Part shown: positions 1 through 64,000 of the stretch, one piece after another | Position numbering within the stretch: position 1 is the stretch's first letter | How the letters are laid out: each line of letters starts with the position of its first letter | DNA from: Alphaproteobacteria bacterium | GTDB lineage: Bacteria > Pseudomonadota > Alphaproteobacteria > Rs-D84 > CACZYB01 | Direction of reading: 5' to 3' | Assembly (NCBI GenBank): GCA_016297965.1 | Contig: JAEDDP010000001.1 | Location: 139,347 to 203,346 of the forward strand | DNA: 64,000 nucleotides | The notes under the pieces: model-generated | The model's database searches: none | What the model saw: the letters and a program-made list of their open reading frames with translations, nothing else | What the model was told of the DNA's origin: nothing | Made by a program: the position numbers and the translations under genes

Positions 1-94
1 CTAACGACAGTCCCGTGCCATTCTTTGGCACTTTGTACGGGCCTTTACCTGTACCGATTAAGATAATATTTAATAATGAATGTAAAATTAAGAA

Positions 95-123
95 TAAAAA
101 AACCTCTCAAACGAGAGGTTTTT
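95..123. terminator. Intrinsic terminator hairpin (bidirectional) downstream of pal
   Basis: aaaaaacctctcaaacgagaggttttt: GC-containing stem, short loop, A-run upstream and T-run downstream. Confidence 0.6.
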
Positions 124-143
124 GAATTACGAATGTAAAATCA

Positions 144-638
144 TTATTTTGCAATGATTGTTACATCACGACGATTCTTTGCGTATGCTTCTTCTGTATT
201 ACCAAGAACAGCAGGTTTATCCTTACCGTATGATACAGTTGTGATACGTTTTGCAGGAATACCCTGTGCAATCAAGTATCTTTTTGCAGCATTAGCACGT
301 TTTTCACCAAGAGCTTGGTTATATTTTCTTGTTCCACGTTCATCACAGTTTCCTTCAATAATGATGTTAACCTTTGGGAACATTTTCAACCATGCTGCTT
401 GTCTTTTCAAAGTTTTTGTTGCTTCGGCTGAAAGATTTGATTTGTCGTATGCAAAGTATACTGTGTTTCCAGCACGTGCGTTAAGATCTTCTTGTGAACC
501 AGCAACCAAACCCTTTACTTCTTCGGAGATGGAAGCTTCTGCACCATCATCAACGAATTCAGTTTCAGGAGCCTTTTCAGAACATGCAGCAAGTGCAAGA
601 ACACTAACTAATGCTAAACTTTTTAATGTTTTTTTCAT
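144..638 (-). CDS. pal: Peptidoglycan-associated lipoprotein Pal (OmpA-like C-terminal domain)
   Basis: Lipobox LALAAC after signal peptide; OmpA-like peptidoglycan-binding motif NQALGEKRANAAKRYL; size 164 aa typical of Pal. Confidence 0.85.
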   Translation of the reverse strand: MKKTLKSLALVSVLALAACSEKAPETEFVDDGAEASISEEVKGLVAGSQEDLNARAGNTVYFAYDKSNLSAEATKTLKRQAAWLKMFPKVNIIIEGNCDERGTRKYNQALGEKRANAAKRYLIAQGIPAKRITTVSYGKDKPAVLGNTEEAYAKNRRDVTIIAK

Positions 639-708
639 TTTGTTTTCCTTTCTTTGTGTTTAAACAAGCTTATTATCACATATTTTTGGATAAAAGACAA
701 GTCATTTT

Positions 709-2640
709 TTAGACTAAATTTTTTATTTCGTTTTGAAGCTTTTCAATAAAATCCTTTATAGTCAAAGTTTCCTGTGCATCGCTTCCAAGACGGCGGATTG
801 TAACAGTTTTGTCGCTTACTTCCTTGTCTCCGATTACGGCGATAACGGGAACCTTTGCTGTTGAATGTTGTCTAATCTTATAACTGATTTTTTCCTTGCT
901 TGTGTCAAGAATTGTTGAAATGCCAGCAGAACGCAATTCTTTATTTAATTGTTCCGCATATTCATTTGCATTTTCGGATACTGTGGCAATAGCAACTTGA
1001 ACTGGGGCAAGCCATAGTGGAAGACGGCCAGCAAAGTTTTCAATCAATATTCCTGTGAAACGTTCAAGACTTCCGAATAATGCACGGTGAAGCATAATTG
1101 GACGATGTTTTTCACCGTCTTGACCGATATAATTCAAATCAAAACGTTCAGGAAGGTTCATATCAACCTGTAATGTACCACATTGCCAATCACGACCGAT
1201 TGCATCGCGAAGAACGAATTCCAACTTTGGACCATAGAATGCACCTTCACCAGGGAAGATTGTGTATGCATATCCGTGATGTTCAAGAGCATTTGCAAGT
1301 GATTTTTCGGTCATATCCCAAATTTCATCGGAACCAATACGTTTTTCAGGACGTGTTGAAAGTTTGATACGAATATTTGAGAATCCGAATTCCTTATAAA
1401 TTTCCATTATAAGTTTTATAACTTTTACACACTCTTCTTCCATTTGTTCCTTTGTACAGAAGATGTGGGCATCGTCTTGGGTAAATTCACGAACACGAAG
1501 AAGTCCATGAAGTGCGCCGGATGCTTCGTATCTGTTTACCTTTCCAAATTCAGCCATACGGATTGGCAAATCACGATAGCTTCGGATACCCTGTTTGAAA
1601 ATCAAAACTCCACCTGGGCAATTCATTGGTTTTACGGCGAATTCAGTATCTTCGTCCTGTACGGTTGCAGTATACATATTATGTTTATATTTATCCCAAT
1701 GTCCGGATGTTTCCCAAAGGCAACGATTCATAATTGTTGGGGTGGAAACCTCAATATAACCATTGTTTGATTGTTTGTTTCGCATATATGAAATAAGTTT
1801 TTGGAAAAGGGTCCAACCATTTGGATGCCAGAAAACAGCACCAGGGGCATAATCAGGTTCAAAGTGGAATAAATCCATTGCAACACCAATTTTTCTGTGG
1901 TCGCGTTTTTCGGCTTCTTCCTGCATCTTTATATATTCTTCAAGTGCAGATTTTGTAGTCCAAGCAGTTGCATAAATTCTTTGCAACATTTTATTTTTAA
2001 CATCACCACGCCAGTATGCACCTGCGATAGATGTTATTTTAAATGTATCAGTTCCAAGCTTTGATGTGGATGGAAGATGTGGACCACGGCATAGGTCGGT
2101 GAAATCTCCCTGTGTATAAAGGCTTACCTGTGTAATGCCATTTTTTTCCAAATCATCAATCAATTCAACCTTGTAATTTTCATTAAGTTTAAGGAAGAAT
2201 TTTTTTGCATCGGATGTTGAAAGGTCCTGTCTTGAAAATGGAAGGTTTTCACTTACGATTTTTGCCATTTCCTTTTCAATTTTTGGAAAATCTTCGGATG
2301 AAATTTTTGTTTCGCAATCAATATCATAATAGAAACCATTTTCAATGGATGGTCCGATTGCAAGCTTTGCCGTTGGAAACAATCTTTTAATTGCCTGTGC
2401 CATAATGTGTGCGGCAGAATGTCTTAAAAGAGGAAGTACTTCGGCTTCATCCTTTGCGGTGATTATTTTAATTGTACCATCGGTTTCAATTTTTGCATTT
2501 AGGTCAAGGTATTTATCATCAAGCTTTATAAACAAAGCAGATTTTGCAAGGGATGGTGATATTGAATTTGCAATATCAAAACCACTTACTCCATTTTCAA
2601 AATCTTTTTGTTTTCCATCTGGGAAAGTAATTTTAATCAT
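709..2640 (-). CDS. thrS: Threonyl-tRNA synthetase
   Basis: 643 aa; TGS/second additional domain/class II catalytic core/anticodon-binding architecture with conserved class II motifs (e.g. FRRE, GGAFYGPK-like, HRAxxGS). Confidence 0.95.
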   Translation of the reverse strand: MIKITFPDGKQKDFENGVSGFDIANSISPSLAKSALFIKLDDKYLDLNAKIETDGTIKIITAKDEAEVLPLLRHSAAHIMAQAIKRLFPTAKLAIGPSIENGFYYDIDCETKISSEDFPKIEKEMAKIVSENLPFSRQDLSTSDAKKFFLKLNENYKVELIDDLEKNGITQVSLYTQGDFTDLCRGPHLPSTSKLGTDTFKITSIAGAYWRGDVKNKMLQRIYATAWTTKSALEEYIKMQEEAEKRDHRKIGVAMDLFHFEPDYAPGAVFWHPNGWTLFQKLISYMRNKQSNNGYIEVSTPTIMNRCLWETSGHWDKYKHNMYTATVQDEDTEFAVKPMNCPGGVLIFKQGIRSYRDLPIRMAEFGKVNRYEASGALHGLLRVREFTQDDAHIFCTKEQMEEECVKVIKLIMEIYKEFGFSNIRIKLSTRPEKRIGSDEIWDMTEKSLANALEHHGYAYTIFPGEGAFYGPKLEFVLRDAIGRDWQCGTLQVDMNLPERFDLNYIGQDGEKHRPIMLHRALFGSLERFTGILIENFAGRLPLWLAPVQVAIATVSENANEYAEQLNKELRSAGISTILDTSKEKISYKIRQHSTAKVPVIAVIGDKEVSDKTVTIRRLGSDAQETLTIKDFIEKLQNEIKNLV

Positions 2641-2720
2641 TTTTTCGCCTTTTATTATTTATTGTAATATCCATATATTATAGATATTTAAAAATGAAAG
2701 GCAAGGGGAAAAGTGGGTTT

Positions 2721-4583
2721 TTATCGTACAACTATGTAAGTCATTATTGCCTTAAATATTTTGGCGGGGATTGTTCCACCATAACTTGAACTGCTCATTG
2801 GAGTGTTGTTATCGTTTCCAATCCAAATTCCGGTTATGTATTTGGGAGTATAGCCAATGAACCAAGCGTCCCTGTTATTTTGGCTTGTTCCGGTTTTTCC
2901 GTATATTGTTTCGCCGGCAATGTTGGCGTTGGCACCGGTACCGCCTTCTATTACACTTTTAAGCATAGAATTCATATAATTCGTGTATTTTTCGGAAATT
3001 ATTGTTCCAACACCGCTTCCGTGGCGGGAATATATAACCTCACCACTTGGGGTTGTGATTTCGTTTATTGTGTGTGGAATTACACCCTTTCCATTATTTG
3101 CAAATGTGGCGTAGGCGGATGTAAGGTCCATAAGTGTTGTTTCAGAGGTGCCAAGGATGATTGAATAATCATTGCTTAGTTTGTCAACAAGTCCCAATTT
3201 TTGGGCGGTTTTTATTATGTTTTTAAGTCCAATCTTTTTTGCAATTTGTACCGGAACTGTGTTTAATGATTTTTCAAGGGCGGTTTTCATTGTAACCGGT
3301 CCTAAATACTTTTCATCGTGGTTTCGTGGGGTCCAATCGCCAATGGAGGTTGGTTTGTCATCAAATATGTCCGTTGGGGTAAGTCCGGATTCAAGTCCCG
3401 CAAGATATACGAATGGTTTGAAGATTGAACCCGGTTGTCGTTTCATCTGACTTGCACGGTTGAATTGGGTTTGGCTGTAATCACTTCCACCGATAAGTCC
3501 AAGTATTTCACCGTCTGTATTCATTATTACGGTGGCAATTTGTGAAAAGTTGTATTTTTCGCCGTCATTTTCAAGGTAAGTTTTTGTAATGTTTTCGGCG
3601 GTTTTTTGGATTTTTGAATCCAATGTCGTGTGTATTATAATATCCGTTGAAATATCACCGATAAGGGAATTAAAGCTGTCCATTGTGTAGTCAATGAAAT
3701 AACGGGTTTGATTAAAGTTTGTGTCCTGTTTTTCATATTTGTAATTCATTGCAGTAATATATTCGTCTTCGGTAATATAGTTTTGTTCCCGCATAAGTTT
3801 AAGGACAACCTTCATTCGCGAAATAGAAGCATCAGGATTTTTTGCCGGATTTAGTTTTGATGGTGCGCGAAGCATTCCCGCAAGTATTGCAGATTCCGCG
3901 ATGTTTATATCGTATATTGATTTTCCAAAGATACTTTCGGCGGCAATTGCAATTCCATATTTGCCACCAACCAATGAAATGCGGTTAAGATACAAAGATA
4001 AAATCTGATTTTTTGTGAATTTATGTTCCAACCAAAGGGTTATCATAACTTCTTGAAGTTTTCGTTTGATGGATCGTTCCTTTGAAAGGAAAACATTTTT
4101 TGCAAGTTGTTGTGTGATGGAGCTTCCACCTTGGGCGGTACGGTTTGCCTTTATATTATTATATATGGCGCGAAGAAGTCCGTGAATGTCAACGCCAAAG
4201 TGTGAAAAAAACCTTTTGTCTTCGGTGGCGATGACTGCTTGCCAAACGTGTTTTGGAAGTTTTTCAACCTCTACCGTATTGCCGTACATATCATTTATTG
4301 CGGTGATTTTTTCATCGTTGCGGTCAAGTATAGTAATGCTTGGAGAACGGGTTTTGTTTGTTATGTGTTCAATATTTGGAAGGGTTAGTGCCAAATATAA
4401 AATTACGATGGAAAGGGCAATACCCGCCCAAATGCCAAGGATAAAAAGATAGTAAAACAAGGCCTTTAATATAGGATGTGATGAGTCTCCATCGTACCCC
4501 CTTATTTTTCCGCGAACCGCAGGACCACAATGGTATGCCTTGCATCCACGGGAAAGATTGTATTTAAACCTTGTCAGTTTCAT
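2721..4583 (-). CDS. Class A penicillin-binding protein (transglycosylase + transpeptidase), membrane anchored
   Basis: N-terminal TM anchor, GT51 motifs (EDKRFFSHFGVD, RAPSKLNP), transpeptidase SxxK (GSIFKP), SLN and KTG motifs. Confidence 0.85.
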   Translation of the reverse strand: MKLTRFKYNLSRGCKAYHCGPAVRGKIRGYDGDSSHPILKALFYYLFILGIWAGIALSIVILYLALTLPNIEHITNKTRSPSITILDRNDEKITAINDMYGNTVEVEKLPKHVWQAVIATEDKRFFSHFGVDIHGLLRAIYNNIKANRTAQGGSSITQQLAKNVFLSKERSIKRKLQEVMITLWLEHKFTKNQILSLYLNRISLVGGKYGIAIAAESIFGKSIYDINIAESAILAGMLRAPSKLNPAKNPDASISRMKVVLKLMREQNYITEDEYITAMNYKYEKQDTNFNQTRYFIDYTMDSFNSLIGDISTDIIIHTTLDSKIQKTAENITKTYLENDGEKYNFSQIATVIMNTDGEILGLIGGSDYSQTQFNRASQMKRQPGSIFKPFVYLAGLESGLTPTDIFDDKPTSIGDWTPRNHDEKYLGPVTMKTALEKSLNTVPVQIAKKIGLKNIIKTAQKLGLVDKLSNDYSIILGTSETTLMDLTSAYATFANNGKGVIPHTINEITTPSGEVIYSRHGSGVGTIISEKYTNYMNSMLKSVIEGGTGANANIAGETIYGKTGTSQNNRDAWFIGYTPKYITGIWIGNDNNTPMSSSSYGGTIPAKIFKAIMTYIVVR

Positions 4584-4588
4584 ATTTT

Positions 4589-5443
4589 TTATTTTACCAT
4601 CTTTTTTTGTATTTTATATGCCTGTACGGTGTTTTTTAAAAGCATTGCAATTGTCATTGGTCCAACCCCACCAGGGACAGGTGTGATAAATTTTGCCACC
4701 TTTGAAACATTATCAAAATCAACATCACCAACCCAACGATTGTTTTTTGTGTCGCGGTTCATTGCAACGTCAATTACTGTTACCCCCTTTTTTACATATT
4801 TTTTGCCAATAAATTTTGGCTTTCCAACGGCGGAAATAAGTATATCTGCATTTGCCGTAATTTCAGCCAAATTCTTTGTTTTTGAATGACAAATTGTAAC
4901 GGTGGCATCTTCGTTTAATAAAAGTTGTGCCATTGGTTTACCAACAATGTTTGAACGTCCAATAACCACCGCATTTTTTGATGCAATATTTACTTTGTAT
5001 TGTTTTAAAAGCTCAATAATACCAAGTGGTGTGCATGGGGTAAGAGCAGGTTTACCAATGGAAAGTAAGCCCTTATTATATATAGTAAAACCATCAACAT
5101 CCTTTTCCGGAGCAATGGCATTTATAACACTGAACTCGTTTATATGTGAAGGCAGTGGAAGTTGAACCAAAATTCCGTTAATATGTTTATCCTTATTCAA
5201 TTTTTTGATTTGTTTTAAAAGTTTTTCTTCTGTAATATCTTCGGGAAGGCGGATTGTTTCGGATTTTATTCCAACCTCAGATGCGTACTTTTCCTTGTTT
5301 TTCACATATATTTGTGATGCAGGATTATTTCCAACCAAAATAACCCTTAATTCAGGTTTTGTTTTAAGGTTTTGAATTTCACGTTTTAATTCCAATCTTA
5401 TTTTTTGTGCAGTCTTTTTTCCATCAATAATTTTTGCTGTCAT
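4589..5443 (-). CDS. folD: Bifunctional methylenetetrahydrofolate dehydrogenase/cyclohydrolase
   Basis: 284 aa; conserved FolD motifs ([38 protein letters not shown]). Confidence 0.95.
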
Positions 5444-5509
5444 TTGTATTTTCCCTTTAATGTTTAAAGTATATCAAATTTTATAATGTTTTAAAAGAAT
5501 TTTTTAACC

Positions 5510-5540
5510 CTTGAAAATTTTTGTTTTTAAGATTATCTAT
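5510..5540 (+). promoter_or_regulatory. Candidate heat-shock (sigma32/RpoH-type) promoter upstream of grpE
   Basis: CTTGAAA -35-like element (5510-5516), ~14 nt spacer, then gattatctat -10-like element; located 30-60 nt upstream of the grpE start. Confidence 0.3.
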
Positions 5541-5572
5541 TATTGTGTAATCAAATAGAAAGGATTTATTGA

Positions 5573-6217
5573 ATGTCAAAGAAAAATAAAAATCACGAAG
5601 ACAAAAGCAAATATTTTGAATTTGGTAAAAATGGGGAACAAAGGGTTGATGAAAATAAAGAATGCAAATGTTCCACAGAAAGTGATGCTTTGGATAATGA
5701 AAATTCTTCGGAATGTGATTGTGGTGAAGGTTGTAAGTGTGCCAAAAAGGGATGTGAAAAGGAAGTTGATTTGATAAACAACCTTAAAGCACAGGTTGAA
5801 GAATGGCAAAATAAATACCTTCGTGCGTATGCCGATGCGGAAAATTCAAAAAGACGTGCGGAAATTGATGCGAAAAATCTTGTTGATTACAAAATTTCAT
5901 CTTTTGCAAAGGATATGATACCACTTGCGGATAATCTTGCCCTTGCAATTTCTTCTATAAAGGGAAAGGTGGATGATGGGGTTTTGACCGGACTTTCATC
6001 CATACAGGATGGCTTTTTAAAGGCACTTGCCCATAATGGAATCGTAAAAATTGAAACGGTTGGAAAAGAGTTGAACCCTTTGGAACATAGGGTTGTTGCA
6101 CAGGTTGAATCCGATGAAAAACCAGAAACTATTGTTCAGGAATTTCAGGCTGGATACAAGATTGGTGATAAGGTAATACGTGAGGCAATGGTTGCAACAG
6201 CTAAACCTAAAAAATAG
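5573..6217 (+). CDS. grpE: Nucleotide exchange factor GrpE with an unusual ~60-aa Cys-rich N-terminal extension
   Basis: C-terminal 150 aa carry GrpE signature (YLRAYADAENSKRR ... coiled coil ... beta domain); N-terminus carries 9 Cys in CKC/CDCGEGCKCAKKGC arrangement. Confidence 0.85.
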   Translation: MSKKNKNHEDKSKYFEFGKNGEQRVDENKECKCSTESDALDNENSSECDCGEGCKCAKKGCEKEVDLINNLKAQVEEWQNKYLRAYADAENSKRRAEIDAKNLVDYKISSFAKDMIPLADNLALAISSIKGKVDDGVLTGLSSIQDGFLKALAHNGIVKIETVGKELNPLEHRVVAQVESDEKPETIVQEFQAGYKIGDKVIREAMVATAKPKK

Positions 6218-6566
6218 TTATGTATCCGGAAAGTTTGCCGAATTTATAGCCAAGTGTTATTTAGGATTGCTTGGCTATTTTGTTATTGCATCAAGGTACA
6301 GTGTTGGGCGTGGCCTTAGTGCCGGTGAGGTTGATATTATTGCCAAAAGGGGTAAGACGATAGTTTTTATTGAAGTTAAAAAGCGGGCGACTTTGCCACT
6401 TGCGATGGAGTCAATTTTTTCACGACAACAGGCAAGGATTTATAATTCGGCGGAGGTGTTTATCGCCAAACATCCCAAATATGCTTCCTTTGATTGTCGT
6501 TTTGATGCGATTTGTTTTAATAAATATTACTTTTTCCGGCATATAAAAAATGCCTGGGGATTTTAG
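6180..6566 (+). CDS. yraN: YraN family (UPF0102) predicted endonuclease; true start probably downstream of the listed ORF start
   Basis: GEVDIIAKRGKTIVFIEVKKR motif typical of YraN/UPF0102; ORF start overlaps the grpE end in another frame. Confidence 0.65.
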   Translation: MRQWLQQLNLKNSYVSGKFAEFIAKCYLGLLGYFVIASRYSVGRGLSAGEVDIIAKRGKTIVFIEVKKRATLPLAMESIFSRQQARIYNSAEVFIAKHPKYASFDCRFDAICFNKYYFFRHIKNAWGF

Positions 6567-6631
6567 GAATATTGTATTATTGCAAGTTATTCTCTTTTAT
6601 TATAATTTTCCAATGAATTGAGGAATATTAT

Positions 6632-7189
6632 ATGAGAACGAAATTGTTTTTACTTTTCTTTTTAGGTATGTTCGTTTTTTCATCTTTTGATGCAAAGGCA
6701 GTGTCTTTTTATTTGGGGACTGGACTTGGTGATTCAAAGGGTAGGGTTGAACATCTTCACCTTGATGATAAGCACGCCTTTGTCTTTTCCATTGGTTCAC
6801 ATTTTAATATTCCTCTTTTCCCCGTTAGGACTGAAATTGAATATTTTAATGCCAAAATGCAAAAGGATGAAATTGGTGATGCAAAGCTTATTGGATACAG
6901 TCTTAACACCTATGTCAATATTCCACTTCTTCCTATATTGGTGCCGTATGTTGGTATTGGATTGGGTACGATGAAGGAAAAGTTTAATAGTGGGGTTTTA
7001 GATTTTTCCAGACAATCAAATTGGAATTTTGTTCCGCAATATATGGTCGGTATTGATTTGGATTTGCCGACTGTACCGGTTGCCGGAAGTATGGAGTATC
7101 GGTATATTGAAAGAAAGTTTGATTTTGATGTGGCGGATTTGAAATCAAAATATCATATCTTTATGTTTAAGGCGCGGGTGAAATTTTAA
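6632..7189 (+). CDS. Small outer-membrane beta-barrel protein (OMP_b-brl / Omp25-like), paralog 1
   Basis: Signal peptide, alternating amphipathic beta-strands, C-terminal aromatic residue (KARVKF); clear paralogy with the next gene. Confidence 0.7.
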   Translation: MRTKLFLLFFLGMFVFSSFDAKAVSFYLGTGLGDSKGRVEHLHLDDKHAFVFSIGSHFNIPLFPVRTEIEYFNAKMQKDEIGDAKLIGYSLNTYVNIPLLPILVPYVGIGLGTMKEKFNSGVLDFSRQSNWNFVPQYMVGIDLDLPTVPVAGSMEYRYIERKFDFDVADLKSKYHIFMFKARVKF

Positions 7190-7290
7190 AAAATTTGGAC
7201 TTTTTACTTAAATATTGACTATATTTATTCTTTCTTTTATAATTTATTTAGGATTTAGGTCCTATATTTAAACTATAAAGGAGAATTTAT

Positions 7291-7815
7291 ATGAATAAAA
7301 AATTATTGTCCGCAAGTTTGATGATTGCATTGTTTGCAGGTTCAGTTCAGGCAGATGCTTTTTATATTGGTGCAGGTCTTGGTTCATCAAAAATTAAGAT
7401 AAAAGAAGAAGATCAATCCGGTGATAAGGATACTGCGTATACTCTTTCAACTGGTTTAAGCATTCCATTGCCATTTATTCCTGTACGTGGTGAAGTTGAA
7501 TTATCACAATTTAAATCTGATGATGTTAAATCACAGGCAGTTGCTGCAAATGCCTATGTTGGTCTTCCATTACTTCCAATCGTAAAACCATACGTTGGTT
7601 TCGGTTTGGCAGATATGAGATTGAAATCAGGTTCAGACAAGACAGATTGGAAAGTTGTTCCACAATATATGGTTGGTTTGGATGTTGATTTACCACTTAT
7701 CCCTGTGGCTGGTGGTATTGAATACAGATATATTGACACATCATTTGAAGATGGTGGTGATAAAATTGATACAAAAATTCAAACCGTTCTTGTAAAAGGT
7801 AGAATTAAATTTTAA
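7291..7815 (+). CDS. Small outer-membrane beta-barrel protein, paralog 2
   Basis: Signal peptide ending AGSVQA; shared blocks with 6632-7189 (VPQYMVG(I/L)D(L/V)DLP..PVAG..EYRYI); ends KGRIKF. Confidence 0.7.
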   Translation: MNKKLLSASLMIALFAGSVQADAFYIGAGLGSSKIKIKEEDQSGDKDTAYTLSTGLSIPLPFIPVRGEVELSQFKSDDVKSQAVAANAYVGLPLLPIVKPYVGFGLADMRLKSGSDKTDWKVVPQYMVGLDVDLPLIPVAGGIEYRYIDTSFEDGGDKIDTKIQTVLVKGRIKF

Positions 7816-7841
7816 TCAAAAATTAAAAAAATTTTGGTTGG

Positions 7842-7865
7842 AACCGTCCTGAAATATGGGCGGTT
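7842..7865. terminator. Intrinsic terminator; member of a recurring CACCGCC/GGACGGTG stem family (inverted orientation)
   Basis: aaccgtcctgaaatatgggcggtt followed by T-run. Confidence 0.5.
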
Positions 7866-7946
7866 TTTTATTGTAAAAAAATGCTTGTTATATACATTAA
7901 ATTATGGTATAATTAAAGGAGAATGTATTAGGAAAAGGAGAAAAAT

Positions 7947-8348
7947 ATGTCTATATTCAAATTCTTAACAAAAAAATCCACTGTGCTTTGTTTGGGACTT
8001 TTGGTTTTGTTTTCCGTTGTTGTGCCGGCAGATGTTTGGGCGCAAGCTTCAACTGCAAGTTTTAGTACCGGCCCATTCCAGGAGTTTTTGAAACGTGCAT
8101 CAAAATTATTTATGCAAACAAGAAATGCTTTGTTCGTTGTGGCTGCATTTGCATTTATTGCCTATGCTTGGACTGCAATTCAAAAAGGTAGTGTTGACTG
8201 GGATAAGATTTTCTATTTAATCGTTGGACTTACAATACTTGGTGTTGCAGGTTGGGTTGTTAGTTATATGGCAGACCCAAAGGGGGGTGCAAATGTTATT
8301 ATGGAAGATTATAAAGGTTTACAAAATACCCAGGGATGGGATGATTAA
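7947..8348 (+). CDS. Possible TrbC/VirB2-type T4SS pilin (orphan)
   Basis: 133 aa; long K-rich signal peptide with AxA-like cleavage (VWA-Q); mature part has two ~20-aa hydrophobic helices separated by a short polar loop, the classic VirB2 topology; no other vir genes adjacent. Confidence 0.4.
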   Translation: MSIFKFLTKKSTVLCLGLLVLFSVVVPADVWAQASTASFSTGPFQEFLKRASKLFMQTRNALFVVAAFAFIAYAWTAIQKGSVDWDKIFYLIVGLTILGVAGWVVSYMADPKGGANVIMEDYKGLQNTQGWDD

Positions 8349-8438
8349 AGAAAGTTTCTTTACTTAAAAAAAATCCTCCATATTTGATGGGGGATTTTTT
8401 GTTGGTGAAAAAGTAAATTCTGTTTGAAATAAAAAAAA

Positions 8439-8470
8439 CACCGCCCAATTGGACGGTGAATTTTGTTTTT
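8439..8470. terminator. Intrinsic terminator of the CACCGCC...GGACGGTG family
   Basis: caccgcccaattggacggtg followed by ttttgttttt; same stem as at 13279-13300. Confidence 0.5.
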
Positions 8471-8485
8471 ACCACAGTGGGTAAA

Positions 8486-8902
8486 TTATTTTGCCTCAGC
8501 CATAGGTGCAGGAGCAGGCATATCTTTCATACAGCCAGCCTTTTTACATCTGCCCTTGCCACAGTTACAATCTGGTTTGCCCATTTTTTCACATGGACAT
8601 GGTCCCTTTGGTCCTCTTTTATGGCATGGACCAACAGCAACCAAAGTTGCAAATACTGTTGCGGCAATAACGATAAGCAAAACAATAAAGCTTTTTACAC
8701 GATTACAGTTGCAACCGCAAACTGAACATTTGCAATCACATCCACAGTTGCATCCGCATTCGCATTTTTTATCAGTTGCAGGCATAGCTTCCTTTACAAC
8801 TGGTTTTGTTGTTTTTACTGATTTTACAGCCTTTACTGACTTAACAGATTTTTCTGTCTTTTTTGTAGCAGGCTTTTTTGAGGTTGTTTTTTTAGCTACC
8901 AT
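8486..8902 (-). CDS. Lysine-rich / cysteine-rich single-pass membrane protein (metallothionein-like CxC clusters)
   Basis: Strong SD (aaggagag) before ATG; N-terminal H1-like KKPATKK/KSVKAVKSVK tract; CECGCNCGCDCKCSVCGCNCN cluster; TM helix; second cluster CNCGKGRCKKAGC resembling the GrpE N-terminal module. Confidence 0.65.
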   Translation of the reverse strand: MVAKKTTSKKPATKKTEKSVKSVKAVKSVKTTKPVVKEAMPATDKKCECGCNCGCDCKCSVCGCNCNRVKSFIVLLIVIAATVFATLVAVGPCHKRGPKGPCPCEKMGKPDCNCGKGRCKKAGCMKDMPAPAPMAEAK

Positions 8903-8977
8903 AGTTCTCTCCTTTTGTTGTTTGACAATCCTTACTTTCTAAATTAAACTAAAAGTAAATCTAATTGGAGTATAACA

Positions 8978-9442
8978 TTGCAAAATAATATTTTCAATAC
9001 ATTAAAGCAAAAATATTTTACAACAGAAAAGAGGTTTTTGGGTATAGATTTTGGTACGGTGAATATTGGTGTGGCGGTTTCCGATGTGGGACGTCAAATT
9101 GCTAGTCCGTATGCGATGCTTAAAAATAAAAGTTATAAAGATTTGTTTCCGGAAATTTTACAAATTGTGAAGGAAATGGATGTTGGGGCAATTATTATTG
9201 GACTTCCCCTTCAAATGAATGGAGAGGAGGGTGAAACCGCATCAAAGGCCCGAGAGTTTGGGCGGTTGCTTGGTAAGGCGATACCGTTTGTTGATATTGC
9301 ATTTATTGATGAAAGAATGACATCGGGGATGTCCGAAAAAATGCTTATCCGTGATTTTGATTTAAGTCGGAAAAAAAGAAAGGCGATACTTGATAAGGTA
9401 TCGGCGGCGGAAATTTTGCAACGTGCGTTGGATGCATTTTAA
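8978..9442 (+). CDS. yqgF: YqgF/RuvX-like putative Holliday junction resolvase / pre-16S rRNA nuclease
   Basis: LGIDFGTVNIGVAVSD N-terminal motif and IIIGLP..MNGEEGE motif of the YqgF/RNase H-like fold. Confidence 0.85.
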   Translation: MQNNIFNTLKQKYFTTEKRFLGIDFGTVNIGVAVSDVGRQIASPYAMLKNKSYKDLFPEILQIVKEMDVGAIIIGLPLQMNGEEGETASKAREFGRLLGKAIPFVDIAFIDERMTSGMSEKMLIRDFDLSRKKRKAILDKVSAAEILQRALDAF

Positions 9443-9509
9443 CCATCAAAATAAATATAAAAAAAACCTTCCGATTGGAAGGTTAATTTTTTTTCATTTG
9501 AAACAGATA

Positions 9510-9752
9510 TTAGATATGTGCTTCAATGTACTTTACTGCATCACCAACAGTCAAAATCTTTTCAGCTTCTTCATCTGGAATTTCGCAACCGAATTCTTCT
9601 TCAAAAGCCATTACAAGTTCAACTGTATCAAGAGAATCTGCGCCAAGGTCATCAATGAAATTTGATTTTTCAGTAACCTTGTCAGCTTCTACACCAAGAT
9701 TTTCAACAACTATTTTTTTTACTTTTTCAAGAACATTTATTTGTTCAGCCAT
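9510..9752 (-). CDS. acpP: Acyl carrier protein
   Basis: 80 aa; [21 protein letters not shown] phosphopantetheine attachment motif. Confidence 0.95.
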
Positions 9753-9874
9753 TTTTTCACCTTTTCGTTTGTTAAAATAATTTTCAGTTTATAACCGAAT
9801 GAAGATAATTTACTATTTTCCCATATAAATGTCAAGAGCAAATACTGAAACAAGATTTTTGGGGTGCGAATCCG

Positions 9875-10174
9875 TTAGTTTCTGTAAAGGCTTTTTACAT
9901 CGGGTGCATAGTATAGGGCGTCAATTAACTCATCAATAGTTTCAATTTTGAATTTGTCGGTTGTTTCTGCCAAATCCTTTGAGAAGGTAGCCTCTAAATT
10001 TGCCAAGAAGTCCATCCAACTCCAATAATCCATACCAAGAGTTGAATAATTTTTATCCTTTATAGAAGCAAAGTTTTCATCAGGCAATACCTGACCGTCC
10101 TCGGTTAGGAGTTTTTGAATTTCCTGTGAGTAAAGCTTTTTTCTATTATACATTTGTTTTGTTTTATTAGTCAT
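9875..10174 (-). CDS. Hypothetical protein
   Basis: 99-aa ORF upstream of acpP on the same strand; no recognisable motif. Confidence 0.4.
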   Translation of the reverse strand: MTNKTKQMYNRKKLYSQEIQKLLTEDGQVLPDENFASIKDKNYSTLGMDYWSWMDFLANLEATFSKDLAETTDKFKIETIDELIDALYYAPDVKSLYRN

Positions 10175-10313
10175 AATACCAAATTATAGACAATATTCGT
10201 TTAATTTGTCAATAATTATTTTTTATGGCTAAAAATTTCTCCTTATCGGGTGTAAGTATCTATTGCAAAACTTATTTTTTCAAGTAAATTATATTATATA
10301 AGGAGAATTTGGT

Positions 10314-11633
10314 ATGAAATATTTGAAAAATATATTGTTTTTACTTGTTTTTATGTTTATGGGAATAAGTTCCAGTTTTGCTGAAATATATGTTGATATT
10401 GACAGTGGTAATATTGAACCAATATCAATTGCCATTATGGATTTTGATGGAAGTAATGTTTTTAATAAGGATATTGGAAAAAAAATTTCCGATGTTATTT
10501 CAAATGATTTGAAAAGAAGTGGGTTGTTTGCTCCGATTCCATCAGAGTCATTTATTGATAAAAAACAAAATGTTGCGGATTTACCAAAATTTGAAAACTG
10601 GACCGTTATAAATGCCCAGGCTTTACTTTATGGCAATATTACCTCTACGGATAATGGAAAGCTTCGTGTGGAATTTCATTTGTGGGATGTTCCCGCACAA
10701 CAAAGGATTGAAGGGCAGGCACTTATTACTGAAAAAACAAATTGGCGAAGGATTGCACATATAATTGCCGATTATGTATACAAAAGGATGACCGGAGATA
10801 AGGGATATTTTGATACAAGGGTTGTTTATGTTGCGGAAACTGGGTCAAAGCTTAATAGGACAAAACGACTTGCCATCGTGGATCAGGATGGGGCGAATCT
10901 TAAATACCTTACCGATGGAAAAATTCCAGTGACTACACCTGTATTTTCAAATAATTCACAAAAGATTGCCTATGTTACATATTTTAAACAAGTGCCAAGG
11001 GTTTATATTTTCAATATTGAAACTGGGGAACAGGAACTTTTGGGAAATTTCCCAGGGATGTCATTTGCCCCAAGGTTTTCACCGGATGATAAGTATGTTG
11101 TTATGAGTATTGCAACGGATGGAAATTCGGATATTTATGAAATGAATTTAGAAACAAAAAAGCTTAGGAAACTCACTTCACATCCAGCAATTGAAACGGC
11201 ACCGACCTATTCACCGGATGGAAAAAAGATTGCCTTTGTTTCGGATAGAAGTGGAAGACCACAAATTTATGTGATGAATCGTGATGGAAGTGGAGAGGAA
11301 CGAATCAGCTTTGGTGATGGACAATATGGTGATATTGTTTGGTCGCCACGTGGTGATTATCTTGCCTTTGTTAAAATAAAAAATAACAAATTTTATATTG
11401 GATTGATGTTTGATGATGGAAGTGGTGAACGACTTATTGCCGATGGGTATATGGTGGAATCGCCAACCTGGTCGCCAAATGGACGAAGAATTATTTTTTA
11501 TGAACAAATACCAACAAAGGATGGACAGGATAAACTTACCGTGCAAAGCGTTGATATTACAGGCTATAATCACGAAACAATGAAACTTCCGACGGATGCA
11601 TCTGACCCTGCTTGGTCGCCAATATTGCCTTAA
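10314..11633 (+). CDS. tolB: Tol-Pal system periplasmic beta-propeller protein TolB
   Basis: Signal peptide, TolB N-terminal domain, repeated SPDGK...IYxMN beta-propeller blades. Confidence 0.9.
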   Translation: MKYLKNILFLLVFMFMGISSSFAEIYVDIDSGNIEPISIAIMDFDGSNVFNKDIGKKISDVISNDLKRSGLFAPIPSESFIDKKQNVADLPKFENWTVINAQALLYGNITSTDNGKLRVEFHLWDVPAQQRIEGQALITEKTNWRRIAHIIADYVYKRMTGDKGYFDTRVVYVAETGSKLNRTKRLAIVDQDGANLKYLTDGKIPVTTPVFSNNSQKIAYVTYFKQVPRVYIFNIETGEQELLGNFPGMSFAPRFSPDDKYVVMSIATDGNSDIYEMNLETKKLRKLTSHPAIETAPTYSPDGKKIAFVSDRSGRPQIYVMNRDGSGEERISFGDGQYGDIVWSPRGDYLAFVKIKNNKFYIGLMFDDGSGERLIADGYMVESPTWSPNGRRIIFYEQIPTKDGQDKLTVQSVDITGYNHETMKLPTDASDPAWSPILP

Positions 11634-11707
11634 TGGGAGAAAATTATTGACTTAAAATATTTTTAGTCTATAATGATTCGTGTTTAATTTAAAATGGAGA
11701 AGACAAA

Positions 11708-12076
11708 ATGTTAGATGTAAATTTCAGATTCGTTGAAAACAGAAGAGAATATGCAAGAAGTATGGATAAGGTAAGAAAGTCATATATTGCTGCTCTTCGT
11801 TCTGAATATTTAAGGGCAGAAGAAAAAAAGAATAGAGAAACCCCAGAATGGTTTGCAAAGGAAATTGATAGAACACAATATAATATGTTAAAGTTTTGTC
11901 TTGCTCTTGCACTTAATAGTAAGGATATAAGGGCGCAAATTTCACTTAGAAATGTAAAAAAATATTTTGATGAAATTCAAAAAAGAGCATACGACAAATA
12001 TTCAAGACAAGAAATTGCCGATGCGATGTTTAAGGTTGTTGCACAAAATAAAACTATGTCCGACCTTATGAGATAA
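11708..12076 (+). CDS. Hypothetical protein
   Basis: 122-aa ORF with RBS; helical, charged; no recognisable motif. Confidence 0.4.
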   Translation: MLDVNFRFVENRREYARSMDKVRKSYIAALRSEYLRAEEKKNRETPEWFAKEIDRTQYNMLKFCLALALNSKDIRAQISLRNVKKYFDEIQKRAYDKYSRQEIADAMFKVVAQNKTMSDLMR

Positions 12077-12172
12077 GATTTATTTCATTATAGGAAAAAT
12101 TTAAGGTAGTCGTTTGGGCTACCTTTTTTATTGTTCCTTTAAAAAATCCCCACCGGTTGATGGGGAATATTT

Positions 12173-13192
12173 TTATTTGAACTTTATGACCTTTTTCTTT
12201 GTCATAGAATCAACTATACCACAAAGAAGTTTTAATGAACTTAGGGCATCCTTGTTTGAAATTAAGAAGTCCTTTCCTTCAAGCAAAGTTTTTGCAATGC
12301 TTTCATAATATGGGGTATGACCGAATCCGTAAACAGATTCAACATCATAGGATAAATCACAGAACGTTTCCCGTGGTTCTTCAAATTTCCAATCAAGTAT
12401 TTTGTTAAGGGCGATACCACCGATTTTTACCAATCCCTTTTCGCCAATTATTGTAATGCTTCCTTCATAATTTTCATTATAGGTAAGGACGGAAAGATTT
12501 ACATTTCCGATGATGTCATTTTTCCATTCAATTATTGCCGAACCGCAATCTTCGGTTTCAATTTTTCGTTCGCGGGTTTTTCCCATTGCATAAATGGATT
12601 TAAGTTCACTTTGCGAGAACCAATTCATTATGTCTGTATAATGTGAAGCCTGAGTTATAAAGGCGCCACCATCAATTTTTTTTGAACCGTGCCATGAGGG
12701 ATTTTTGTAATAATCATCATCACGGTACCAAAAAATGTTTGATGTCATCATATAAATTTTACCGAATGCCCCGTCATCAATAGCCTTTTTTACACATTGA
12801 ATTGTTGGGTTAAAGCGGTTTTGGTGTATAAGGAATACTTTTTTACCCTTTGAATTTGCATAATCAATAAGCTTTTTTCCGTCCTTATACGAAAGGGTGA
12901 GAGGTTTTTCAATGATTACATTTATTCCCGCCCTTAAAATCTTTTTAGCATTTTCGTAATGATAGCCATTTGGAGTACAAACACTTACACAATCAAGGTT
13001 TTCAAATTTTAACATATCGTCAAGGTTTGTGTATGGCTTCGCACCGGTTTTTTCCTGTGCCTTTTGTAAATTTGTTGGGTTAAGGTCGCATATTGCAACT
13101 ATTTCCATAGTATTATTGTTATTTTTGATTGCGTTGAAATGACAATCAGAAATTCTTCCACAACCAACAACTCCAATTCTTAGTTTTTGCAT
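12173..13192 (-). CDS. Gfo/Idh/MocA family NAD(P)-dependent oxidoreductase
   Basis: N-terminal Rossmann motif RIGVVGCGRIS, EKPL motif, 339 aa length. Confidence 0.85.
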   Translation of the reverse strand: MQKLRIGVVGCGRISDCHFNAIKNNNNTMEIVAICDLNPTNLQKAQEKTGAKPYTNLDDMLKFENLDCVSVCTPNGYHYENAKKILRAGINVIIEKPLTLSYKDGKKLIDYANSKGKKVFLIHQNRFNPTIQCVKKAIDDGAFGKIYMMTSNIFWYRDDDYYKNPSWHGSKKIDGGAFITQASHYTDIMNWFSQSELKSIYAMGKTRERKIETEDCGSAIIEWKNDIIGNVNLSVLTYNENYEGSITIIGEKGLVKIGGIALNKILDWKFEEPRETFCDLSYDVESVYGFGHTPYYESIAKTLLEGKDFLISNKDALSSLKLLCGIVDSMTKKKVIKFK

Positions 13193-13272
13193 ATTTTTAC
13201 CTCCGTAGGAATTTTCATTATACCATATAAAAAATAAAAGGCAAGTGTGGGAATTTTTAAATATTTATTCAT

Positions 13273-13312
13273 AAAAAAACACCGCCCAGTGTGGACGGTG
13301 TTAAAGTTTTTT
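13273..13312. terminator. Bidirectional intrinsic terminator (CACCGCC...GGACGGTG family) between convergent genes
   Basis: aaaaaaacaccgcccagtgtggacggtgttaaagtttttt. Confidence 0.6.
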
Positions 13313-13324
13313 ACAAAACTTGTT

Positions 13325-14776
13325 TTATGCCTTAATAACAGAAACAAGAGTTGTGGCACCTTCTGTAAAGATAGATTTTGATGTTTCTGTACCCTTACCA
13401 AATGTAAGAACAAGTTCATCACCATCTTTTGCAAGTTTAAGATCCTTTGCAATCTTTCTTGAAAGGTCATCAATTTTGTCAGAATCAGTTGATTCAACAA
13501 CAACTGGTGTTATACCCCAGCAAAGAGCAACACGTCCAGCAACCTTATCATTTGTTGTCACGGCAACGATAGGTGCATTTGGTTTGTGTTTTGCAAGGTT
13601 AATTGCAGTTGTACCACTTGTTGTATATGCGAATACAGCCTTTGCATCTGTTTTCTTTGTGATTTCAGCAGCAGCAGAAGTCATAACATCACCAAGTGTG
13701 TTTTCCTTAATTTCACTTGTGTATGCATCAACATACTTTCTGTATTCTGGATCTGCTTCTACTTGTTTGATGATAGATGACATCATCTTTACAGCATCAA
13801 CAGGGTATTTACCTTGTGCTGTTTCAGCGGACAACATAACGCAATCTGTGCATTCGTAAACTGCATTTGCAACGTCGGATGCTTCGGCACGTGTTGGGAA
13901 TGTGTTATCAATCATTGATTCCAACATATGTGTTGCAACGATAACAGGTTTTCTTTTTTCACGGCAAAGCTTTATCATTCTTTTTTGAAGTATTGGAACC
14001 ATTTGTGGTTCAACTTCTACACCAAGGTCACCACGTGCAACCATAATACCATCTGTAAGGTCAACGATTTCATCAAGGTAATCAAGAGCAGCAGTTGGTT
14101 TTTCAATCTTACATACCAAAGCGGCACGACCGTTAATAATCTTTTTTGCATAACGAACATCGTCTGGTGTTTGAACGAATGAAGCAGCAATCCAATCAAC
14201 GCCAAGGGATAGTGCGAATTCCAAATCGTCCAAATCTTTTTCTGTGAATACAGGAAGATTTACAACAGTGTTTGGAAGGTTGAAACCTTTTCTGTCGGAA
14301 ATTTTACCGCCAACGATAACCTTTGTTTTAACGCTTCCGGCAGTTTTTTCAATAACTTGAACCTTAATTTTACCATCGTTGATAAGAACGTAATCACCAA
14401 CCTTTAATGCGTCAAGAATTGCAACATTTGGAAGTTGAACACGTGTTGAATCGCCAAGTTCTTCGTTGTTATCAAAAGTAAATTCTTGACCATCTTCAAG
14501 CATTTCAAATTCGTTTTTGAATTTACCAACACGAAGCTTTGGACCTTGCATATCGGCAAGAATACCAATCTTTTTACCAAGTTCTTTTTCAATTCTTTTT
14601 ATATTATCAAATCTTTTTTTGTGGTCTTCGTGTGAACCATGAGAGAAGTTCAAACGGCATACGTTTACACCAGCTTCAATAACAGCTTTAAGGTTTTCAT
14701 ATTCCTCAGTTGAAGGACCAATAGTTGCTACGATTTTGGTAAATCTGTAATTATCATCAAGATTTTTCAAATCCAT
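13325..14776 (-). CDS. pyk: Pyruvate kinase
   Basis: 483 aa; TKIVATIGP, MVARGDLG and other conserved PK motifs. Confidence 0.95.
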   Translation of the reverse strand: MDLKNLDDNYRFTKIVATIGPSTEEYENLKAVIEAGVNVCRLNFSHGSHEDHKKRFDNIKRIEKELGKKIGILADMQGPKLRVGKFKNEFEMLEDGQEFTFDNNEELGDSTRVQLPNVAILDALKVGDYVLINDGKIKVQVIEKTAGSVKTKVIVGGKISDRKGFNLPNTVVNLPVFTEKDLDDLEFALSLGVDWIAASFVQTPDDVRYAKKIINGRAALVCKIEKPTAALDYLDEIVDLTDGIMVARGDLGVEVEPQMVPILQKRMIKLCREKRKPVIVATHMLESMIDNTFPTRAEASDVANAVYECTDCVMLSAETAQGKYPVDAVKMMSSIIKQVEADPEYRKYVDAYTSEIKENTLGDVMTSAAAEITKKTDAKAVFAYTTSGTTAINLAKHKPNAPIVAVTTNDKVAGRVALCWGITPVVVESTDSDKIDDLSRKIAKDLKLAKDGDELVLTFGKGTETSKSIFTEGATTLVSVIKA

Positions 14777-14892
14777 TTTTTACATCCTTTTCGTTTTGTT
14801 TCTTTTTTTTATTTTTTACTTGTAGTTAAGTAATTTTACGGCTAATATAATACATTATATTTTAAGTTTTACAACTTATTTTATTAACTTTT

Positions 14893-15153
14893 TTGAAAAA
14901 GGAGAAACAAATGGCAAAAACAGATGGAATTCAAGCAGAACAACTAAACAGCTTTATGGATAGAATTGAAAGATTGGAAGAAGAAATGGCAAATATCAGA
15001 AGTGATATTCGTGAAATTTATGCCGAAGCAAAAAGTGTTGGTTATGATCCAAAGATTATGAGGGTTGTTTTAAGATTAAAGAAGCTTGACGAAGCGGATA
15101 GGGTAGAACTTGACGAATTAACAGAAACCTATCGTGCAGCATTGAATGTTTAG
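14893..15153 (+). CDS. DUF2312 / GapR-like small nucleoid-associated protein (alphaproteobacterial marker)
   Basis: 86 aa coiled-coil protein with AEQLNSFMDRIERLEEE...IYAEAKSVGYDPKIMRVVLRLKK pattern recalled from GapR. Confidence 0.6.
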   Translation: MKKEKQMAKTDGIQAEQLNSFMDRIERLEEEMANIRSDIREIYAEAKSVGYDPKIMRVVLRLKKLDEADRVELDELTETYRAALNV

Positions 15154-15183
15154 TTAATTTAGTTTTATTTAATACATTTTGAA

Positions 15184-15218
15184 AATCCCCGCCTTTTTTG
15201 ACGGGGAGTTTTTTTTGT
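15184..15218 (+). terminator. Intrinsic terminator after the GapR-like gene
   Basis: aaaatccccgccttttttgacggggagtttttttt. Confidence 0.7.
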
Positions 15219-15295
15219 TGGTGTTGGATAATAAAAACTTTTCCTTGTACCATTCCGAATTTATTTCGGAAACTTTTTCTTTTACTCTCGTTCCT

Positions 15296-15500
15296 CTAAC
15301 GGATTTTGAAACAAGTTCAGGATGACGGGTGGACCGTGGGCTGGCGGACATTCGGTCCAACTTTACGGACGGATGCCTTCCGCACACACAATACATGCTC
15401 CATCACACCTGCCTGCACGCACCAGAAACTCTGGACTGCTGGCGGATGGTCTCCATCACCTATGGAGTGGGGGAGAAGCTATCACACAAAATTCTCCCAT
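15296..15500. ncRNA. Candidate structured non-coding RNA (GC-rich island, identity unresolved)
   Basis: About 55% GC vs ~36% background; multiple stems (ggaccg...cggtcc etc.); lies between two convergent terminators with no credible ORF. Confidence 0.35.
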
Positions 15501-15619
15501 ATATTTTTTGGGAAATAAAAATGAAAAATAATTTCCAATCATTCCCCAAATCAAAACACCAATCCTCCGTTTGCATAAAATAAACGTGGCTTGCTTTTTT
15601 ATTTTTCCTTCGTACTAAA

Positions 15620-15870
15620 AATTAGCTGGGGAGTTCGTAAATCATATGTTCTGAAATGCTCCTATGGATTTTAGAATACAAAATAAAGTATTCCTGTTGT
15701 ATAGCCATAGCTCCCCAACCACATAGGTTGAGGAAATAGTCGTCAACAACCGTTCAAAAGATGAACGGAACAACTCTCGGTGCTATTTTTACCGCTATAC
15801 TTCAAGAGCTTCTGACAGCTCCGTACCAAATTTCGGTACTGTTAATACACTTAGTGTATCGCAATCTATT
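15620..15870. ncRNA. Second candidate structured RNA / long nested inverted repeat
   Basis: Nested stems ggggag(...ctatgg...ccatag...)ctcccc, ccgttcaaaagatgaacgg, gtaccaaatttcggtac; non-coding context. Confidence 0.3.
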
Positions 15871-15902
15871 CTATATATTTTTTTCATAAATCAAGAATAA
15901 AA

Positions 15903-15936
15903 AAACTCCGCCTTTTAAAAAAGACGGAGTTTATAA
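15903..15936 (-). terminator. Intrinsic terminator of rpsA
   Basis: minus-strand reading: aaactccgtcttttttaaaaggcggagttttttt. Confidence 0.7.
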
Positions 15937-15951
15937 AGAATTTCAAAAAAT

Positions 15952-17664
15952 TTATTTCTTTGATTTCTTTTCTGCTTCTTTTATTGATGCACCAAGGATG
16001 TCCCCTAAAAGAGCACCAGTGTCAGTTGAGCCATATTCCTTCATTATCTTTTTCTCTTCTTCTATTTCATAAGCACGAATAGATAATGTAAGTTGCATTG
16101 TTTTGTTGTCAATTGCAGTAATTTTAGCGTCAACCTTTTCATCAACAGCGAATCTGTCTGGTCTTTGTTCTGACTTTGTCTTTGAAAGATCATTTGTTTT
16201 AATGAAACCAGGAAGTCCGTTAACATCAACTGCGATACCGTCTTCTTTGATTTCCTTTACAACACAGGTTACAATTTCACCCTTTTTTACACGATCAAGT
16301 GAAGATGCAACACGATCTTCCTTCAATTGTTTGATACCAAGAGAAATTCTTTCCTTATCAGCATCAATTTCAAGAATTTTTGTCTTGATTGTCATACCCT
16401 TTGAATAATCCTTTACGGCTTCTTCTGGGTTTTTATCCCAATCAATGTCAGATAGGTGAACCATACCGTCAAGGTCGTTTCCAAGGCTTACAAATATACC
16501 GAATTCAGTGATATTTTTGATTTCGCCTTCAATAATGTCGCCAACCTTGTGTGTTTCGGCGAATTCTTTCCATGGGTTTGGTGTGCATTGCTTTAAACCA
16601 AGTGAAATACGACGTTTTTCACGATCAATTTCAAGAATCATTACATCAACAGAATCGCCAGTTGAAATAACCTTTGATGGATGTACATTCTTCTTTGTCC
16701 ATGAAATTTCAGATACGTGTACAAGACCTTCAATACCATCATCCAAGTCAATGAATGCACCGTAATCTGTAAGGTTTGTTACTGTACCCTTGTAAATCTT
16801 GCCAACTTCAAAGTTGTCAATGTTTTCCCATGGATCTTTTTCAAGTTGTTTCATACCAAGTGATACACGACCAGATTCTCTGTCAAAGTTGATAACTTTA
16901 ACTGTAATTTTTTGACCAATTTGGAAAAGTTCGTTTGGATTTGAAACACGTTTCCATGAAATATCTGTGATATGTAAAAGACCATCAACACCACCAAGGT
17001 CAATAAATACACCATAGTCAGTAATGTTTTTGATGATACCTTCCATAATATCGCCAATTTTAATGTTTTTGATGATTTCATCACGTTTTTCAGCTCTGTC
17101 ACCTTCAAGGATTGCACGATGAGATACGATAAGATTTGATCTTAGTTTATCCATCTTTATAATCTTAAAGTCCATAGGTTTGTTCATAAGAGCGTTTACA
17201 TCCTTTACAGGATTGATGTCAAGTTGTGATGATGGCATAAATGCAGGGATTCCATTAAGATCAACAGTAAATCCACCACGTACACGGTCTGTAATTTGAC
17301 CAGTAACGATTTTGTTTTCTGCAACTTGTTTTTCAATTTCTTTCCATGTTTCTTCTTTTCTTGCCTTTTCACGGGAAGCAATAAGAAGACCATCACGACC
17401 TTCGTATCTTTCAACGTAAACATCAACGATGTCGCCAACCTTGATTTCATCGTTTCTGAATTCACGAATATCAATATGACCTTCGGATTTCAAACCAACG
17501 TTTACGATAACGAAGTCCTTTTTAATATCAACAATAGTACCCTTTGTTACATAACCTTCAAGTTTTGAAGAGTTTGTATACATAGAGTTAAATAATTCAG
17601 CAAAGTTTTCACCCGTTGAAAATAATTCTGCATCTGTATCGAAAATAGTTTTTTTAGCTTTCAT
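15952..17664 (-). CDS. rpsA: 30S ribosomal protein S1
   Basis: 570 aa; six S1 repeats; located downstream of cmk as in the conserved cmk-rpsA arrangement. Confidence 0.95.
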   Translation of the reverse strand: MKAKKTIFDTDAELFSTGENFAELFNSMYTNSSKLEGYVTKGTIVDIKKDFVIVNVGLKSEGHIDIREFRNDEIKVGDIVDVYVERYEGRDGLLIASREKARKEETWKEIEKQVAENKIVTGQITDRVRGGFTVDLNGIPAFMPSSQLDINPVKDVNALMNKPMDFKIIKMDKLRSNLIVSHRAILEGDRAEKRDEIIKNIKIGDIMEGIIKNITDYGVFIDLGGVDGLLHITDISWKRVSNPNELFQIGQKITVKVINFDRESGRVSLGMKQLEKDPWENIDNFEVGKIYKGTVTNLTDYGAFIDLDDGIEGLVHVSEISWTKKNVHPSKVISTGDSVDVMILEIDREKRRISLGLKQCTPNPWKEFAETHKVGDIIEGEIKNITEFGIFVSLGNDLDGMVHLSDIDWDKNPEEAVKDYSKGMTIKTKILEIDADKERISLGIKQLKEDRVASSLDRVKKGEIVTCVVKEIKEDGIAVDVNGLPGFIKTNDLSKTKSEQRPDRFAVDEKVDAKITAIDNKTMQLTLSIRAYEIEEEKKIMKEYGSTDTGALLGDILGASIKEAEKKSKK

Positions 17665-17871
17665 TGTAATTTTCTTTTTAGATGTTGGCCTGAACCTTAA
17701 AAAGTTCGGGACTTGTATGGTTAATATTCACGTTTAGATACAGCATACCCTGTAAATAAAGTGTCTTTTTATAAAAAAGTATGTGAATCATAGTATGAAA
17801 CAATTAAAGAGTCAAGAAAAAAGGAGGTAAAAGAAATAAAAAAATGCCCTTTTTTCAGGGCATTATGTTTT

Positions 17872-18567
17872 TTAATCAAATGTTATATGTAATCGTTCAT
17901 CAATGATTTTTTTTGCGACCTCAAACGTTTGTTCCTTACTATTTTCGGATGTGTTTATAACGATTGCGTCGTCGGCCTGTTTCATTGGGCTTGTCGCACG
18001 GGTACGGTCGGCTTCATCCCTTGCGATGATGGAGGCAAGAACCTCCTGATATGAGGCACTTTCACCTTGATCCAAATATTCCTTTAATCTTCGGCTTGCC
18101 CTTGTTTCTGGGCTTGCGGTGATAAAGAATTTTACAGGAGCATTTGGGCAAATTACGGTTCCTATGTCGCGACCTTCTATTACCGCACCCTTTGCCTTTC
18201 GTCCATCAGGAAGGTCAGGTGGATTTGTTCCAAAATCAATTTGGTATTTCCTCATAATAGTACGAATTTCGGGAATTTTTGCAACGGATGCAACATATTT
18301 ATTGGTAAGTTGAGAGCGAATCTTTGGATTTTTGGCATATTCCAAAATTTTGTGGGTATCGGATAATTTTTGGGTAAGGGCGATTGCGAATTCCAAATTT
18401 ATATCATCCATATTTTGTTCCATTTCAATCATACATAATGTAATTGCACGGTAAAGGCTTCCAGTGTCAAGGCCGGCAAAACCATAATGTTCACAAAGCT
18501 TTTTGGTTAGGGTTCCCTTTCCGGCACCTGCGGGTCCGTCAATTGCAATTATATTTGTATTAGCCAT
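17872..18567 (-). CDS. cmk: Cytidylate kinase
   Basis: IAIDGPAGAGKGT P-loop and Cmk-typical central/C-terminal motifs. Confidence 0.9.
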   Translation of the reverse strand: MANTNIIAIDGPAGAGKGTLTKKLCEHYGFAGLDTGSLYRAITLCMIEMEQNMDDINLEFAIALTQKLSDTHKILEYAKNPKIRSQLTNKYVASVAKIPEIRTIMRKYQIDFGTNPPDLPDGRKAKGAVIEGRDIGTVICPNAPVKFFITASPETRASRRLKEYLDQGESASYQEVLASIIARDEADRTRATSPMKQADDAIVINTSENSKEQTFEVAKKIIDERLHITFD

Positions 18568-18633
18568 AATATTATCTTCCTTCCATAAGTTTAAAAAAAA
18601 GACCTACATCAATAAAAATGTAGGTCCAAAATT

Positions 18634-19884
18634 TTATACGACTTTTTTGTCCTTCTTTTTATCTTGATAGATTATAATAGGACTTTTTTCTTTTTCAACA
18701 ACTTCTTTATCAACAATTACTTTTGTAATATTTTTGTTGTTTGGAATTTCAAACATTGTATCAAGAAGAAGGTTTTCAATTATTGAACGAAGTCCACGGG
18801 CGCCGGTTTTCCGCTTGATTGCCTTTTGTGCGATGGCTTCTAAACTGTCGTCTGTGAATTCAAGTTCAACATTTTCCATTTGGAAAAGAGTTTTATATTG
18901 TTTTACAAGGGCATTTTTAGGTTCAGTTAAAATTGAACATAATGCCTCCTTATTAAGGTCATCAAGGGTTACAATTATTGGCATACGACCCATCATTTCT
19001 GGAATAATACCGAATTTGATGATGTCTTCCGGTTCAATTTTACCCAAAAGTTCGGAAACACTTCGTTCTTGTTTGGATGCGATTGTTGCACCAAAACCCA
19101 TTGATGTCTTTTCGGTTCTTTTTTCAATGATTTTATCAATACCTTCAAATGCACCACCACAAATAAACAAAACGTTTGATGTATCAAACTGAATGAATTC
19201 TTGTTGTGGGTGTTTTCTTCCGCCCTGTGGTGGAACGGAAACAACGGCACCTTCAATCAATTTAAGAAGAGCTTGCTGTACGCCTTCACCACTTACATCA
19301 CGGGTAAGTGAAGGATTGTCGGATTTACGTGAAATTTTATCAATTTCATCAATGTAAACGATACCCTTTTGTGCCTTTTCAACATCGTAGTTTGTTGCTT
19401 GGAGAAGGCGAACAAGGATGTTTTCAACATCTTCACCAACGTATCCCGCCTCAGTCAATGTTGTTGCGTCGGCAATGGTGAATGGAACATCCAAAAATTT
19501 TGCCATAGTACTTGCAAGTAAGGTTTTACCACTTCCAGTTGGACCAATTAAAAGGATGTTTGATTTTTGAATGTCAACATCGTTTTGAACGGCCTTGTTA
19601 TAAAGTCTTTTGTAATGATTATGTACGGCAACGGATAAAACCTTTTTCGCACGTTGTTGTCCGATTACATAGTCATCAAGATGTTCAAGAATTTCATGTG
19701 GAGTAGGCGTTTCAGATGTGCTTTCTGTTATCGCCTTTTTTTGTTCCTCATTTATAATATTCATACAAAGTTTGATACAGGAATCACAAATGAAAACATT
19801 TGGTCCGGCGATAAGCTTTTTGGCTTCGTGTTGAGATTTTCCGCAAAAGGAACAATATTTTATATCTTTTGTTTCGTCAGTCAT
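18634..19884 (-). CDS. clpX: ATP-dependent Clp protease ATP-binding subunit ClpX
   Basis: N-terminal C4 zinc finger (CSFCGK...CDSC), Walker [13 protein letters not shown] pore loop, sensor motifs. Confidence 0.95.
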
Positions 19885-19990
19885 CTTTTATTCTTTCCTG
19901 TAATTTAAAATTGTTAACATTATATTGTATTTTAGGTGTTTTTTCAAATGAATTATTTTTGATTTATAACTAATTGAATAAACGGAATTT

Positions 19991-21763
19991 TTACTTTATT
20001 CCCAACATTTCATTTAATGATTTAAGCATATCTTCAATGGTATTTTTGTTTTTAAAGCCATCCAAGTTATACTCAGTCATCTTTCTTGCACTTGTTTCCA
20101 ATGCACCAATTACTCCTTCATAATCAAATTCGCCTTCTGCTTTAACATCAGGGGTTCCATTGTAGTTGAATGTGTAATTAACGTTTTCATTTTCAACTTT
20201 TACGAATTCGGAGCAACTGTATTCTAAACTTTCGTTGTTTAGTTGGGCGATTACATTTTTATATTTTTCAATATCTTCGCTTGCCATCAAATTCATATCC
20301 CCTATATTTGGAATGGAGATTTTGTTGTCTGGTTTGCGTTTGAATTTTGCAATTGTGTTAAGGAGTTTATCCAAGTTGTTGTGTGCGCGTGTTAAATCAT
20401 CCCCCTTTATCTTTTTAATTGATGGAAGTTTATCAAGCATAGATAGGGCATTTTGTAGGGCAGAATGTACATCCTTAGTTATTTGGGCATTATCCGCTTT
20501 ACATTCATTTGGCGCAAGGGATGCAAGCAAAGTTTTTATATCATTTTCCATTTGTGAAAGTTCGGAATTTACGTTTTTCTTTTTGTCGGATTTTTCCTTA
20601 ATTACACCATAAATACCCTTGTCTTTAAGTTCCTGAGCTGCATTTGTGCCAAGTGCAACACCAACGGTGTTATTTACGGTAAAGTCAAACAAACCCTTTA
20701 ATGCACCTTTCTTTGAAATTTCCTTTTCAAGGGCAGAGCGATTGTCCACAAGAGTGAATGTTGTGTCTTCCATATCAACCTTGAAATTACGGCCACAGGC
20801 AGTTTCACCTTCGGTTACAAAGGTGTTGGCGATAGTAACAAGTTCACGTGGATAGGTTTGTGATTTTGTGTTAAGGTTTAAATCGGCAAGCTTTCCAATT
20901 TGACCGGAATAATTCCATGAATTATCACCAATGTTTGCAAAAAGGCTTGCGATTGTGGAGGAAAGTTTCTTTTTTCCCTGATACATTGAACCGGTATCCA
21001 AAACGCCGTCGCTGTTGATTGTGGCACCGGAAAGAAAAGTTTTTTCGTCGCTGTCGGACCAATCATCAATGCTGATAGTTTTGTATTTTTCAATGATTGC
21101 ATCGCGACCGCATTTTTTATCAATTCCGCGGTCAAGTTCGGTTATCTTGGAGGCATCAAACATAGCCTTAAATGCGCCGTCGGCAGAGCTGTTTTTTTCG
21201 GCCTGAATATACATAAAGCAATCTTGGGCGGCGGAATATTTCGCCTTTGCCATATTACAATTTTTACGTTCCCTTATTTGTTGTTCGGAATATAAATCCC
21301 AAAGGTTTTCAACCAATTCCTCCTGAAATGGAGAACAAAAATTCATAAGATCCTTTCCATTGCAATTTTTGCCGGAAATTTCGGATGTGATGGACGAAAG
21401 GTTTGGAAGTTCAAAGTTGAATGAAAGTTGAACCTTTACCTTGCTTTTACATGGATAGGTTTCACAATATTTTTTTAATCCTTCGGATACGGCGATGGCG
21501 CATTTTCGTTTTGCAAGAAGGTTTGTGGATGATGGAACCGTGCCACAGATAAGGTTTGCATCATTGGAAATTGTCGTTCCGGTTGTTGTGGTTGTTTGTC
21601 CGGTATAGCGAGAATTTGATGAACTTAATGTTCCGCGTACGGATGTTTTTGACATAGTGGCGGAACGTTTTGAACGGTTTGACCTTCTTGGTGCAGACGA
21701 AACATTGGTATCAAAAAATATACCAACGATTAAAAACAAAGATGTGAACCAAGTTTTTTTCAT
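19991..21763 (-). CDS. Secreted Cys-rich protein, paralog family member (RS-rich post-signal motif)
   Basis: Signal peptide then APRRSNRSKRSA motif; shared blocks with 24961-26457 (NLW..Y...NCN.A.A...A...C, T(E/Y)(F/Y)PR(D/E)L, ...EK(E/K)I..KG.L.G). Confidence 0.7.
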   Translation of the reverse strand: MKKTWFTSLFLIVGIFFDTNVSSAPRRSNRSKRSATMSKTSVRGTLSSSNSRYTGQTTTTTGTTISNDANLICGTVPSSTNLLAKRKCAIAVSEGLKKYCETYPCKSKVKVQLSFNFELPNLSSITSEISGKNCNGKDLMNFCSPFQEELVENLWDLYSEQQIRERKNCNMAKAKYSAAQDCFMYIQAEKNSSADGAFKAMFDASKITELDRGIDKKCGRDAIIEKYKTISIDDWSDSDEKTFLSGATINSDGVLDTGSMYQGKKKLSSTIASLFANIGDNSWNYSGQIGKLADLNLNTKSQTYPRELVTIANTFVTEGETACGRNFKVDMEDTTFTLVDNRSALEKEISKKGALKGLFDFTVNNTVGVALGTNAAQELKDKGIYGVIKEKSDKKKNVNSELSQMENDIKTLLASLAPNECKADNAQITKDVHSALQNALSMLDKLPSIKKIKGDDLTRAHNNLDKLLNTIAKFKRKPDNKISIPNIGDMNLMASEDIEKYKNVIAQLNNESLEYSCSEFVKVENENVNYTFNYNGTPDVKAEGEFDYEGVIGALETSARKMTEYNLDGFKNKNTIEDMLKSLNEMLGIK

Positions 21764-21808
21764 ACCTTTAATTATACTATAATTTTTAAGTTAATAAAAG
21801 CCCTTTTT

Positions 21809-22411
21809 TTAGAAATTGTTTATTTCCTTTAACGCCATTTTTATAAGGTCGTTCATTCCAATCATTGGGTTTTTGTTTATAAGGTTCATTACAACCTCAA
21901 AACTTTGCGATCTGGTATAGCCAAGGTTGGAAAGGGCGGAAATTGCATCTTCGGCGATGGAATCGTTTTTCATTTCCCGTGAAATGCCGGCAAGTTCAAG
22001 GTTTATGTTTGTTTTTTGAACCTTGTCCTTTAATTCCTGAACTATACGTTCGGCGGTCTTTTTCCCAATGCCATTTGCCGTTGTGAATGAAACGGCATCA
22101 CCGGATAAAATAGCGGTGGAAATTTGTTGTGGGGTAAGGGCGGAAAGTATGGCAAGTCCGGCCTTTGGTCCGATACCCTGTACCAAAGTCAAAAGGTTAA
22201 AAAATTCGTGTTCGGTTTGGGTGGCAAAACCGTAAAGTGTGATACTGTCTTCACGTACTATTGTTTCAATCCAAAGTGTAAGAGGAGTGTTTAAGGTTAG
22301 TTTTGATATTGTCTTTTGTGGCACAAATACACCATAGCCAACACCGTTCACATCAAGTATTATTTGTGTTTCCGAAAGTGTGTCAACAATGCCCTTTAAT
22401 TTTGAAATCAT
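21809..22411 (-). CDS. ruvA: Holliday junction DNA helicase subunit RuvA (no adjacent ruvB)
   Basis: 200 aa; N-terminal OB domain ILDVNGVGYGVFVP, HhH motifs LVQGIGPKAG, C-terminal domain III. Confidence 0.9.
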   Translation of the reverse strand: MISKLKGIVDTLSETQIILDVNGVGYGVFVPQKTISKLTLNTPLTLWIETIVREDSITLYGFATQTEHEFFNLLTLVQGIGPKAGLAILSALTPQQISTAILSGDAVSFTTANGIGKKTAERIVQELKDKVQKTNINLELAGISREMKNDSIAEDAISALSNLGYTRSQSFEVVMNLINKNPMIGMNDLIKMALKEINNF

Positions 22412-24852
22412 TACCAGTTTATCGCCTTTATTTTTCTTACCATATCATTATAATTGAATGGTGAAATTTTGGAGTTATTGTGAATACATCTCTTTCCAAC
22501 TCCTTCAACTTGTTGCCAATCATCAAGGTTAAAATTGTTATATTGTTTTGAAATATAATCATATTCTTTTACAAGTTCTTTCATCGTTGATTTTTCGTTG
22601 GATGAAATCTTTTCATAATAAGTTTGTTCCTTAAACTTGCTATTTGGTGTAGGTGATATTGAACAACCATACCAACTTTTTGGATTTGTATCGTGAGCGC
22701 ATTTTAATTGAAGTTTTTTGAATATTTCGCAGGCTCTATCCGCTAATTTTTTTAATTCATCAAGATCAGATTTATAATTACACTCTTCTAATTGTTGTTT
22801 TGCATTTTCATACGTTATTGTTTTCCAAACAAAGCTAGTATTTGAACATTGTTTCTTTAATGCATCAAAACAAGCCTTTTGCGCTTCATCGGTATTTAAA
22901 AATACACCTTTTAGTGAAATGCCAAGTTGTGTTTGACACATATTGATTTCTTTTTGAGCATCAATTATCGCATTTAATTTTGTAATGTTTGACTTTATAT
23001 CATCAATAGTTTTTTTGAAATTATCCTTTGTCAAAGTAGGTTTGTCAGATGTATCATTACACAAAGAATTTCTTTTTTCCTTAACTTCATTACATGCATG
23101 TGTATTTAAATATTTTTTTACCTGTGAAATTGAAACTTTGTTTAAAAGTTCACTCTCTTTTTTCATTAAGTCGTTATATTCACTGTAATCAATCCAATTA
23201 TCAACTTTGTTTTTACATTCGTTTGAATAATCATAATTGTCATTACCAGCGGTTGTTGTAAGTTTTAAAGTTTCCTTTATTCCCTTAGTATCTGCATATT
23301 TTTTACATAATTCAGTTTCTATTTTGGTTTTGCAATTTTGTGGATTTTTTCCAATATCAATGGATAATTTGTTGTTGGAGTAAATCTTTTTGGCACCAAC
23401 CAAATAATTGTTGCATTCTGCCAAATCCTTTTCATTTTGTATTGTATTTAAACATTCCTTTACAACCTCATTATTTTCAAGAGTTGTTTTATTTATTGAA
23501 AAATCATTTTTTAATGTTTCTATGTCTGAATCACAGAATTTTTCGGTTCGGCTTTTTGTTGTTATGTAATAATCAAGACTTTTTGTTCCGCTTTTATTTG
23601 GAATAGGAGATACACCGCTACATTTCTCTTGTATTGCTTCCAAAAGGACCAAATTTTTTAAGCAAGTTTCAAGTTTTTCTGCGGCTTTGTCCTGTGATAA
23701 TATTTCATAGCTTTTGCAACTTTTATCTGGTTCAAACATTAACTGTATTTTTGATACGGATTTTGCCAATTTTGCAACTCCATTTTCAAAAATTACACCA
23801 TATCCAGGGTTGTTTGAACTTGCACAAAATGCCTTTGTTGTTTCGTATAAATATTTATAGCCATCAGGACTGTTGTCTTTGAACTCTTTATTTTTAAATA
23901 AGTTTCGTATGTCTGTTGTTAATTTAGAACACTGAGCAAGTTTTTCTATAATACATTCTTTTTGCGTTAATTCATCTTGTTTCTTTTTACACATTTCTAA
24001 TGAAGTAAGTTTTTTAACATCTTCATTTTTACTTATTTTTTGTATTTCAGCTTTACAATCTTCAAGAGCTTTATTTGCTTCCTGTTGTGCCTGTTTTAGT
24101 TTTTCAATATTTTCTTCGGCTGTTGTGGTTTCCGTTGCAATTTTTTTCTTAAGGGCTTCAAGTTGATCATTGGATAGGTTTTCTATGGTTGAAACATCCA
24201 ATTTTACATCCCTTTGATCTGTATTATGTTGTTTAAGGTTTGGAACCTTTTGTTTATTTAATTCTTTGTTCAAATCATCAAAATTTTTTTCGGTGATTTG
24301 TTTTGTCGTTTCTGTTGTTTTGAATAAGTCAGGAATGGAAAGAAGTCCTGCTTCCTCATTAAGTATTTTTGCCAGTGTTCCAAGTCCCGCTTTGATATCG
24401 GCCATTAGACCTGTTTTTGTTTGTGACTCTATTGTATTTATTTTTTCCCGTAATTTTTGGAATATACGAAGTTCTTCATAAAATTCCTTTATTGTCTTAA
24501 AGGTGTCATGTGATGCCGTTTCCGCAATACTTCCAGTAAGTTTTTTTGTGGCTGGTGCCGTTGGAAAACCATTAGGGCAGTCCTTGGTAATGCCTTCTTC
24601 CTTGCAAAATTTAGAGCAATCGCCAGTATATTTTGCATTTTTACAATAGTTATTTTGTAAATCTTCTACTTCTTTAAGAAATGCGTTTGCCACACTGTTA
24701 AGGTTTGTTGCTGTATCAGATGGTATTTTAATTTCAAGGTTTCGTTCAATCCTTGTGTCAGAATCAGACTTTGCACCAGAATCAGAAACCATCCCTGCGT
24801 AAAGAGTAGGGGAAAAGAAAAGACAAAGTAGTGTAGCTATCACTTTTTTCAT
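22411..24852 (-). CDS. Large secreted Cys-rich, Lys-rich coiled-coil protein (hypothetical)
   Basis: Probable start MKKVIATLLCLFF signal peptide; ~40 Cys distributed in CxxC/CK pairs; stop overlaps the ruvA start codon. Confidence 0.6.
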   Translation of the reverse strand: MKKVIATLLCLFFSPTLYAGMVSDSGAKSDSDTRIERNLEIKIPSDTATNLNSVANAFLKEVEDLQNNYCKNAKYTGDCSKFCKEEGITKDCPNGFPTAPATKKLTGSIAETASHDTFKTIKEFYEELRIFQKLREKINTIESQTKTGLMADIKAGLGTLAKILNEEAGLLSIPDLFKTTETTKQITEKNFDDLNKELNKQKVPNLKQHNTDQRDVKLDVSTIENLSNDQLEALKKKIATETTTAEENIEKLKQAQQEANKALEDCKAEIQKISKNEDVKKLTSLEMCKKKQDELTQKECIIEKLAQCSKLTTDIRNLFKNKEFKDNSPDGYKYLYETTKAFCASSNNPGYGVIFENGVAKLAKSVSKIQLMFEPDKSCKSYEILSQDKAAEKLETCLKNLVLLEAIQEKCSGVSPIPNKSGTKSLDYYITTKSRTEKFCDSDIETLKNDFSINKTTLENNEVVKECLNTIQNEKDLAECNNYLVGAKKIYSNNKLSIDIGKNPQNCKTKIETELCKKYADTKGIKETLKLTTTAGNDNYDYSNECKNKVDNWIDYSEYNDLMKKESELLNKVSISQVKKYLNTHACNEVKEKRNSLCNDTSDKPTLTKDNFKKTIDDIKSNITKLNAIIDAQKEINMCQTQLGISLKGVFLNTDEAQKACFDALKKQCSNTSFVWKTITYENAKQQLEECNYKSDLDELKKLADRACEIFKKLQLKCAHDTNPKSWYGCSISPTPNSKFKEQTYYEKISSNEKSTMKELVKEYDYISKQYNNFNLDDWQQVEGVGKRCIHNNSKISPFNYNDMVRKIKAINW

Positions 24853-24960
24853 AATGTTTATTGTATCATTTTTTTTCGTGAAGGGCAAGACCTATTTATC
24901 GTTAGTATTAAAAAAAAGCCCCCAATGAATGAGGGCAATGTTTTAAAAAGTGAAAGTTTG

Positions 24961-26457
24961 TTATTCTTCGGAAGGTTCAGTTGGGGTTGCCGGTGTATCA
25001 CCAGAACCATCAAAGCTTGTATCTCCGGTGCCGTCGCCTTCTTCACTAGAATATGAAGAGGTAGAAGGATTTTCAGGTTCTTTTTCTTCGCCACCTGTTT
25101 CACCGGAAGATTTCTTTTCTTCCCTTAATTTTTTGGCTTCTTCACGTTTATTTTTTCTTTCTGTTGCCTTTTTCTCCTTTTCTTCGGCTTTTTTTGCCTT
25201 ATCTAATTCTTTTTTAACAGATTTTACTTCTTTGTTTAAAGCTTTATAATTTTCATTTAACTGATTAACCTTTTCAACAAAGTCAGGTTCGGTGCTTTCA
25301 GGAATGGCTTCCTTTTGAGCCTTTAATTCTTCTATCTTTTTGGTTAAATCACTTTTCTTTGTTTCATCGGTAATTTCGTTAATTGAGGTTGTTAATGTTT
25401 CTATATTACCGTCAAATTTGTTAAGCATATCTTTTGCAGATTTTATATCCTTTATTTGTTTATCTGCTTCACGTTCTTCTTTGGTCTTTCCGGCCATTGT
25501 GTCATTTGCCCAATTTGTACCCTTGAATGCGCCAATTTGGTCAACAATATATTCCTTTCCACCGGCAAGAAGTCCCTTTTCGTTAATCTTTCTTTCAATT
25601 GAGCTTGTCTTGTCAACAAGGGCGATGTTTGCATCGTAAAGTTCAGTGTAGTTTTTCTCGCCACACATCATATTACCCTCTGATTTAAGGGAGTTTACAA
25701 GTTGGATTAAATCACGTGGAAATTCGGTTGTTTTAAAATCAATTTTAAGGTCAAGAAGTCGTCCATAGGCCGCAAGGTTTGACCAACCGATATTTCCAAC
25801 CTTTGAAAAGTATGAAGTTAGACTGTCCCCAGTTTCGGAGTCGGAAATTTCTTCACCATTTGAAATTCTTTTATATTGTAATTGTATTGCGGATTTTCCA
25901 CATCTGCTGTTTAAATCACCACTTGAAATGACAACTTTTTCATTTTGGCTTGTCAAAACATAACGATAGCATTCTTCAGCAGCAAGTGAGCGGGCAAGGG
26001 CGATATTACAATTTTTTGTATCATTTGCGGCATAGCTGTCGTATGAATTCCAAAGGTTGTTTACCGCTTCTTCAATGAAATTTGCACAATAAATTTCATT
26101 TACCTCAGTTGTATCGGTTGGAAGAATTATCCCCGCATAGGCTTCGGTTGCATTTTTACATTTGTTGTTTCCACAATAGTTTTTAAGAGATTTAACAACC
26201 ATTGCAGTACAGTTTCGTTTTGCACTGGCATCGGTGATTGGGGCAACCTGTGTATAATCGGTTGTTCGTACGGTTGTGTCGGCAACGGTAGCATTTACGG
26301 ATGTTGTTGTACCGCTTACCTTTACATTACCACTAAGACTGCGACGAGATGAGGCAGAACGTGCGGAAGAACTGTTCCTTCTGGAATTTCTTGCGGCGTC
26401 TGCATTTTGATTGAAAAGTACAGCCAATCCCAATAATGCAATAAGTTTTTTAGTCAT
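24961..26457 (-). CDS. Secreted Cys-rich protein, paralog family member
   Basis: Signal peptide ADA-A then ARNSRRNSSSARSASSRRS; paralogous blocks with 19991-21763 and 26472-27977; acidic/K-rich low-complexity C-terminus. Confidence 0.7.
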   Translation of the reverse strand: MTKKLIALLGLAVLFNQNADAARNSRRNSSSARSASSRRSLSGNVKVSGTTTSVNATVADTTVRTTDYTQVAPITDASAKRNCTAMVVKSLKNYCGNNKCKNATEAYAGIILPTDTTEVNEIYCANFIEEAVNNLWNSYDSYAANDTKNCNIALARSLAAEECYRYVLTSQNEKVVISSGDLNSRCGKSAIQLQYKRISNGEEISDSETGDSLTSYFSKVGNIGWSNLAAYGRLLDLKIDFKTTEFPRDLIQLVNSLKSEGNMMCGEKNYTELYDANIALVDKTSSIERKINEKGLLAGGKEYIVDQIGAFKGTNWANDTMAGKTKEEREADKQIKDIKSAKDMLNKFDGNIETLTTSINEITDETKKSDLTKKIEELKAQKEAIPESTEPDFVEKVNQLNENYKALNKEVKSVKKELDKAKKAEEKEKKATERKNKREEAKKLREEKKSSGETGGEEKEPENPSTSSYSSEEGDGTGDTSFDGSGDTPATPTEPSEE

Positions 26458-26471
26458 AATTTTTTCTCCTT

Positions 26472-27977
26472 TTAATCATCCAAAGTTGTAAATTCTGTTT
26501 GGTTTAGTTCCTTATTTTCTTCCCTTCCAAGCATCTTTTTAAGGGCAGTTTTTGAAAGGTTTACGTTTTCATTTTCCATATCGTAATCAATTGTTTTATA
26601 TTCAATGGTTGCATTTTCACCAACACCGGTTTTGCGAACCTCAATTATACGATATTGTTTTTTCTCGCTTTCCTCAGGTGTGAGAAGAAGGTATTTCCCG
26701 GTTTTAAGTTCAGATTTCTTTTCCTTTAATGTACTATCGGAAATATCACCGCTTAGTGTAAGTACGGCAATGCTTGTATCCGTATTAACATCTTCATCTT
26801 TTACACCACCAATGATACCTTCACGGGAAAGCTTATTCATACGGTTTTCACCAACGATAACAGATGCCTGGTTAAAGGTCCAGGTTTGTGCGCCCTTTAA
26901 TCCACCCTGTTCATCAATTGCCCGAGCAAGAGATGACTTTTCACGGGAAACCTGAATATCGGTTTGATGCATTGTTGCGGTATATTCGGAACCGCAGGCA
27001 GGTCCAACTTCGTTTAGGTGAGTGTTTAGAATTTGGGTTATTTTTACCTCCCAATCGTTGGATTTGTCAGTAATTTTTCCATCCAAATAATTACTTACAA
27101 CTTCAATTCCATCGGCAGGGCTTAATTTTCCGGCATTTATATATAGTCGTGGAATGTCGGTTGGGAAAATTATACCCTTTTGTTCCTCATCCCCAAAGAG
27201 TTTGGTCCATTTTGCTTGGAGACCAGCAATTCCGCAAAGGCTGTTTAACTTGCTTTCAATAGAATCAACCGCACCGGTTGCACGTCCGGCGGAAAGTACG
27301 GCCTGAAAACATTCGTTTGATGCCTCCGCCACAACACGTTTAAGTTTGCAATTTGGTGAATTTGCACCGGTTATTTGGTAATCATCGGCAATGCTTTTTG
27401 TTAAATCCTCAGTAAACATATAGCAAGCCTTATCATACTCATACGCCTGACCTTCAATATATACGGTAATGCCAGAAGTATCAAAGTTTATGAAAAGGTC
27501 GTTTGCATCATAACATTTAAGTTTACCATCTTCGCCAATGCCGTTGTTGAAATAAGATTCATCACAGGCATTTTGAATTGCATTTATAAGGGCATTTCCA
27601 CAAGCCTTTCTTTGTGAAACGGCAAAAGAATCACTCTTTTTAATACATTCATTCGTGTTTGATGCATTTATTATATAATTTGTTTCATCAACACATTCGC
27701 ATGCGGTTCCGGCGGAATTTTTTCTGGCATTTGCACCACATTTAAGGAAAGCAGTTGTTTTTTTACCGATACATGCCGGATCGCCAGGTTTTGCACACTT
27801 TATTGTCTTTATTCCGGATGTTGTATTTTTAAGTCCGGTGGAAGTTTGTGCGTTCGTTGCGGAATAAATTGAACGGGCGGATCTTCGGTTTGTACGTGCA
27901 GAATAAACATCACTACCAATTAGAAGTAATGGTAGAGCCATAATTTTTATATAAAAGTTTTTGTTCATTTTTTTCAT
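26472..27977 (-). CDS. Secreted Cys-rich protein, paralog family member
   Basis: Signal peptide then SARTNRRSARS motif; shares the ACG...SLARAIDEQGGLKG block with the other family members. Confidence 0.65.
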   Translation of the reverse strand: MKKMNKNFYIKIMALPLLLIGSDVYSARTNRRSARSIYSATNAQTSTGLKNTTSGIKTIKCAKPGDPACIGKKTTAFLKCGANARKNSAGTACECVDETNYIINASNTNECIKKSDSFAVSQRKACGNALINAIQNACDESYFNNGIGEDGKLKCYDANDLFINFDTSGITVYIEGQAYEYDKACYMFTEDLTKSIADDYQITGANSPNCKLKRVVAEASNECFQAVLSAGRATGAVDSIESKLNSLCGIAGLQAKWTKLFGDEEQKGIIFPTDIPRLYINAGKLSPADGIEVVSNYLDGKITDKSNDWEVKITQILNTHLNEVGPACGSEYTATMHQTDIQVSREKSSLARAIDEQGGLKGAQTWTFNQASVIVGENRMNKLSREGIIGGVKDEDVNTDTSIAVLTLSGDISDSTLKEKKSELKTGKYLLLTPEESEKKQYRIIEVRKTGVGENATIEYKTIDYDMENENVNLSKTALKKMLGREENKELNQTEFTTLDD

Positions 27978-28145
27978 ACTTTTATCCTGATATTTTCCAT
28001 TATACCTTTTTTTTAACCCTTAATCAATAAAATAATTATTTTTTCATTTTTTGAATAAAAGCTTGAAAAATTGTAAAAATAAGTATAAATTGTAGATAAT
28101 TTTTTTAATAATTGTGGATTTATCCATTATTTATAGGAGTTTATT

Positions 28146-28757
28146 ATGGTTGGAAAAATTTTAATGCCAAAGGCAACAGCAGTGTGGTTGATTGATAATA
28201 CCGCTTTGACTTTTGAACAAATTGCAGATTTTTGTGGTATGCATGTTCTTGAAGTGCAGGCTTTGGCTGATAGGGAACAAACTGATTATGTTGTTGGTTC
28301 AAGTCCGATTTTGAATGGAATGCTTTCAAAGGAAGATATTGAAAAGTGTGAAGCAGATCCAAATGCAAAACTTACCCTTAGCAAGAATTCAGAGGAGTTT
28401 TTGAAGAAAAGCCGTGAGGTTAAATCAAGATATACTCCTATGGCACACAGACAAAATCGTCCGGATGCAATTGCATGGATTTTGAAAAATCATCCAAATA
28501 TTTCTGATGCACAAATTTGTAAGTTGGTAAGAACAACTAAGGCAACAATTGAAGCTATTCGCGACAGAACACATAAGGCGATTGCGGATATTCAACCAAG
28601 AAATCCAGTATTACTTGGTATTTGTTCTGAATTTGATTTAACAAAAGCTATTGTTGATGCCAATAAAAAGGCTGAGGTTGCACAAAAAAGAGCCGAAGCT
28701 GTGGCAAAGAAAGTTGCCGAAAAGACGGCAGACGAAGAATTTGTTGAAGAAAAATAG
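28146..28757 (+). CDS. Conserved hypothetical protein (DUF1013-like, alphaproteobacterial; recalled as often near rpoD)
   Basis: 203 aa, helical, with a basic N-terminus and an Ala/Lys/Glu-rich C-terminus; family assignment is from memory only. Confidence 0.4.
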   Translation: MVGKILMPKATAVWLIDNTALTFEQIADFCGMHVLEVQALADREQTDYVVGSSPILNGMLSKEDIEKCEADPNAKLTLSKNSEEFLKKSREVKSRYTPMAHRQNRPDAIAWILKNHPNISDAQICKLVRTTKATIEAIRDRTHKAIADIQPRNPVLLGICSEFDLTKAIVDANKKAEVAQKRAEAVAKKVAEKTADEEFVEEK

Positions 28758-28842
28758 ACGTTTTTTGCTAAAATAAATTGACTTTTGTCATAAAAAGTTT
28801 TAGAAAGAACATTGAAATATATTTCCCGTTAACCTTTAAATT

Positions 28843-30999
28843 GTGGTGTTAATAGTGTTCTTTAAAAGAAAATCAATAGAAAATCAAAATAATGTTGCTT
28901 CCAAGGATATAGAAGTTAAAGAAGAAAAGTTGGAGGCAACTTCTTCTGTATTGTCTGAGCCAACTGATGATGTAGCATCAGATTTTTTAATTTCTGGGTT
29001 ATCAGATAATCTTAAAAAACTTATAAAAAAGGCACGGAAAAGAGGTTTTGTTTCCCGTGCAATGGTGGAGCAGGCGTCCGAACTTGATGGATTGTCGGCG
29101 GAGGAGGCAGAAGATGCCCTTATCCGTATTTCCGAAATTGGGGTGAATGTTCGTGAAGAATATGACGAAGGGGATGAACTTTCCCTTGACGATGATGAAG
29201 AATTGGATGAAGACGAAGATTTTGAAGAAGATGATGCCGATGAATTGGAATGTAAAACTTCGTCTGATGATGACAGACTTTATGGTGTAAGCAAGTTAAC
29301 AATTGAGCATAACCCTGCGATGAAGGAGTTTTTGTCTTCACATCAGGGGGATGATGACGAAATTAAATTCGTTGAAAGTAGGAGTAGTGATCCAGTAAGA
29401 AATTACCTTCGCACAATGGGTTCCATTGAACTTTTTTCACGTGCCGGTGAAATTGCAATTGCAAAGCGAATTGAAGCTGGACGAAAGCTTATGATTGAAG
29501 GACTTTGCGACAGCCCGATGACCGTTAAAAAAATTCTTGGCTGGTATAACAGCCTTGTAAAGGAAGAAATGCAACTTCGCGATATTATCAATCTTGATTT
29601 GATGTATGGTGATGTGTTTATGGATAAGGAAACCGTTGATGAGGAAGATCTTGAAGAAGAGGAAAATTCTTCTGGTGATGCCTTTGATGATTTGGATGAT
29701 GAAAACCTTGACGAAGCAGAATTGTATGAAGATAGTTCACAGGTTCCAGTTAATGCGATGGAAGAATCACTTCGTCCAACGGTTATTGAAACATTTGAAA
29801 ATATTAAAAAGATTTATGCAAAGCTTAGCCGTCTTGAAGATAAGCAAAGTGCAGATAAAACAAAGGTTGATTTGGCAACATTTAAGTCAAAGCATTCAAA
29901 ACTTTATTCCGAACTTGTTTCCTATATGGCGACAATAAAGCTTAATGACGCAAGGATTACAGAACTTCTTGATGAAATGACAGACAAGAACAGAAAGCTT
30001 TTGTCATTGGAAGGACGTCTTTTAAGACTTGCCGAAAATTCAAGAATTAAAAGGGAAGATTTCCTTGAAAAATACAATGCGACTGGTTTAACCGATGCCT
30101 GGATAAAAAAAGTTTCAAAAATTTCATCAAAGGATTGGAAACGTTTTACAACTGTGCATATTGATGAAATTAACCGTATTAAGGGTGAAATGCAGTTGAT
30201 TGAAGATGAAACTGGTCTTCCATTAAAAGAATATAAAACCGTGGTTGAAGTTGTTCGTAAGGGTGAACGGTTTGAATCCACCGCAAAGAAGGAAATGATT
30301 GAGGCGAATCTTCGTTTGGTTATTTCTATTGCAAAGAAGTATACGAATCGTGGACTTCAATTCCTTGATTTGGTTCAGGAAGGTAATATTGGTTTGATGA
30401 AGGCGGTTGATAAGTTTGAATATCGTCGTGGGTATAAATTTTCTACTTATGCAACATGGTGGATAAGACAGGCTATTACTCGTTCTATTGCAGACCAGGC
30501 AAGAACTATACGTATACCGGTACATATGATTGAAACAATTACAAAGTTGAAAAAAACATCACGTGTAATGATGCAGGATATGGGTCGTGAACCAACACCA
30601 GAAGAATTGGCAAAGAAAATTGGGATGCCAATTGATAGGGTAAGAAAGGTTTTACGTATTGCAAAGTCCCCAATTTCATTGGAAACACCGGTTGGTGATG
30701 ATGAAGATAGTTCATTCAGAGATTTCCTTGAAGATAAGAATGTGGTTAAACCTCTTGATGCGGTTGTTAACAGCAACCTTCGTGAAATTACATCACAGGT
30801 TCTTTCAACACTTACCCCAAGGGAAGAAAGAGTTTTAAGAATGCGTTTTGGTATTGGTATGAATAGCGATCATACATTGGAGGAGGTTGGTAAACAATTT
30901 TCCGTTACCCGTGAACGTATTCGTCAGATTGAGGCAAAGGCCCTTCGCAAATTAAAGCATCCGACGAGGGCAAAAAAGCTTAAAACTTTTGTTGAATAA
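28843..30999 (+). CDS. rpoD: RNA polymerase primary sigma factor RpoD (sigma-70) with a long acidic non-conserved region; start uncertain (GTG)
   Basis: Region 1.2-2.4 ([41 protein letters not shown]), region 3 and region 4.2 ([28 protein letters not shown]); large D/E-rich insert typical of alphaproteobacterial RpoD. Confidence 0.9.
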
Positions 31000-31002
31000 A
31001 TT

Positions 31003-31035
31003 AAAAGCCTCCCACCATGGAGGTTTTTTAATATT
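31003..31035 (+). terminator. Intrinsic terminator after rpoD
   Basis: aaaagcctcccaccatggaggtttttt. Confidence 0.7.
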
Positions 31036-31093
31036 TACTTGACTTTTAATACAAAAATATTATTATGTCTAAATAATTTAATTAGGAGTTAAA

Positions 31094-31333
31094 ATGAAAC
31101 AAGTAAATACAGTATCTGATTTGGCGACTTTACATAAACAACATATGCGGGAAATTTGTATGTTTATACAATCCGAAATAGAAAAGGGTGGCGATCCGGT
31201 TATGGTTGTACGAAAGGTAAGCCACAGTCTTGATATGTCATCATGTGATATTTACAGATTTAACAGGCACGAAGGTTATATTTTCAGTCAATATTTTGGA
31301 AATCATATTTCAAAGTTTAGTAAGGGTAGATAA
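31094..31333 (+). CDS. Small protein carrying one transposase-type HTH-like repeat (possibly the 5' part of the next gene)
   Basis: C-terminal KVSHSLDMSSCDIYRFNRHEGYIF matches the repeat consensus of 31336-32052; stop is 2 nt before the next start, in a different frame. Confidence 0.45.
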   Translation: MKQVNTVSDLATLHKQHMREICMFIQSEIEKGGDPVMVVRKVSHSLDMSSCDIYRFNRHEGYIFSQYFGNHISKFSKGR

Positions 31334-31335
31334 TT

Positions 31336-32052
31336 ATGAGACAAGTATACGATGAAGGTAAAAAGAAAAGCATTTGTTTAGAAGTGAAAAACTTGCAGGA
31401 TGAAGATAAATCTTCGTTGTCGGATATTTTATCGGGTATTTGTGAAAAGTATAATGTCGGAACAAATGAAGTTTATGCATGGAACAAAAAGTTTGGAATG
31501 ATTTTTGATAATAATCTTTTTTCAAAGGAAGAAAAGTTTCAAATTTGTTATATCGTTGCGGAACTTATTCTTTGTAATGTTGGTATTGCTGAGGCGGTTT
31601 CTCTCCTTGCACAAAAAAATGGTATTGAAAAGCATGCAATCTATAAATGGAATAGAGAGCTTAAACTTTTTAAAACATCAAAAAAATATACCGATGAAGA
31701 AAAGAAAAATATCTGTCGTCAGATTGCGGTGCTTGCACATGGTGCAGATAATCCCGCATTTGCAGTGCGGATGATGGCGGAAAAATATGATGTGTCTGTT
31801 AAATCAATATATACATGGAATCAAAAATACAGGATTTTTTCAACGATTGATAATGGAAGAACAACACCTTTTGGTCGTGAATTTTGTATTAAAGTCCTTA
31901 AAGAAGTGGCTGAGCTTGGCGGTAATGTTCCGGCGATAGAAGCGGTTGCAAAAAAGTATGATATTTCTTTTTCCGCGATATATGCATGGAATCGTATATA
32001 TAAGGTTTTTATGACAAGAACTTTGTTGTTATCGGATAAAAATAGCCGATAG
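31336..32052 (+). CDS. Protein composed of four tandem IS3/OrfA-like (HTH_Tnp_1-type) helix-turn-helix repeats
   Basis: Four ~55-aa repeats each ending (A)xKY(N/D)(V/I)(S/G)xxx(I/V)YxWN(K/R/Q)xYxxF, resembling the ...GVSxSTLYRWVKQY motif of IS3-family OrfA. Confidence 0.55.
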   Translation: MRQVYDEGKKKSICLEVKNLQDEDKSSLSDILSGICEKYNVGTNEVYAWNKKFGMIFDNNLFSKEEKFQICYIVAELILCNVGIAEAVSLLAQKNGIEKHAIYKWNRELKLFKTSKKYTDEEKKNICRQIAVLAHGADNPAFAVRMMAEKYDVSVKSIYTWNQKYRIFSTIDNGRTTPFGREFCIKVLKEVAELGGNVPAIEAVAKKYDISFSAIYAWNRIYKVFMTRTLLLSDKNSR

Positions 32053-32146
32053 GATTTCATTCTTTAAGTTTTTTTATTTCCTCTTGAAAAATATAACTGG
32101 TCGGTGTATATTTTCTTCTGACTTTATAATAAAAAGGAGTATTTTT

Positions 32147-33403
32147 ATGAGACGTGTTGTTATTACAGGTATGGGAATTGTAAGTCCTTTTGGCCGTGGC
32201 TTGAAATTTAATTGGGAAGAAGGACTTTTGAAATCTAAATCTGCTATACATAAAATTCAGGGATTTGACACAGAAAAGTTTACAACAAAAATTGCCGGAG
32301 AAGTCCCATTTGGTGATGGGGAAGGTCAATTCAATCCGGAAAGTGTAATTCCTTTTAAAGATATTAAAAAGATGGATAAGTTTATTCAATATGCGATGGC
32401 GGCTGCGACTGATGCTATTGAAGATGCAAATTGGAAACCAGAGTCGGATGAGGAAAAATGCCGTACCGGTGTTATGATTGGTTCCGGTATTGGTGGACTT
32501 GGTACAATATATGAAACTGCAAAGGGAATGGTTGAAAAGGATACCGCAAAGGTTTCTCCTTTCTTTATTCCTGCTTCTCTTATAAACTTGGCATCCGGTC
32601 ATGTTTCAATTAAGTATGGTTTTAAGGGACCGAATCATGCGGTTGTAACTGCATGTGCTACCGGTACTCATGCTATTGGTGATGCATCAAGACTTATTGC
32701 ATTGGGTGATGCCGATGTGATGGTTGCCGGTGGTGCCGAAGCTGCGGTTAATCCAATGGGGGTTGCAGGGTTCAGTGCAACAAAGGCATTATCACAACAC
32801 AATGATGAACCAGAAAAGGCAAGTCGTCCTTGGGATAAGGCTCGCGATGGTTTTGTTATGAGTGAAGGTTCTGGTGTTGTTGTTTTGGAAGAATACGAAC
32901 ATGCAAAGGCTCGTGGTGCACATATTTATGCCGAAGTTATTGGTTATGGTATGAGTGGTGATGCATATCATATGACTGCACCGGCAAGTGATGGTAATGG
33001 TGCAAGACGTGCAATGCAAGCAGCATTAAAATCCGCAAATATAAAACCAGAAGATGTTGATTATATAAATGCACATGGAACATCAACAATGGGTGATATG
33101 CTTGAATTTAATGCGGTGAAGGAAGTATTTTCATCGGCACTTGATAAAATTTCAATGTCATCAACAAAGTCCGCAACTGGACATTTGCTTGGGGCTGCGG
33201 GTGCGGTGGAAGCAATATTCTGTACACTTGCAATTCGTGATCAAATTGTGCCTCCTACACTTAACCTTGATAATCCAGAGGAAGGTACAGAATGTATTGA
33301 TTTGGTTCCATTTACACCAAAGAAAAGAAAGGTTGAAATTGCCCTTTCAAATTCATTTGGATTTGGTGGAACAAATGCCTGTGTTATTTTGAAAAAGATA
33401 TAG
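32147..33403 (+). CDS. fabF: 3-oxoacyl-ACP synthase II (KAS II)
   Basis: RRVVITGMG start with SD aaaggag; active-site Cys (AVVTACATGTHA), His-His motifs (HMTAP, NAHGTST), C-terminal GFGGTN. Confidence 0.95.
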   Translation: MRRVVITGMGIVSPFGRGLKFNWEEGLLKSKSAIHKIQGFDTEKFTTKIAGEVPFGDGEGQFNPESVIPFKDIKKMDKFIQYAMAAATDAIEDANWKPESDEEKCRTGVMIGSGIGGLGTIYETAKGMVEKDTAKVSPFFIPASLINLASGHVSIKYGFKGPNHAVVTACATGTHAIGDASRLIALGDADVMVAGGAEAAVNPMGVAGFSATKALSQHNDEPEKASRPWDKARDGFVMSEGSGVVVLEEYEHAKARGAHIYAEVIGYGMSGDAYHMTAPASDGNGARRAMQAALKSANIKPEDVDYINAHGTSTMGDMLEFNAVKEVFSSALDKISMSSTKSATGHLLGAAGAVEAIFCTLAIRDQIVPPTLNLDNPEEGTECIDLVPFTPKKRKVEIALSNSFGFGGTNACVILKKI

Positions 33404-33420
33404 TTAGGTATATTTCATTT

Positions 33421-33450
33421 AAAAGGCCTCCCGCTGGGAGGTTTTTTTAT
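33421..33450 (+). terminator. Intrinsic terminator after fabF
   Basis: aaaaggcctcccgctgggaggttttttt. Confidence 0.7.
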
Positions 33451-33516
33451 ATGTTTATCTTCGTTGATTTTGGGATGAAGTGTTATTATAATTGTTGTTG
33501 CATAATGTAAGAGGGC

Positions 33517-34065
33517 GTGATGGTTCAAAGGTGTAAGTGGTGCAATGTTAAAAATGAATCGTATGTGAAGTATCATGATACGGAATTTGGTGTTCCGGTT
33601 TTGGATGAACGATACATTTTTGAAATGTTTATTTTGGAAACTTTTCAGGCGGGGTTGTCGTGGGAATGCGTCCTTAATAAACGATTGGATTTTGAGGTTG
33701 CATTTGATTATTTTGATATTGATAAGATTTGTGAATATGATGAGGTGAAAATTACCAAACTCCTTAACAACCCACGACTTATCAGGAACAAACTTAAAAT
33801 GAAGGCGGTGGTTAATAATGCCAAAATTTATAGGGGGATTGTAAAATTGTTTGGTTCGTTTTATGCATATTTAAAAAGCTTTGCCGGAGATAAGGTTATT
33901 TATGAGGTTGGACCGACGACTTCACCGCTTTCGAATAAGATTTCGGCAGATTTAAAATCACGTGGAATGAAGTTTGTTGGAAGTACGACAATTTATTCAT
34001 TTTTACAGGCGATAGGTATTATTTACGCACACGATGAAAACTGTTATAAATACAGAAAAAACTAA
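33517..34065 (+). CDS. tag: DNA-3-methyladenine glycosylase I
   Basis: CxWC...YHDxE(F/W)GVP N-terminal zinc motif and FExxxLExFQAGLSW block typical of Tag. Confidence 0.85.
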   Translation: MMVQRCKWCNVKNESYVKYHDTEFGVPVLDERYIFEMFILETFQAGLSWECVLNKRLDFEVAFDYFDIDKICEYDEVKITKLLNNPRLIRNKLKMKAVVNNAKIYRGIVKLFGSFYAYLKSFAGDKVIYEVGPTTSPLSNKISADLKSRGMKFVGSTTIYSFLQAIGIIYAHDENCYKYRKN

Positions 34066-34157
34066 GTCGTTTGTTATCATAAAATATCCTTGATTATTTT
34101 CCTTTGCCTTTATATAATTCATTTTGGGTAAGGGTAATTTTTTATAAAGAGAGAAAA

Positions 34158-36893
34158 ATGTTTAAAAAGTTTTTAAGTCTTGGTACCGTTTTATTGCTTG
34201 GTGGATGTTTGACAACATCGGATACCGGTTCGCGTGTTTCGGGGTCTTCATCATCGGGTGGTTCACATTCATCCGGTGGAAGTTCGGACAGAAATCATAA
34301 TAACAGTTCAACAAAGCTTAATCGTATTTCAAAGATTGCCGATTTATCAAAGGATATTGCCGAAGAAAATAAATCCCGTGTAACAAGTGCGTTTAAAAAG
34401 TATAATGAAAATAATTCAACCGGAAAAATTTCCTTTACCACAGAAAATTTTGAATATGCGGATGACATTTTGAAAAATCAAAGTACGGTGAATAATTTGG
34501 CGGGATTGTCATCATCGTATGATACGGTACTTTCCAATTTATCAAACTGGAATTCAACGCTTTCAGGTGTATCACAAAGTTTAGCGGATGCAACACAAAA
34601 TCTTAATTCTAAAAAATCGTCGTTATCACAAAGTCAAACTGCACTTGACCAAACAAAGACAGACCTTATTGCAGAGGAGCAAAAGTTGGATGGGTATTAT
34701 GCAGAGTTGGCAAATTTGTGGAAATTAAAATCTGAATATGGTTCGAATGATTACAGTGGTCCACAGATGTCCACTTTGTTGGGAATGATAAGTCAGAAAC
34801 AACAACAAATAAATAGTTCAGAATCCACTTGTTCTTCGTATCGTAATTCAATATCTTCGTACGAGTCCACAATATCATCCCTTAACAGTGAGATAAGCTC
34901 CGTTCAACAAGATGTGAATAATTATACTTCACAAAAGGATGAAGCGACCGCAAAGGTTAATCAGTATACAAATGAAAAGGCAAGTTTGGAGGATACGATA
35001 ACCACGGAAATACAAAAATTTGATGCGAATTTTAGTGCATCAAAATACGGGGATGCCCTTTCAACCGAAATTAAAAATCGGGTGAATATATATTCCGGAT
35101 ACTATATTATGTCAACAAGACTTGCCAATGTGAAGGTGTTGCTTGATGCCTATGATGAAGGAAAATATACATCCGGTGGAACATCATATACCCGTGGAAG
35201 TTATTATGAAAACAAGGCATTGTTGAATGATTACAACAAGTATTTGCTTGGCAAAAAACGGTCGGATTTTTCAAGTGATAAGGATTATGCGGATTGGCTT
35301 TCGGCCAATGCAACATCATTTTCTGGAAACAGGGCAAGTTATACAAGTGATGCTGCATATATTACCGCGGTGCAGACGGCATATTTTAATTGGGTAAAGG
35401 TTTTGTCCGGTTTGGAAAATTATGCAAAATCTTCATATTCAGCGGATGATTATAATGCGATAATGAATGCACTTAGTTCAAAGCGGTCAAGTTTGGCGAA
35501 TGTGGTTAAAACACTTGAAGATGTGATGGTTGGCGCCCTTAAAAAACTTGATAGCACATATACAAGTGATGAACTTCCGTTGACACTTTCGCAATACATT
35601 GCATTTTTCAGAAACCAGAAAAAGATTTTATCGGCCATAAGTGGTGTTGATTATATTTATGATGTGACGGTTCATCCGGAAGGTGCAGTTTCGGCAACAT
35701 CAACCGGTGATGAAAGTTCAAAATCGGTTTTGACCTATGACTATAATTCCGCCATTTCAGATTACATTTTGAATTTTAGGGAAACTTCAAAAAGTGGTAC
35801 AAACAAAAATGACACGGTTGTAAGTTTTAAGGCGAGTGATTTTAGTGCAAGTGGTAAGGCGTACGTTGCCACATCAACAAGGACCGTTTCAAAGACAGAA
35901 GATTACTATACATTCCTTTCTGGTGTAGAGTCGTATGTGTACGGGGGTGGGGTATTGGATGCAGAAGTTGAATCACGTAGAAAGTACGCACTTTCTGTAT
36001 TTACTCGTGTTCAAAATGGCACTGCAACAGATGCGGAAAAGGCTGTTTTAAAACAATGGCTTGGTTCCAATTTTTCATCGGATATTACAAGTGTTGCCTT
36101 TTCATCCCTTACCGACAATGAAAAGTTGAAATTCAATTTGGCAATGTATATGCTTGGCAAGGAAAAGCCAGATTTCACCGTTGACAAGGCACGAATTATT
36201 ACCGATACGGTAAAGCTTGGCGGAACGGTTGCGGGACTTACATTTTCCGATTTCGGTATTTGGAGTATAAAGGGTATGAATAAGTATACCGGAGATGAGC
36301 AACTTTTGGCAAAGAATTTGGATGGAAAGTTTTCATCCGATACCTATCACGTGCAATATCCGTTTATAAGTGGTATGTCGCAATTTAAGCAGGGGTATGC
36401 TTCCGATTCAACACTTGCGGCTGGAAAATCCGTTGTATTTAAAGGAAATGCACTTGGTGTTGCGACACTTTCCGGAAATAATCAGAGTGATACCTTGGTG
36501 AAGGATTTGTCGGGTTCGGCTACACTTACCGTTGCGAATGATTTGCAAACAAAAAATGGTGTTTCATCCATTTATGGAAATTTAAGTGTGAACTTTGATA
36601 ATTACTATTCATTCAAATTTGCCGATATTGATGTGGCAAGCAAGAATGGATTTAAGTCATCCAATGTTTCAATTGAAAGTTCAAGCAAGGTTGCGAATAC
36701 CGATAAGTTCCAATTTGGAAGCTCGCCAACGCTTAGTGGTTCGGTTACCGGACAAATGTATGGTTTGGAAACGAATCGTCCAACAGAAGCGGTTGGTATG
36801 TTTGATGTGTCATCAAAAACAATTCACAATGACCCAACAAATTCAACCTATTCAAAACTTACCGTTGAAGGTGCGTTTGGTGTAAAGAAGTAA
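34158..36893 (+). CDS. Giant surface lipoprotein (candidate Slam-dependent SLP) with TbpB/fHbp-type C-terminal 8-strand barrel signature
   Basis: Lipoprotein signal MFKKFLSLGTVLLLGGC; Ser/Gly-rich linker; ~800 aa novel region with coiled-coil stretches; C-terminus GQMYGLETNRPTEAVGMF...EGAFGVKK matches the GxFYGxxAEExGGxF...xFGAK(K/R) signature of TbpB_B_D/Lipoprotein_5 domains; translationally coupled to the next gene. Confidence 0.6.
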   Translation: MFKKFLSLGTVLLLGGCLTTSDTGSRVSGSSSSGGSHSSGGSSDRNHNNSSTKLNRISKIADLSKDIAEENKSRVTSAFKKYNENNSTGKISFTTENFEYADDILKNQSTVNNLAGLSSSYDTVLSNLSNWNSTLSGVSQSLADATQNLNSKKSSLSQSQTALDQTKTDLIAEEQKLDGYYAELANLWKLKSEYGSNDYSGPQMSTLLGMISQKQQQINSSESTCSSYRNSISSYESTISSLNSEISSVQQDVNNYTSQKDEATAKVNQYTNEKASLEDTITTEIQKFDANFSASKYGDALSTEIKNRVNIYSGYYIMSTRLANVKVLLDAYDEGKYTSGGTSYTRGSYYENKALLNDYNKYLLGKKRSDFSSDKDYADWLSANATSFSGNRASYTSDAAYITAVQTAYFNWVKVLSGLENYAKSSYSADDYNAIMNALSSKRSSLANVVKTLEDVMVGALKKLDSTYTSDELPLTLSQYIAFFRNQKKILSAISGVDYIYDVTVHPEGAVSATSTGDESSKSVLTYDYNSAISDYILNFRETSKSGTNKNDTVVSFKASDFSASGKAYVATSTRTVSKTEDYYTFLSGVESYVYGGGVLDAEVESRRKYALSVFTRVQNGTATDAEKAVLKQWLGSNFSSDITSVAFSSLTDNEKLKFNLAMYMLGKEKPDFTVDKARIITDTVKLGGTVAGLTFSDFGIWSIKGMNKYTGDEQLLAKNLDGKFSSDTYHVQYPFISGMSQFKQGYASDSTLAAGKSVVFKGNALGVATLSGNNQSDTLVKDLSGSATLTVANDLQTKNGVSSIYGNLSVNFDNYYSFKFADIDVASKNGFKSSNVSIESSSKVANTDKFQFGSSPTLSGSVTGQMYGLETNRPTEAVGMFDVSSKTIHNDPTNSTYSKLTVEGAFGVKK

Positions 36894-36896
36894 GTA

Positions 36897-38381
36897 ATGT
36901 TTTTTGTTGGGGAACTTTTTCGCGTATTGTTTTATGTCCTTTTTATAGGATGTTTTTCCTTTTTGTTTGATGTGGGCGCCCGTGCATCGGTTGGTGATGT
37001 GGAGGGGGAGGAGCTTGTTTTTGACTCGTCAAAGGTTGGTGTGCCTTTGCCTGCGGAAGTGTCTGTTAAAAAAGAAGTGGTTCCGGCAAATGTAGAAAAA
37101 GCCACGGTGGATGATAATTTTTCCGTATCAAAGGAGAATGCCCTTCTTATTGCAAAGAATATGGTTGCAAGGGGGATGTTTGATGATGCCCTTGTCATCC
37201 TTAACAAAATACAATTTGATATAGAAACAGAGCGTGATTTGGAATTAGAGCGGTGGTTCCTTTTGGGGCAAATTGCAATGGCAAAATCCGATTATGACGG
37301 GGCGATTGCTTTGTTTCGGAAGATATTGGATGTTAATCCGGACCTTTCACGGGTGCGGTTGGATTTGTCCCTTGCCTATATGCAAACGGGTTCGTATATA
37401 AGGGCAAATTATAATTTTCGGCTTGCCATGGCGGGGAATTTGCCGGATACCGTGTCCGAAAATGTTTCAAAATTTCTTTATATTCTTCGCGCAAATAAAA
37501 ACTATGGCTTTTGGTTTAATTTTGGAATTGCACCGGATTCAAATATAAATAATACCAGATCCGGAACACAATGTGTAAATACAATTTTTGGTGTGCTTTG
37601 TAATGATTTACCCGGTGCGGAGGACAAGGTTGGATACAACTTTGCCTTTGGTGGTGATTATGAATTTCGGTTGTCCGAAAGGTGGCGGATAAAGTCAGAT
37701 TTGGGGATGAACATTTCAAAATATGATGAACGGGATTATGATGATTATTCGGTTTCTGCGTCGGTTGGTCCACGATATATTTTTGATGGTGGTGAACTTT
37801 ATTTGGGGCTTTCGGGGCAACGACGATATTTGGCACATACTCCGTATAGCTATTTTATTGGTGCGAAGATGTCCGGAAACTATGATATTACGCAACGGCT
37901 TTCGTTTGGGGCATCGCTTTATATTTCACCAATGAGATATGATAATGTTAAGGCGTTGGATGGGAACAACTGGGGTATTGCTTCACAATTTGCATATTCT
38001 CTTACTCCATCAAAGTATATGATTTTCAAATCTGGGTATGACAGGGAAGAAACCGATGCGCCAGCGTACAGGAATGGCAAGGTTAATTTTGGTATTGGTT
38101 TTGGGGCGGAACTTTATGGTGGTTATTCAATCTATTTGGAACCATCGGTTGTGTTTACAAATTATGATAATCCACGCCCTTATATAAAGGATAATTTTTA
38201 TCAACCGATTAAGCGAAATGATACAACGTGGAAGTATCAAATAACACTTGCAAACAAGAAAATAAATCTTTATGGATTTACTCCAACCTTTGGTTATACC
38301 TATACTTCACGGAACAGTAATGTATGGCAGGAGGAGTATTCAAAGCATTCATTTAATTTTGGTTTTTCACAACGTTTTTAA
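36897..38381 (+). CDS. Slam-like (DUF560) outer-membrane protein: N-terminal TPR domain + C-terminal beta-barrel
   Basis: 494 aa (Neisseria Slam1 is ~490 aa); signal peptide; TPR-like helical repeats (residues ~80-200); C-terminal half is alternating-strand barrel ending in aromatic F (FGFSQRF); start 3 nt after the lipoprotein stop. Confidence 0.6.
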   Translation: MFFVGELFRVLFYVLFIGCFSFLFDVGARASVGDVEGEELVFDSSKVGVPLPAEVSVKKEVVPANVEKATVDDNFSVSKENALLIAKNMVARGMFDDALVILNKIQFDIETERDLELERWFLLGQIAMAKSDYDGAIALFRKILDVNPDLSRVRLDLSLAYMQTGSYIRANYNFRLAMAGNLPDTVSENVSKFLYILRANKNYGFWFNFGIAPDSNINNTRSGTQCVNTIFGVLCNDLPGAEDKVGYNFAFGGDYEFRLSERWRIKSDLGMNISKYDERDYDDYSVSASVGPRYIFDGGELYLGLSGQRRYLAHTPYSYFIGAKMSGNYDITQRLSFGASLYISPMRYDNVKALDGNNWGIASQFAYSLTPSKYMIFKSGYDREETDAPAYRNGKVNFGIGFGAELYGGYSIYLEPSVVFTNYDNPRPYIKDNFYQPIKRNDTTWKYQITLANKKINLYGFTPTFGYTYTSRNSNVWQEEYSKHSFNFGFSQRF

Positions 38382-38499
38382 TTGACATTTATTTTTTTTG
38401 GATGATAATCACAAACTGTATTTTGTGGCGTTGAATAAACTTTTTTATAGTATATTGTTCATATTATTTTGCCGAAATTGTTGATTATAAAAAGAGGTT

Positions 38500-39897
38500 T
38501 TGATTATGAGTCAAGATAAGAATGAGTTGGCGATTACTCCTGTTAAATCGTTGATATTAAAATTTGCACTTCCATCTGTGATTGCGTTTTTGGTGAACTC
38601 GCTTTACAGTATTATTGATCAAATTTTTGTTGGTAATTATGCGGGGTATAAGGCGAATGCCGCAACATCAATTATATTTCCGGTTTTTATGTTTAGTATG
38701 GCGGTTGCGTCGTGTATATCCGAAGGTGGTGTGGCATACTTTTCATTGCAACTTGGTGCCGGTCATAAAAAGATTTCCGAAAAAATATTTGGTAATGTGT
38801 TAAGGTTGCTTATTATATTTCCAATATTCATAACTGTGTTTTCGTATATATTTTTGGATGAAATGTTGGTGTTTTTTGGTGCGACGGAGGAGATAATCCC
38901 ACTTGCAAAAGATTATGCAAAAATTATATTTTTGGGTGGACCGTTTTCCCTTTTGGGTATGGGGCTTAACTCCTTTATTCGTGCGGATGGAAGTCCACGG
39001 TATGCGATGTCATCAATGCTTGTTGGTGCGATTTTAAACCTTATCCTTGACCCAATATTTATTTCCGTATTTGGATGGGGAGTAAAGGGTGCCGCATGGG
39101 CAACAGTTATTGGTGAAACTGCGTCGTTTATCGTATCCGTACTTTATCTTCCAAAGTTCAGGGCGTTGAAGGTAAAGCTTTCAAGTTTGAAATTCAGTCT
39201 TCCTATTGTGAAAAAAATTATACTTTATGGAACATCAAATTTCTTTATTTCCGTGGCGATTACATTTGTGATTATTGTTTATAATAACAGTCTTAATAAA
39301 TACGGAAGTGAAACAATTTACGGAAGTACGATACCACTCTCTGCGTATGCATTGACGGCAAAGGTTAACCAGATATTTATGTCTTTTATGATTGGTATAG
39401 GTATAAGTTTACAACCTATTGTTGGATATAATTATGGTGCAAGAAATTATGCAAGGGTTAAGGAGACATTTATATATTGTCTTCGGATTGCTGTTGGAAT
39501 TGGGCTTTTGTTTTCAATTGTATTACAGATATTCCCACATTTCTTTGTACGGTTGTTTGGTGAAGGAAATGAGCTTTATTACAAATTTGCGGATATGTCG
39601 TTCAGGATTATTTTTTCCGCCCAGATGTTTACCGCATTTGCAATTATTATAAGTAATTTTTTCCGTGCGATTGGAAAGCCATTGTATTCCATACTTTCCG
39701 CTGGGTCACGATTTACAATATTTTTTATTCCAATAATTTACATTGTACCAAAGTTTTTGGGATTGAAGGGTGTGTTGCTTTCAACACCGATTTGTGAAGT
39801 GTTGTCGGCGGGATTTTCAATCTGGCTTATGCATGGGGAAATGAAAAAGTTAAACAGACTTATTAAAAATGAAGAAAAAAGAAAGGGAAGCTTGTAA
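38500..39897 (+). CDS. MATE family multidrug efflux transporter
   Basis: 465 aa, 12 predicted TM helices, duplicated 6-TM MatE repeat pattern. Confidence 0.8.
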   Translation: MIMSQDKNELAITPVKSLILKFALPSVIAFLVNSLYSIIDQIFVGNYAGYKANAATSIIFPVFMFSMAVASCISEGGVAYFSLQLGAGHKKISEKIFGNVLRLLIIFPIFITVFSYIFLDEMLVFFGATEEIIPLAKDYAKIIFLGGPFSLLGMGLNSFIRADGSPRYAMSSMLVGAILNLILDPIFISVFGWGVKGAAWATVIGETASFIVSVLYLPKFRALKVKLSSLKFSLPIVKKIILYGTSNFFISVAITFVIIVYNNSLNKYGSETIYGSTIPLSAYALTAKVNQIFMSFMIGIGISLQPIVGYNYGARNYARVKETFIYCLRIAVGIGLLFSIVLQIFPHFFVRLFGEGNELYYKFADMSFRIIFSAQMFTAFAIIISNFFRAIGKPLYSILSAGSRFTIFFIPIIYIVPKFLGLKGVLLSTPICEVLSAGFSIWLMHGEMKKLNRLIKNEEKRKGSL

Positions 39898-39909
39898 TGG
39901 CTTCTTTTT

Positions 39910-40956
39910 TTAATCACGTTCAAATACGGCAACCAATTCAAGGTGTGTCGTATTCGGAAATTGGTCAATAGGGGTTATCTTTTTAATTCTGTATCCACCA
40001 TTTATCAAAATTTTTGCATCGGTTGTGAATGCGACCGGATTACACGAGATGTAAACAACAGTTTTTGTGGTTGCATCACGAAGTTTTAAACATTGTGCCT
40101 TTGCCCCATCACGTGGTGGGTCAAGGACGATAAAATCAAATTCATTAAGCTTTTCCGTGGACAGTGGATGTTTGAAAAGGTCAACGGATTTTGCCATAAT
40201 GTTGAAATGGTTGGAGTGTGCAATTTTTGCAAGATGTTTTATTGCATCTTCATCACAATCATAGGCAAAAACGGTATCCGAAAAATCCCGCAAATAAAAT
40301 GAAAAAAGCCCAAGTCCGCAAAATATATCGGCGGAGGTTTTGAAATGTTTACCCCTTATCACATCAAGGACAGCATCAACAATTTTTTGTTCGCTTTCCT
40401 TTGTTGGTTGAAGGAATGTTTTTGGTGGGTATGGAATTTTTGTTCCATTGAAAATTATTATTGGTTCCGCCTGCTTATATACCTCAACATTGCCGGAAGT
40501 TATGTGTAGGATGTTGTGTTCTTCGGCAAATGTCCGTATTTTTGGTGTATCGGTTGGCATAAGCGCAATATTTTCAAAATGAATGCAAAGTCCGTTGTCG
40601 GCGGATGTGATTACAATTCCACCTTCACTTCTTTTTACAAATGATTTGAAAAGTTTTTTAAGTGGCTGGATAAGTGCATTTATTTCATCACGAAGTAGGG
40701 GGCATTTATTTATTGGAACAACATCGTTTGATTTGAATTTGTAAAATCCAGTGTTGCATCCGTAATCAACCTTTAATGTTGCCTTTCTTCGTATGCCGGA
40801 TGGAAAGGTTTGCATTGGTGCCATTTCATCGTATGGAAGGTCGCCCAAAATTTTTAAAAGTTGGTTTTGTTTTTCGGTACAATAGTTTTGTATTGTCAAT
40901 CCCTGGATTTGGCAACCACCGCATTTTTCAAAATATATACATTTATTTTCAATCAT
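39910..40956 (-). CDS. 23S rRNA (uracil-5-)-methyltransferase RumA/RlmD family (no TRAM domain)
   Basis: N-terminal 4-Cys Fe-S cluster motif CIYFEKCGGCQ, SAM-binding motif DIFCGLGLFS, catalytic C-terminus (DPPR, SCNP). Confidence 0.8.
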   Translation of the reverse strand: MIENKCIYFEKCGGCQIQGLTIQNYCTEKQNQLLKILGDLPYDEMAPMQTFPSGIRRKATLKVDYGCNTGFYKFKSNDVVPINKCPLLRDEINALIQPLKKLFKSFVKRSEGGIVITSADNGLCIHFENIALMPTDTPKIRTFAEEHNILHITSGNVEVYKQAEPIIIFNGTKIPYPPKTFLQPTKESEQKIVDAVLDVIRGKHFKTSADIFCGLGLFSFYLRDFSDTVFAYDCDEDAIKHLAKIAHSNHFNIMAKSVDLFKHPLSTEKLNEFDFIVLDPPRDGAKAQCLKLRDATTKTVVYISCNPVAFTTDAKILINGGYRIKKITPIDQFPNTTHLELVAVFERD

Positions 40957-41179
40957 AATGTTTTTATTATATGTATTTTATGGCGGTTTATCAAGTGTTA
41001 TTTGGTGTTTTAAAGGAATTTGTTCTTTTAAATAAATCTTGTTTTCTGTGGTGAAGGAATTATAATTTTATTTGTTAATATGGTTTCAAGTATTAAAGAG
41101 TTGTTGTTGGTTATCGGCTTGTTTATCTTTTTACTTCATCATATTTTCATATTATTAACTTTTTAATTATGAGGACTTA

Positions 41180-41380
41180 ATGATGAAAGGTACAGTTAAG
41201 TGGTTTAATGCCAAAAAGGGCTATGGTTTCATTCAACCAGATGATGGAACAAAGGATGTGTTTGTTCACATTACCGCGGTAAAAGCAGCGGGAATTTTTT
41301 TGAACGAAGGCACACGTCTTGAATATGAAATCGTAAGCTCTAATGGAAAGGAAGCTGCTGATAACCTTAAACAAATATAA
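41180..41380 (+). CDS. cspA: Cold shock protein (CspA family)
   Basis: GTVKWFNAKKGYGFI RNP1 motif and VFVHI RNP2 motif. Confidence 0.95.
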   Translation: MMKGTVKWFNAKKGYGFIQPDDGTKDVFVHITAVKAAGIFLNEGTRLEYEIVSSNGKEAADNLKQI

Positions 41381-41430
41381 GTTTTAAAGTTAAGGTTTGA
41401 AAAAAAAAGTCCCCAGTAATTGGGGATTTT

Positions 41431-42102
41431 TTATTGATACTTTTTGATAAATGCCTTTATCTGTTTTACATTTTCTCCGATTGGATTATTTGCATCAAGT
41501 GTAAGTATTGGTACATTGTATTTTTGCAAAAGCTTTATTCGTTCATTCATTATTTTGATGTTGTTGTTGATTGCCACTTCGTCCGTATTCCAATTGGATA
41601 GGTGTTTGTGTTGTTGTTTTTGTCGCAATGTTCGTTTGATGGCGATATTGTGGGCGGTATCGGTTTCCCAAACAACGATGGTATTTTTGAAAAAACGTTT
41701 TAAAATTTCCGGATGATTTTTATCAATATCTTGCAAAATGTAAAGTGGGGCGGTGTTTATTACTGCCTCATCAATATAAAAATTACGGGAAAGACAACGG
41801 GCACAAAGTTCGCCGGTTAGGTATTTTTTAAGATGCCGGTGAGGAGGATTAAGTTCCGGATATTTACAAAATACATCCTCAATTTGTTGAATATGTTTTG
41901 GATAGGTGAGTTCAAGAGCCTTAAAAAAGCCTCTGGCAAAGCCCTTTGACATAAATTTGTTGGAAAATTTCGCAAATGTTTTTTTTGTCAAATGTGTTTT
42001 ACCAACACCAGACACGCCAACAAATTCAATTATAAGTTCTTCTTTCTTTTTTGGATAAAGGAAATTGCCAAGGATTCTTTTAAAATTTCTGTAAATTTTC
42101 AT
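41431..42102 (-). CDS. Orphan P-loop NTPase / kinase-like protein (hypothetical)
   Basis: Walker A GVSGVGKTHLTKK; 223 aa; no further assignable motifs. Confidence 0.45.
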   Translation of the reverse strand: MKIYRNFKRILGNFLYPKKKEELIIEFVGVSGVGKTHLTKKTFAKFSNKFMSKGFARGFFKALELTYPKHIQQIEDVFCKYPELNPPHRHLKKYLTGELCARCLSRNFYIDEAVINTAPLYILQDIDKNHPEILKRFFKNTIVVWETDTAHNIAIKRTLRQKQQHKHLSNWNTDEVAINNNIKIMNERIKLLQKYNVPILTLDANNPIGENVKQIKAFIKKYQ

Positions 42103-42349
42103 TTTCTGTCCAATTTAATTATTTTGTGCTATTATTATATATGTAAATTTTGGAAAAACAAGAGTTTTACAGAATTTTAGTTTTTTTGTTAAAAGTTAAA
42201 CAAAAATATAAGACTATGGACGGCGACCGTCAATAACAAGCCAAATGATAAGAAGAAATAAAAGAATACCTAAATCGTTACACATTTATATCGTCTGTTT
42301 GTAAATAAAAAAGGTCCTTTAAAAAAGGACCCGTTTGATTTTTTGTAAT

Positions 42350-42916
42350 TTATTTTTTTGCACGTTCAATGTATGCAAGGTCATCAGTAGAAATAACGAT
42401 TGCATCGCCGGCATCAATAAATTGTGGAACCATAACACGGATTCCATTATCCAAAATAGCAGGTTTGAATGAACCAGTTGCGGTTTGACCCTTTACAACA
42501 GGTTCTGTTTCTGCGATTGTGCAAGTTGCATTTTTTGGAAGTTGAACGGATATAGCCTTTCCTTCAATAAAGCTTATGATAACCTTCATACCATCTTGAA
42601 GAAGAGGTGCGCGTTCGCCAAGTAAATCCTTTGAAATATTTATTTGGTCATAGGTTTCCTGATCCATGAAAACGAAATCATCACCTTCGGCATAAAGATA
42701 TTGATAATCCTTATCTTCCGCAGTCAATTTTTCAACGGTATCAACAGTTCTCCATCTTTGTTGTGTTTTAAGGCCTGTTTCAACATCACGCATTTCAACC
42801 TGAATGAATGCGCCACCTTTACCTGGTTGAAGGATTTGAATGCCGATAACTGTGTATTGTTTACCATTGTCAAAAATAACCCAACCTGGTCTTATTTGGT
42901 TTGCTTGTTGTTTCAT
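42350..42916 (-). CDS. efp: Elongation factor P
   Basis: 188 aa; KPGKGGAF loop bearing the modified Lys/Arg position; three OB/KOW-like domains. Confidence 0.95.
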   Translation of the reverse strand: MKQQANQIRPGWVIFDNGKQYTVIGIQILQPGKGGAFIQVEMRDVETGLKTQQRWRTVDTVEKLTAEDKDYQYLYAEGDDFVFMDQETYDQINISKDLLGERAPLLQDGMKVIISFIEGKAISVQLPKNATCTIAETEPVVKGQTATGSFKPAILDNGIRVMVPQFIDAGDAIVISTDDLAYIERAKK

Positions 42917-43429
42917 TTTATTACCTTTCTATATAATTAAAGTGTTTCAAGGATATACTATAAGGTTGCAAATTTCAACAGAAATTTAAAACTATGTTGA
43001 CTTTGTTTTTATGGATTAGTATATTTTTTTAATATCCTATTATAAAATAATAGAGTTAAAAATGAATTTTTATCAAATATTGGCTGGACTTTTTATTACA
43101 TTTATTGTCTTTTTACGTTCAATGACTGTTAAGATGGGAACAAAGAATTTTTCATCAAAGCAAATAACATTTGCAAACTATTTTTATATGGTGGTTGCAC
43201 TTTGTTTAACCATACCGTTTATGAAAGATATGCTTATTCCCGTTGGATATTCAAATTGGTGGGTTGGCATTGTTGTTTGCATTGCCAATATTGTTTAGGT
43301 AATTATGACATAAATTATTGTTTTTTCTATAAAATAAGAATTATTTTGACAAAATATATTATATTCTTGACATTTTTGTTGAAAAGTTCTATTTTTGACA
43401 ATACTTAAACTAAATGTTAGGAGTAAAAA

Positions 43430-44629
43430 ATGGAAAAAAAAGAACCTATTTTGACATCCGCTGAAAATGTAAATGCTGATGTTTCAGAAAAAGAAGTTTC
43501 ATCTTCCGCTTTTGATGAAAAGAAGGAATCTAAATTAAAAGCCAAGATAAAACAACTTAAAGCAAAAATAAAAGAAGTAAAACTTTCCGAAAAGCAAAAA
43601 AGATTTACAATTGCGGGATTGGTTTGTTTGGTTGTTATTATTTTTACTGTGTTGATTATTTCTTTGTTTACTGGGGATAAGGCAAACGTTGCAAAATTGG
43701 AACCTTCTAAACCAGCAGTGGAAAAGAAAGTTGAAACACCAAAGAAAGAAGAAAGTAAGGAATCTTTCTGGTCAAGATTGTTTTCATCAAAGAAAGAAAA
43801 TAAAAAGGTTGAAACTGTTGTTCCTTCTTTTGATATTGTTCGTATGGAAAAAGGTGAAGCAGTTATTGCCGGTCAAGCAGGCAAAGGTGCCGTTGTTCAC
43901 ATACTTGATAATGGTCGTGAAATAGGTCAAGAAAAAGCAGATGACAATGGTCAATGGGTATTTATACCAAAGAAGGCCCTTCCTGTTGGAAACAGAAAAC
44001 TTTCATTGTTTGTTGTTGATGAAAATGGTGAAAAAGTTTATGGAAAGCAATCTGCTGTACTTCATGTATCAAGAAAAGCAAATGATGAAGTTGCCGTTAT
44101 TATGGATGGTAAATCATCAAAGGTTTTAAAGGCTCCTAAAGGTCAAAATATTGGTGCTTTGCGAATTGCAAAAATTGATTATAATGAAGATGGCGCATTT
44201 AAGGTTGAAGGTTTGGCAAAGAAGAATTCTTCTGTAAATCTTTATATGAATAACAAGCTTGTTAAATCAGTAAAGGCAAATGAATTTGGTATTTGGACTG
44301 TTGATACTGAATTTAAGCTTTCAAATGAAAAGCAAGTTATTCGTGCCGATATGTTGAATGCAAAAGGTAAAGTTGTAAGACGTGTTGAATACAAGTTTAC
44401 ACCAGTTCTTTTTGAAGGTGAAAACGATATGACTGTTATCAAAAAAGGTGATTGTCTCTGGAATATTGCCCTTAAAGAATATGGTCGTGGTATTGAATAT
44501 GTTGTTATCTTTGAAGCAAATAAATCACAAATAAAAGATCCTAACAAGATTTATGTAGGTCAGGTATTTTCTATTGTTAAAAAAGGAAGCCAGACATTCA
44601 AAGATATGAAGGCAAATGCAAAAAGATAA
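43430..44629 (+). CDS. Membrane-anchored LysM domain protein
   Basis: N-terminal K-rich coiled coil, single TM helix, beta-rich repeats, C-terminal LysM (TVIKKGDCLWNIALKEYGRG...IYVGQVFSI). Confidence 0.7.
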   Translation: MEKKEPILTSAENVNADVSEKEVSSSAFDEKKESKLKAKIKQLKAKIKEVKLSEKQKRFTIAGLVCLVVIIFTVLIISLFTGDKANVAKLEPSKPAVEKKVETPKKEESKESFWSRLFSSKKENKKVETVVPSFDIVRMEKGEAVIAGQAGKGAVVHILDNGREIGQEKADDNGQWVFIPKKALPVGNRKLSLFVVDENGEKVYGKQSAVLHVSRKANDEVAVIMDGKSSKVLKAPKGQNIGALRIAKIDYNEDGAFKVEGLAKKNSSVNLYMNNKLVKSVKANEFGIWTVDTEFKLSNEKQVIRADMLNAKGKVVRRVEYKFTPVLFEGENDMTVIKKGDCLWNIALKEYGRGIEYVVIFEANKSQIKDPNKIYVGQVFSIVKKGSQTFKDMKANAKR

Positions 44630-44855
44630 ACTTTAACTTTTGAATTTGTTTTTGGTTATACTTCCCCGTGGCGCCTGTCGTGGGGAAGTTTTTTTATTGT
44701 GTCTTTCGTTTTTAAAAGTTTAAATTTTTAAACATAAATTTCCACTTTTGGTAAATATATGACAAAAATCATCTTTGAATTTTTATACTTAAAATTTGTT
44801 TGACACATTTTTGCTTTTTATATATACTTGGGTGCTATATTAAGGAGTAAAAATT

Positions 44856-46244
44856 ATGAAAAAAATTTCGTTGTTGGTCGTATCTTTATTGTTGTCTTCC
44901 CCTGTGTTTGCAGGTGATGAAGTAAGTGCAGATACAGGTGTTAAATTAAGTAATTCATGCAATATTACAAAAAATGTGAAAACAGATACTTTGAACCTTG
45001 CCGATGTGATTGAACTTTCAATGTGTAATAATCCAAATACTCGTCAGGCATGGCTTTCAACAAAGGTTGGTGAAACTGCATATAAGGCAAGCTTGGCTGG
45101 ATATTATCCACAACTTAGTGCCAATGCATCATACCAAAAATCAAAATCAAATGATTATGTTGTTGATCCCGATGGTGAAGTAAGTCGTGGAAAGGTAGCA
45201 GAGGCCGGACTTTCACTTAGTTGGCTTTTGTATGATTTTGGTAAAAGAGAAGCCGGTGTTGAAAAAACTTTTCAATCAATGAATTCTACAAAGTTTCAAT
45301 ACAATGATACTTTGCAACAGGTTGCCTATGATACAATAGTGGCATATTATGATGCTCTTTCCGCAGTGGAAGAACTTGCCGCAGTTAAGGCGAATGAAGA
45401 AGCAAGTCTTAAATCATTTGAACTTGCAAGTAAAAAGTTTGAACTTGGGATGTCATCAAAGGCAGATACATTACAGACAGAAACAACCTATGGTGAAACA
45501 CAACTTGCCACAACAAGACAGGAACAGGTTGTAAGAAATGCAAATGCAAAATTGGCAAAGATGTTGGGACTTCCTCCATCACAGGAAATAAAACTTGCCC
45601 CTTCGTTTGCAAATGCATCTGATGATGTTATTGATAAGTCAGTAGAGGAGCTTGTAAACATAGCGATGGCAAGGCGTCCTGATTTGCAGGCAAAAATGGC
45701 AAGTGTAAAGGCAAGTTATGCCGGTGTTCGTTCCGCAAGTGCAACATATTATCCAACGGTTTCCGCATTTGGTTCCAAAACATGGGATGATGTGACCGAT
45801 CCAAAGTTTAATGGTTTAAGCAGTGATAAGGATGGATATGTTGTTGGGGTAAAGGTTTCAATGCCTATATTTACCGGATTTGAAAATACTTATTCCCTTC
45901 GTAATGCAAAATATCAGTATGCCGCAGAAAAAGAGGCGTTGCAAGCATTACAACAGGATGTGGAATTGGGTGTTGTGAATGCCTATAACCAATATAAGAC
46001 AAGTGTAAAAAGTTTAAGTATTGCCAAAAAACTTTTTGAAAGTGCCGTTGAAAATGAAAAGGTTGCACTTGGTTCATATAAGGCGGGTAAGGGTGATATT
46101 ATCAGCTTGATGGAAGCACAATCAAAGCTTCTTTCTGCACGAAAGGAACTTATTTCCTCTCAGTACGGATTGTATACATCAAAGATTGCACTTCTTAAAT
46201 CCGTTGGTGAACTTAACCTACAAAATTTGGGTGCTGTAAAATAG
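44856..46244 (+). CDS. TolC-family outer-membrane efflux channel
   Basis: Signal peptide; duplicated OEP repeat structure with characteristic coiled-coil segments; 462 aa. Confidence 0.8.
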   Translation: MKKISLLVVSLLLSSPVFAGDEVSADTGVKLSNSCNITKNVKTDTLNLADVIELSMCNNPNTRQAWLSTKVGETAYKASLAGYYPQLSANASYQKSKSNDYVVDPDGEVSRGKVAEAGLSLSWLLYDFGKREAGVEKTFQSMNSTKFQYNDTLQQVAYDTIVAYYDALSAVEELAAVKANEEASLKSFELASKKFELGMSSKADTLQTETTYGETQLATTRQEQVVRNANAKLAKMLGLPPSQEIKLAPSFANASDDVIDKSVEELVNIAMARRPDLQAKMASVKASYAGVRSASATYYPTVSAFGSKTWDDVTDPKFNGLSSDKDGYVVGVKVSMPIFTGFENTYSLRNAKYQYAAEKEALQALQQDVELGVVNAYNQYKTSVKSLSIAKKLFESAVENEKVALGSYKAGKGDIISLMEAQSKLLSARKELISSQYGLYTSKIALLKSVGELNLQNLGAVK

Positions 46245-47477
46245 TTGTTATATAGAGGAGGGAGTATGATTGGTGGTTTATTAAGTAGGAAAAAGGTTAT
46301 TGTTGGTGCCTTGGTTATTGGTGCCTGTTATGTTGGGTACAGGGTGTTTTTTGGTGGTGCGAAGGAACTTTCGTTGAATGCAAACCTTTTTGAATATTCA
46401 AAGGTGTCGGTGCAAAACATTCGTTCAACCGTAAGTGCAACCGGTACAATAAACCCAGTGAATGTGGTTTCCGTTGGTGCCCAGGTATCCGGAATGATTG
46501 ATAAAATTTATGTTGATTATAATGACAAGGTTAAGACGGGGCAGTTGCTTGCTCAGGTGGATAAGGCCTTGCTTATTGAAGATATAAATTCAACCAATGC
46601 AAAGATGATGCAGACGAAGGCGAAGTATGATTTGGCGGAACTTGATAAAAACCGAACAGAACAACTTTTTAATGCTGGTTATATTGCAAAGCTTGAACTT
46701 GATCAGGCGGTGACCGATTTGGCAAGTGCAAAGGCGGACTATATCGCGGCAAAGGCGGAAAATGAAAGAAGTAAGCGAAACATAGAGTATGCCGAAATAA
46801 AATCTCCGGTTTCGGGTGTTGTTATTTCAAAGGATGTGGAGGAAGGACAAACTATTGCTTCGTCCTTTTCGGCACCAACACTTTTCACCATTGCGGAAGA
46901 TTTAACAAAAATGCAAATTGAAGCAAGTATTTCCGAGGCGGATATTGGTAATATCAAAAAGGGACAAGATGTAAGTTTTACGGTTGATGCTTTCCCTCTT
47001 GAAACATTTCATGGAACTGTGGATCAGGTGCGACTTAATCCAACAACAGAACAAAATGTTGTGATTTATAATGTGATTATAAAGATTGATAACAAGGATG
47101 GAAAGTTGCTTCCGGGGATGACCGCGTTTGTTGAAATTGACACCCTTAAAAAAGATGATGTGATGGCATTGGAAAATTATGTTTTGCAATTTAAACCAGA
47201 CAATGTTTTGCAAAGTTATGTCATTTATCCAGAAAACAGAAAATTGGAAGCAAACGAGTCCTTTGTTTATCGTTTTGATGCAAAGAAAAAGGTTGTTTAT
47301 GCAGACAAGATTGCAAAGGGAATTTCAAATGGTGTGTTTACCGAAATTTCATCACCAGAGTTAAAGGTTGGCGACAGTGTTATTGCAGATTTCCTTTATG
47401 AAGGGGATGCAAAGCCAAAGCAGGCGGAGAAGAGTTCGTCATCGTCGTCTCGTCGTCGTGGTCCACCACCAATGTAA
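46245..47477 (+). CDS. HlyD/MacA-family periplasmic adaptor (membrane fusion protein)
   Basis: N-terminal TM, coiled-coil hairpin, lipoyl/beta-barrel domains (TGTINPVNVVSVGAQVSG, IKSPVSGVV). Confidence 0.8.
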   Translation: MLYRGGSMIGGLLSRKKVIVGALVIGACYVGYRVFFGGAKELSLNANLFEYSKVSVQNIRSTVSATGTINPVNVVSVGAQVSGMIDKIYVDYNDKVKTGQLLAQVDKALLIEDINSTNAKMMQTKAKYDLAELDKNRTEQLFNAGYIAKLELDQAVTDLASAKADYIAAKAENERSKRNIEYAEIKSPVSGVVISKDVEEGQTIASSFSAPTLFTIAEDLTKMQIEASISEADIGNIKKGQDVSFTVDAFPLETFHGTVDQVRLNPTTEQNVVIYNVIIKIDNKDGKLLPGMTAFVEIDTLKKDDVMALENYVLQFKPDNVLQSYVIYPENRKLEANESFVYRFDAKKKVVYADKIAKGISNGVFTEISSPELKVGDSVIADFLYEGDAKPKQAEKSSSSSSRRRGPPPM

Positions 47478-47494
47478 TCTTTTTAGTGTGAGGT

Positions 47495-48214
47495 GTGGAT
47501 ATGACGAAGGTTTTAGAGGTTGAACATCTTTTTAAAAGTTATCCGATGGCGGAGGGGGAACCCTATCCAGTTTTAAAGGATATAAATTTTACAATAGATG
47601 AGGGCGAATTTGTTGCCATTATGGGACCATCTGGAAGTGGAAAGTCAACGTTGATGAATACACTTGGGTGTCTTGATACTCCGACAAGTGGTATATATAA
47701 AATTGGCGGTGAAGTTGTGTCGGGAATGAATGATGACCAGCTTGCCGATATACGAAGTTCAAAAATTGGTTTTGTGTTTCAAGGCTTCAACCTTTTAATG
47801 AAAAGAAGTTTGGTTGATAATGTTTCAATCCCACTTATTTATGCGGGGTATGATTTGGAAACACAACACAGGCGTGCCGCCGATATGTTAGAGCATGTAA
47901 AGCTTGGGAAATTTATTGATCGTTTACCAAGTCAAATTTCAGGTGGTATGCAACAAAGGGTTGCGATTGCGCGCGCCCTTATCAATCATCCGAAAATTAT
48001 TTTGGCGGATGAACCGACCGGAAATTTGGATACAAAAACATCCGTTGAAATTATGAATTTGTTTCAGGAATTAAATGAGGAAGGAAAGACTATTGTCCTT
48101 GTTACACACGAACCGGATATTGCCGATTTTGCAAAAAGGCTTATTTATATAGTTGATGGTGTGGTTCATTATGATGGACCGGTGAAGGATTTTAAGGGGA
48201 AAAATAATGGCTGA
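47495..48214 (+). CDS. ABC transporter ATP-binding protein (MacB/LolD-like)
   Basis: Walker A GPSGSGKST, signature LSGGMQQRVAIARAL, Walker B ILADEPTGNLD, H-loop. Confidence 0.9.
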   Translation: MDMTKVLEVEHLFKSYPMAEGEPYPVLKDINFTIDEGEFVAIMGPSGSGKSTLMNTLGCLDTPTSGIYKIGGEVVSGMNDDQLADIRSSKIGFVFQGFNLLMKRSLVDNVSIPLIYAGYDLETQHRRAADMLEHVKLGKFIDRLPSQISGGMQQRVAIARALINHPKIILADEPTGNLDTKTSVEIMNLFQELNEEGKTIVLVTHEPDIADFAKRLIYIVDGVVHYDGPVKDFKGKNNG

Positions 48215-49466
48215 GCTTCAATATAAAAATTCAGAGCAAAAAATCCATATGTCAGAGGCCGTTTTTCGTGAAGCATGGATTTCAATTAAATCAAACAAGA
48301 TGCGTTCCTTTCTTACCACACTTGGTATTATTATCGGGGTGTGTGCGGTTGTTATTATGGTTGCCGCTGGGCAGACAGTGCAAAATATGATAAATGACAG
48401 TCTTGCCGGAATGGGAAGTAATTTGTTGATGATAAGACCGGAGTTTGTGACAACATCCGGTGTTAAAAGTGGTGGGCAAACCGTTGTTCGTACAACAGAT
48501 GCGGATGTTATAAGAAAGCTTAAATATATAAAGGCGGTGTCCCCAATGGTGAATGGTTCGGCGCAGGTTGTTTACGGAAATGAAAACTATACCGGAAGTA
48601 TTGTTGCGACAACACCGGATTATTTGCAAACCGGAAATTGGGAAATTGAAAGAGGTGAAGGACTTAATGAACGGGATGTGAAATCTGCCTCGGCCTATGT
48701 TTTAATTGGAAAGACCATTGAAAGTGAGCTTTTTAAGGGTGGTGAAAGTGCGTTGGGAAAAACGATTAGGGTGAAAAATATTCCGTTTGTTGTGAAAGGT
48801 ATATTAAAGGCAAAAGGTCAAGGTATGGGTGGTATTGACAGGGATGAAACTGTGATTATGCCGATTACAACTTTCAGACGAAGAATAAAGGGAACGAATA
48901 TTCCAAACCGTGTAAATTATATTATGGCACAGGTGGATGATGAAAAACATATATCAAAGGCGAAAACGTCAATTGAAAATGCCCTTCGTGAATTTAGACG
49001 GTTAAAACCAACGGCGGATAATGATTTCCGTGTGGATGATATGACCGAAATACAGGAAACTATGCGTTCGGTTGGAACTTATCTTTCTATACTTCTTGCC
49101 TCTATTGCATCAATATCACTTATTGTTGGAAGTATTGGTATTATGAATATGATGCTTGTTTCTGTGACTGAAAGAACGAGGGAAATTGGTATTCGTAAGG
49201 CGATTGGTGCGAAAAATGTTTATATACTTACCCAATTCCTTTTGGAATCAATTTTGATTTCGTTTATTGGAAGTATGATTGGGCTTGTCCTTGGGATTGG
49301 AATTTCGCAAATTGCCGGTGCGATACTTGAAAAGGATGTTCCAATATCTTTGCTTACCGTTATGATTGCATTCAGTGTGGCGGTGGTTGTTGGTATTGTG
49401 TCGGGAATATTTCCGGCATTGAAGGCAACAAAGCTTGACCCGATAGAGGCGTTAAGGTATCAATAG
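48207..49466 (+). CDS. ABC transporter permease with MacB-type periplasmic domain and FtsX 3-TM module
   Basis: N-terminal TM, ~220-aa periplasmic domain, C-terminal FtsX-like TM bundle; 4-nt overlap with the ATPase gene. Confidence 0.85.
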   Translation: MAELQYKNSEQKIHMSEAVFREAWISIKSNKMRSFLTTLGIIIGVCAVVIMVAAGQTVQNMINDSLAGMGSNLLMIRPEFVTTSGVKSGGQTVVRTTDADVIRKLKYIKAVSPMVNGSAQVVYGNENYTGSIVATTPDYLQTGNWEIERGEGLNERDVKSASAYVLIGKTIESELFKGGESALGKTIRVKNIPFVVKGILKAKGQGMGGIDRDETVIMPITTFRRRIKGTNIPNRVNYIMAQVDDEKHISKAKTSIENALREFRRLKPTADNDFRVDDMTEIQETMRSVGTYLSILLASIASISLIVGSIGIMNMMLVSVTERTREIGIRKAIGAKNVYILTQFLLESILISFIGSMIGLVLGIGISQIAGAILEKDVPISLLTVMIAFSVAVVVGIVSGIFPALKATKLDPIEALRYQ

Positions 49467-49514
49467 AAAATGTGTTAAAAAAGAAGAAGGAGTACTTAAA
49501 CGTACTCCTTTTGA

Positions 49515-50117
49515 TTAAATGCTTTGTGCATCAATTGTGATTATGGTTTGGTCAATTGCATCCTTTATATAATTTTCACGAACTTCCGATGTGGCGGATG
49601 TTATTTCACCAAAGAAAAGATGTTTGATTGTTTTAAAACCACAAAATGCAAATATACCGGTGTCGGATGTCAACTTCATTGCGTTATACATTCCCTGTTC
49701 GTTATAGGTCTTAATTGAATTTCCGTGTGAATTTATTATTATTGCCGTTTTGTCATTTAAAAGTCCGATTATTTCACTTCCCCTTCGTTTATATGCAAAG
49801 CCATAGGAAAAGACCTTATCAAAATAGCCCTTTATTATTGCGGGAAGTCCGGTCCACCAAATAGGGTATATGAATATCATAATATCTGCGGAACGGATGA
49901 AATCTTGTTCCCTTTTTATATCGTCTGGGATTTCGTCGTTGTGGAGCATTTCCAAATCCTTTGATGAAAGGACAGGATTAAAATTTACCTCATATAAATC
50001 ACGGACAAAGACATTGTGCCCCTTATTTTTAAGTGTGAATAAAAGTTTTTCCTTTAAATCAAAATTAAAACTGGTCGGCGTTTTTGGGTGGCCGTATATA
50101 AGTAAGATGTTTGCCAT
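49515..50117 (-). CDS. Flavodoxin-like NAD(P)H dehydrogenase (quinone) family protein
   Basis: ILLIYGHP N-terminus, YPIWW motif typical of the NQO/KefF/MdaB flavodoxin_2 family. Confidence 0.75.
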   Translation of the reverse strand: MANILLIYGHPKTPTSFNFDLKEKLLFTLKNKGHNVFVRDLYEVNFNPVLSSKDLEMLHNDEIPDDIKREQDFIRSADIMIFIYPIWWTGLPAIIKGYFDKVFSYGFAYKRRGSEIIGLLNDKTAIIINSHGNSIKTYNEQGMYNAMKLTSDTGIFAFCGFKTIKHLFFGEITSATSEVRENYIKDAIDQTIITIDAQSI

Positions 50118-50245
50118 AATTTCCTCCTTTGATTGTTGTAAGGAAATGGTAGCATAAATTGGGACTTCTATCTATGAGAACAAAATCACACAACAAAAAA
50201 TCCCCCAGTTTTTGGAGGACTTTTTGTTATCTTTGCATGTTTTTT

Positions 50246-50872
50246 TTAGAATAAACCAGCAAGTGAGTTTGCAATTCTTTGTTTTATTTGTGTGCTTGCT
50301 TCCTCAGGCGTTAGATTTACCCTTTTTGCATTTACGGTAAGCATTGTTGTTTGGGCGTTGTTTTTACCTTCGGTAATCCTTATATCTGTTTGAACATTGT
50401 ATGTGATGTCCTTTGTATTTGCATCAAAATACATTGTTGCAAGTCCCGCAGCAAGTCCGGCACCAATACCTGCCAATCCGTCATTTTTGTTTGCAACGGC
50501 AAGTCCAACTCCGGTTCCGGCAATAACGGCATCATTTTGTGCGTCCATTGCACTTGATCTGTTTATTGAAATTGCCCTTACAACATTTGCTTGGAGGATA
50601 AAGTTTGCATTTGCAGGGTTGGTTGTTATCTGGTATCCCTTGTATTCAAGGGCGCGTGTGATATATCCGTTTAGGTCGTTAAAGTTTTGGTTGTCGGATG
50701 TATTTCTTACCTGTACAAAGATTTTTGTGTTTTCCGGTACGGTTGGGTTTAACCATATTGTTTTATTCATATTGGTTGTGATTTCAAGATCGCTGTTCGC
50801 CATACGGGTATAGGTTCCGGAACATCCAGAAAGTAGGGCGATTGTTGATAAAATAGTTATAAATTTTTTCAT
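50246..50872 (-). CDS. traT: TraT-like surface-exclusion / complement-resistance outer-membrane lipoprotein
   Basis: Lipobox LLSGC; block TIWLNPT...IFVQVRNTSDNQ...KGYQITTNPANANFILQANVVRA closely parallels F-plasmid TraT (TIWLEPA...FLQIKNTSDKD...[23 protein letters not shown]); glycine-zipper segment AGTGVGLAVA...GIGAGLAAGLA. Confidence 0.8.
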   Translation of the reverse strand: MKKFITILSTIALLSGCSGTYTRMANSDLEITTNMNKTIWLNPTVPENTKIFVQVRNTSDNQNFNDLNGYITRALEYKGYQITTNPANANFILQANVVRAISINRSSAMDAQNDAVIAGTGVGLAVANKNDGLAGIGAGLAAGLATMYFDANTKDITYNVQTDIRITEGKNNAQTTMLTVNAKRVNLTPEEASTQIKQRIANSLAGLF

Positions 50873-50962
50873 TTTAGGCTCCTTTGTTTAGGCTTTTTTA
50901 CTTGAACCTATTTTATATTTTTTGCTTTATAAATTCAAGTTTATATTTTATAATTTGGTGTT

Positions 50963-51469
50963 ATGAAAAAGGTTTATATAAAAATAAATGATATTTTGGT
51001 TAAAAATTGCTTAAAGGATATATTTTTGAAAAATTCTTTGGCGGTGGTTGATGATGAAAAAGATGCCGATTTCGTTTTGGGTGAAGATGGTGATGAATTC
51101 GTTGTTAACAACGATTATAAATTCCAAAAGCCATTGAATGTTTTTGATGTCATCAATTTTTTACAATCATTTGTACTTATTTCATTTTGTGGTGCCAGTT
51201 TTGATATAAATAAAAAGATTGTTGTTCGGGATGGGGCGGTTGTGCAACTTACCGATATTGAAACAAAGATTTTGTCCCGTCTTTTGGATGAAAAGGATGG
51301 TGTGGATGTTGAAGATTTGGTTTGTGGTGTGTTTGGTAAAAATACCGAATCAAATGTGAAAACATTGTCCACACATATCTATAATTTGAAAAAAAAGTTG
51401 GCATTGTTATTTAAAAAACAAAAAAATATTATTGTCGTGAATGCTAGGTATAAGCTGGATTTATCGTAA
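50963..51469 (+). CDS. Orphan OmpR/PhoB-type winged-helix DNA-binding protein lacking a recognisable receiver domain
   Basis: C-terminal trans_reg_C-like pattern (LTDIETKILSRLL...VxxLxxxVFG...VKTLSTHIYNLKKKL...RYKL); the N-terminal 80 aa lack the D-D-K receiver signature. Confidence 0.5.
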   Translation: MKKVYIKINDILVKNCLKDIFLKNSLAVVDDEKDADFVLGEDGDEFVVNNDYKFQKPLNVFDVINFLQSFVLISFCGASFDINKKIVVRDGAVVQLTDIETKILSRLLDEKDGVDVEDLVCGVFGKNTESNVKTLSTHIYNLKKKLALLFKKQKNIIVVNARYKLDLS

Positions 51470-51508
51470 TTTTTGATGTAATAGAATAAAAATGTTTGCA
51501 TTTTGTTC

Positions 51509-51537
51509 TTGACATTTTGCAAAAAATAGTGTATAGT
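51509..51537 (+). promoter_or_regulatory. Near-consensus sigma-70 promoter (TTGACA - 17 nt - TATAGT)
   Basis: ttgacattttgcaaaaaatagtgtatagt. Confidence 0.5.
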
Positions 51538-51543
51538 GCATAT

Positions 51544-51610
51544 CAACTAATGGGATAACTGTATCCTGTTTGGTTATTGTCTCTCTTTCATTTCTTGAAA
51601 GAGTTTTTTT
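51544..51610 (+). ncRNA. Candidate ~65-nt sRNA at the edge of the phage-derived island
   Basis: Starts ~7 nt after the promoter above; internal hairpin ggataactgtatcc; ends in intrinsic terminator ctctttcatttcttgaaagag + T7; no ORF. Confidence 0.35.
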
Positions 51611-51628
51611 ATATTAAAAACAGAAAGA

Positions 51629-51922
51629 ATGGAAATAAATATGGAAACAATCAATTTATCCTGGTGGATAAGTGTTGTTGAAATTCCATTATTTGTAGGG
51701 GCATTCTGGCTTCTTAAAAATAATATATCGTCTTTGGATTGTGCAGTGAAGGATGTTGAGGCAAAAACGAAAAAAGACACAATTGATTTAATTGAAAGTC
51801 TTGCGTCTTTTCGTGTGGATGTTGCTATGAATTATGCGTCCATTTCCTGTTTAAAAGATGTGGAAAATCGGCTAACGGCTCATCTGTTAAGGATTGAGGA
51901 AAAAATTTCAGGGGGAAAATAG
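51629..51922 (+). CDS. Membrane-anchored coiled-coil protein (i-spanin-like topology), part of the putative lysis cassette
   Basis: 97 aa; single N-terminal TM followed by a charged helical region; position immediately upstream of the endolysin-like gene. Confidence 0.35.
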   Translation: MEINMETINLSWWISVVEIPLFVGAFWLLKNNISSLDCAVKDVEAKTKKDTIDLIESLASFRVDVAMNYASISCLKDVENRLTAHLLRIEEKISGGK

Positions 51923-51924
51923 TA

Positions 51925-52368
51925 ATGATAGTTGAAAACAGAGAAAAATTTATTAAACAGTTAAAGTTAAGCTCTAATGTTATAAAATTTATTTTTGCAA
52001 AAAGTTTATTTTCATTGGGTGAAATGGTTTCCGAAAAATTACTTTTTGCGGTGGCATCGGTTGTGATGAACCGCTTTGTGTATGAGGCGGAAATTTCGGA
52101 TACCCAACCTGATATTATTAAAATTTTGACTTCAACTTCATTATTTCCTGAATGGAAAAATACAAAATATATGGATGGAATAGATGTTTCATCAAACAGG
52201 TTTAAAAAATGTTTTGGTGTTGGTGTTTTGGCATTGTCCGGAAAATTAAAGGATAGTGCAAGGCAATCTATTGCATTTATGAAAAAAGGAAAAAGTTCAT
52301 TGTGGGCAGATGGGCTTTTGCCATGTTTAGTTATTGATGACTATGCTTTTTATAATAATTGTGCCTAA
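51925..52368 (+). CDS. SleB/CwlJ-family (Hydrolase_2) cell-wall hydrolase, probable phage endolysin
   Basis: AVASVVMNRF...LFPEW resembles the conserved AVxxVVxNRV...FP core of the Hydrolase_2 family used by alphaproteobacterial phages and GTAs. Confidence 0.45.
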   Translation: MIVENREKFIKQLKLSSNVIKFIFAKSLFSLGEMVSEKLLFAVASVVMNRFVYEAEISDTQPDIIKILTSTSLFPEWKNTKYMDGIDVSSNRFKKCFGVGVLALSGKLKDSARQSIAFMKKGKSSLWADGLLPCLVIDDYAFYNNCA

Positions 52369-52385
52369 AAAAATAATATGGAGGT

Positions 52386-52610
52386 TTGTGTATGAATATA
52401 ATTACAGGTGGATTTTTAAGTGGTAAGAAAACTTTGATTACCGCGATTGTAAGCCTTATATCCTGTGTTGCGGCATATCTTGTTGGCGATGTGGGTTTGG
52501 TTGATTTGATTCAGGTTATCGTGCCTTTGTTTGGTGTGATTTTTATGGGACGAGAGATTTCAGAAAATCTTAAATCAGATTTGGAAAAACTTAATTCTAA
52601 AAAAAAATAG
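52386..52610 (+). CDS. Holin-like small membrane protein
   Basis: 74 aa, two TM helices and a charged C-terminal tail, adjacent to the endolysin-like gene. Confidence 0.4.
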   Translation: MCMNIITGGFLSGKKTLITAIVSLISCVAAYLVGDVGLVDLIQVIVPLFGVIFMGREISENLKSDLEKLNSKKK

Positions 52611-52732
52611 GACGGTTTTATTTGTTGGGATTTTTAAGGCTGGTATTTAAAAGACGACATTTCAAATATCTTTTGATACTTGATTTGTTTGATTGGATAA
52701 AAAATAAATTTGTTAAAAAGGGGTAATGTATT

Positions 52733-53326
52733 ATGGATAATCAAAAAGTAAAGGTAAATCTTTTGGGTGAAGAAAATGGTAATGGTACAGATGTTCTTGA
52801 TTTGGCACTTAAAACTAATGGTGCGGAAAAGGAATATAATATCATTCTTCATAACAGATTTTTGACTATTGATAAAGAGGTAAATAAAAGGTTAAGGTCT
52901 GCGGGATTTACCAATGAACAGGCACAACTTGTTTACGATTTGGCAGGTGAAATTATGATACCAAAGATTCAAGAAGTGGTTGAAGAATTTCGTGCATATC
53001 GCGAGCTTGCAAAATTGGAAAATTATTTTGGTGGTGAAGAACGTTTTGATGAAATATCAAGACAGATTTCTATGTGGGCGGAAAAAAATGTTCCACCGGA
53101 AATTTATCAATCTTTGAACTCTTCTTTTTATGGTGTGATTGCATTGTATAATATGATGACTTCCAATGAACCAAAAGTTATGGCAAAGTCTGGGGAAACA
53201 CAGGAAGTTATCACCGAGAAAAAATTGAAAGAGATGATGCAAGATCCAAAATATTGGAGAGATGGTGATAAGGATTTTATTAAAAAAGTTGATGACGGTT
53301 TTAAATTTTTATATGGTGATGAATAA
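52733..53326 (+). CDS. T7 gp9-like capsid scaffolding protein
   Basis: Acidic helical 197-aa protein; C-terminus MMQDPKYWRDGDKDFIKKVDDGF parallels the T7 gp9 C-terminus AMSDPRYRTDANYRRQVEQKVIDSNF; located upstream of the capsid gene. Confidence 0.6.
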   Translation: MDNQKVKVNLLGEENGNGTDVLDLALKTNGAEKEYNIILHNRFLTIDKEVNKRLRSAGFTNEQAQLVYDLAGEIMIPKIQEVVEEFRAYRELAKLENYFGGEERFDEISRQISMWAEKNVPPEIYQSLNSSFYGVIALYNMMTSNEPKVMAKSGETQEVITEKKLKEMMQDPKYWRDGDKDFIKKVDDGFKFLYGDE

Positions 53327-53437
53327 AATTTTTATTAAAAAAAATTGAAAAAATTTTATTTTTTTATATTTTGCTGTTGCAGTATTGCTTTTTGTGTGGT
53401 ATATTGTATCTGTCTTTTGTTTAATAAGGAGAGAGAT

Positions 53438-53902
53438 ATGTTTAAAAGTATAATTAAAAGAGCTTCTAAACCAACCGCAAAAAAGGTTGCCGTAAAATCA
53501 GAAGAAAAAAAAGTTGTTGCTAAAAAAACAACAGTTGCAAAAAAGCCAGTAGCTAAAAAAGTTGCAGTTAAAAAAACAGCAGTTGCAAAGAAACCAGTTG
53601 CTAAAAAAGTAACAGTTAAAAAAGCGACAGTTGCAAAGAAACCAGTTGCTAAAAAAGTTGCAGTTAAAAAAACAACAGTTGCAAAGAAACCAGTTGCTAA
53701 AAAAGTGACAGTTAAAAAGGCAACAGTTGCAAAGAAACCAGTTGCTAAAAAAGTAACAGTTAAGAAAGCAACAGTTGCAAAGAAACCAGTTGCTAAAAAA
53801 GTAACAGTTAAAAAAATCGTTGTAAAGAAAGCTTCTGTTAAGGTTGCATCAGTTAAAAAAGCTGTGAAACCTGTTGCAAAAAAAAAAGTAGCAAAGAAGT
53901 AG
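53438..53902 (+). CDS. Histone H1 / Hc1-like lysine-rich repeat protein
   Basis: SD aaggagag before ATG; about six tandem 16-aa repeats KKPVAKKV(T/A)VKK(A/T)TVA encoded by 48-bp DNA repeats. Confidence 0.65.
   Translation: MFKSIIKRASKPTAKKVAVKSEEKKVVAKKTTVAKKPVAKKVAVKKTAVAKKPVAKKVTVKKATVAKKPVAKKVAVKKTTVAKKPVAKKVTVKKATVAKKPVAKKVTVKKATVAKKPVAKKVTVKKIVVKKASVKVASVKKAVKPVAKKKVAKK
53515..53830 (+). repeat. 48-bp tandem coding repeats (about 6 copies) inside the H1-like gene
   Basis: gttgcaaagaaaccagttgctaaaaaagt(a/g)acagttaaaaaagc(g/a)aca recurring with a 48-bp period. Confidence 0.8.
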
Positions 53903-53910
53903 AAGTTTCT

Positions 53911-54471
53911 TTGGTAGTTTCTAATCCTAACAAGGATAAGAAAGAGGTTGGTGAAAATAAGAAAACATCCTTTTTCGGTTCTTTGTTAGGATTTTTTTAT
54001 AATCATACAAAGGGAATTATAAAAACAATTTTAATACTTTCAGTATTGGTTGCATTTACAACTTCGTTTATGAAAGAATTAGAAGTGTATGCGGATATGC
54101 GTTTTGCAATGAATCCTATTGAAATTATTTTTATTGGTTTTGTTGATGCTGTTTTTAATCTTGTAAAATACTTTATACCTTTCCTTTTTGTATGCTTGAT
54201 TATTAAATTTATTATGATTAAATCTAGGAAGTTAAAGGTTGAATACATATTTAACAGACAATTTAAAATGCAAATCTTGATTGCCTTTTTGCTTTCGTTT
54301 GCATTTGCAGTTTTGTTTTATACTGATGTGTTGGCGATTGCCACATATTCACCACAACTTGTGAAATCATCGGTTGATATTTTTATGTTGTCATTCTTTT
54401 CAATACTTTTGACATTTACATCTTTGTTTGGTTTGTTGGATGGTGTTGATACCGTGATTTCAAAGAAATAG
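53911..54471 (+). CDS. Hypothetical polytopic membrane protein (moron between scaffold and capsid genes)
   Basis: 186 aa, 4 predicted TM helices. Confidence 0.45.
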   Translation: MVVSNPNKDKKEVGENKKTSFFGSLLGFFYNHTKGIIKTILILSVLVAFTTSFMKELEVYADMRFAMNPIEIIFIGFVDAVFNLVKYFIPFLFVCLIIKFIMIKSRKLKVEYIFNRQFKMQILIAFLLSFAFAVLFYTDVLAIATYSPQLVKSSVDIFMLSFFSILLTFTSLFGLLDGVDTVISKK

Positions 54472-54583
54472 TTAAGTTCTGGATTAAATTATACTTTTGT
54501 CCGTCCCTTTTTGGGGCGGATTTTTTTTATGGGCGAAGTTAAATTTGCCCTTTTCGTTTAATTAAAATATAGGAGATTTATAT

Positions 54584-55414
54584 ATGTCAGTTTCTATTGA
54601 TAAAGTGTTTATAAAACAATTTGAAGCGGATGTTCATCTTGCTTTTCAACAAATGGGAACAAAACTTCGTTCCACAGTTAGAACAAAAAATGATGTGAAG
54701 GGAAGTTCAACTACATTCCAAAAAATTGGAAAGGGTATTGCCAGTGTGAAGGCAAGACATGGACTTGTTCCTGTTATGAATTTGGATCATACACCGGTTG
54801 AATGTGTATTGACAGATTATTATGCGGGTGATTGGGTTGATGAACTTGATGAATTAAAAACAAATGTTGATGAACGTCGTGTTGTTGCATCTGCCGGTGC
54901 GTATGCCCTTGGTCGCAAAAGTGATGAACTTATCATTGCAGAATTAAACAAGGCAACAAATTCAGTTCAGACATCATCAGCGGGTCTTACAAAATTAAAG
55001 ATTTTTGAGGCATTGGAATTTTTGAATGCAAATGATGTGCCAGATGATGGTCAAAGATTTGGTGTTGTTGGTGTTCATCAATGGAACGAACTTTTAAGTA
55101 TGGATGAATTTTCAAAGGCAAGTTATGTCGGCGATACCTATCCTTTACTTAAAGGTACAGAATCAAGAAAATGGATGGGCGTAAATTGGATTTTGCATAA
55201 TTCACTTCCATGCAGTGAAGGTGAAAGAAGTTGTTTCATTTATCATAAAAATGCGATTGGTCATGCATCTGGATGTGAAGTTAAAACAGATATTTCATGG
55301 CATGGTGAAAGGGCAGCTCACTTTATTTCAAATTGTATGAGTCAAGGAGCAACGCTTATTGATAATCAAGGAATTGTGAAAATTATGTGTGATGATGACG
55401 CGGTTATTGCCTAA
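54584..55414 (+). CDS. T7 gp10-like major capsid protein (short form)
   Basis: Pattern VFIKQFEADVHLAF...RSTVR...F......DELKTNVDERRVVASAGAYALGRKSDELIIAELN parallels T7 gp10A LFLKVFGGEVLTAF...RHMVR...DAMNHYDVRSEYTSQLGESLAMAADGAVLAEIA; follows the scaffold gene and precedes the gp11/gp12 homologs. Confidence 0.6.
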   Translation: MSVSIDKVFIKQFEADVHLAFQQMGTKLRSTVRTKNDVKGSSTTFQKIGKGIASVKARHGLVPVMNLDHTPVECVLTDYYAGDWVDELDELKTNVDERRVVASAGAYALGRKSDELIIAELNKATNSVQTSSAGLTKLKIFEALEFLNANDVPDDGQRFGVVGVHQWNELLSMDEFSKASYVGDTYPLLKGTESRKWMGVNWILHNSLPCSEGERSCFIYHKNAIGHASGCEVKTDISWHGERAAHFISNCMSQGATLIDNQGIVKIMCDDDAVIA

Positions 55415-55449
55415 AATAAAACAAAAATAAAAAAAGGAGAAAAAATATT

Positions 55450-55710
55450 ATGAGTATGAATTCAAAAAATTTGTCGGTTCTTGCCTATTCAAACGGTTTT
55501 ACATTTTGGCATTATAAAACAGAAGATGCAAAGGATGCGGTTGTTGCGGCGAATTATTTTAATGATGTTGCAAATATTTTTAATGTTGGTGATTTGATTG
55601 TGGCATCAATGGATATTGCAGGTACAATGACAACCGGAATGTTTGCGGTTACTTCAATTGCTTCTGGTGTTGTTTCAATTTCAAGTATTATTCCATCTGC
55701 AAGTGTGTAA
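55450..55710 (+). CDS. Small hypothetical virion-module protein
   Basis: 86-aa ORF with RBS between the capsid and gp11-like genes. Confidence 0.35.
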   Translation: MSMNSKNLSVLAYSNGFTFWHYKTEDAKDAVVAANYFNDVANIFNVGDLIVASMDIAGTMTTGMFAVTSIASGVVSISSIIPSASV

Positions 55711-55753
55711 ATAAAATAAATATCTTTTAATTTCAAGGTTCCATTTTTTTTGG

Positions 55754-56338
55754 GTGGAACCTTTTTTTAATGAGGAGAAAGAGATGAGTTTTTCAAGTAT
55801 AGATTTGTGTTCAAAGGCACTGAATAAAATTGGTGCGAATTCTATTGTTTCATTTGATGAGGGAACACCGGAGGCGGAAATATGTGGAAGTTTGTATTCT
55901 ACATTAAAGTATAAATTGCTTTCAATTTTTTCATGGGGGTTTGCAACATCAATTAAAAAACTTAATCAAGTTGTTGAAGAAGAGCAAAATGAGTATGGTT
56001 ATACATTTGCTTTGCCAAGTGATTTTATAAGGGCTTTGAAAATATCCTCAAATTCTCCTTATAAAATTTTGGGAAATTATTTATATTGTAATGATGAAGA
56101 GGTGGTATTGACCTATATTGCAAATGTTGGTGAGGAATATTTTTCACCACTTTTTGTATCGGCCTTTATTTATTTGATGGCGGCGGAATTGTCTGTATCA
56201 CTTCTTAACGATACATCAAAATATTCGTTGTTTTACAAATTGTTTAATTCGGAAATACGACAGGCAAAATCAATAGACAGTCAACAGGAAACACCAAAGG
56301 TTTTGGGCGATTTTCCGTTGATTTCAGCGAGAGGTTAG
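55754..56338 (+). CDS. T7 gp11-like tail tubular protein A
   Basis: ~190 aa (T7 gp11 is 196 aa); SIDLCSKALNKIGANSIVSFDEG...LLSIFSWGFA parallels T7 gp11 [20 protein letters not shown]...IQSRGWTF. Confidence 0.6.
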   Translation: MEPFFNEEKEMSFSSIDLCSKALNKIGANSIVSFDEGTPEAEICGSLYSTLKYKLLSIFSWGFATSIKKLNQVVEEEQNEYGYTFALPSDFIRALKISSNSPYKILGNYLYCNDEEVVLTYIANVGEEYFSPLFVSAFIYLMAAELSVSLLNDTSKYSLFYKLFNSEIRQAKSIDSQQETPKVLGDFPLISARG

Positions 56339-56348
56339 GTAGGTAATT

Positions 56349-58250
56349 ATGAAGCAAACTATGAGTATAAGTACTTTTAATTATGGTGAAATTTCATCTG
56401 GGCTTTTTGGTCGGGGAAATTTTGATGCATATAAAAGTGCGGCAATGAAGCTTATGAATATGGATGTTATTCCGACAGGTGGTATTGAACGACGGGATGG
56501 ACTTAGGTATGTTGATACCCTTTCATCAAGGGGAAAAATTGTTTCGTTTGAATATTCTTCGGATAAGGAGTTGATATTATTTTTTGGAAATAATGTTATT
56601 GATATTTATGAAGATGATGTGAAGGTTAAAAGCCTTGTTTCCCCATACAAAGTTGATGATTTGAAAAATATTTGTTGGTGTCAAAAGGCAAACCAGCTTT
56701 TTATCGTGCATCCGGATATTGAACCGCAAATTATAAAATATGATGCGTTGATGGATGAATGGAGTATTTTTCCGTGGGTGTATGCGACAAATGAAAAATT
56801 TGGATATTCTTGTCAACCGTTTAACAGGTTTGATGATACCGTTGGTATTTCAATTACTCCATCGGCAAAGACCGGAGAAATAACACTTAAATCCAGTGCA
56901 AAACTTTTTACCGCAAATTATGTTGGGGTAAGGTTGAATTTGGATGGTGGTGAGGTGCTTATAACCTCAATTGTATCGGATGTAAGTGCAAAGGCGACGG
57001 TAAAGTCAAATTTGACGGCTGTTACGGCGGATGCAAACTGGCAAGAACAGACTTTTTCCGCATTTCGTGGTTATCCAAAAAGTATTGCATTCCATCAAAA
57101 CAGATTGGTTATTGGTGGTTCAAAAAGTCTTCACAACAGATTGTGGCTTTCGTGTACGGGAAAGCTTTTGAATTTTGATTTGGGGACTGGGCTTGACGAT
57201 GAAGCAATAGAGTTTGATATTTTTTCGGATAAGGTTAATGAAATTGTTGGGGTATTTTCGGGACGACATTTACAGGTGTTTACATCGGATGCGGAATGGA
57301 TGGTGTCCGGTGTGCCACTTACTCCGTCAAATATTTCCGTTTCACAACAAACAAAAATTGGGTCCGTTTCGGACAGGTATATTCCACCAAAGTTGGTTGA
57401 AGGTTCAACAATATTTGTTGCAAGAAACAAGCGGGAAATTCGTGAATTTTTCTATGGTGATTTAACGGAAAATTATTCGTCGGAAGATTTGATTTTGCTT
57501 TCAAATCATCTTTTATGTTCGCCAATAGAACAAGATTACAGTATTAAAAAAAGGACGCTTTATGTTGTGCAAAATGATGGAACACTTGCTGTTTTGATTA
57601 TAAACAAGACCAACGGAATAAATGCATGGGTGCAATATCAAACGGACGGAAAATTTATTTCTGTTGCCGTGTTGGTTGATAAAGTTTATGCGATTGTTGA
57701 ACGAGATGGTACCTACTTTTTGGAAATTTTTGATGGGGATGTTTCATCGGATTGTTCATCAAAATATTGTTTTGAAAATGAGGTGGAAGAAATTGAAAAT
57801 CTTTCACGATTTAATGGAAAAGAGGTCGTTGTAAATGCGGATGGCTTTATTTATGAAATGGTTGTATCGGATGGTAAAATCAATTTGCCGAAACCTTCAA
57901 AAAATGTTGTTGTTGGTTTGTCCTTTACTCATTTGTATTGTCCTTTACCTGTGTTTATCAATTCAAGTTATTTGCCAAAGGCGGTACGATTATTAGAGTT
58001 GAACCTTCGGGTGATGGAAACTCCTCTTTTACAGGTGGATACCGGTGGCGGACTTAAAAACATAACGTTTTTGAATTTTGACAGTGGGAACAAGTTTGAT
58101 GAAAGTCTTCCTTGTTTTACCGGTGATTTAAAAATTCGTGGGTATGGATTTATACGAAATTATACAATACCACTTTTTAAAATACAGGGATGTAAACCGT
58201 ATAAATTAAAAATTTTGAATGTGTCAATGTTAATTGATGTAATAAGATGA
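56349..58250 (+). CDS. T7 gp12-like tail tubular protein B
   Basis: 633 aa; block AFHQNRLVIGGSKSLHNRLWLSCTGKLLNFD parallels T7 gp12 FFFRNRLGFLSGENIILSRTAKYFNFYP; N-terminal ISxxNxGEISxG pattern similar to gp12 SIKNLKGGISQQ. Confidence 0.6.
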   Translation: MKQTMSISTFNYGEISSGLFGRGNFDAYKSAAMKLMNMDVIPTGGIERRDGLRYVDTLSSRGKIVSFEYSSDKELILFFGNNVIDIYEDDVKVKSLVSPYKVDDLKNICWCQKANQLFIVHPDIEPQIIKYDALMDEWSIFPWVYATNEKFGYSCQPFNRFDDTVGISITPSAKTGEITLKSSAKLFTANYVGVRLNLDGGEVLITSIVSDVSAKATVKSNLTAVTADANWQEQTFSAFRGYPKSIAFHQNRLVIGGSKSLHNRLWLSCTGKLLNFDLGTGLDDEAIEFDIFSDKVNEIVGVFSGRHLQVFTSDAEWMVSGVPLTPSNISVSQQTKIGSVSDRYIPPKLVEGSTIFVARNKREIREFFYGDLTENYSSEDLILLSNHLLCSPIEQDYSIKKRTLYVVQNDGTLAVLIINKTNGINAWVQYQTDGKFISVAVLVDKVYAIVERDGTYFLEIFDGDVSSDCSSKYCFENEVEEIENLSRFNGKEVVVNADGFIYEMVVSDGKINLPKPSKNVVVGLSFTHLYCPLPVFINSSYLPKAVRLLELNLRVMETPLLQVDTGGGLKNITFLNFDSGNKFDESLPCFTGDLKIRGYGFIRNYTIPLFKIQGCKPYKLKILNVSMLIDVIR

Positions 58251-58263
58251 AAGGATTAAAAAA

Positions 58264-58683
58264 ATGGGTACAAGTGTGGCTGTGGCAAGTGTTATTGCCA
58301 AAACAGCATTGGATTACAAAGATGCAAAAGATGAAAAAAAACAACTTAAAAAAGAAAAAGAGTTGAAAGAAGCGGAAATAAAAAAGAAAAAGGAAATTTA
58401 CGAGCAGGAAAAAACAGACCTTTTGAAGGCAAAAATTGCATCAAAAAAGGCAAGTCTTGCCGCAAATGGACTTGGGACTACGGATGCTTCGTCGGCGGTG
58501 TTATTGGGAAGTATGGAAAAGGAGACCGATGAAGATATTGCAAACAATGAATATTTTTCGGATTTAAATCTTTCGGCAAATGAAATGAATTATAATTACA
58601 AGAAAAATAAAAACTTGCTTGCACGGCGAAAGATGGGACTTAATGCCATAAATTCCGCATCGGATGGGCTTAAATTGTTATAA
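58264..58683 (+). CDS. Small K/E-rich coiled-coil protein in the gp13 (internal virion protein A) position
   Basis: 139 aa (T7 gp13 is 138 aa); assignment by position and size only. Confidence 0.3.
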   Translation: MGTSVAVASVIAKTALDYKDAKDEKKQLKKEKELKEAEIKKKKEIYEQEKTDLLKAKIASKKASLAANGLGTTDASSAVLLGSMEKETDEDIANNEYFSDLNLSANEMNYNYKKNKNLLARRKMGLNAINSASDGLKLL

Positions 58684-58686
58684 AAA

Positions 58687-59286
58687 ATGAGCAGGAAATT
58701 AAGTTTTGAGAAATTTTTGATAAATTGGAATAAGGTTCAGGAGGTCAAAACTCCGGAACATCATTTGCGTATTGCAAGGTGGCTTGAAAATATTTATTCA
58801 TCCGAGACAAGGCGCGGGCTTTTGATGGCATTCCGTAGTAGTGGTAAATCAACAATTGTTGGAGTGTTTTGTGCGTGGCTTTTGTATAAAAATCCGAATA
58901 CGCGAATTTTGGTTGTGGCGGCGGATACTGTGTTGGCACGAAAGATGGTTAGGAATGTAAAGCGGATTATTGAAACGAATCCCTTGCTTTGTGATATTTG
59001 TCCGAAAAAGAAGACAGAGTGGGCGTCGGGAAGTTTTACCGTTGTTCGGGATAAGGAGCTTCGTGATCCGTCAATGCTTGCCGTTGGATTGATGTCAAAT
59101 GCCACGGGAAGCAGGGCGGATGTGATTATTTGCGACGATGTTGAGGTGCCAAAAAATTGTGATACATACCAAAAAAGAATCGATTTGAGGGAGAAATTGT
59201 TGGAATTTAACTTCATTTTGGTGCCGGATGGGATGCAAATTTTTATCGGAACTCCGCATACTTTGGATACTATTTACAAAGTTTAA
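58687..59286 (+). pseudogene. Truncated terminase large subunit (ATPase domain only, nuclease domain missing)
   Basis: Walker A SSGKST, Walker B ADVIICDDVE, coupling motif FIGTPHTLDTIY; 199 aa whereas intact TerL is ~450-600 aa; ORF ends just before the CU-rich hairpin elements and tRNA-Phe. Confidence 0.65.
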
Positions 59287-59370
59287 AGAAAAAAGTTGGG
59301 AATGAAGTGTTTGATTTTATGGGGAAAATATTCTTTGTTTGTACAAATAAAAATTTTTCACAAAAATATA

Positions 59371-59398
59371 TTGACAAATGAAATGAAATTTGTATAAT
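59371..59398 (+). promoter_or_regulatory. Consensus sigma-70 promoter (TTGACA - 16 nt - TATAAT) with A/T-rich upstream element
   Basis: ttgacaaatgaaatgaaatttgtataat. Confidence 0.5.
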
Positions 59399-59404
59399 GA
59401 AGTC

Positions 59405-59533
59405 AATTCGTTAATACGAAAAAGAAATTTGCCGAGACGACCCCTCATTTCGGCAAATCTGGTCAAAGGCCAGCAACCCCCTAAGTCATTCCCTCCTTAT
59501 TTTCTCTCTCTCCTCGACTTAGGGGATTTTTTT
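59405..59533 (+). ncRNA. Candidate ~130-nt sRNA with a CU-rich (anti-Shine-Dalgarno-like) terminator loop
   Basis: 5' hairpin ttgccgaga...ttcggcaa; terminal 10-bp stem cccctaagtc/gacttagggg enclosing loop attccctccttattttctctctctcctc; T8 run. Confidence 0.4.
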
Positions 59534-59839
59534 TATTTGTAAAATAAGTTTAAAAAAATGAATTTTTTGTTTGCTATTTTGTTTTTAAATTGGTAAAAAT
59601 ATTTTCGTTGTTTGAAAACATCAGAATCGATTCCTTTTTTAATGTAAAAGAATCGGTTTTTTGGTGGTTTTTTAATGGTGTTTTATGCTTGACAATCGTA
59701 TCTTTACAAAAGATTCTTTGAAAATGCAACTGTTTGAATTTACAGATGAATTTATATTTGTCTTTGTTAAATAAAGTTGCCAAAAAAATAAACACTTGAC
59801 TTTTTTTGTCAATGGTATTAAGAATCTTCGCATAAAGCA

Positions 59840-59943
59840 AATTTAATAGTTATGTTCTTTTAAGTTTGTTTGAAAGTTATTCCCTGTTGCGTTCCTTTTC
59901 TCTCCTTTCCTCCTTCTCTCCTCGCAACGGGGAATTTTTTTTA
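59840..59943 (+). ncRNA. Second CU-rich-loop hairpin element homologous to 59477-59533 (sRNA or terminator module)
   Basis: stem tccctgttgcg/cgcaacgggga enclosing loop ttccttttctctcctttcctccttctctcct; T8 run; weak upstream promoter-like TTGACT at 59796. Confidence 0.35.
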
Positions 59944-60000
59944 TCAAAAGTGTTAAAAAGTGCAAAAAAAATCCCCACATAAAGTGAGGATGAATTTTTA

Positions 60001-60076
60001 TGGTGGCGAGGGGCAGAATCGAACTGCCGACACAAGGATTTTCAGTCCTTTGCTCTACCAACTGAGCTACCTTGCC
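60001..60076 (-). tRNA. tRNA-Phe (anticodon GAA), CCA encoded
   Basis: minus-strand read ggcaaggtagctcagttggtagagcaaaggactgaaaatccttgtgtcggcagttcgattctgcccctcgccacca: cloverleaf with D-arm gctc/gagc, anticodon loop ctGAAaa, T-arm ggcag-ttcgatt-ctgcc, 3' CCA. Confidence 0.9.
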
Positions 60077-60207
60077 ACAAGATGTGTAAATTTATAACCT
60101 ATATTTTCACAAAACGCAACAAAAAAGTTTACTTTTTGTAATAATAGCTTGTTTTGATGACAAAATTATGGTATTATTGTACATATAGTTTTAGGAGAAA
60201 TTGGGAT

Positions 60208-62064
60208 ATGAGAAAAGTTTTTGTTTCGGTGTTGGTGCTTTCCGCTTTTGTGGCGAATATGGATTGTTATGGTGCAAGGAAAAGAAAATCATCCAAAAAT
60301 GCCAGAACGGCAAGCATTCGTGAACGTTCTGTAAAAAGGATGGTTTCGTCAACGGCGTCTTCGTATTCATTGGCAACATCATCGTACAGTTCTTCACTTC
60401 TTGAAAACCTTTCCCGATTTCAAAGTTCCGTTTTTGGTGAAAAGTTGATGTATGGAAAGTCGTATGCTCTTCAAGATATGTTTACGATTGCGACACATTC
60501 CTATTATTACAAAAATGGGTCGCAGGCGGAATTAAAGGAACAATTTTGTTTCGGTCCATATATGAAACTTACCGGTGTTGGGGCAAGCAGTTCCGCAACA
60601 TCTTCGGTGGTGGAAGCAAACGGTTCGTTGCAATGTGTTGATTTGGAAAAGGATACAATTTATTCTCTTTCATTATTGGATGCGACCGATGGGCAAATTG
60701 AAAATGCACTTCATACGTCTTCGGTGTCCGGTGTGGTAAGTGGAGACCAAAGGGTTGCCTATGTTTCGCGGTCCGGAAATCCGATTGCAACACAATATTT
60801 TAATTCCGAAAAATATATTGATGTAAGTGAGTATGCAAAGAAAATTAACGAAGCGGTTGCAATGGCGAAGTCTTCGTGTGGTTCATTTAAAAGTGATATG
60901 GATAAGTTGAAAAGTCAACTTGGGTTTGGGGTTGCACTTTCATCCGGAATTGGTGTGGCATTGTCGGGGGCAAGTACCGGTGTTGGTATTTACAATATAA
61001 AAAAGACAAATGAAGTTCAATCCACAATTAAGAAACAAGAAAATATGCAAAAGAACCTTGAAGAAATTGCAAGGTCAAGTGATACCGGTTATCAGGAGGT
61101 GAAGGATAAAAATTCAGGAAAGTTTGATGTAAGTCAAAAGGCAGAGAAAGAGATTATTGCAGATAAAAGAACTTATAAAACAAAGAATGAAATATCGAAA
61201 ATTACGGATTTAAGAAGTTTGAATGCAACTTTGGTGAATAAAGAGAGTTGTGAACATATTGAAAGTTTTAAAGAGTATTGTGATAAATTGAATAATAAAT
61301 GTAAAGATTTGCCTTCCAGTGAGAATGTTAACGATTATTTGAAAGGAATGCAAGCCTATTCCGGTGGTGATGAATATTATGAAGGATGTTTTTCTGGTTC
61401 TGATGAAAACTTAACATTTGTAGATAGTATTTATTATGAATTGAAGGATGGGGAAAAAACTGATAAAGAATGTACAGGTTCTGATAAAAGTAAGTGTACA
61501 GAAGAACCTAAAAAAAATTGTGTTGAGTTAAAGAATGATTTTAATGCTTTTGAAAACTTAACATTTGTAGATAGTATTTATTATGAATTGAAGGATGGGG
61601 AAAAAACTGATAAAGAATGTACAGGTTCTGATAAAAGTAAGTGTACAGAAGAACCTAAAAAAAATTGTGTTGAGTTAAAGAATGATTTTAATGCTTTGTC
61701 GGAAGATGCAAAAAGAAGATGGATTTTCCAAAAGGATTATAATACTTATTCAGATTTAAAGAAACAATGTGATGTTGCGAATGGTAAGGTGGATACGGTT
61801 AATAAGTCAAGCGAACAATACAAAAAGTATGTTGACAGTGTTGATTCATCAATGAAGACATCCCGTAATTTGGATATTGTACAGGCAGGATTAAGTGGTG
61901 CGTCCACAATTGCCAGTGGTGTTTCTCTTGGGTTTTCCGTTTCCGCAATTGGTACGGTTGGTGATGCGATTGATGAACTTTCAAAATGTAATGCTGCCAT
62001 TTCAAAGTTAAGAAATGTTTATGGTGAATACAAGGCGGAATTAGAGGCGGATGAGGAGGAATAA
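60208..62064 (+). CDS. Secreted/surface protein with RS-rich post-signal motif and an exact 49-aa internal duplication
   Basis: SD taggagaaa; signal peptide then GARKRKSSKNARTASIRERS; Ser-rich tract; C-terminal Gly/Ala/Ser-rich ASGVSLGFSVSAIG domain shared with the next gene. Confidence 0.65.
   Translation: MRKVFVSVLVLSAFVANMDCYGARKRKSSKNARTASIRERSVKRMVSSTASSYSLATSSYSSSLLENLSRFQSSVFGEKLMYGKSYALQDMFTIATHSYYYKNGSQAELKEQFCFGPYMKLTGVGASSSATSSVVEANGSLQCVDLEKDTIYSLSLLDATDGQIENALHTSSVSGVVSGDQRVAYVSRSGNPIATQYFNSEKYIDVSEYAKKINEAVAMAKSSCGSFKSDMDKLKSQLGFGVALSSGIGVALSGASTGVGIYNIKKTNEVQSTIKKQENMQKNLEEIARSSDTGYQEVKDKNSGKFDVSQKAEKEIIADKRTYKTKNEISKITDLRSLNATLVNKESCEHIESFKEYCDKLNNKCKDLPSSENVNDYLKGMQAYSGGDEYYEGCFSGSDENLTFVDSIYYELKDGEKTDKECTGSDKSKCTEEPKKNCVELKNDFNAFENLTFVDSIYYELKDGEKTDKECTGSDKSKCTEEPKKNCVELKNDFNALSEDAKRRWIFQKDYNTYSDLKKQCDVANGKVDTVNKSSEQYKKYVDSVDSSMKTSRNLDIVQAGLSGASTIASGVSLGFSVSAIGTVGDAIDELSKCNAAISKLRNVYGEYKAELEADEEE
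61405..61698 (+). repeat. Perfect 2 x 147-bp in-frame tandem duplication inside the 60208-62064 gene
   Basis: gaaaacttaacatttgtagatagtatttattatgaattgaaggatgggg...aatgattttaatgcttt present twice consecutively (61405-61551, 61552-61698). Confidence 0.85.
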
Positions 62065-62065
62065 A

Positions 62066-62749
62066 ATGAAACAAGTAAGTAAAATATTGTTGTGTTTGGC
62101 GGTGTCGGTTTATTCCTTTGATACAATGGCGAAGTTGTCATCAAATTCCGTTAAAAATCAGGTTGTGAATATTGAGTATGCACTTTCAAAGTGTAATTTC
62201 AGTGCGAACGTGCTTAACGAAATTAAAAGTAAGACCGTGGGCGGGGCTGTTTCGTCAGGCGTTGCGACCATTGGTTCCGGTGTGGCAACGACAACCTCTA
62301 TTATCGCGGCGGTGAAAAGTTCAAAGTATGAGTATGAGTCAACGAATAGAGACAATTCCGCTGGGACAACAAATACTACCAATACGACCACTACCGAGAA
62401 TGAAGGTGAAAATCAGAATGAAGGTGAAAATCAGAATGAAGGTGAAAATCAGAATGAAGGTGGAAAAAAGAACGGAGGTGGAAAAAAGAACGGAGGAAAA
62501 GGAAACACGACAAATAATACAAGTAGATATGATACCTCAACAGAAGACAGGCGTGATGGTGTGAAAAAACTTAATTCTTCGTTGAAAAATTTGCGGGTGG
62601 CGTCGGCGATTGCGTCGGGTGTGGCAACCGGTGCGAACCTTGTGACCGTGACATTAAGTGGGACTTCGGTTTCGCAACTTGGGAAATTGATGGATGATGC
62701 CGATGATTGTGAAGGCGCACTTAATTCAATTATTATTTCGGAAAAATAA
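62066..62749 (+). CDS. Secreted/surface protein with hexapeptide (EGENQN) repeats and a C-terminal domain shared with the upstream gene
   Basis: SD gaggagga; signal peptide; Gly/Ala/Ser-rich AVSSGVATIGSGVATT and AIASGVATGANLVTVTLSG segments; 18-bp repeats. Confidence 0.65.
   Translation: MKQVSKILLCLAVSVYSFDTMAKLSSNSVKNQVVNIEYALSKCNFSANVLNEIKSKTVGGAVSSGVATIGSGVATTTSIIAAVKSSKYEYESTNRDNSAGTTNTTNTTTTENEGENQNEGENQNEGENQNEGGKKNGGGKKNGGKGNTTNNTSRYDTSTEDRRDGVKKLNSSLKNLRVASAIASGVATGANLVTVTLSGTSVSQLGKLMDDADDCEGALNSIIISEK
62402..62497 (+). repeat. 18-bp tandem repeats (3 perfect + 2-3 diverged copies) encoding EGENQN / GGKKNG
   Basis: gaaggtgaaaatcagaat x3 then ggtggaaaaaagaacgga x2. Confidence 0.85.
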
Positions 62750-62956
62750 AAAACGAATCTTTGTTTAAATAATAATAAAAATCCGGTTTGAAAGTCAATT
62801 TCAATGCCGGTTTTTATTTTGTGCTTGGTTTGTTTTCCTATATTCATAAAAATAATTGGAAAAATTTGTATTTTTAGTTTTTATCTTCTTAACTTTTACC
62901 TTTTTTTATGGTATCATTAAGGAATGAAGTCAAATAAGGAAGTAAGGGGAGAAAAA

Positions 62957-64000
62957 ATGATTGATGGAAATTTCGGATATAAATCAGGTGATGACGATAT
63001 TCAAAATTTTATTCCAAAAATTACGGTTATGGGTGTTGGCGGTGCAGGTTGTAATGCCGTTAATAATATGATTGCCCAAGGAATTGATGGTGTTGATTTT
63101 ATTGTGGCAAATACCGATGCGCAATCCTTACTTCAATCAAAGGCACCAAAAAAAATTCAACTTGGTAAACAAACAACAAAGGGATTTGGTGCGGGTTCCC
63201 GACCAGAGGTGGGACAAAAGGCCGCCGAGGAATCATCCAGTGAAATTACAGATGCGATAAAAAATGCAAACATTTTGTTTTTGACCGCCGGAATGGGTGG
63301 TGGAACCGGAAGTGGTGCGATGCCGGTTATTGCCGAACTTGCCCGTGAAAAGGGTATTTTGACCGTTGCAATTATTACTACTCCATTTGAATTTGAAGGA
63401 AAGAAAAAAGAAAAAATTGCACGTGAGGCATTGGAAAGATTGGTTCCAAATGTGGACTCCTATATCGTTCTTCCAAACCAAAATCTTTACCGTGTTGTTG
63501 ATAAACAAATGACCTTTTTGAATGCGTTTAAGGTGTCCGATAATGTCCTTTATGAAGGGGTAAGAAATATTACTGATTTGATACGGATACCGGGGACAAT
63601 CAACCTTGATTTTGCGGATATTCGTGCGGTTATGGAAAACAGTGGTCGTACGATTATTGGTACTTCTATTCAATCCGGTGTTGATAGGGCGATAAAGGCG
63701 GTTGATGGAGTCCTTATGAACCCAATGCTTCAAGGAAATGATGTGCGTGGGGCAAGGTCGGTCCTTGTAAACATTACGGCAAATCCGGAAAACCTTTCGT
63801 TGGATGAACCGGAAACTATTATGAATAATATTCGTTCTTCTATTGATAGTGATGAAACAAATTTTTATTTGGGAACTTGTTTTGATGTGTCAATGGGGGA
63901 TGATTTAAAGGTGGCGATTATTGCGACCGGACTTAATGAGGCGAGTGCCGGTTCGTTTATTCCATCGGCACATAAATATACTTCATCTTCGTTTACAGGC
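62957..64000 (+). CDS. ftsZ: Cell division GTPase FtsZ (3'-truncated by window end)
   Basis: GVGGAGCNAVNNM, tubulin signature GGGTGSG, T7 loop NLDFADIR; ORF runs off the window; no ftsA upstream. Confidence 0.9.
   Translation, partial: MIDGNFGYKSGDDDIQNFIPKITVMGVGGAGCNAVNNMIAQGIDGVDFIVANTDAQSLLQSKAPKKIQLGKQTTKGFGAGSRPEVGQKAAEESSSEITDAIKNANILFLTAGMGGGTGSGAMPVIAELAREKGILTVAIITTPFEFEGKKKEKIAREALERLVPNVDSYIVLPNQNLYRVVDKQMTFLNAFKVSDNVLYEGVRNITDLIRIPGTINLDFADIRAVMENSGRTIIGTSIQSGVDRAIKAVDGVLMNPMLQGNDVRGARSVLVNITANPENLSLDEPETIMNNIRSSIDSDETNFYLGTCFDVSMGDDLKVAIIATGLNEASAGSFIPSAHKYTSSSFTG

Follow-up and report, generated by a model that had tools for sequence, protein, structure and literature searches.

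A pair of open reading frames between rpoD and fabF

Two small open reading frames, ORF1 and ORF2, lie between rpoD (28843–30999) and fabF in the 64-kb stretch of DNA that was analysed here (the window), and raise the question of whether they are the remains of an insertion sequence, a single gene split by a frameshift or a set of DNA-binding proteins in their own right. The position of the pair between these two genes, noticed earlier in a sequence-only reading of the window, was confirmed (Table 1). ORF1 encodes a protein of 79 amino acids and ORF2 one of 238 amino acids, each with a pI of 9.1. The two ORFs are read in different frames, and the TAA stop codon of ORF1 (31331–31333) is followed by the two nucleotides TT and then by the ATG of ORF2.

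Table 1. Features of the ORF1–ORF2 locus (positions within the window)
Feature	Position	Strand	Remarks
rpoD intrinsic terminator	31003–31028	+	10-bp stem, then T run
Predicted sigma-70-like promoter of ORF1–ORF2, TTGACT-16-TATTAT	31039–31066	+	consensus match only, 10/12
Shine-Dalgarno AGGAG	31084–31088	+	5 nt 5′ of ORF1 ATG; kept in all strains compared
ORF1, single-repeat paralogue	31094–31333	+	repeat HMM match; strain variation all synonymous
HTH repeat of ORF1 (aa 15–65)	31136–31288	+	repeat HMM 20–23 bits
Junction TAA-TT-ATG	31331–31338	+	ORF1 stop, 2 nt, ORF2 start
ORF2, four tandem three-helix HTH modules	31336–32052	+	HMM, Pfam, AF2 model
Repeat 1	31336–31509	+	aa 1–58; helices aa 7–23, 28–39, 43–52
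Repeat 2	31507–31677	+	aa 58–114; helices aa 64–79, 84–95, 99–109
Repeat 3	31672–31845	+	aa 113–170; helices aa 120–133, 141–150, 155–165; best single HTH_Tnp_1 match
Repeat 4	31861–32016	+	aa 176–227; helices aa 181–193, 198–208, 212–222
Candidate promoter TTGAAA-17-TATATT, ORF2–fabF spacer	32084–32112	+	consensus-like
fabF, 3-oxoacyl-ACP synthase II, 418 aa	32147–33403	+	true start ATG 32147

The intrinsic terminator downstream of rpoD sets this gene apart from the ORF1–ORF2 unit. An equivalent hairpin is also present 3′ of rpoD at two related loci (L002 and L003), and the strain variants within the stem preserve base pairing. Just past this terminator, transcription of the pair would start from its own sigma-70-type promoter. 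A block of the form CTTGAC/T ... TATTATGTC can be aligned across the window, L002 and L003, while the −10 element is less conserved in L024. Within the ORF2–fabF spacer, the elements TTGAA and TA.ATT are invariant in an alignment of eight loci of different lineages, and a terminator was not detected 3′ of ORF2. A search for an operator motif in both conserved spacers (5′ of ORF1 and between ORF2 and fabF) returned only promoter-like elements as conserved.

ORF2 consists of four repeats and ORF1 carries a fifth

The initial proposal that ORF2 is built from four repeats is borne out by a repeat HMM, direct alignment and Pfam matches; the repeats are ~57 aa long. The HMM identifies four domains of 60–71 bits each in ORF2; as it was built from family members and includes the repeats of ORF2, these scores are partly self-matches. 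A fifth copy had been suspected in ORF1, in another frame and with its stop codon 2 nt before the ATG of ORF2, and this holds as well: in a search of the full set of 1113 fragments from six-frame translation of the window, ORF1 is recognized with one domain (20 bits, E 2.4e-5), and further matches to the repeat HMM were not found elsewhere in the 64 kb. An HMM of repeat 1 scores ORF1 at 23.0 bits, compared to 6.3 bits for the best of 500 shuffled ORF1 sequences. The repeat of ORF1 ends in IYRFNRHEGYIFS and thereby carries a phenylalanine where a tryptophan is otherwise nearly invariant. The repeat signature put forward originally, A.KY[DN][VI]S...IY.WN, is found in the alignment in repeats 3 and 4, whereas repeats 1 (CEKYNVG) and 2 (AQKNGIE) deviate from it.

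Tandem Repeats Finder detected no array at the DNA level in the locus, and nucleotide similarity between repeats is limited to a 59-nt stretch of 73% identity shared by repeats 3 and 4 at a distance of 171 nt. Judged from these comparisons, the repetition exists at the protein level only, and the repeats appear too old to show in the DNA. In most comparisons between orthologues, repeats at the same position are 29–48% identical, as opposed to 16–41% for repeats at other positions; repeats 3 and 4 are exceptions to this rule in some pairings. The recognition-helix residues are specific to the repeat position and conserved across orthologues (e.g. EKHAIYKWNR in repeat 2), and the most conserved residues of the repeats are I, Y, W and F. 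The linkers between the ORF2 modules are short, conserved (I-F-x-T...) and modelled with good confidence. The architecture of ORF2 thus defined appears to be old and fixed.

Both ORFs are protein-coding genes of a small, vertically inherited family

Sequence variation between strains demonstrates that ORF1 and ORF2 truly code for proteins and that purifying selection acts on both. Comparison of ORF2 with the locus of a close strain (L001) reveals 21 synonymous and nine nonsynonymous sites, corresponding to a dN/dS of 0.10. At greater depth, where dS is saturated, the ratio rises to 0.5–0.6, and such fast evolution of the protein is unusual for a core regulator. The cluster of ORF2 at 90% identity comprises 49 sequences, and each of the 15 listed members is 238 aa long. 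The complete nucleotide identity of ORF1 to L001 was rejected as a signal, given that regional divergence is patchy (0–24 differences per 250 nt); the informative comparison for ORF1 is that with more divergent strains. All polymorphic sites of ORF1 among the strains compared (7/7) are synonymous third positions; relative to the strains found via a divergent ORF2 variant alone, ORF1 differs at six sites, each of them synonymous. In the public collection, the exact ORF1 protein is indexed in 249 blocks.

Among 1.84 billion representative proteins, 55 relatives were retrieved, several of which are false; a protein with sushi repeats (P0011) and two with low-complexity repeats (P0013 and P0036) were discarded from the search matches as repeat artefacts, and P0026 as a true LysM array. 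A word-indexed search with a single-repeat profile yielded nothing beyond the cluster of ORF1 itself. The number of repeats varies across the family (1, 2, 4, 5 and ~9). The source names read among cluster members are exclusively "hypothetical protein", a family-specific model is present neither in Pfam nor in NCBIfam, and our literature search found no description of such bacterial tandem-HTH arrays. The family has so far been found in metagenome-derived sequences only, with the orthologous group originating from gut-associated Alphaproteobacteria.

The sequence-only reading had attached significance to the vicinity of rpoD, which did not survive the comparison of loci, as the upstream neighbour is a different gene in L004, L005, L007 and L025. 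The downstream neighbour is fabF at every locus of the orthologous group, and fabF is the sole neighbour conserved there. The compared genomes are fairly close to each other (fabF proteins 72–84% identical). Since fabF has a conserved candidate promoter of its own and two distant family members (P0012 and P0014) are not adjacent to fabF, the link to this gene may be synteny inherited within one clade. Taken together, the data show that ORF1–ORF2 is inherited vertically in an uncultured clade of Alphaproteobacteria that is low in GC and associated with the gut.

The repeats resemble helix-turn-helix domains

The repeats had originally been likened to transposase-type HTH domains, and a Pfam scan supports this resemblance: ORF2 matches HTH_Tnp_1 (PF01527) in three stretches with 46.0 bits (E 6.4e-12, gathering cut-off 24.1) and HTH_28 with 27.6 bits (cut-off 25), and ten of ten family members match both models. 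Taken singly, the repeats of ORF2 fall below every Pfam cut-off; against HTH_Tnp_1 (24.1 bits), repeat 3 reaches 21.0, repeat 4 16.9 and repeat 2 14.2 bits, and repeat 1 gives no match. HTH_28, MerR_1, BrkDBD and HTH_23/29 match at a level similar to that of HTH_Tnp_1 with single repeats. Subsets of the ten family members also match MerR_1, BrkDBD, HTH_23/29 and CENP-B_N; BrkDBD (PF09607 and relatives) is matched by three of the ten (best E 2.9e-6), and the window protein gives no match to it at E ≤10. A repeat profile compared to the PDB retrieved Brinker (2glo, E 0.013), the HTH of Tn552 Bin3 (0.02) and the PBX/Exd homeodomains (0.07–0.3). The PHROGs and PADLOC collections returned weak generic HTH matches (transposase, excisionase, mad1 and HEase).

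The AF2 model of ORF2 based on a 10-sequence alignment (pLDDT 79.3), which supersedes a single-sequence model (pLDDT 49), contains twelve helices arranged as four times three and no strands. Its pTM of 0.37 implies that the mutual arrangement of the modules is not fixed by the model. Foldseek found no significant match of this model in the PDB (best E 0.023, SNAPc); the leading entries include the multi-HTH DNA binders SNAPc, Mos1, TnpE 2rn7 (prob 0.98), Tc3, DUX4 and TnsB, interspersed with unrelated folds. Near-full-length matches were obtained in BFVD (E 3e-5 to 1e-3), most of them without a name, the named ones including endonuclease-annotated proteins and one 'HTH psq-type' protein. Three-helix bundles of the HTH type can also mediate protein–protein contacts.

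Multi-site DNA binding is the favoured function

With moderate confidence, we propose that ORF1–ORF2 is a small chromosomal operon encoding two paralogous proteins made solely of ~57-aa HTH modules, for which multi-site DNA binding is predicted. The modules are of the homeodomain-like, IS3-OrfA-type three-helix class, one in ORF1 and four in ORF2. In all likelihood, both proteins bind DNA and belong to a small family that has not been described before, and the multi-site role suspected initially is still the most plausible reading. The third helix of each module (S/T-x-x-x-I/V-Y-x-W-N-K/R) would insert into the major groove of the DNA, and the four linked modules, each with its own recognition signature, would recognize either a single long asymmetric site or a group of adjoining sites, with a span of a few tens of bp. 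ORF2 might thereby regulate transcription or serve as an architectural protein on the DNA, and the one-module ORF1 protein may bind beside ORF2 or compete with it for a portion of its site. As the array gene or genes always lie directly upstream of fabF, control of fabF or membrane-lipid synthesis is the leading candidate for a target, albeit a weak and speculative one.

We consider it unlikely that the repeats are instead three-helix bundles for protein–protein or other non-DNA contacts, for example a scaffold for RNA polymerase, the sigma factor or lipid-synthesis proteins, in which case the HTH resemblance would be one of fold only. The failure of single repeats to reach any Pfam cut-off would be compatible with such a role, the conserved I, Y, W and F residues and the conserved, confidently modelled linkers could reflect packing of repeat against repeat, and the fast protein evolution and the neighbours rpoD and fabF point in the same direction. 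However, the basic net charge is maintained throughout the family (16 of 16 members tested, pI 9.1–9.9), the weak matches converge for the most part on HTHs that bind DNA, LysM and unrelated entries being interspersed among them, and the proteins matched structurally over the full length belong to phages, some of them carrying an endonuclease or HTH annotation. Nor is the adjacency to rpoD conserved.

A non-specific nucleoid-associated protein, whose four equivalent HTH modules would coat or bridge DNA in the manner of a protein lacking a specific regulon, appears less probable still. ORF2 is small, basic and modular, its paralogues contain between 1 and ~9 repeats and the host lineage is low in GC, all of which would suit such a protein, but the recognition-helix signature peculiar to each repeat position is retained from one orthologue to the next, an argument for distinct specificities.

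A long shot in our view is the broader extension of the DNA-binding proposal to a modular DNA-reading system, in which each ~57-aa module would read a short DNA word, the number of modules would set the target length and the array would often be split over adjacent, co-transcribed paralogues that assemble side by side on DNA; in this clade, the system would have become dedicated to regulating fabF and membrane-lipid synthesis after the uncoupling of fabF and acpP.

ORF1 and ORF2 are separate cistrons

The presence of a fifth repeat in ORF1, in another frame and ending 2 nt 5′ of ORF2, had led to the suggestion of a single five-repeat gene, either broken by a frameshift mutation or read via programmed frameshifting at 31325–31340. 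We found this to be highly improbable. The ORF2 frame is closed by a TAG at 31327–31329, two codons before its ATG, and by further stops upstream, and the open overlap of the two frames consists of the single codon AGA. The conserved slippery sequence that had been envisaged at this position is absent, as the junction contains no X XXY YYZ heptamer and GGT AGA TAA is not slippery. In other strains, AGA is replaced by AGG and TAA by TAG (TAG in L001), every strain compared thus retaining an ORF1 stop codon, either TAA or TAG, and the 2-nt spacing between the ORFs is identical in every strain locus examined. A fusion would moreover have a linker of 36 residues, compared to ~19 between true repeats.

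Further evidence comes from other lineages. Four loci (L002, L003, L024 and L025) harbour a four-repeat orthologue without ORF1, into which the same promoter and ribosome binding site lead straight; in L002, L003 and L024, the CTTGAC/T ... block runs directly into the four-repeat gene. Where adjacent paralogues occur in other lineages, with 2 to ~9 repeats, they are separate genes (267 and 323 aa with a 1-nt gap in L005; 267, 558 and 316 aa in L007; 147 and 238 aa with a 16-nt gap in L008). Hence, ORF1 and ORF2 are shown to be separate cistrons. The TAA-TT-ATG arrangement would fit termination–reinitiation coupling, by which the translation of ORF2 would depend on termination at the end of ORF1.

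The locus is not a mobile element

The absence of a transposase ORF and of inverted repeats, remarked upon in the sequence-only reading, was confirmed by the ORF list and an inverted-repeat search: a DDE ORF is not found near ORF1–ORF2, the gene downstream being fabF, and no inverted repeats flank the pair. That the locus is an insertion sequence of the IS3 (or IS66) family, as a remnant or an ordinary copy with OrfA-type ORFs, is extremely improbable. HTH_Tnp_1, IS66 TnpA and IS3 transposase are indeed the top Pfam and NCBIfam matches and a PHROG 'transposase' scores 31 bits, but the NCBIfam matches are far below their cut-offs (39 vs 74; 28 vs 160 for transpos_IS3). In addition, the locus is present in a single copy in the 64-kb window, its GC content equals that of the flanking genes, tblastn against plasmids and phages gave no match, and a transposase was absent among the called genes at every locus examined. 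The same locus is retained at 37–42% identity in L002, L003, L004 and L024 and at ~31–34% in L005, L007 and L025, a position fixed across lineages, and purifying selection acts on both ORFs. These results show that ORF1–ORF2 is not part of a mobile element. A domestication from a transposase, which had also been proposed, is not supported: single repeats reach at most 21 bits, below the HTH_Tnp_1 cut-off, and their matches to the HTHs of Brinker, resolvases, homeodomains and MerR-type proteins are of comparable weakness.

A LysM-type peptidoglycan-binding repeat protein can be dismissed with equal firmness, since the Pfam LysM matches (33.9 bits vs a cut-off of 20.9; ten of ten family members), and the IAKKYNIS..DIYKWN stretch shared with true LysM arrays such as P0026, contrast with a match (PF01476) confined to profile positions 11–29 of 43, the helix pair, without the flanking beta strands, with an all-helical AF2 model and with an N-terminus (MRQVYDEGKKK...) that has no recognisable signal peptide.

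Comparison with known systems

The OrfA proteins of IS3 elements, exemplified by TnpE of Shigella flexneri (HTH_Tnp_1, PDB 2rn7), share with ORF2 the three-helix HTH and the ...S..T(L/I)Y.W... signature of the recognition helix. In contrast, OrfA comprises one HTH and a leucine zipper, is followed by the DDE protein OrfB via −1 frameshifting and lies within inverted repeats, whereas ORF2 consists of four tandem HTHs only, with neither OrfB nor inverted repeats, at a conserved chromosomal locus.

Pipsqueak of Drosophila reportedly contains tandem DNA-binding HTH repeats of ~50 aa that are related to the HTHs of transposases and recombinases (attributed to Siegmund and Lehmann, 2002). Brinker, likewise from Drosophila, is the best meaningful sequence match in the PDB (E 0.013–0.11), and a phage 'HTH psq-type' protein is among the structural matches of ORF2. 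However, Pipsqueak and Brinker are eukaryotic and possess extra domains (BTB), and the sequence similarity is marginal and does not imply common descent.

Homing endonucleases use tandem HTH DNA-binding modules to read long sites. The phage proteins in BFVD are the only significant matches over ~200–240 columns of the four-module model (prob 1.0), and the named ones comprise a BcepSauron 'endonuclease', a 'DNA mismatch endonuclease' of phage ME3 and LAGLIDADG-, HNH- and Endonuclease I-annotated proteins. Unlike these annotated nucleases, ORF1 and ORF2 are too small for a catalytic domain, have no sequence match in phage genomes and are not mobile.

Several tri-helical HTHs per chain that make successive major-groove contacts are also found in Myb R1R2R3 and the Myb repeats of SNAPc, the bipartite domain of Tc3 and Mos1, and the double homeodomain of DUX4. 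Their matches to ORF2 are not significant (E ≥0.02), and these eukaryotic multi-HTH readers differ in having two to 4.5 repeats in other protein contexts. The three spaced tryptophans that are the hallmark of Myb are absent from the ORF2 repeats, which contain one tryptophan each, and a Myb family does not appear in the Pfam output of ORF2 at E ≤10.

Implications for the family and its host lineage

Proteins consisting of four or more tandem HTH modules only are well known in eukaryotes, e.g. Myb, Pipsqueak and multi-homeodomain factors. In bacteria, such arrays are essentially undescribed as independent chromosomal proteins that are passed on vertically; what is new here is the architecture, the HTH fold itself being already known. 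For annotation, this means that the LysM and 'transposase' labels on the family are misleading, that mini-genes of the ORF1 type are real and that neither 'insertion sequence' nor 'pseudogene' is a suitable label for the locus. Provided that the modules do bind DNA in the predicted way, the family would offer a natural series of readers with 1, 2, 4, 5 and 9 modules for studying the recognition of long sites, and it may reveal a regulation of fatty-acid synthesis in a lineage without a cultured representative. Should the modules not bind DNA, the family would still be a clear case of the reuse of HTH-like repeats.

Tandem HTH modules in ORF2 and a fifth copy in ORF1

The sequence-only reading had described the array gene ORF2 as tandem repeats, with a fifth copy in the short upstream gene ORF1, and unit alignment, a repeat HMM and shuffling all confirm this description. 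Cutting ORF2 at its four Y.WN motifs yields four mutually alignable units of ~57 amino acids (R1–R4), with which residues 15–65 of ORF1 also align. The repeat HMM, which was built from family members including ORF2's own repeats, scores the ORF2 units at 60–71 bits each; ORF1 reaches 20 bits, with E 2.4e-5 for the full set of six-frame fragments, and no other part of the 64-kb window matched. ORF1 is closest to repeat 1, reaching 23.0 bits with the model of this repeat (best of 500 shuffles, 6.3 bits), followed by repeat 3 (19.6 bits). Little of the repetition survives in the DNA, where Tandem Repeats Finder detected no array and only R3 and R4 retain a similarity of 59 nt at 73% identity.

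Repeats of one protein are 18–38% identical, while same-position repeats in orthologues share 29–48% and are the closest match in most comparisons, R3 and R4 being exceptions in some pairings. Since the repeats are mostly closest to their same-position orthologous counterparts, the four-module layout predates the divergence of these lineages. Invariant positions comprise Y.WN(K/R) in helix 3, I-F in the linker and a cysteine in helix 1 of repeat 1, and where helix 3 varies, each repeat position has residues of its own that are kept between orthologues, e.g. EKHAIYKWNR in repeat 2. ORF1 and all 16 family members tested are basic (pI 9.1–9.9).

Features of the window around the array genes
Feature	Position	Strand	Remarks
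acpP	9513-9788	-	22 kb from fabF, opposite strand
Large-protein cluster	22411-27977	-	Proteins of 825, 498, 501 and 929 aa in both parts together
Large-protein cluster, continued	34104-36893	+	
TrcR/DUF1013 gene (PF06242)	28146-28757		Directly 5' of rpoD
rpoD	28843-30999		Flanks the ORF1-ORF2 pair on one side, fabF on the other
rpoD terminator hairpin	31003-31028		
ORF1	31094-31333	+	79 aa; stop TAA at 31331-31333
ORF2	31336-32052	+	238 aa
fabF	32147-33403	+	418 aa, length as in orthologues

The modules resemble homeodomain-like HTH domains

The claim that the modules are of the transposase HTH type is borne out by a Pfam scan, in which ORF2 matched HTH_Tnp_1 with 46 bits (cut-off 24.1) over three stretches and HTH_28 with 27.6 bits (cut-off 25); individual repeats alone stay under the Pfam cut-offs (≤21 bits). 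LysM also scored 33.9 bits, confined to profile positions 11–29 of 43. These three profiles, LysM again in part, were matched by 10 of 10 family members tested, and MerR_1, BrkDBD, HTH_23/29 and CENP-B_N by subsets of the ten, while NCBIfam IS66 TnpA and IS3 matches lie far under their cut-offs.

AlphaFold2 reached a pLDDT of 49 without an alignment and of 79.3 with ten diverse homologues, predicting a strand-free fold of exactly twelve helices, three in each repeat; its pTM of 0.37 means that the prediction does not fix the mutual arrangement of the modules. A LysM identity was rejected because the LysM beta strands are absent here, and the partial match is explained by a helix-pair string (IAKKYNIS..DIYKWN) shared with true LysM arrays such as the protein match P0026. 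Foldseek found no significant match of the ORF2 model in the PDB; among the top non-significant ones are DNA binders with several HTHs, namely SNAPc Myb repeats, Mos1, TnpE (2rn7, probability 0.98), Tc3, DUX4 and TnsB, amid unrelated folds. Among predicted viral structures, nine matches (E ≤1e-3) span ~200–240 alignment columns; most are unnamed, and the named ones include annotated endonucleases and an 'HTH psq-type' protein. Compared with solved structures, the repeat profile matched Brinker (E 0.013), the Tn552 Bin3 HTH (0.02) and the PBX/Extradenticle homeodomains (0.07–0.3). As judged from sequence profiles and the model, the modules are predicted to be four homeodomain-like tri-helical HTHs, plus one in ORF1, with the IS3-OrfA type as nearest sequence model.

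ORF1 and ORF2 are separate, maintained genes

The ORF1-ORF2 array locus is real and selectively maintained. L001, a ~98% identical strain, carries the same ORF pair, and its ORF2 shows 21 synonymous and 9 nonsynonymous differences (dN/dS 0.10). The 90%-identity cluster containing ORF2 comprises 49 sequences, with a length of 238 aa in 15 of the 15 members listed and 'hypothetical protein' as the sole source name among members read; the public collection contains the identical ORF1 protein in 249 indexed blocks. Strains retrieved via the most divergent ORF2 variant (92% identity), and hence not selected on ORF1, differ in ORF1 at six nucleotides, all of them synonymous third positions, and over all strains compared 7/7 polymorphic sites are synonymous. 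This all-synonymous variation argues that ORF1 is translated and under tighter constraint than ORF2 within the species.

The two ORFs lie in different frames, with TT between the ORF1 stop and the ATG of ORF2. The earlier proposal of a single gene split by a frameshift, possibly with a conserved slippery sequence at the junction, did not hold. Frameshifting, programmed or mutational, was rejected because the ORF2 frame is closed by a TAG two codons before its ATG and by further stops upstream, because the sole open overlap of both frames is one codon, AGA, in which no slippery heptamer was found, and because the ORF1 stop, TAA or TAG among strains, is always kept. The stop-2 nt-start spacing fits ordinary translational coupling.

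Nor is the locus a mobile element. As had been noted from the sequence, no inverted repeats flank it; no homologues were found in plasmid and phage collections, and in GC content the locus matches its flanks. An insertion-sequence identity was discarded, the locus failing every defining IS feature.

Relatives share the position before fabF

A word-indexed search returned only the species' own cluster, and a scan of GTDB species genomes three orthologues (37–41% identity) in MAGs of uncultured Alphaproteobacteria, one of them from Hadza gut samples. Exhaustive HMMER scanning of 1.84 billion representatives gave 55 matches at E ≤1e-3, 16 of them at ≤1e-10. Several of the 55 are repeat artefacts, and P0026, P0011, P0013 and P0036 were excluded as a true LysM array, a eukaryotic sushi-repeat protein and low-complexity repeats; since a repeat-protein query draws in unrelated repeat proteins, the family counts are upper bounds.

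The significance attached to the rpoD neighbourhood was not upheld. In the orthologous loci L002, L003 and L024 the array gene lies between rpoD and fabF as in the window, yet ORF1 is missing; the four-repeat gene comes directly after the rpoD terminator, a promoter block (CTTGAC/T...TATTATGTC) and an AGGAG site. In L004 two other genes intervene between rpoD and the array gene, and L005, L007 and L025 have no rpoD nearby. The intervening genes of L004 (7929–9921) are paralogous and lipoprotein-like (308 and 326 aa), and occur in this lineage only. In every one of these seven loci, fabF follows the array gene(s) on the same strand after ~70–140 nt, and a promoter-like element, TTGAA...TA.ATT, is invariant in this spacer. 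In the window, we place the fabF start at ATG 32147, preceded by the ribosome-binding site AAAGGAG and yielding a product of orthologue length, and set aside TTG 32084 of the mechanical ORF list. FabF is 84% (L002) and 72% (L005) identical to that of the window, the array protein 41% and 33%, which points to genomes related at moderate depth and to an array protein evolving much faster than its neighbours. The acpP gene usually lies directly upstream of fabF; in the window the two are uncoupled, and the slot directly 5' of fabF is taken by the HTH-array gene.

Further observations concern the surroundings. The TrcR/DUF1013-rpoD order is kept in L001, L002, L003 and all strains of the species examined. 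The rpoD terminator varies among strains, including the strain loci L026–L029 (CCTCCCA-CCATGGAGG vs CCTCCCACCCGCGGAGG), with stem pairing kept. The large-protein cluster encodes Ser/Thr/Asn-rich, secreted-looking proteins without a Pfam match; positions 22412–24074 gave no blastn alignment to L001, and 24074–24983 are 92.7% identical vs 97.7% elsewhere. This set may represent hypervariable surface proteins.

Adjacent paralogues and the origin of ORF1

Before fabF, L005 carries two array paralogues (7196–8972; 267 and 323 aa, 1-nt gap) and L007 three (851–4309; 267, 558 and 316 aa), the 558-aa protein with ~nine repeats. These paralogues, of 4 to ~9 repeats, stand head to tail with gaps of 1–26 nt, the last always just 5' of fabF. 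The distant members P0012 and P0014 occupy other chromosomal contexts, with no transposases there. At the P0012 locus (L008), a 147-aa two-repeat paralogue (5541–5984) is followed after 16 nt by P0012 itself (238 aa, four repeats; 6001–6717). The second repeat of this paralogue ends in IYRFNRELGGIFS, strikingly similar to IYRFNRHEGYIFS of ORF1, both with F at the site of a W that is nearly invariant in all other repeats, which may mark a 'short partner' subtype of old origin. The ORF1 frame continues past the repeat into a segment resembling a linker, IFSQYF..SKFSK, and ORF1 is 16–27% identical to any ORF2 repeat; its sequence would fit a truncated upstream paralogue as well as an ancient partial duplication of the array gene's 5' end.

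Possible function and relation to known systems

We propose that ORF1-ORF2 would be transcribed from its own promoter after the rpoD terminator, with ORF2 translation coupled to ORF1 termination. In ORF2, four different recognition helices would contact DNA one after another and read a single long asymmetric site or several neighbouring ones; the module of ORF1 would be a free fifth one, which may bind alongside or compete. Our leading guess for the target is lipid-synthesis control, given the fixed position before fabF and the 22 kb separating fabF from acpP in this genome. Against this, fabF carries a promoter of its own, and the array-fabF synteny could simply be inherited. Two alternatives to such a serial DNA reader are a scaffold for protein interactions and a nucleoid protein that binds non-specifically; the tests run contradict three others (frameshifted gene, IS remnant, LysM protein).

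Among known systems, the IS3-OrfA/HTH_Tnp_1 HTH is closest to the module in sequence and would work alike, whereas the locus differs from insertion sequences in lacking any of their defining features. Eukaryotic Pipsqueak/Brinker-type and Myb-type arrays are analogous in tandem architecture, and phage proteins, some annotated as endonucleases, are near-full-length structural matches to the predicted ORF2 model; a significant sequence relationship to any of these is not established. Pfam and NCBIfam contain no family describing this array, and no paper was found in the literature on such bacterial arrays. We class the array as a novel architectural form of an already known kind of DNA-binding module. 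The uncharacterised proteins P0039 (808 aa) and P0022 (692 aa) contain ~10 or more tandem HTH-like repeats (e.g. ...ESGTKTLDEIAEKYGITKHTLYNWRKANG...), and long HTH arrays may be commoner in metagenomes than annotation suggests.

Follow-up and report, generated by a model that had tools for sequence, protein, structure and literature searches.

Some temperate phages of the HTVC010P type are known to use tRNA genes as integration sites (PMC8477408), and head-only GTA sets under purifying selection have been reported in endosymbionts (PMC9254644). The region analyzed here lies in a 64,000-nt stretch of alphaproteobacterial DNA (the window), and an initial annotation had read it as a decayed, Autographiviridae-type prophage remnant integrated next to tRNA-Phe. 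We consider it probable that the region instead holds half of an ancient set of particle-forming genes, derived from a podovirus and fixed in the chromosome, that acts in a GTA-like manner. No published description of the element was found in the open-access literature searched. The first part of the set and its immediate surroundings comprise the following features.

50963..51469, + strand: 168-aa protein with an OmpR/PhoB-type winged-helix DNA-binding domain only (PF00486, E = 9e-6)
51509..51537, + strand: sigma-70-like promoter 5′ of the set's first gene (consensus match only, 11/12 positions)
51629..51922, + strand: p97, small protein (phrog_29007, E = 3e-18)
51925..52368, + strand: divergent SleB-like cell-wall hydrolase, endolysin candidate (own PF07486 match weak, E = 0.01)
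52386..52610, + strand: p74, small membrane protein (from the translation)
52733..53326, + strand: scaffold, T7 gp9 family (PF05396, E = 3e-7, 31.4 bits vs cut-off 27.1)
53345..53902, + strand: lysine-rich HC2/histone-H1-like repeat protein (PF07382, E = 3e-10)
53911..54471, + strand: polytopic membrane protein, 186 aa, lineage-specific insertion (from the translation)
54499-54550: two terminator-like hairpins 3′ of the 186-aa membrane protein gene
54584..55414, + strand: major capsid protein, HK97 fold, PF19821 family (PF19821, E = 9e-72; phrog_3437, E = 2e-72)
55450..55710, + strand: p86, small conserved protein (phrog_18004, E = 1e-12)
55735-55763: terminator-like hairpin after p86
55754..56338, + strand: tail adaptor/gatekeeper, T7 gp11-like, "tail tubular A" (phrog_394, E = 2e-42)
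56349..58250, + strand: tail nozzle, T7 gp12-like, "tail tubular B" (phrog_376, E = 5e-113)
58264..58683, + strand: p139, coiled-coil protein in the T7 gp13 position (by position only)
58687..59286, + strand: TerL-N, free-standing 199-aa ORF, N-terminal part of a T7-type large terminase (NF033889 positions 1-189/500, E = 4e-77)

Profile matches for scaffold, capsid, adaptor, nozzle and TerL-N (E values from 3e-7 to 5e-113) bore out the initial annotation's proposal of chromosomal, podovirus-derived genes with a T7-type structural module. Its claimed similarity to T7 gp9–gp12 held at the profile level but not in direct BLAST against T7, which left gp9–gp13 undetected and recovered only gp19 from the window (33% identity, E = 1e-23) and gp8 from same-species contigs (22%, E = 4e-8). 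The window capsid shares 47% identity with that of Pelagibacter phage Hodr, in which the scaffold homologue is a 264-aa protein encoded 5′ of the capsid gene. Family profiles also matched solved structures: a phage major capsid protein for the capsid (4e-39), podovirus "Connector protein" (2.5e-16) and "Adaptor protein" chains for the adaptor, and a "Tail Nozzle" for the nozzle (1e-86), the latter being 26–28% identical to tail tubular B of HTVC010P-type phages. Present in nearly all loci and always 3′ of the capsid gene, p86 is a candidate head accessory or decoration protein; its orthologues in relatives L018, L101 and L055 are homologous to an 81-aa Hodr protein at the same position. p139 gave no family match in profile searches and no BLAST similarity to T7 gp13. 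Weak orthologues of it were found in L018, L019, L032 and L060, and its small-residue N-terminus resembles same-position proteins of relatives and of Hodr.

A SleB-type lysis cassette, a TraT lipoprotein, an H1-like protein and a membrane protein had all been listed as insertions. TraT, HC2/H1-like and membrane protein genes are present in the window, but the hydrolase cassette is part of the ancestral gene set and hence not an insertion. In related genomes, eleven ORFs occupying the corresponding place beside the set have PF07486 matches, the best at E = 1.5e-22, and a homologue occurs in phage Hodr. p97, which has an N-terminal membrane helix by our reading of the translation by eye, adjoins the hydrolase gene. 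Where relatives have the terminase unsplit, p97 is encoded immediately 3′ of it, usually with the hydrolase adjacent, and tblastn placed p97 beside the terminase in most of ~80 loci; p97 is probably part of the lysis cassette. p74, conserved in L016 and in IMG/VR relatives, is predicted to be holin-like from its position and hydrophobicity, and relatives of the element carry a "3-TM GTA holin". Lying between scaffold and capsid, the HC2/H1-like gene is a lineage-specific insertion confined to L101, L018 and the window species. It is composed of 15/33/48-nt repeats, and its product varies by strain from 122 to 185 aa. Orthologues of the 186-aa membrane protein in L101 and L018 show 51–57% identity and dN/dS of 0.19–0.38. 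Just 5′ of the set, the fast-evolving 168-aa winged-helix protein is a candidate lineage-specific regulator, encoded at the same place in the sister species L101 (39% identity) and absent from L018; its membership of the element is uncertain.

The portal had been reported missing and the terminase truncated and dead. We found a 504-aa portal gene ~0.8 kb past the window end, directly after ftsZ, and the remainder of the terminase as a separate ORF behind it. Read from same-species contigs, the portal-to-Bbp19 genes would fall at ~64.8–68.2 kb in window-equivalent coordinates.

L011 15870-17384: portal, T7-type, 504 aa (PF12236; phrog_332, E = 2e-106)
L011 17377-18249: TerL-C, 290 aa, start overlapping the portal stop
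L011 18328-18993: membrane-anchored protein, 221 aa
L011 19068-19334: Bbp19-family protein, 88 aa

TerL-N corresponds to phrog_38 positions 271–458 and TerL-C to 468–714, that is, to its continuation. TerL-N bears Walker A (GKS), Walker B (DDVEVP) and TPH motifs, invariant down to 52% identity, and stops at the same residue in lineages equally distant; TerL-C retains the nuclease acidic motifs WDPS, ExNG and DDGLD. Across at least six lineages the split falls at one conserved residue and catalytic motifs are kept in both parts. Coverage of phrog_38 by two ORFs, the conserved stop and the kept motifs together indicate that the terminase is split, not truncated. Six lineages keep both parts intact, and what separates the parts differs: a 237-bp stretch in L016, the dnaB gene in L099 and L100, and tRNA-Phe, ftsZ and the portal gene in the window species. 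Around 35 IMG/VR contigs (insert ~3.3 kb) probably also have dnaB in this place. No small terminase was recognized in the element. To our knowledge, a split terminase has never been shown to be active.

Between TerL-N and the window end lie a small-RNA-like element and a host segment.

59371..59534, + strand: candidate small RNA at the terminase split site (perfect sigma-70 promoter, 59371-59398)
59834..59942, + strand: second, weaker copy of the small-RNA hairpin design (covariance-model match, E = 0.002)
60001..60076, − strand: tRNA-Phe(GAA), complete host gene
60154..62749, + strand: hypervariable, secreted proteins X (636 aa) and Y (232 aa) (signal peptides, internal tandem repeats)
62924..64000, + strand: ftsZ, first 359/584 codons, running off the window (99.4% identical to L011 FtsZ)

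Two hairpin elements annotated after the terminase were recovered in 59287–60000. The candidate small RNA is structured (z = -5.3) and ~130 nt long. At its end stands a terminator hairpin whose 28-nt CU-rich loop is invariant, and the RNA has no Rfam family match; a similarly built RNA element occupies the gap between the terminase parts in L016. The second copy has counterparts in L018 and L101 and belongs to direct repeat family D11. Integration next to tRNA-Phe did not hold up: the tRNA gene is complete, its 3′ end has no repeat anywhere in the 64,000-nt window, and integrase is absent. tRNA-Phe is a host gene inside the gene set, not an att site. It lies 5′ of ftsZ in the window species, L101, L018 and L016, and these four lineages, with FtsZ only 41–73% identical, carry the tRNA-Phe and ftsZ segment inside the set. 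X and Y, lodged between the two, show dN/dS of 0.42–0.45 and 83–89% identity between strains otherwise 99–100% identical. They gave no Pfam or PHROG match and no similarity to the conserved tail-fiber N-terminal domain, and are probably not part of the particle.

Far from being uncommon, as had been supposed, the same gene set is carried by at least 80 species-level genomes of Rhodospirillales-grade Alphaproteobacteria, including Azospirillum, Magnetospirillum, Thalassospira, Micavibrio and gut MAGs, and carriers probably number several hundred such genomes. Among the best 80 of 294 confirmed genomic relatives, which were those analyzed, every sufficiently long locus has this set. Capsid homologues numbered 6652 at E ≤ 1e-20, with 73–93% identity across Azospirillaceae genera, Telmatospirillum and Varunaivibrio. 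Flanks were viewed over ~10 kb on each side of the set. The matched families among 259 flanking ORFs were housekeeping (pyrD, prfB, PBP1A, thrS, infC and others), and no phage integrase or replication family was among the 25 most frequent families listed per flank. Searches of ~145 loci for T7 gp1, gp4, gp5, gp14, gp15 and gp16 and for phage Hodr's internal proteins recovered no homologue. The genes thus have a conserved chromosomal context in distant relatives without phage neighbors, which counts against the prophage reading.

The nozzle tree agrees with host taxonomy, and genes neighboring the set are conserved within clades and kept across families. In 15 genomes, drawn from several families, pyrD adjoins the set, and pyrD identity follows that of the capsid (Spearman 0.91, n = 55 non-independent pairs) and those of the nozzle and terminase (correlation 0.69–0.74, pairs likewise non-independent). 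The GC content of the set tracks that of its flanks over a range of 28% to 72% (r = 0.98). RpoD divergence from neighbors is similar to that of the set. Together these observations indicate vertical descent. Gene order differs between clades as circular permutations, which could reflect independent integrations of related phages or, equally well, rearrangement. A LexA/CI-like S24 repressor, a prophage-like trait, adjoins the set in 10 loci.

Decay of the core genes is not supported. Their ORFs are intact in all of ~13 strains except one contig (L003/L012), and likewise in at least six divergent lineages. Within-species dN/dS was 0 for TerL-N, 0.02–0.04 for TerL-C, 0–0.03 for the capsid, 0.03–0.04 for the portal and 0.03–0.05 for the nozzle, compared to 0.045 for FtsZ and 0.04 for MipZ; TerL-N had zero non-synonymous changes in comparisons with dS = 0.11–0.13. 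The phage genes are under purifying selection, with the same dN/dS as ftsZ and mipZ. The domestication that the initial annotation suggested in closing is supported.

A cryptic prophage remnant in neutral decay, its terminase dead, would account for the absent replication, integrase, fiber and core genes, the short terminase ORF, and the interruption of the module by host and lineage-specific genes. Intact ORFs across strains (one contig excepted) and at least six divergent lineages, dN/dS of 0–0.05 at the level of essential genes, the presence and conservation of the "missing" portal and terminase part, and a split point identical in lineages only 52% identical make it very improbable. We give equally little credence to a helper-dependent, capsid-forming PICI-like satellite that borrows fibers, small terminase and replication from a helper phage: integrase, primase/replication gene and att are lacking, the set is vertically inherited, and excision as a unit is impossible with ftsZ, tRNA-Phe or dnaB lying inside, even if capsid and packaging genes occur without fibers (in this species), small terminase or replication genes. 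Inducible or recently defective temperate HTVC010P/T7-type prophages, repeatedly integrating in Alphaproteobacteria and losing the same modules, are improbable, if somewhat less so. Such phages are known at tRNA genes (PMC8477408), gene order is circularly permuted between clades, IMG/VR lists many of these loci as viral, and a 5-kb fragment of a relative was deposited as "Bacteriophage sp." from human feces. However, integrase, replication and att features are absent from every flank analyzed, essential host genes (ftsZ, dnaB) sit inside the set, it co-diverges with adjacent pyrD and keeps its neighbors across families, its GC is fully ameliorated from 28% to 72%, and the nearest true phage is only 26–47% identical.

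The rival that deserves most attention, although we judge it unlikely, is a particle-forming element maintained for some role that is not gene transfer, either as a PBSX- or tailocin-like killer particle or as a capsid repurposed for interaction with host or neighbors. The window species has lost the tail fiber, of which close relatives retain only a 180–240-aa stub of the anchor domain, and ejection proteins are absent from all loci. The S24 repressor found beside the set in 10 loci hints at induction of the SOS type, like that of pyocins and PBSX. Endosymbionts carry head-only, RcGTA-like sets for which such repurposing has been proposed, and head-only GTA sets there are reported to be under purifying selection (PMC9254644). 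Against this, few of the genes are more constrained than the two terminase parts, which argues for selection on DNA packaging as such. DNA is packaged by PBSX too, so this constraint separates GTA and killer readings only imperfectly.

The set encodes a procapsid (portal, scaffold, capsid), a short tail hub, a T7-type terminase and a lysis cassette, and lacks replication, integration and lysogeny modules as well as internal-core (ejection) proteins. In the window clade it has been broken up around host genes and has lost the tail fiber. Its order there runs from the lysis genes through scaffold, capsid, adaptor and nozzle to TerL-N; next come the small-RNA-like gene, tRNA-Phe, X and Y, and ftsZ, and after these portal, TerL-C and Bbp19. 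In the GTA-like reading that we favor, we infer particle formation, random packaging and transfer. The set would be expressed in a fraction of cells, where capsids would assemble on the portal. The terminase, if functional, would act as two polypeptides, TerL-N and TerL-C packing chromosomal DNA by headful without sequence specificity, and lysis would free small podovirus-like particles, a GTA-like "viriform". Since ejection proteins are lacking, such particles would need the recipient to take up their DNA, or else have a different role. With neither tail fiber nor ejection proteins in the window species, DNA delivery is doubtful, and its particle could be a killer or otherwise repurposed.

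Tail fiber, internal core, RNA polymerase, DNA polymerase and integrase genes, reported missing by the initial annotation, were indeed found neither in the window nor in same-species contigs to ~5 kb past its end. Its assignment to an Autographiviridae-type phage is not supported: the element has no phage RNA polymerase. "GTA" is used here by analogy. It is most likely an undescribed, podovirus-type GTA-like element of Alphaproteobacteria, with HTVC010P-type and related pelagiphages the closest to its capsid, nozzle and portal (26–47% identity).

The window has a GC content of ~35% and lies in a bacterial chromosome carrying thrS, a class-A PBP gene, tolB, pyruvate kinase, rpsA, rpoD and a MATE pump, with a MacAB-TolC system immediately upstream of the gene set. 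RpoD is 82–85% identical to that of the next species and 50–66% identical to those of Magnetovibrio, Telmatospirillum and Terasakiella, placing the host among uncultured Alphaproteobacteria. Identical proteins were found on many human-gut metagenome contigs, Hadza samples included. Between 51.6 and 59.3 kb every ORF is on the plus strand. Profile searches identified the following genes:

Plus strand, p97, small membrane protein (phrog_29007)
Plus strand, divergent SleB-like hydrolase (own match weak; ORFs at the corresponding position in relatives match PF07486, up to 1.5e-22)
Plus strand, p74, small membrane protein
Plus strand, scaffold of the T7 gp9 family (PF05396, E = 3e-7)
Plus strand, lysine-rich HC2-like repeat protein and polytopic membrane protein, between scaffold and capsid
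Plus strand, major capsid protein (PF19821, E = 9e-72; own family profile matches a solved major capsid chain, 4e-39)
Plus strand, p86, small conserved protein (phrog_18004)
Plus strand, gp11-like adaptor (phrog_394, E = 2e-42; family profile matches solved podovirus 'Connector/Adaptor' chains, 2.5e-16)
Plus strand, gp12-like nozzle (phrog_376, E = 5e-113; family profile matches a solved podovirus 'Tail Nozzle', 1e-86)
Plus strand, p139, 139-aa coiled-coil protein in the gp13 position
58687–59286, plus strand, TerL-N, 199-aa ORF (positions 1–189 of the 500-position NCBIfam T7-type large terminase model NF033889, E = 4e-77)

The gene identifications of the initial annotation are therefore correct, on the basis of profile matches that include solved nozzle, connector/adaptor and capsid chains. 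The HC2/histone-H1-like lysine-rich protein (53345–53902, plus strand), located between the scaffold and capsid genes, contains 15-, 33- and 48-nt repeats, varies in length from 122 to 185 aa across strains and is conserved in three related species only. A DNA-condensing protein is a curious companion for capsid genes. Terminator-like hairpins (54499–54550 and 55735–55763) flank the capsid–p86 unit in a manner resembling T-phi after T7 gene 10, and this bracketing suggests that capsid transcript is made in excess.

The window ends within ftsZ (62924–64000). Genes further downstream were read from contigs of the same species, in which intergenic DNA is 98–99% and proteins are 99–100% identical. 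Following ftsZ, these contigs encode:

T7-type portal, 504 aa (PF12236; phrog_332, E = 2e-106)
TerL-C, 290-aa ORF with its start overlapping the portal stop (positions 468–714 of the phrog_38 terminase profile)
Membrane-anchored protein, 221 aa
Bbp19-family protein, 88 aa, followed by an Xre-type HTH gene and mipZ

On the same terminase profile TerL-N covers positions 271–458. The ORFs after ftsZ and the complementary profile positions thus indicate that a portal, previously considered missing, is present, and that the terminase, previously considered truncated after its ATPase domain, is encoded by two genes ~7 kb apart. ftsZ itself lies away from ftsQ and ftsA, after tRNA-Phe and two variable proteins and directly before portal. 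With mipZ ~2.3 kb downstream of portal, cell-division and particle genes are interleaved in the window clade (L011:14031–20535 in a same-species contig).

The variable proteins X (636 aa, 60154–62064, plus strand) and Y (232 aa, 62051–62749, plus strand), encoded between tRNA-Phe and ftsZ, are secreted and Ser/Gly/Ala-rich. One carries a perfect 147-nt tandem duplication (61404–61697) and the other 18-nt repeats (62379–62496). Both are 83–89% identical between strains that are otherwise 99–100% identical, and they look like hypervariable surface proteins. They were rejected as tail fibres: neither matched PHROG or Pfam, hhalign against the fibre N-terminal domain gave <1% probability, and both have signal peptides and low-complexity repeats. 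The contig of one strain (L003/L012; same species, one sample) has shortened ORFs for the membrane protein (145 aa) and the adaptor (175 aa), and two ORFs in place of the first variable protein, which could be assembly error or genuine decay in that strain.

Selection on the set was estimated from strain pairs of the window species.

Within-species dN/dS (strain pairs with dS ~0.07–0.13)
TerL-N: 0
TerL-C: 0.02–0.04
Capsid: 0–0.03
Portal: 0.03–0.04
Adaptor: 0–0.02
Nozzle: 0.03–0.05
FtsZ (host): 0.045
MipZ (host): 0.04
TraT (host): 0.03–0.06

The structural and packaging genes are under purifying selection comparable to that on FtsZ and MipZ, as a GTA would require. Between species (75–81% TerL-N identity) dN/dS of the core genes was 0.07–0.26. 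Fast evolution was confined to X and Y (0.42–0.45). The core values, 0–0.05 within species, do not support the earlier description of the locus as decayed.

Searching the database with TerL-N gave 364 relatives; among the top 120, which extend down to 52% identity, almost every protein is ~200 aa in length. TerL-N relatives stop at an identical residue (...TPHTxDTIYKV), with Walker A (GKS), Walker B (DDVEVP) and TPH invariant. Outside the window clade the unsplit terminase is one ORF of ~490 aa, and TerL-C retains the acidic nuclease motifs WDPS, ExNG and DDGLD common to these unsplit relatives. Both parts are intact in six lineages in which the intervening DNA differs. In L016 they are separated by 237 bp; in L099 and L100 by a 3.3-kb segment that carries dnaB and an HTH gene in opposite orientation; and in the window species, its sister species (L101) and L018 by tRNA-Phe, ftsZ and portal. 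The 3.3-kb segment (L099:10604–13889 and L100:10603–13915, minus strand) encodes DnaB of the replicative helicase family, a 335-aa HTH protein and a ~215-aa ORF. About 35 'viral' contigs in IMG/VR (~10 kb, L102–L136) have a gap of equal size between the terminase parts and, judged from the size of this unannotated insert, probably enclose the same dnaB host segment. By sequence comparison the split is old and conserved.

Intein, intron and recoding were rejected as causes of the split, since TerL-N has no residues past model position 189, the parts lie 0.2–7 kb apart, opposite-strand genes intervene in some lineages, and the TerL-C start overlaps the portal stop. There is no intein-sized extension and the parts cannot be joined by cis splicing; the terminase, if it acts at all, must act as two polypeptides. 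The split is a naturally occurring test case for whether a large terminase can function with its ATPase core on one polypeptide and its lid-plus-nuclease part on another.

Directly after TerL-N, at 59371–59534 (plus strand), lies a perfect sigma-70 promoter (59371–59398) followed by a ~130-nt candidate small RNA. This RNA is predicted to form three hairpins (z = −5.3), with a 28-nt CU-rich (anti-Shine-Dalgarno-like) loop on the terminator hairpin. The element is 81–85% identical in species with saturated coding dS; no variation is seen in the loop, and compensatory changes affect two stem pairs. A weaker second copy is located at 59834–59942, and an Rfam search of the hairpin elements matched no family. 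The 237-bp terminase gap of L016 holds a promoter, CU-rich-loop hairpin and T-run of like design (L016:10650–10790), although the covariance-model match is weak (E = 0.26). Its position at the split suggests that insertion of such an RNA gene may have divided the terminase.

The distribution of the set was examined by a scan with one genome per species, which gave at least 294 confirmed relatives. Carriers among the best 80 of these comprise Azospirillum, Paramagnetospirillum and Magnetospirillum, Thalassospira, Terasakiella, Telmatospirillum, Micavibrio, Ferruginivarius, 'Rickettsiales' MAGs and gut Alphaproteobacteria (e.g. Ca. Scatocola). The same genes recur at every locus long enough to judge. 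Their order in relatives is portal, Bbp19, scaffold, capsid, p86, adaptor, nozzle, gp13-position protein, tailspike (~675 aa, with a pectate-lyase-like domain), terminase, p97, Hydrolase_2 and a 3-TM 'GTA holin'. At E ≤ 1e-20, 6652 database proteins are related to the capsid of Azospirillum sp. A26, with 73–93% identity across several genera and families. Such loci are today annotated as 'phage capsid protein' by PGAP and listed as viral contigs or proviruses in IMG/VR. An 'intact prophage' of Varunaivibrio proved to be a different element.

Among 259 flanking ORFs the matched families were housekeeping or ordinary host ones (pyrD in 8, prfB, PBP1A, EAL, isocitrate dehydrogenase, GcrA and others), together with a single IS-type rve_3 domain. 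No phage integrase or replication family was present among the 25 most frequent Pfam families per flank. T7 gp1, gp4 and gp5 gave no tblastn match in the window, the same-species contigs or ~145 loci (~10 kb visible per side), and no homologue of gp14–gp17 or of the internal proteins (783 and 1247 aa) of Pelagibacter phage EXVC031P (Hodr) was found in the window or ~145 related loci. A fibre N-terminal domain occurs in 55–64 related loci and is missing from the window; L018, L016 and L100 retain only a 180–240-aa stub of the fibre anchor domain. No small terminase was recognised in the set. A conserved ~135-aa ORF just upstream (L020:9145–9558, plus strand, and equivalents in 10–13 loci) was considered for this role in 13 loci and rejected, having no homologue in the window clade. 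A divergent S24 LexA/CI-like repressor is encoded ~1.3 kb upstream of the set in several clades (L020:8030–8650, minus strand; 10–13 loci), with only its HTH part kept in L099 and L100. This would fit SOS-type control in some lineages.

The set had been interpreted as a prophage integrated at tRNA-Phe, and some HTVC010P-type phages are indeed temperate with tRNA-gene integration. The tRNA-Phe gene is complete, however, and its 3' end (28 and 20 nt, ≤3 mismatches) has no second copy in the whole window. No direct repeats suitable as att were found in 48–64 kb, and no integrase is among the flank families listed. We therefore regard tRNA-Phe as a neighbour caught inside the set, not as an integration scar. 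Vertical descent is favoured by several observations. In a neighbour-joining tree of the nozzle the Azospirillum, Micavibrio, Thalassospira, Magnetospirillum-group, gut and split-terminase clades are separate and follow taxonomy. Neighbouring genes are conserved within clades over up to 8–10 kb, and pyrD lies ≤10 kb from the set in 15 genomes of several families. Pairwise pyrD identity (0.40–0.97) correlates with that of capsid (Spearman 0.91), nozzle (0.73) and terminase (0.69–0.74). The GC content of the set follows that of the flanking DNA over a range of 28–72% (r = 0.98), exceeding it by 2.7 points on average. In four lineages of the window clade, with FtsZ only 41–73% identical, terminase and portal are separated by tRNA-Phe followed by ftsZ. 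This evidence, correlative and short of full reconciliation, points to vertical inheritance and co-evolution with the host, as in a GTA. A cf-PICI-like satellite fits poorly, as the set has no integrase, primase/replication gene or att and is not excisable as a unit. Replication, integration and lysogeny modules are all absent, and ftsZ, tRNA-Phe or dnaB lie inside the set, which argues against self-propagation and again matches a GTA.

What the set retains is exactly what assembling a DNA-filled podovirus-like particle and releasing it through lysis requires, and what has been lost everywhere is what a virus needs for replication, integration and genome injection. This combination is the GTA pattern. 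RcGTA leaves DNA import to the recipient, and loss of the ejection proteins would fit a particle that does the same. For the window lineage a role other than transfer is a serious rival, because the fibre is gone in this species; PBSX of Bacillus subtilis, an SOS-induced killer particle with a contractile tail, exemplifies a possible alternative role. A domesticated phage particle of the GTA type is nevertheless the reading we rate best. That the element is vertically inherited, selected and particle-forming we consider highly probable; that it is a GTA in the strict sense, by analogy with known systems, is close to an even call.

If this interpretation is true, a vertically inherited podovirus-type set in hundreds of alphaproteobacterial species would be a new and tractable case of phage domestication, with cultivable model carriers in Azospirillum, Magnetospirillum, Thalassospira and Micavibrio. 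The provirus and 'phage capsid protein' annotations of such loci in IMG/VR and PGAP would change accordingly. That ejection proteins have been lost consistently hints at the changes a phage undergoes on becoming a tool of its host.

The nearest phages are of the HTVC010P-type/Hodr group. Capsid identity is 47% with Hodr and ~31% with HTVC010P-type pelagiphages; portal and nozzle are 33–34% and 26–28% identical, respectively, to those of the group. Capsid, portal, nozzle, scaffold, small post-capsid protein, fibre N-terminal domain, hydrolase and 3-TM holin are all homologous, and Hodr shares the local order scaffold–capsid–small protein–adaptor–nozzle. As Hodr also carries the hydrolase and 3-TM holin, the lysis cassette, earlier described as inserted, is ancestral. 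In contrast to the chromosomal sets, where these features are absent or altered, the phages have full ~34–35 kb genomes with replication genes, the 783- and 1247-aa internal virion proteins (Hodr) and an unsplit terminase.

The terminase is 33–38% identical to those of T7-like phages (33% to gp19; NF033889). The portal family, gp9-family scaffold, gp11/gp12-like hub proteins in T7 order and the hairpin after the capsid unit are further likenesses to T7. BLAST detects only gp19 and gp8. Direct BLAST of T7 gp9–gp13 against the window gave no match, and similarity to these is at profile level. Unlike T7, the set has no single-subunit RNA polymerase, DNA polymerase, primase-helicase or gp14–gp17 and is not a phage genome. 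A T7-type structural module is thus a fair description, but assignment to Autographiviridae is not, given the missing phage RNA polymerase, gp4 and gp5 and a capsid, nozzle and portal closer to the HTVC010P type.

Like RcGTA (Rhodogtaviriformidae), the element is a chromosomal, phage-derived head, tail and packaging set without replication or integration genes, vertically inherited and under purifying selection. Host genes lie on both sides of it and within it, it includes a lysis cassette, and its GC is slightly above that of the host flanks. Its relatives carry a PF11351 '3-TM GTA holin' beside a cell-wall hydrolase, the only family shared by name with known GTAs. RcGTA, in contrast, is an HK97-type siphovirus set with prohead protease and long tail, whereas the present element, known from genes alone, has a podovirus-type module (T7-type portal, gp11/gp12-like hub, T7-type terminase, PF19821 capsid) in Rhodospirillales-grade hosts. 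A scan of ten proteins against NCBIfam matched the T7-type terminase model and no other. Capsid (PF19821), portal (PF12236) and terminase (NF033889) set the element apart from RcGTA-, BaGTA- and VSH-1-like sets, a separation made by family models only. BaGTA and PBSX are likewise domesticated phage-like particles that package host DNA, but with other structural gene families. BaGTA is limited to one alphaproteobacterial genus, Bartonella, which was not represented among the best relatives listed (80 loci, 120 proteins).

GTA-like particles of Azospirillum, said to have been described by Boyer in 2008, are reportedly siphovirus-like, and for this reason were not counted as evidence for the element. 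A genome paper attributes the ~10-kb GTA-like particles of Azospirillum lipoferum and B510 to RcGTA-like genes. An ICTV-oriented review recognises three GTA families (RcGTA-like, BaGTA and VSH-1), none podovirus-derived, and no description of the element was found in the open-access literature searched. We tentatively propose, with somewhat more doubt than belief in the proposal as a whole, that the set may be a fourth, unrecognised alphaproteobacterial GTA family of HTVC010P/T7-type ancestry. It would be ancestral to many Rhodospirillales-grade lineages (Azospirillum, Magnetospirillum, Thalassospira, Micavibrio and gut RF32-like bacteria). In one host-associated clade the terminase would consist of two polypeptides, whose genes would have been parted by the insertion of a small-RNA gene and today lie kilobases from each other, on either side of ftsZ or dnaB. 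FpGTA of Faecalibacterium prausnitzii (PMC12946183), compared here by description, differs in its Firmicute host and in having experimental packaging data. It is similarly a GTA-like element of gut bacteria, spread over two loci, with particles inferred to be podovirus-like.

Follow-up and report, generated by a model that had tools for sequence, protein, structure and literature searches.

What are the two hairpins with long C/U-rich loops that lie between a phage-like terminase gene and a tRNA-Phe gene in an alphaproteobacterial genome, and what could they do there? An earlier note, made from the sequence, had read them as paralogous regulatory sRNAs of an alphaproteobacterial anti-Shine-Dalgarno (anti-SD) type, possibly acquired with a phage; the host is indeed an alphaproteobacterium. 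We analyzed the whole stretch of DNA that carries them (64 kb, hereafter the window) together with orthologous loci. Our findings suggest that the two units are probably trans-acting anti-SD sRNAs, which would form a sibling family restricted to gut Alphaproteobacteria with reduced genomes (order Rs-D84).

Anatomy of the two units

The following features were assigned, the two transcripts being predictions:

58687–59286, plus strand: terN, 199 aa, N-terminal ATPase half of a T7-type large terminase whose gene is split, with weak terminase/P-loop Pfam matches
59371–59398, plus strand: unit 1 promoter, TTGACA (59371–59376), 16-nt spacer, TATAAT (59393–59398), 12/12 match
59405–59534, plus strand: predicted unit 1 transcript, ~130 nt, 5′ end placed from the −10 box, 3′ end at the U run
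59427–59458, plus strand: unit 1 internal hairpin, UUUGCCGAG / UUUCGGCAAA, apical sequence ACGACCCCUCAU; stem and apex conserved
59478–59525, plus strand: unit 1 terminal hairpin, 10-bp stem with arms CCCCTAAGTC (59478–59487) and GACTTAGGGG (59516–59525), 28-nt C/U-rich loop, then A and T8
59488–59515, plus strand: loop 1, ATTCCCTCCTTATTTTCTCTCTCTCCTC, 28 nt, 26 of 28 pyrimidines
59527–59534, plus strand: T8, separated from hairpin 1 by a single A
59540–59795, plus strand: presumed regulatory region ahead of unit 2, containing the repeated motifs AAGAATC / GAATCGATTC (GANTC)
59796–59825, plus strand: unit 2 promoter, TTGACT (59796–59801), 18 nt, AAGAAT, 9/12 match
59832–59942, plus strand: predicted unit 2 transcript, ~110 nt, with a variable 5′ hairpin (59835–59871) and a terminal hairpin
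59879–59935, plus strand: unit 2 terminal hairpin, 13-bp stem with arms ATTCCCTGTTGCG (59879–59891) and CGCAACGGGGAAT (59923–59935), 31-nt loop, T run to 59942
59892–59922, plus strand: loop 2, 31 nt, pyrimidine at 31 of 31 positions
60001–60076, minus strand: tRNA-Phe(GAA), convergent with unit 2 and outside the element

The perfect TTGACA-16-TATAAT promoter of the earlier note was confirmed, and in a promoter scan it is the sole 12/12 match within 58000–61000. Sigma-70 promoters are relevant here because RpoD is encoded in the window. Unit 1 starts ~85 nt past the terN stop codon and contains two further conserved hairpins upstream of its terminator. Its fold reaches an MFE of −40.9 kcal/mol (z = −5.9 against dinucleotide shuffles), and the corresponding z value for unit 2 is −6.7. 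What had been said about two stems with ~30-nt CU-rich loops and T8 holds throughout, but a promoter had been attributed to the first element only; this is correct for unit 1, whereas unit 2 has a conserved promoter as well. The −35 box of unit 2 lies inside a palindrome (TTGAC-N7-GTCAA), and the promoter follows the conserved pattern CTTGACTTTTTTTGTC...TAAGAAT. We found CTTGACTTTT and TA(A/T)GAATC in common among seven aligned unit 2 copies, while the promoters of L143 and L155 retain the −35 box and differ in the −10 region. Five GANTC sites upstream of unit 2 make up the top count for any 300-nt stretch of the window (16.7/kb vs 1.4/kb). This upstream region contains conserved blocks in six species and relocates and inverts together with unit 2; L143 has comparable GAATCG/CGATTC repeats upstream of its unit 2.

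The 32-nt pure pyrimidine run at unit 2 is the sole run of at least 20 nt in the window, where ~1.5e-5 runs of that kind are expected. From the rarity of this run and the z-scores of the folds a chance origin of the elements can be excluded. The 3′ module TCTCTCCTCG-N5-GGGRA-T8-AT is common to both hairpins and keeps the same register. With stems of 10 and 13 bp, GGGG/CCCC bases and runs of T8 and T7–8 they have the features of intrinsic terminators, except that the loops of 28 and 31 nt are longer than the short loops (typically 3–8 nt) of such elements; a loop of 28–31 nt is atypical for an efficient intrinsic terminator. In a pattern scan for terminators the only matches were alternative short hairpins, in which the GGGGA arm pairs with the 3′ end of the loop. 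Promoter, terminator, lack of coding potential, conserved structure and a predicted accessible, conserved seed, the generic features of trans-acting sRNAs, were observed in both units.

Conservation, covariation and genomic context

The ORF at 58687–59286, which had been taken for a terminase fragment, is not decayed and constitutes a conserved 199-aa N-terminal half of a split terminase: terN measures 199–210 aa in every relative checked, and the C-terminal nuclease half (terC) is a separate gene; the terminase of L044 is one 507-aa ORF. As judged from these genes, the locus is the point at which a T7-type terminase is split, and it lies inside a phage-like cluster. This cluster extends past tRNA-Phe and is inherited vertically in >180 species, and the tRNA, which has its own terminator at 59991–59971, lies on the minus strand, on the plus strand or is absent at orthologous loci, so that the position cannot be described as a prophage/tRNA-Phe junction. 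Acquisition with a phage is likewise improbable. Scans of viral contigs gave no match to the unit 1 hairpin pattern or to the 3′ module that both hairpins share, and the loop-2 21-mer gave a single one, in a contig with the related cluster L162, which argues against an ordinary phage-borne element. In L078 and in the clade of the window the RNA genes come after terN; in L162 the space between terN and terC contains a single recognized feature, one RNA gene. For the 618-aa downstream protein, which varies between strains, an exact-protein look-up returned no record.

Units 1 and 2 also occur among low-GC gut Alphaproteobacteria with reduced genomes, in ~12 related species and metagenome contigs; carriers of both units belong to the order Rs-D84 and are relatives of Ca. 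Enterousia. TTGACA-16/17-TATAAT is kept upstream of unit 1 in all 10 distinct orthologs (in L078 in the form TATAGAAT), and the internal hairpin of this unit is constant in stem and apex, or shows G-U changes only, in all orthologs including the GC-rich L078. The U runs are retained in most orthologs, with U4 only in unit 1 of L078. We observed 100% identity of loop 2 in 13 distinct orthologs from hosts with ~30–58% GC, and the variation of loop 1 is limited to small CT-repeat length differences and an altered 3′ end in L078; the flanking sequence of the units is 73–91% identical among relatives. This constancy of the loops against diverged flanks indicates selection on the loop sequence.

The stems behave differently from the loops in that they covary. 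In unit 1 (10 orthologs) 99% of the cells at 27 pairs are paired and 6 pairs show double compensatory changes, compared to 1.8 in shuffles; in the stem of hairpin 1 alone such changes occur at 5 of 10 pairs. For unit 2 (13 distinct orthologs) 95% of the cells are paired and 9 pairs show double changes, compared to 2.6. The covariation measures of both units exceed 500 of 500 shuffles and every slid control, and the stem covariation in both units indicates selection on RNA structure. A 2-nt indel in the unit 1 loop of L062 and L063 argues against unit 1 being coding. We rejected a type I toxin–antitoxin system or a small protein, since no ORF in 59290–60000 survives the indels that occur upstream of unit 2 (59526–59880) or the one in the unit 1 loop, and also a cis-leader or riboswitch, since no co-oriented gene is conserved downstream: the tRNA gene faces unit 2, and unit 2 itself occurs in both orientations.

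L058, L059, L145, L149, L154, L155 and L156 carry unit 2 and its upstream region in inverted orientation, and in L143 no cluster gene is found within 4 kb upstream of it. Judged by these arrangements, unit 2 is an independent module that is inverted or relocated among relatives. Short inserts in relatives end in partial copies of the sRNA 3′ halves. Within the window, neither a hairpin scan nor covariance models revealed further copies; one candidate (R2 match, 26707–26743) was weak and lies inside coding sequence. A metagenome scan with the loop-2 21-mer returned 24 matches. Eight of them are true homologs; the other 16 arose by chance in low-complexity sequence, in part as GA/CT inverted repeats of high-GC soil contigs. 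The exact 21–31-mers are specific enough to serve as a family marker for rumen and gut metatranscriptomes.

Related and known RNAs

In 53 Enterousia species we found a single ~190-nt RNA with two similar loop types, loop A (CUCCCUCCUACAUUCUCUCUCCUC), which resembles loop 1, and loop B (AUUUCUUUUUCUCCUUUCCUUCCUUUC), which resembles loop 2. Both loops are essentially invariant and have covarying stems; for the loop with the alphaR8-like motif (see below) the stem measures 8–11 bp and precedes a separate terminator. In L094 the RNA is assigned to 6265–6055. The gene is located at the left border of the cluster, divergent from a Cro/CI-like (C1-like) gene. With a covariance model of Enterousia hairpin B only, unit 2 was the top match in 294 kb (25.9 bits, E = 4e-4), and the same model also recovers the L162 hairpin. 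The model of hairpin A gave weak matches to unit 1 (best E = 0.44) and did not list the window at E ≤ 10, so the homology of loop 1 and loop A rests on visual similarity. The proposal of paralogous sRNAs can therefore be kept in part: promoters, terminators and covarying stems speak for two independent sRNA genes, but the loops are not simple duplicates, since loop 2 is significantly similar to loop B and loop 1 is similar to loop A by eye and only weakly by model. The units of the window and the Enterousia RNA would belong to one wider sibling family.

In the Rfam scan that the earlier note had suggested only tRNA passed in the window, the orthologous loci and the Enterousia RNA; with Rfam 15 at gathering and relaxed thresholds no sRNA matched in these sequences, and non-tRNA hits were far below threshold. 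No regulatory RNA from the order Rs-D84 matched Rfam or came up in our literature searches. The family is uncatalogued but of a known kind, its nearest known counterparts being the alphaR8 RNAs and RepG. Membership in the Cuckoo/CcsR type, to which the earlier note had likened the loops, was not borne out. Cuckoo (CcsR1–4, Rhodobacter) and alphar14 (NfeR1) are repeated-copy alphaproteobacterial sRNAs with CCUCCUCCC-type anti-SD hairpin loops, and in the Cuckoo RNAs one hairpin is repeated in tandem behind a DUF1127 gene. By contrast, the present loops lack CCUCCUCCC and are 3–4 times longer, and the upstream gene is terN instead of DUF1127; at 59200–60100 neither Cuckoo/CcsR nor alphar14 gave an Rfam match even at E ≤ 10.

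The alphaR8 RNAs (MmgR in Sinorhizobium, SuhB in Sphingopyxis, SisA-D in Caulobacter; suhB RF00519) carry the single-stranded 10-mer UUUCCUCCCU as an anti-SD signature, and a sponge with a G/A-rich loop, CrfA, pairs with SisA-D (PMC12559287). They share with the present units the alphaproteobacterial host, the trans-acting type, a conserved single-stranded pyrimidine anti-SD motif, sibling copies that are sometimes adjacent, different promoters and the Rho-independent terminator end. Loop 2 contains UUUCCUCCUU, which agrees with the alphaR8 10-mer at 9 of 10 positions, and loop 1 UUCCCUCCUU; the invariant 10-mer itself is absent from both loops of the window and occurs exactly only in loop B of L094, the 52 other Enterousia copies having UUUCCUUCCU (most) or UUUUCUUCCU. 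The architecture differs as well: in alphaR8 the motif is linear, with a weak hairpin before it and a separate terminator after it, whereas here it lies inside a 24–33-nt all-pyrimidine loop on a covarying 10–13-bp stem, which in the window is at the same time the terminator. In addition, alphaR8 copies mostly adjoin a formylglutamate amidohydrolase gene, a linkage that the present units do not show. Repression of mRNAs through Hfq-dependent base pairing is a further trait of the alphaR8 type. RF00519 had no match at 59200–60100 at E ≤ 10, nor at the gathering threshold in the window or the orthologous loci; the Enterousia RNA (L094) scored 15.1 bits against a gathering threshold of 41 bits. 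It is possible that the family is a distant offshoot of alphaR8.

RepG of Helicobacter pylori uses the C/U-rich loop of its terminator hairpin as pairing site (PMC8295292). One hairpin for termination and recognition is also predicted here, but organism and sequence are unrelated, and what RepG recognizes is a homopolymeric G repeat within a single 5′ UTR, not SD-like AG-rich sites. Its loop is presumably much shorter than those described here. AbcR1/AbcR2 (alphar15) are adjacent sibling sRNAs with separate promoters and terminators, anti-SD motifs and different regulation (PMC8844928). They show no sequence or covariance-model similarity to the present units, which, unlike the AbcR pair, differ from each other in 5′ domain and loop type. 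AbcR seeds are also short.

Candidate target sites, proposed mechanism and competing explanations

Both loops carry overlapping anti-SD-like motifs (CCUCCUU, CUCUCC), and the CCUCC/CUCC motifs pointed out before are present. SD-like motifs occur at 17 of 23 called genes of the same species as the window. The top loop matches at ribosome-binding sites in the window extend over 10 nt only and were observed at two sites, cluster ORF 53438 and a flavodoxin gene outside the cluster; the best-matching site is that of ORF 53438, and it is conserved across the order. In Enterousia, up to 15 nt of perfect loop complementarity cover SD and start codon of the Cro/C1-like gene (CCAGAGGAGAGAGAA-AUG). Complementarity of at least 10 nt was found at this gene in 44% of 52 species compared to 3.3% of 1414 other ORF starts, a crude control composed of first-ATG ORFs from species that are related and not independent. 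In a window-wide duplex-energy scan the real loops had no more strong sites than reversed loops, and for this reason we do not count the scan as evidence.

While ribosome-binding-site complementarity, like anatomy, structure and loop invariance, is observed in the sequences themselves, for transcription, in vivo pairing and its outcome we infer the following course. Two sRNAs of ~130 nt and ~110 nt would be transcribed independently, unit 1 probably constitutively from its consensus sigma-70 promoter and unit 2 probably in a regulated manner from a weaker promoter behind the conserved GANTC-rich region. The terminal hairpin of each would serve both as intrinsic terminator (G+C-rich stem base and U run) and as display of a 28–31-nt single-stranded polypyrimidine loop. 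The loops may then pair with the purine-rich ribosome-binding sites (AAGGAG(A/G)GA...) of several mRNAs, which would block 30S binding and repress translation.

The invariance over 24–31 nt exceeds the 7–12 nt that a seed normally needs and could mean that the partner is a protein or one conserved nucleic acid. Accordingly, the RNAs might bind a C/U-preferring protein (ribosomal protein S1, a cold-shock or KH protein, or Rho) or one G/A-rich RNA with their loops and titrate this partner instead of regulating many mRNAs. We regard this as rather unlikely, although whole-loop invariance in up to 53 species, the reiterated YCUCC units of the loops, the failure of the generic duplex scan to single out targets and the documented sponge of alphaR8 sRNAs with its G/A-rich loop (PMC12559287) all fit it, as neither the window nor the loci yielded a candidate protein or a G/A-rich RNA as partner, and the enriched complementarity exactly at SD and start codon of a neighbour gene fits mRNA targeting better.

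It is also unlikely that the units are dedicated riboregulators or RNA cofactors of a domesticated T7-like particle cluster and not general regulators of the cell, acting through the Cro/CI-like switch and structural genes or aiding the split-terminase packaging motor. RNA genes do lie in or at the cluster in three different arrangements, and the best ribosome-binding-site match in the window belongs to a cluster ORF. However, unit 2 of L143 stands apart from any cluster gene over the 4 kb upstream, the other 10-nt match is the flavodoxin gene, and the RNAs do not resemble known packaging RNAs and have no Rfam match. This explanation overlaps with the anti-SD sRNA reading, as it invokes the same pairing mechanism with a narrower target set. 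More speculatively, and with a rather low probability, the RNAs may form the RNA part of the circuit that controls a domesticated T7-like, gene-transfer-agent-like particle cluster. In that case the sRNA pair, and not a protein repressor alone, would decide on particle production, with the loops clamped onto the ribosome-binding sites of structural genes and of the Cro/CI-like switch gene. The RNAs are placed at the cluster border or at the terminase split point.

That the hairpins are only terminators or insulators, or decaying remnants, ending the terN operon is very improbable. U runs follow both hairpins downstream of terN and partial 3′ halves end other short inserts in relatives, but a terminator does not need an invariant 28–31-nt loop, both units have their own promoters, unit 2 can be inverted relative to terN or lie away from it, and unit 1 contains two more conserved hairpins upstream. 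We give hardly any credence to a role of the DNA itself, be it as attachment site, as recombination site or as a triplex-forming polypurine/polypyrimidine tract at a rearrangement hotspot. The region does differ in arrangement among species: unit 2 occurs in inverted orientation, the tRNA changes strand, and duplicated sRNA 3′ ends border short inserts. But selection on a transcript is indicated by the compensatory changes in the stems, by the conserved promoters and by U runs that are strand-specific, and the duplications are gene 3′ ends, as expected of insertion into RNA genes, and leave the loops unexplained.

Rs-D84 and Enterousia bacteria are widespread in rumen and gut, uncultured, and have genomes of <1 Mb (PMC12306168). 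Sibling sRNAs with invariant 24–33-nt anti-SD loops would offer a handle on post-transcriptional control in Rs-D84, and the family would be an extreme case of a terminator loop used as a seed. The link to a vertically inherited T7-like cluster with a split terminase would tie riboregulation to a possibly domesticated phage, which is testable.

Anatomy and conservation of the two RNA units

The window carries two neighbouring putative small-RNA (sRNA) genes, unit 1 and unit 2, with predicted transcripts of ~130 and ~110 nt and with C/U-rich loops (loop 1 and loop 2) in their terminal hairpins. We located the following features:

59371-59398: unit 1 promoter, perfect TTGACA-16-TATAAT
59478-59525: unit 1 terminal hairpin, 10-bp stem and 28-nt loop AUUCCCUCCUUAUUUUCUCUCUCUCCUC, then A and U8
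59879-59935: unit 2 terminal hairpin, 13-bp stem and 31-nt all-pyrimidine loop UUCCUUUUCUCUCCUUUCCUCCUUCUCUCCU, then a U run
60001-60076, minus strand: tRNA-Phe, convergent with unit 2 and with its own terminator

The promoter, the two hairpins with C/U-rich loops and the U runs are in the window as the earlier note described them. In a promoter scan the unit 1 promoter, ~130 nt upstream of the unit 1 hairpin, was the only 12/12 match within 58-61 kb, and a pyrimidine run of 32 nt occurs a single time in the window, while ~1e-5 such runs are expected. Each unit folds much more stably than shuffled sequence does (z = -5.9 for unit 1, z = -6.7 for unit 2).

At 99% identity, the intergenic region on metagenome contigs of the same species is too similar to be informative on conservation. 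Both units are present in the GTDB genomes L058, L059, L060, L062, L063 and L078 (L061 stops inside unit 1), and a search with a 21-mer of loop 2 returned further orthologs on metagenome contigs L143, L145, L147, L149, L154, L155 and L156. The flanks of the orthologs are 73-91% identical, and the hosts of L078 and L143 are far more GC-rich. We observed that loop 2 is identical in all 13 distinct copies and that loop 1 varies only by small CT-repeat length changes and by an altered 3' end in L078. The closing stems covary in unit 1 (e.g. CCCCUAAGUC/GACUUAGGGG, CCCUUAAGUC/GACUUAAGGG and CCCCCGGGUC/GAUCCGGGGG) and in unit 2 (e.g. GUUGCG/CGCAAC and GUUGUA/UACAAC): 99% of the alignment cells are paired in unit 1, with double changes at 6 pairs, and 95% in unit 2, with double changes at 9 pairs. 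For both units these measures exceed all 500 shuffles and all slid controls. Short hairpins, in which the AGGGGAU arm pairs with the 3' end of the loop or with AUUCCCU, are possible alternatives, but the covariation supports the long stems. No conserved ORF was found in the unit region; indels disrupt the frames upstream of unit 2 and a 2-nt indel lies in the loop of unit 1.

The promoters are kept as well, as TTGACA-16/17-TATAAT in unit 1 and as CTTGACTTTTTTTGTC...TAAGAAT in unit 2, whose -35 box is overlapped by the palindrome TTGAC-N7-GTCAA. About 300 bp of conserved sequence upstream of unit 2, rich in AAGAATC/GAATCGATTC motifs, moves with this unit. Within these repeats, 59540-59840 holds five GANTC sites (16.7/kb vs 1.4/kb), the highest count among all 300-nt stretches of the window. 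In Alphaproteobacteria CcrM methylates GANTC, so unit 2 could conceivably be controlled by methylation or by the cell cycle. Taken together, kept promoters, covarying stems and invariant loops support the sRNA reading well on gene anatomy and evolution, and by this comparison units 1 and 2 are, in all likelihood, two independent RNA genes, with selection on their structure and very strong selection on their loop sequences.

The surroundings are less stable. In seven loci unit 2 and its upstream module point the other way with respect to unit 1, and the 4 kb examined upstream of unit 2 in L143 contain no cluster gene. The tRNA-Phe gene is on the minus strand in the window and L058-L060, on the plus strand in L062/L063 and absent in L078, and its distance also shifts between otherwise syntenic loci; these changes indicate repeated local inversions around the sRNA genes. 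Directly downstream of the sRNA terminators, relatives carry short inserts (~90-170 nt, some tandemly duplicated):

L060: 15306-15430
L062: 15630-15830
L063: 15650-15770 and 16225-16405
L143: 4205-4310

Each closes with an incomplete copy of the sRNA 3' end (3' part of the loop, 3' arm and T run), and they resemble att-site or target duplications, as small mobile elements inserting at RNA-gene ends might leave. The window has none.

The phage-like cluster and its split terminase

The window is bacterial chromosome, encoding RpoD, ThrRS, TolB and PBP1A, with a GC content of 35.6%. Many same-species metagenome contigs carry unchanged copies of its capsid protein (54584-55414), and among the GTDB species genomes 184 stretches encode relatives. 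We kept 80 of these loci; their titles name almost exclusively uncultured (Alpha)proteobacteria, Rickettsiales or Candidatus Enterousia. They belong to the order Rs-D84, gut and rumen bacteria with genomes <1 Mb (PMC12306168). Since capsid relatives occur across species genomes of this order, what the earlier note took for a prophage with its junction at tRNA-Phe is a vertically inherited, T7-like structural cluster. The proposal that the sRNAs were acquired with the phage is probably wrong. The cluster spans ~51500-64000 and beyond (L001-L008) and contains a scaffold-like protein, capsid PF19821, a tail-fibre-like protein, the split terminase, portal PF12236 and a tubulin/FtsZ-like gene, in an order kept in every relative examined. 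It looks like a domesticated, possibly gene-transfer-agent-like element and not a prophage.

Three further features were noted in this part of the window. The lysine/alanine-rich product of ORF 53438-53902 matches histone H1-like HC2 (PF07382; 42 bits, cutoff 40) and might act inside the particle as a DNA-binding or scaffold protein. A 93-aa ORF (51641-51922), which stands ahead of the phage-like structural genes, is itself closely preceded by an element at 51510-51612 that combines a TTGACA-17-TATAGT promoter with a hairpin and an intrinsic terminator (CUCUUUC/GAAAGAG and U7). L058-L063 share the promoter-proximal part of this element, which might be a leader of the attenuator type or a further small RNA. 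Downstream of the tRNA, ORF 60208-62064 encodes a 618-aa secreted-looking protein in which a 147-bp segment (49 aa) is perfectly repeated in tandem, giving two copies (61404-61697). Its counterparts differ in length by strain (321 aa, 565-591 aa in L001-L008), and no other record of its exact sequence was found.

The supposed terminase fragment (58687-59286, plus strand) has 199 aa in all relatives checked, and it is terN, the N-terminal ATPase half of a T7-type large terminase. The C-terminal, RNaseH-like nuclease half, terC (~300 aa), is a separate gene in low-GC gut lineages. The terminase is unsplit in the GC-rich relative L044 (one 507-aa ORF, 2718-4241), and both parts are contiguous in L047 (~10072-11526). 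The distance between the halves is several kb in most relatives and ~270 nt in the viral-collection contig L162 (terminase region 1555-3301). The two window units lie at the split point. What separates the halves differs between lineages: a single sRNA in L162, genes on the opposite strand (~3.3 kb) in those Enterousia-type loci that were examined, and in the window clade sRNAs and tRNA together with additional genes.

Relatives within the order and known families

L162 carries the same cluster (74% identity in the capsid, 64% in terN), and its unit is of like design, with TTGACA-17-TATAAT, three hairpins, a 13-bp terminal stem around the 28-nt loop CUUUCUCCUUUCCUCCUUCUCUCCUUCU, and then a U run. 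Each of 53 distinct Enterousia species encodes an RNA of ~190 nt, located ~3.7 kb upstream of the capsid gene:

L094 6055-6290, minus strand: Enterousia two-loop RNA (also at 52 other Enterousia loci)

Here a TTGACA-17-TATAYT promoter precedes two hairpins, A and B, and a separate canonical terminator. The loop of hairpin A, CUCCCUCCUACAUUCUCUCUCCUC, resembles loop 1 and is invariant in 53/53 copies; that of hairpin B, AUUUCUUUUUCUCCUUUCCUUCCUUUC, resembles loop 2 and varies only by a few single-base differences, in 4/53 copies. Both stems covary heavily. With a covariance model built from hairpin B alone, unit 2 of the window was the best match in 294 kb (25.9 bits, E = 4e-4), and the model also retrieved all unit 2 orthologs and the hairpin of L162; the hairpin A model matched the unit 1 hairpins weakly (E = 0.44-3.4). 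The correspondence of unit 2 to loop B is thus well supported, while that of unit 1 to loop A is only suggestive. The window units would represent two distinct loop types co-occurring across the order, fused in the Enterousia RNA and separate genes in the window.

The Enterousia RNA has no Rfam entry, and scanning with Rfam 15 gave only the tRNA at gathering thresholds and no credible match at E<=10. The cuckoo/CcsR assignment first proposed does not hold, whether judged by model match, by loop motif or by gene context. The nearest known family is alphaR8 (MmgR, SuhB, SisA-D), in which a single-stranded UUUCCUCCCU 10-mer lies downstream of a weak hairpin and is followed by a terminator, sibling copies are common and repression is anti-Shine-Dalgarno (anti-SD) (PMC12559287). 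Loop 2 shares 9/10 bases of this motif and one Enterousia copy 10/10; however, the alphaR8 model scores 15 bits on the Enterousia RNA, with the threshold at 41, and the RNAs are built differently. We therefore regard the window sRNAs as a new family within a known kind of RNA; it may be a highly derived offshoot of alphaR8. As in Helicobacter pylori RepG, which pairs through a C/U-rich terminator loop (PMC8295292), their terminator hairpin also displays the proposed pairing loop.

Candidate targets and proposed mechanism

With CCUCCUU and repeated CUCUCC, the loops are complementary to ribosome-binding sites of the AAGGAGG/GGAGAG type, and SD-like motifs precede 17 of the 23 called genes of the window species. 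The longest perfect loop matches at translation starts in the window are 10 nt, at a flavodoxin gene and at cluster ORF 53438, whose AAUAAGGAGAGAGAU-AUG is the best loop-complementary ribosome-binding site; its AAGGAGAGA core is kept in relatives where the site was seen. A looser duplex-energy scan did not tell real from reversed loops.

The strongest target clue is a hint from Enterousia, where an 81-aa gene, similar below threshold to Cro/C1-type HTH domains, runs divergently from the RNA gene. Up to 15 nt at the SD/start of this 81-aa gene (CCAGAGGAGAGAGAA-AUG) are complementary to loop A together with its 3' stem, or 10-13 nt to loop B. Complementarity of at least 10 nt was observed in 44% of 52 Enterousia species vs 3.3% of 1414 other ORF starts, although this control is crude and the species are related. 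Such pairing fits translational repression through SD occlusion: the loops would cover the SD of target mRNAs, and in the window lineage the loop-displaying hairpin would double as the terminator. An anti-SD mechanism of the candidate sRNAs is plausible and indirectly supported.
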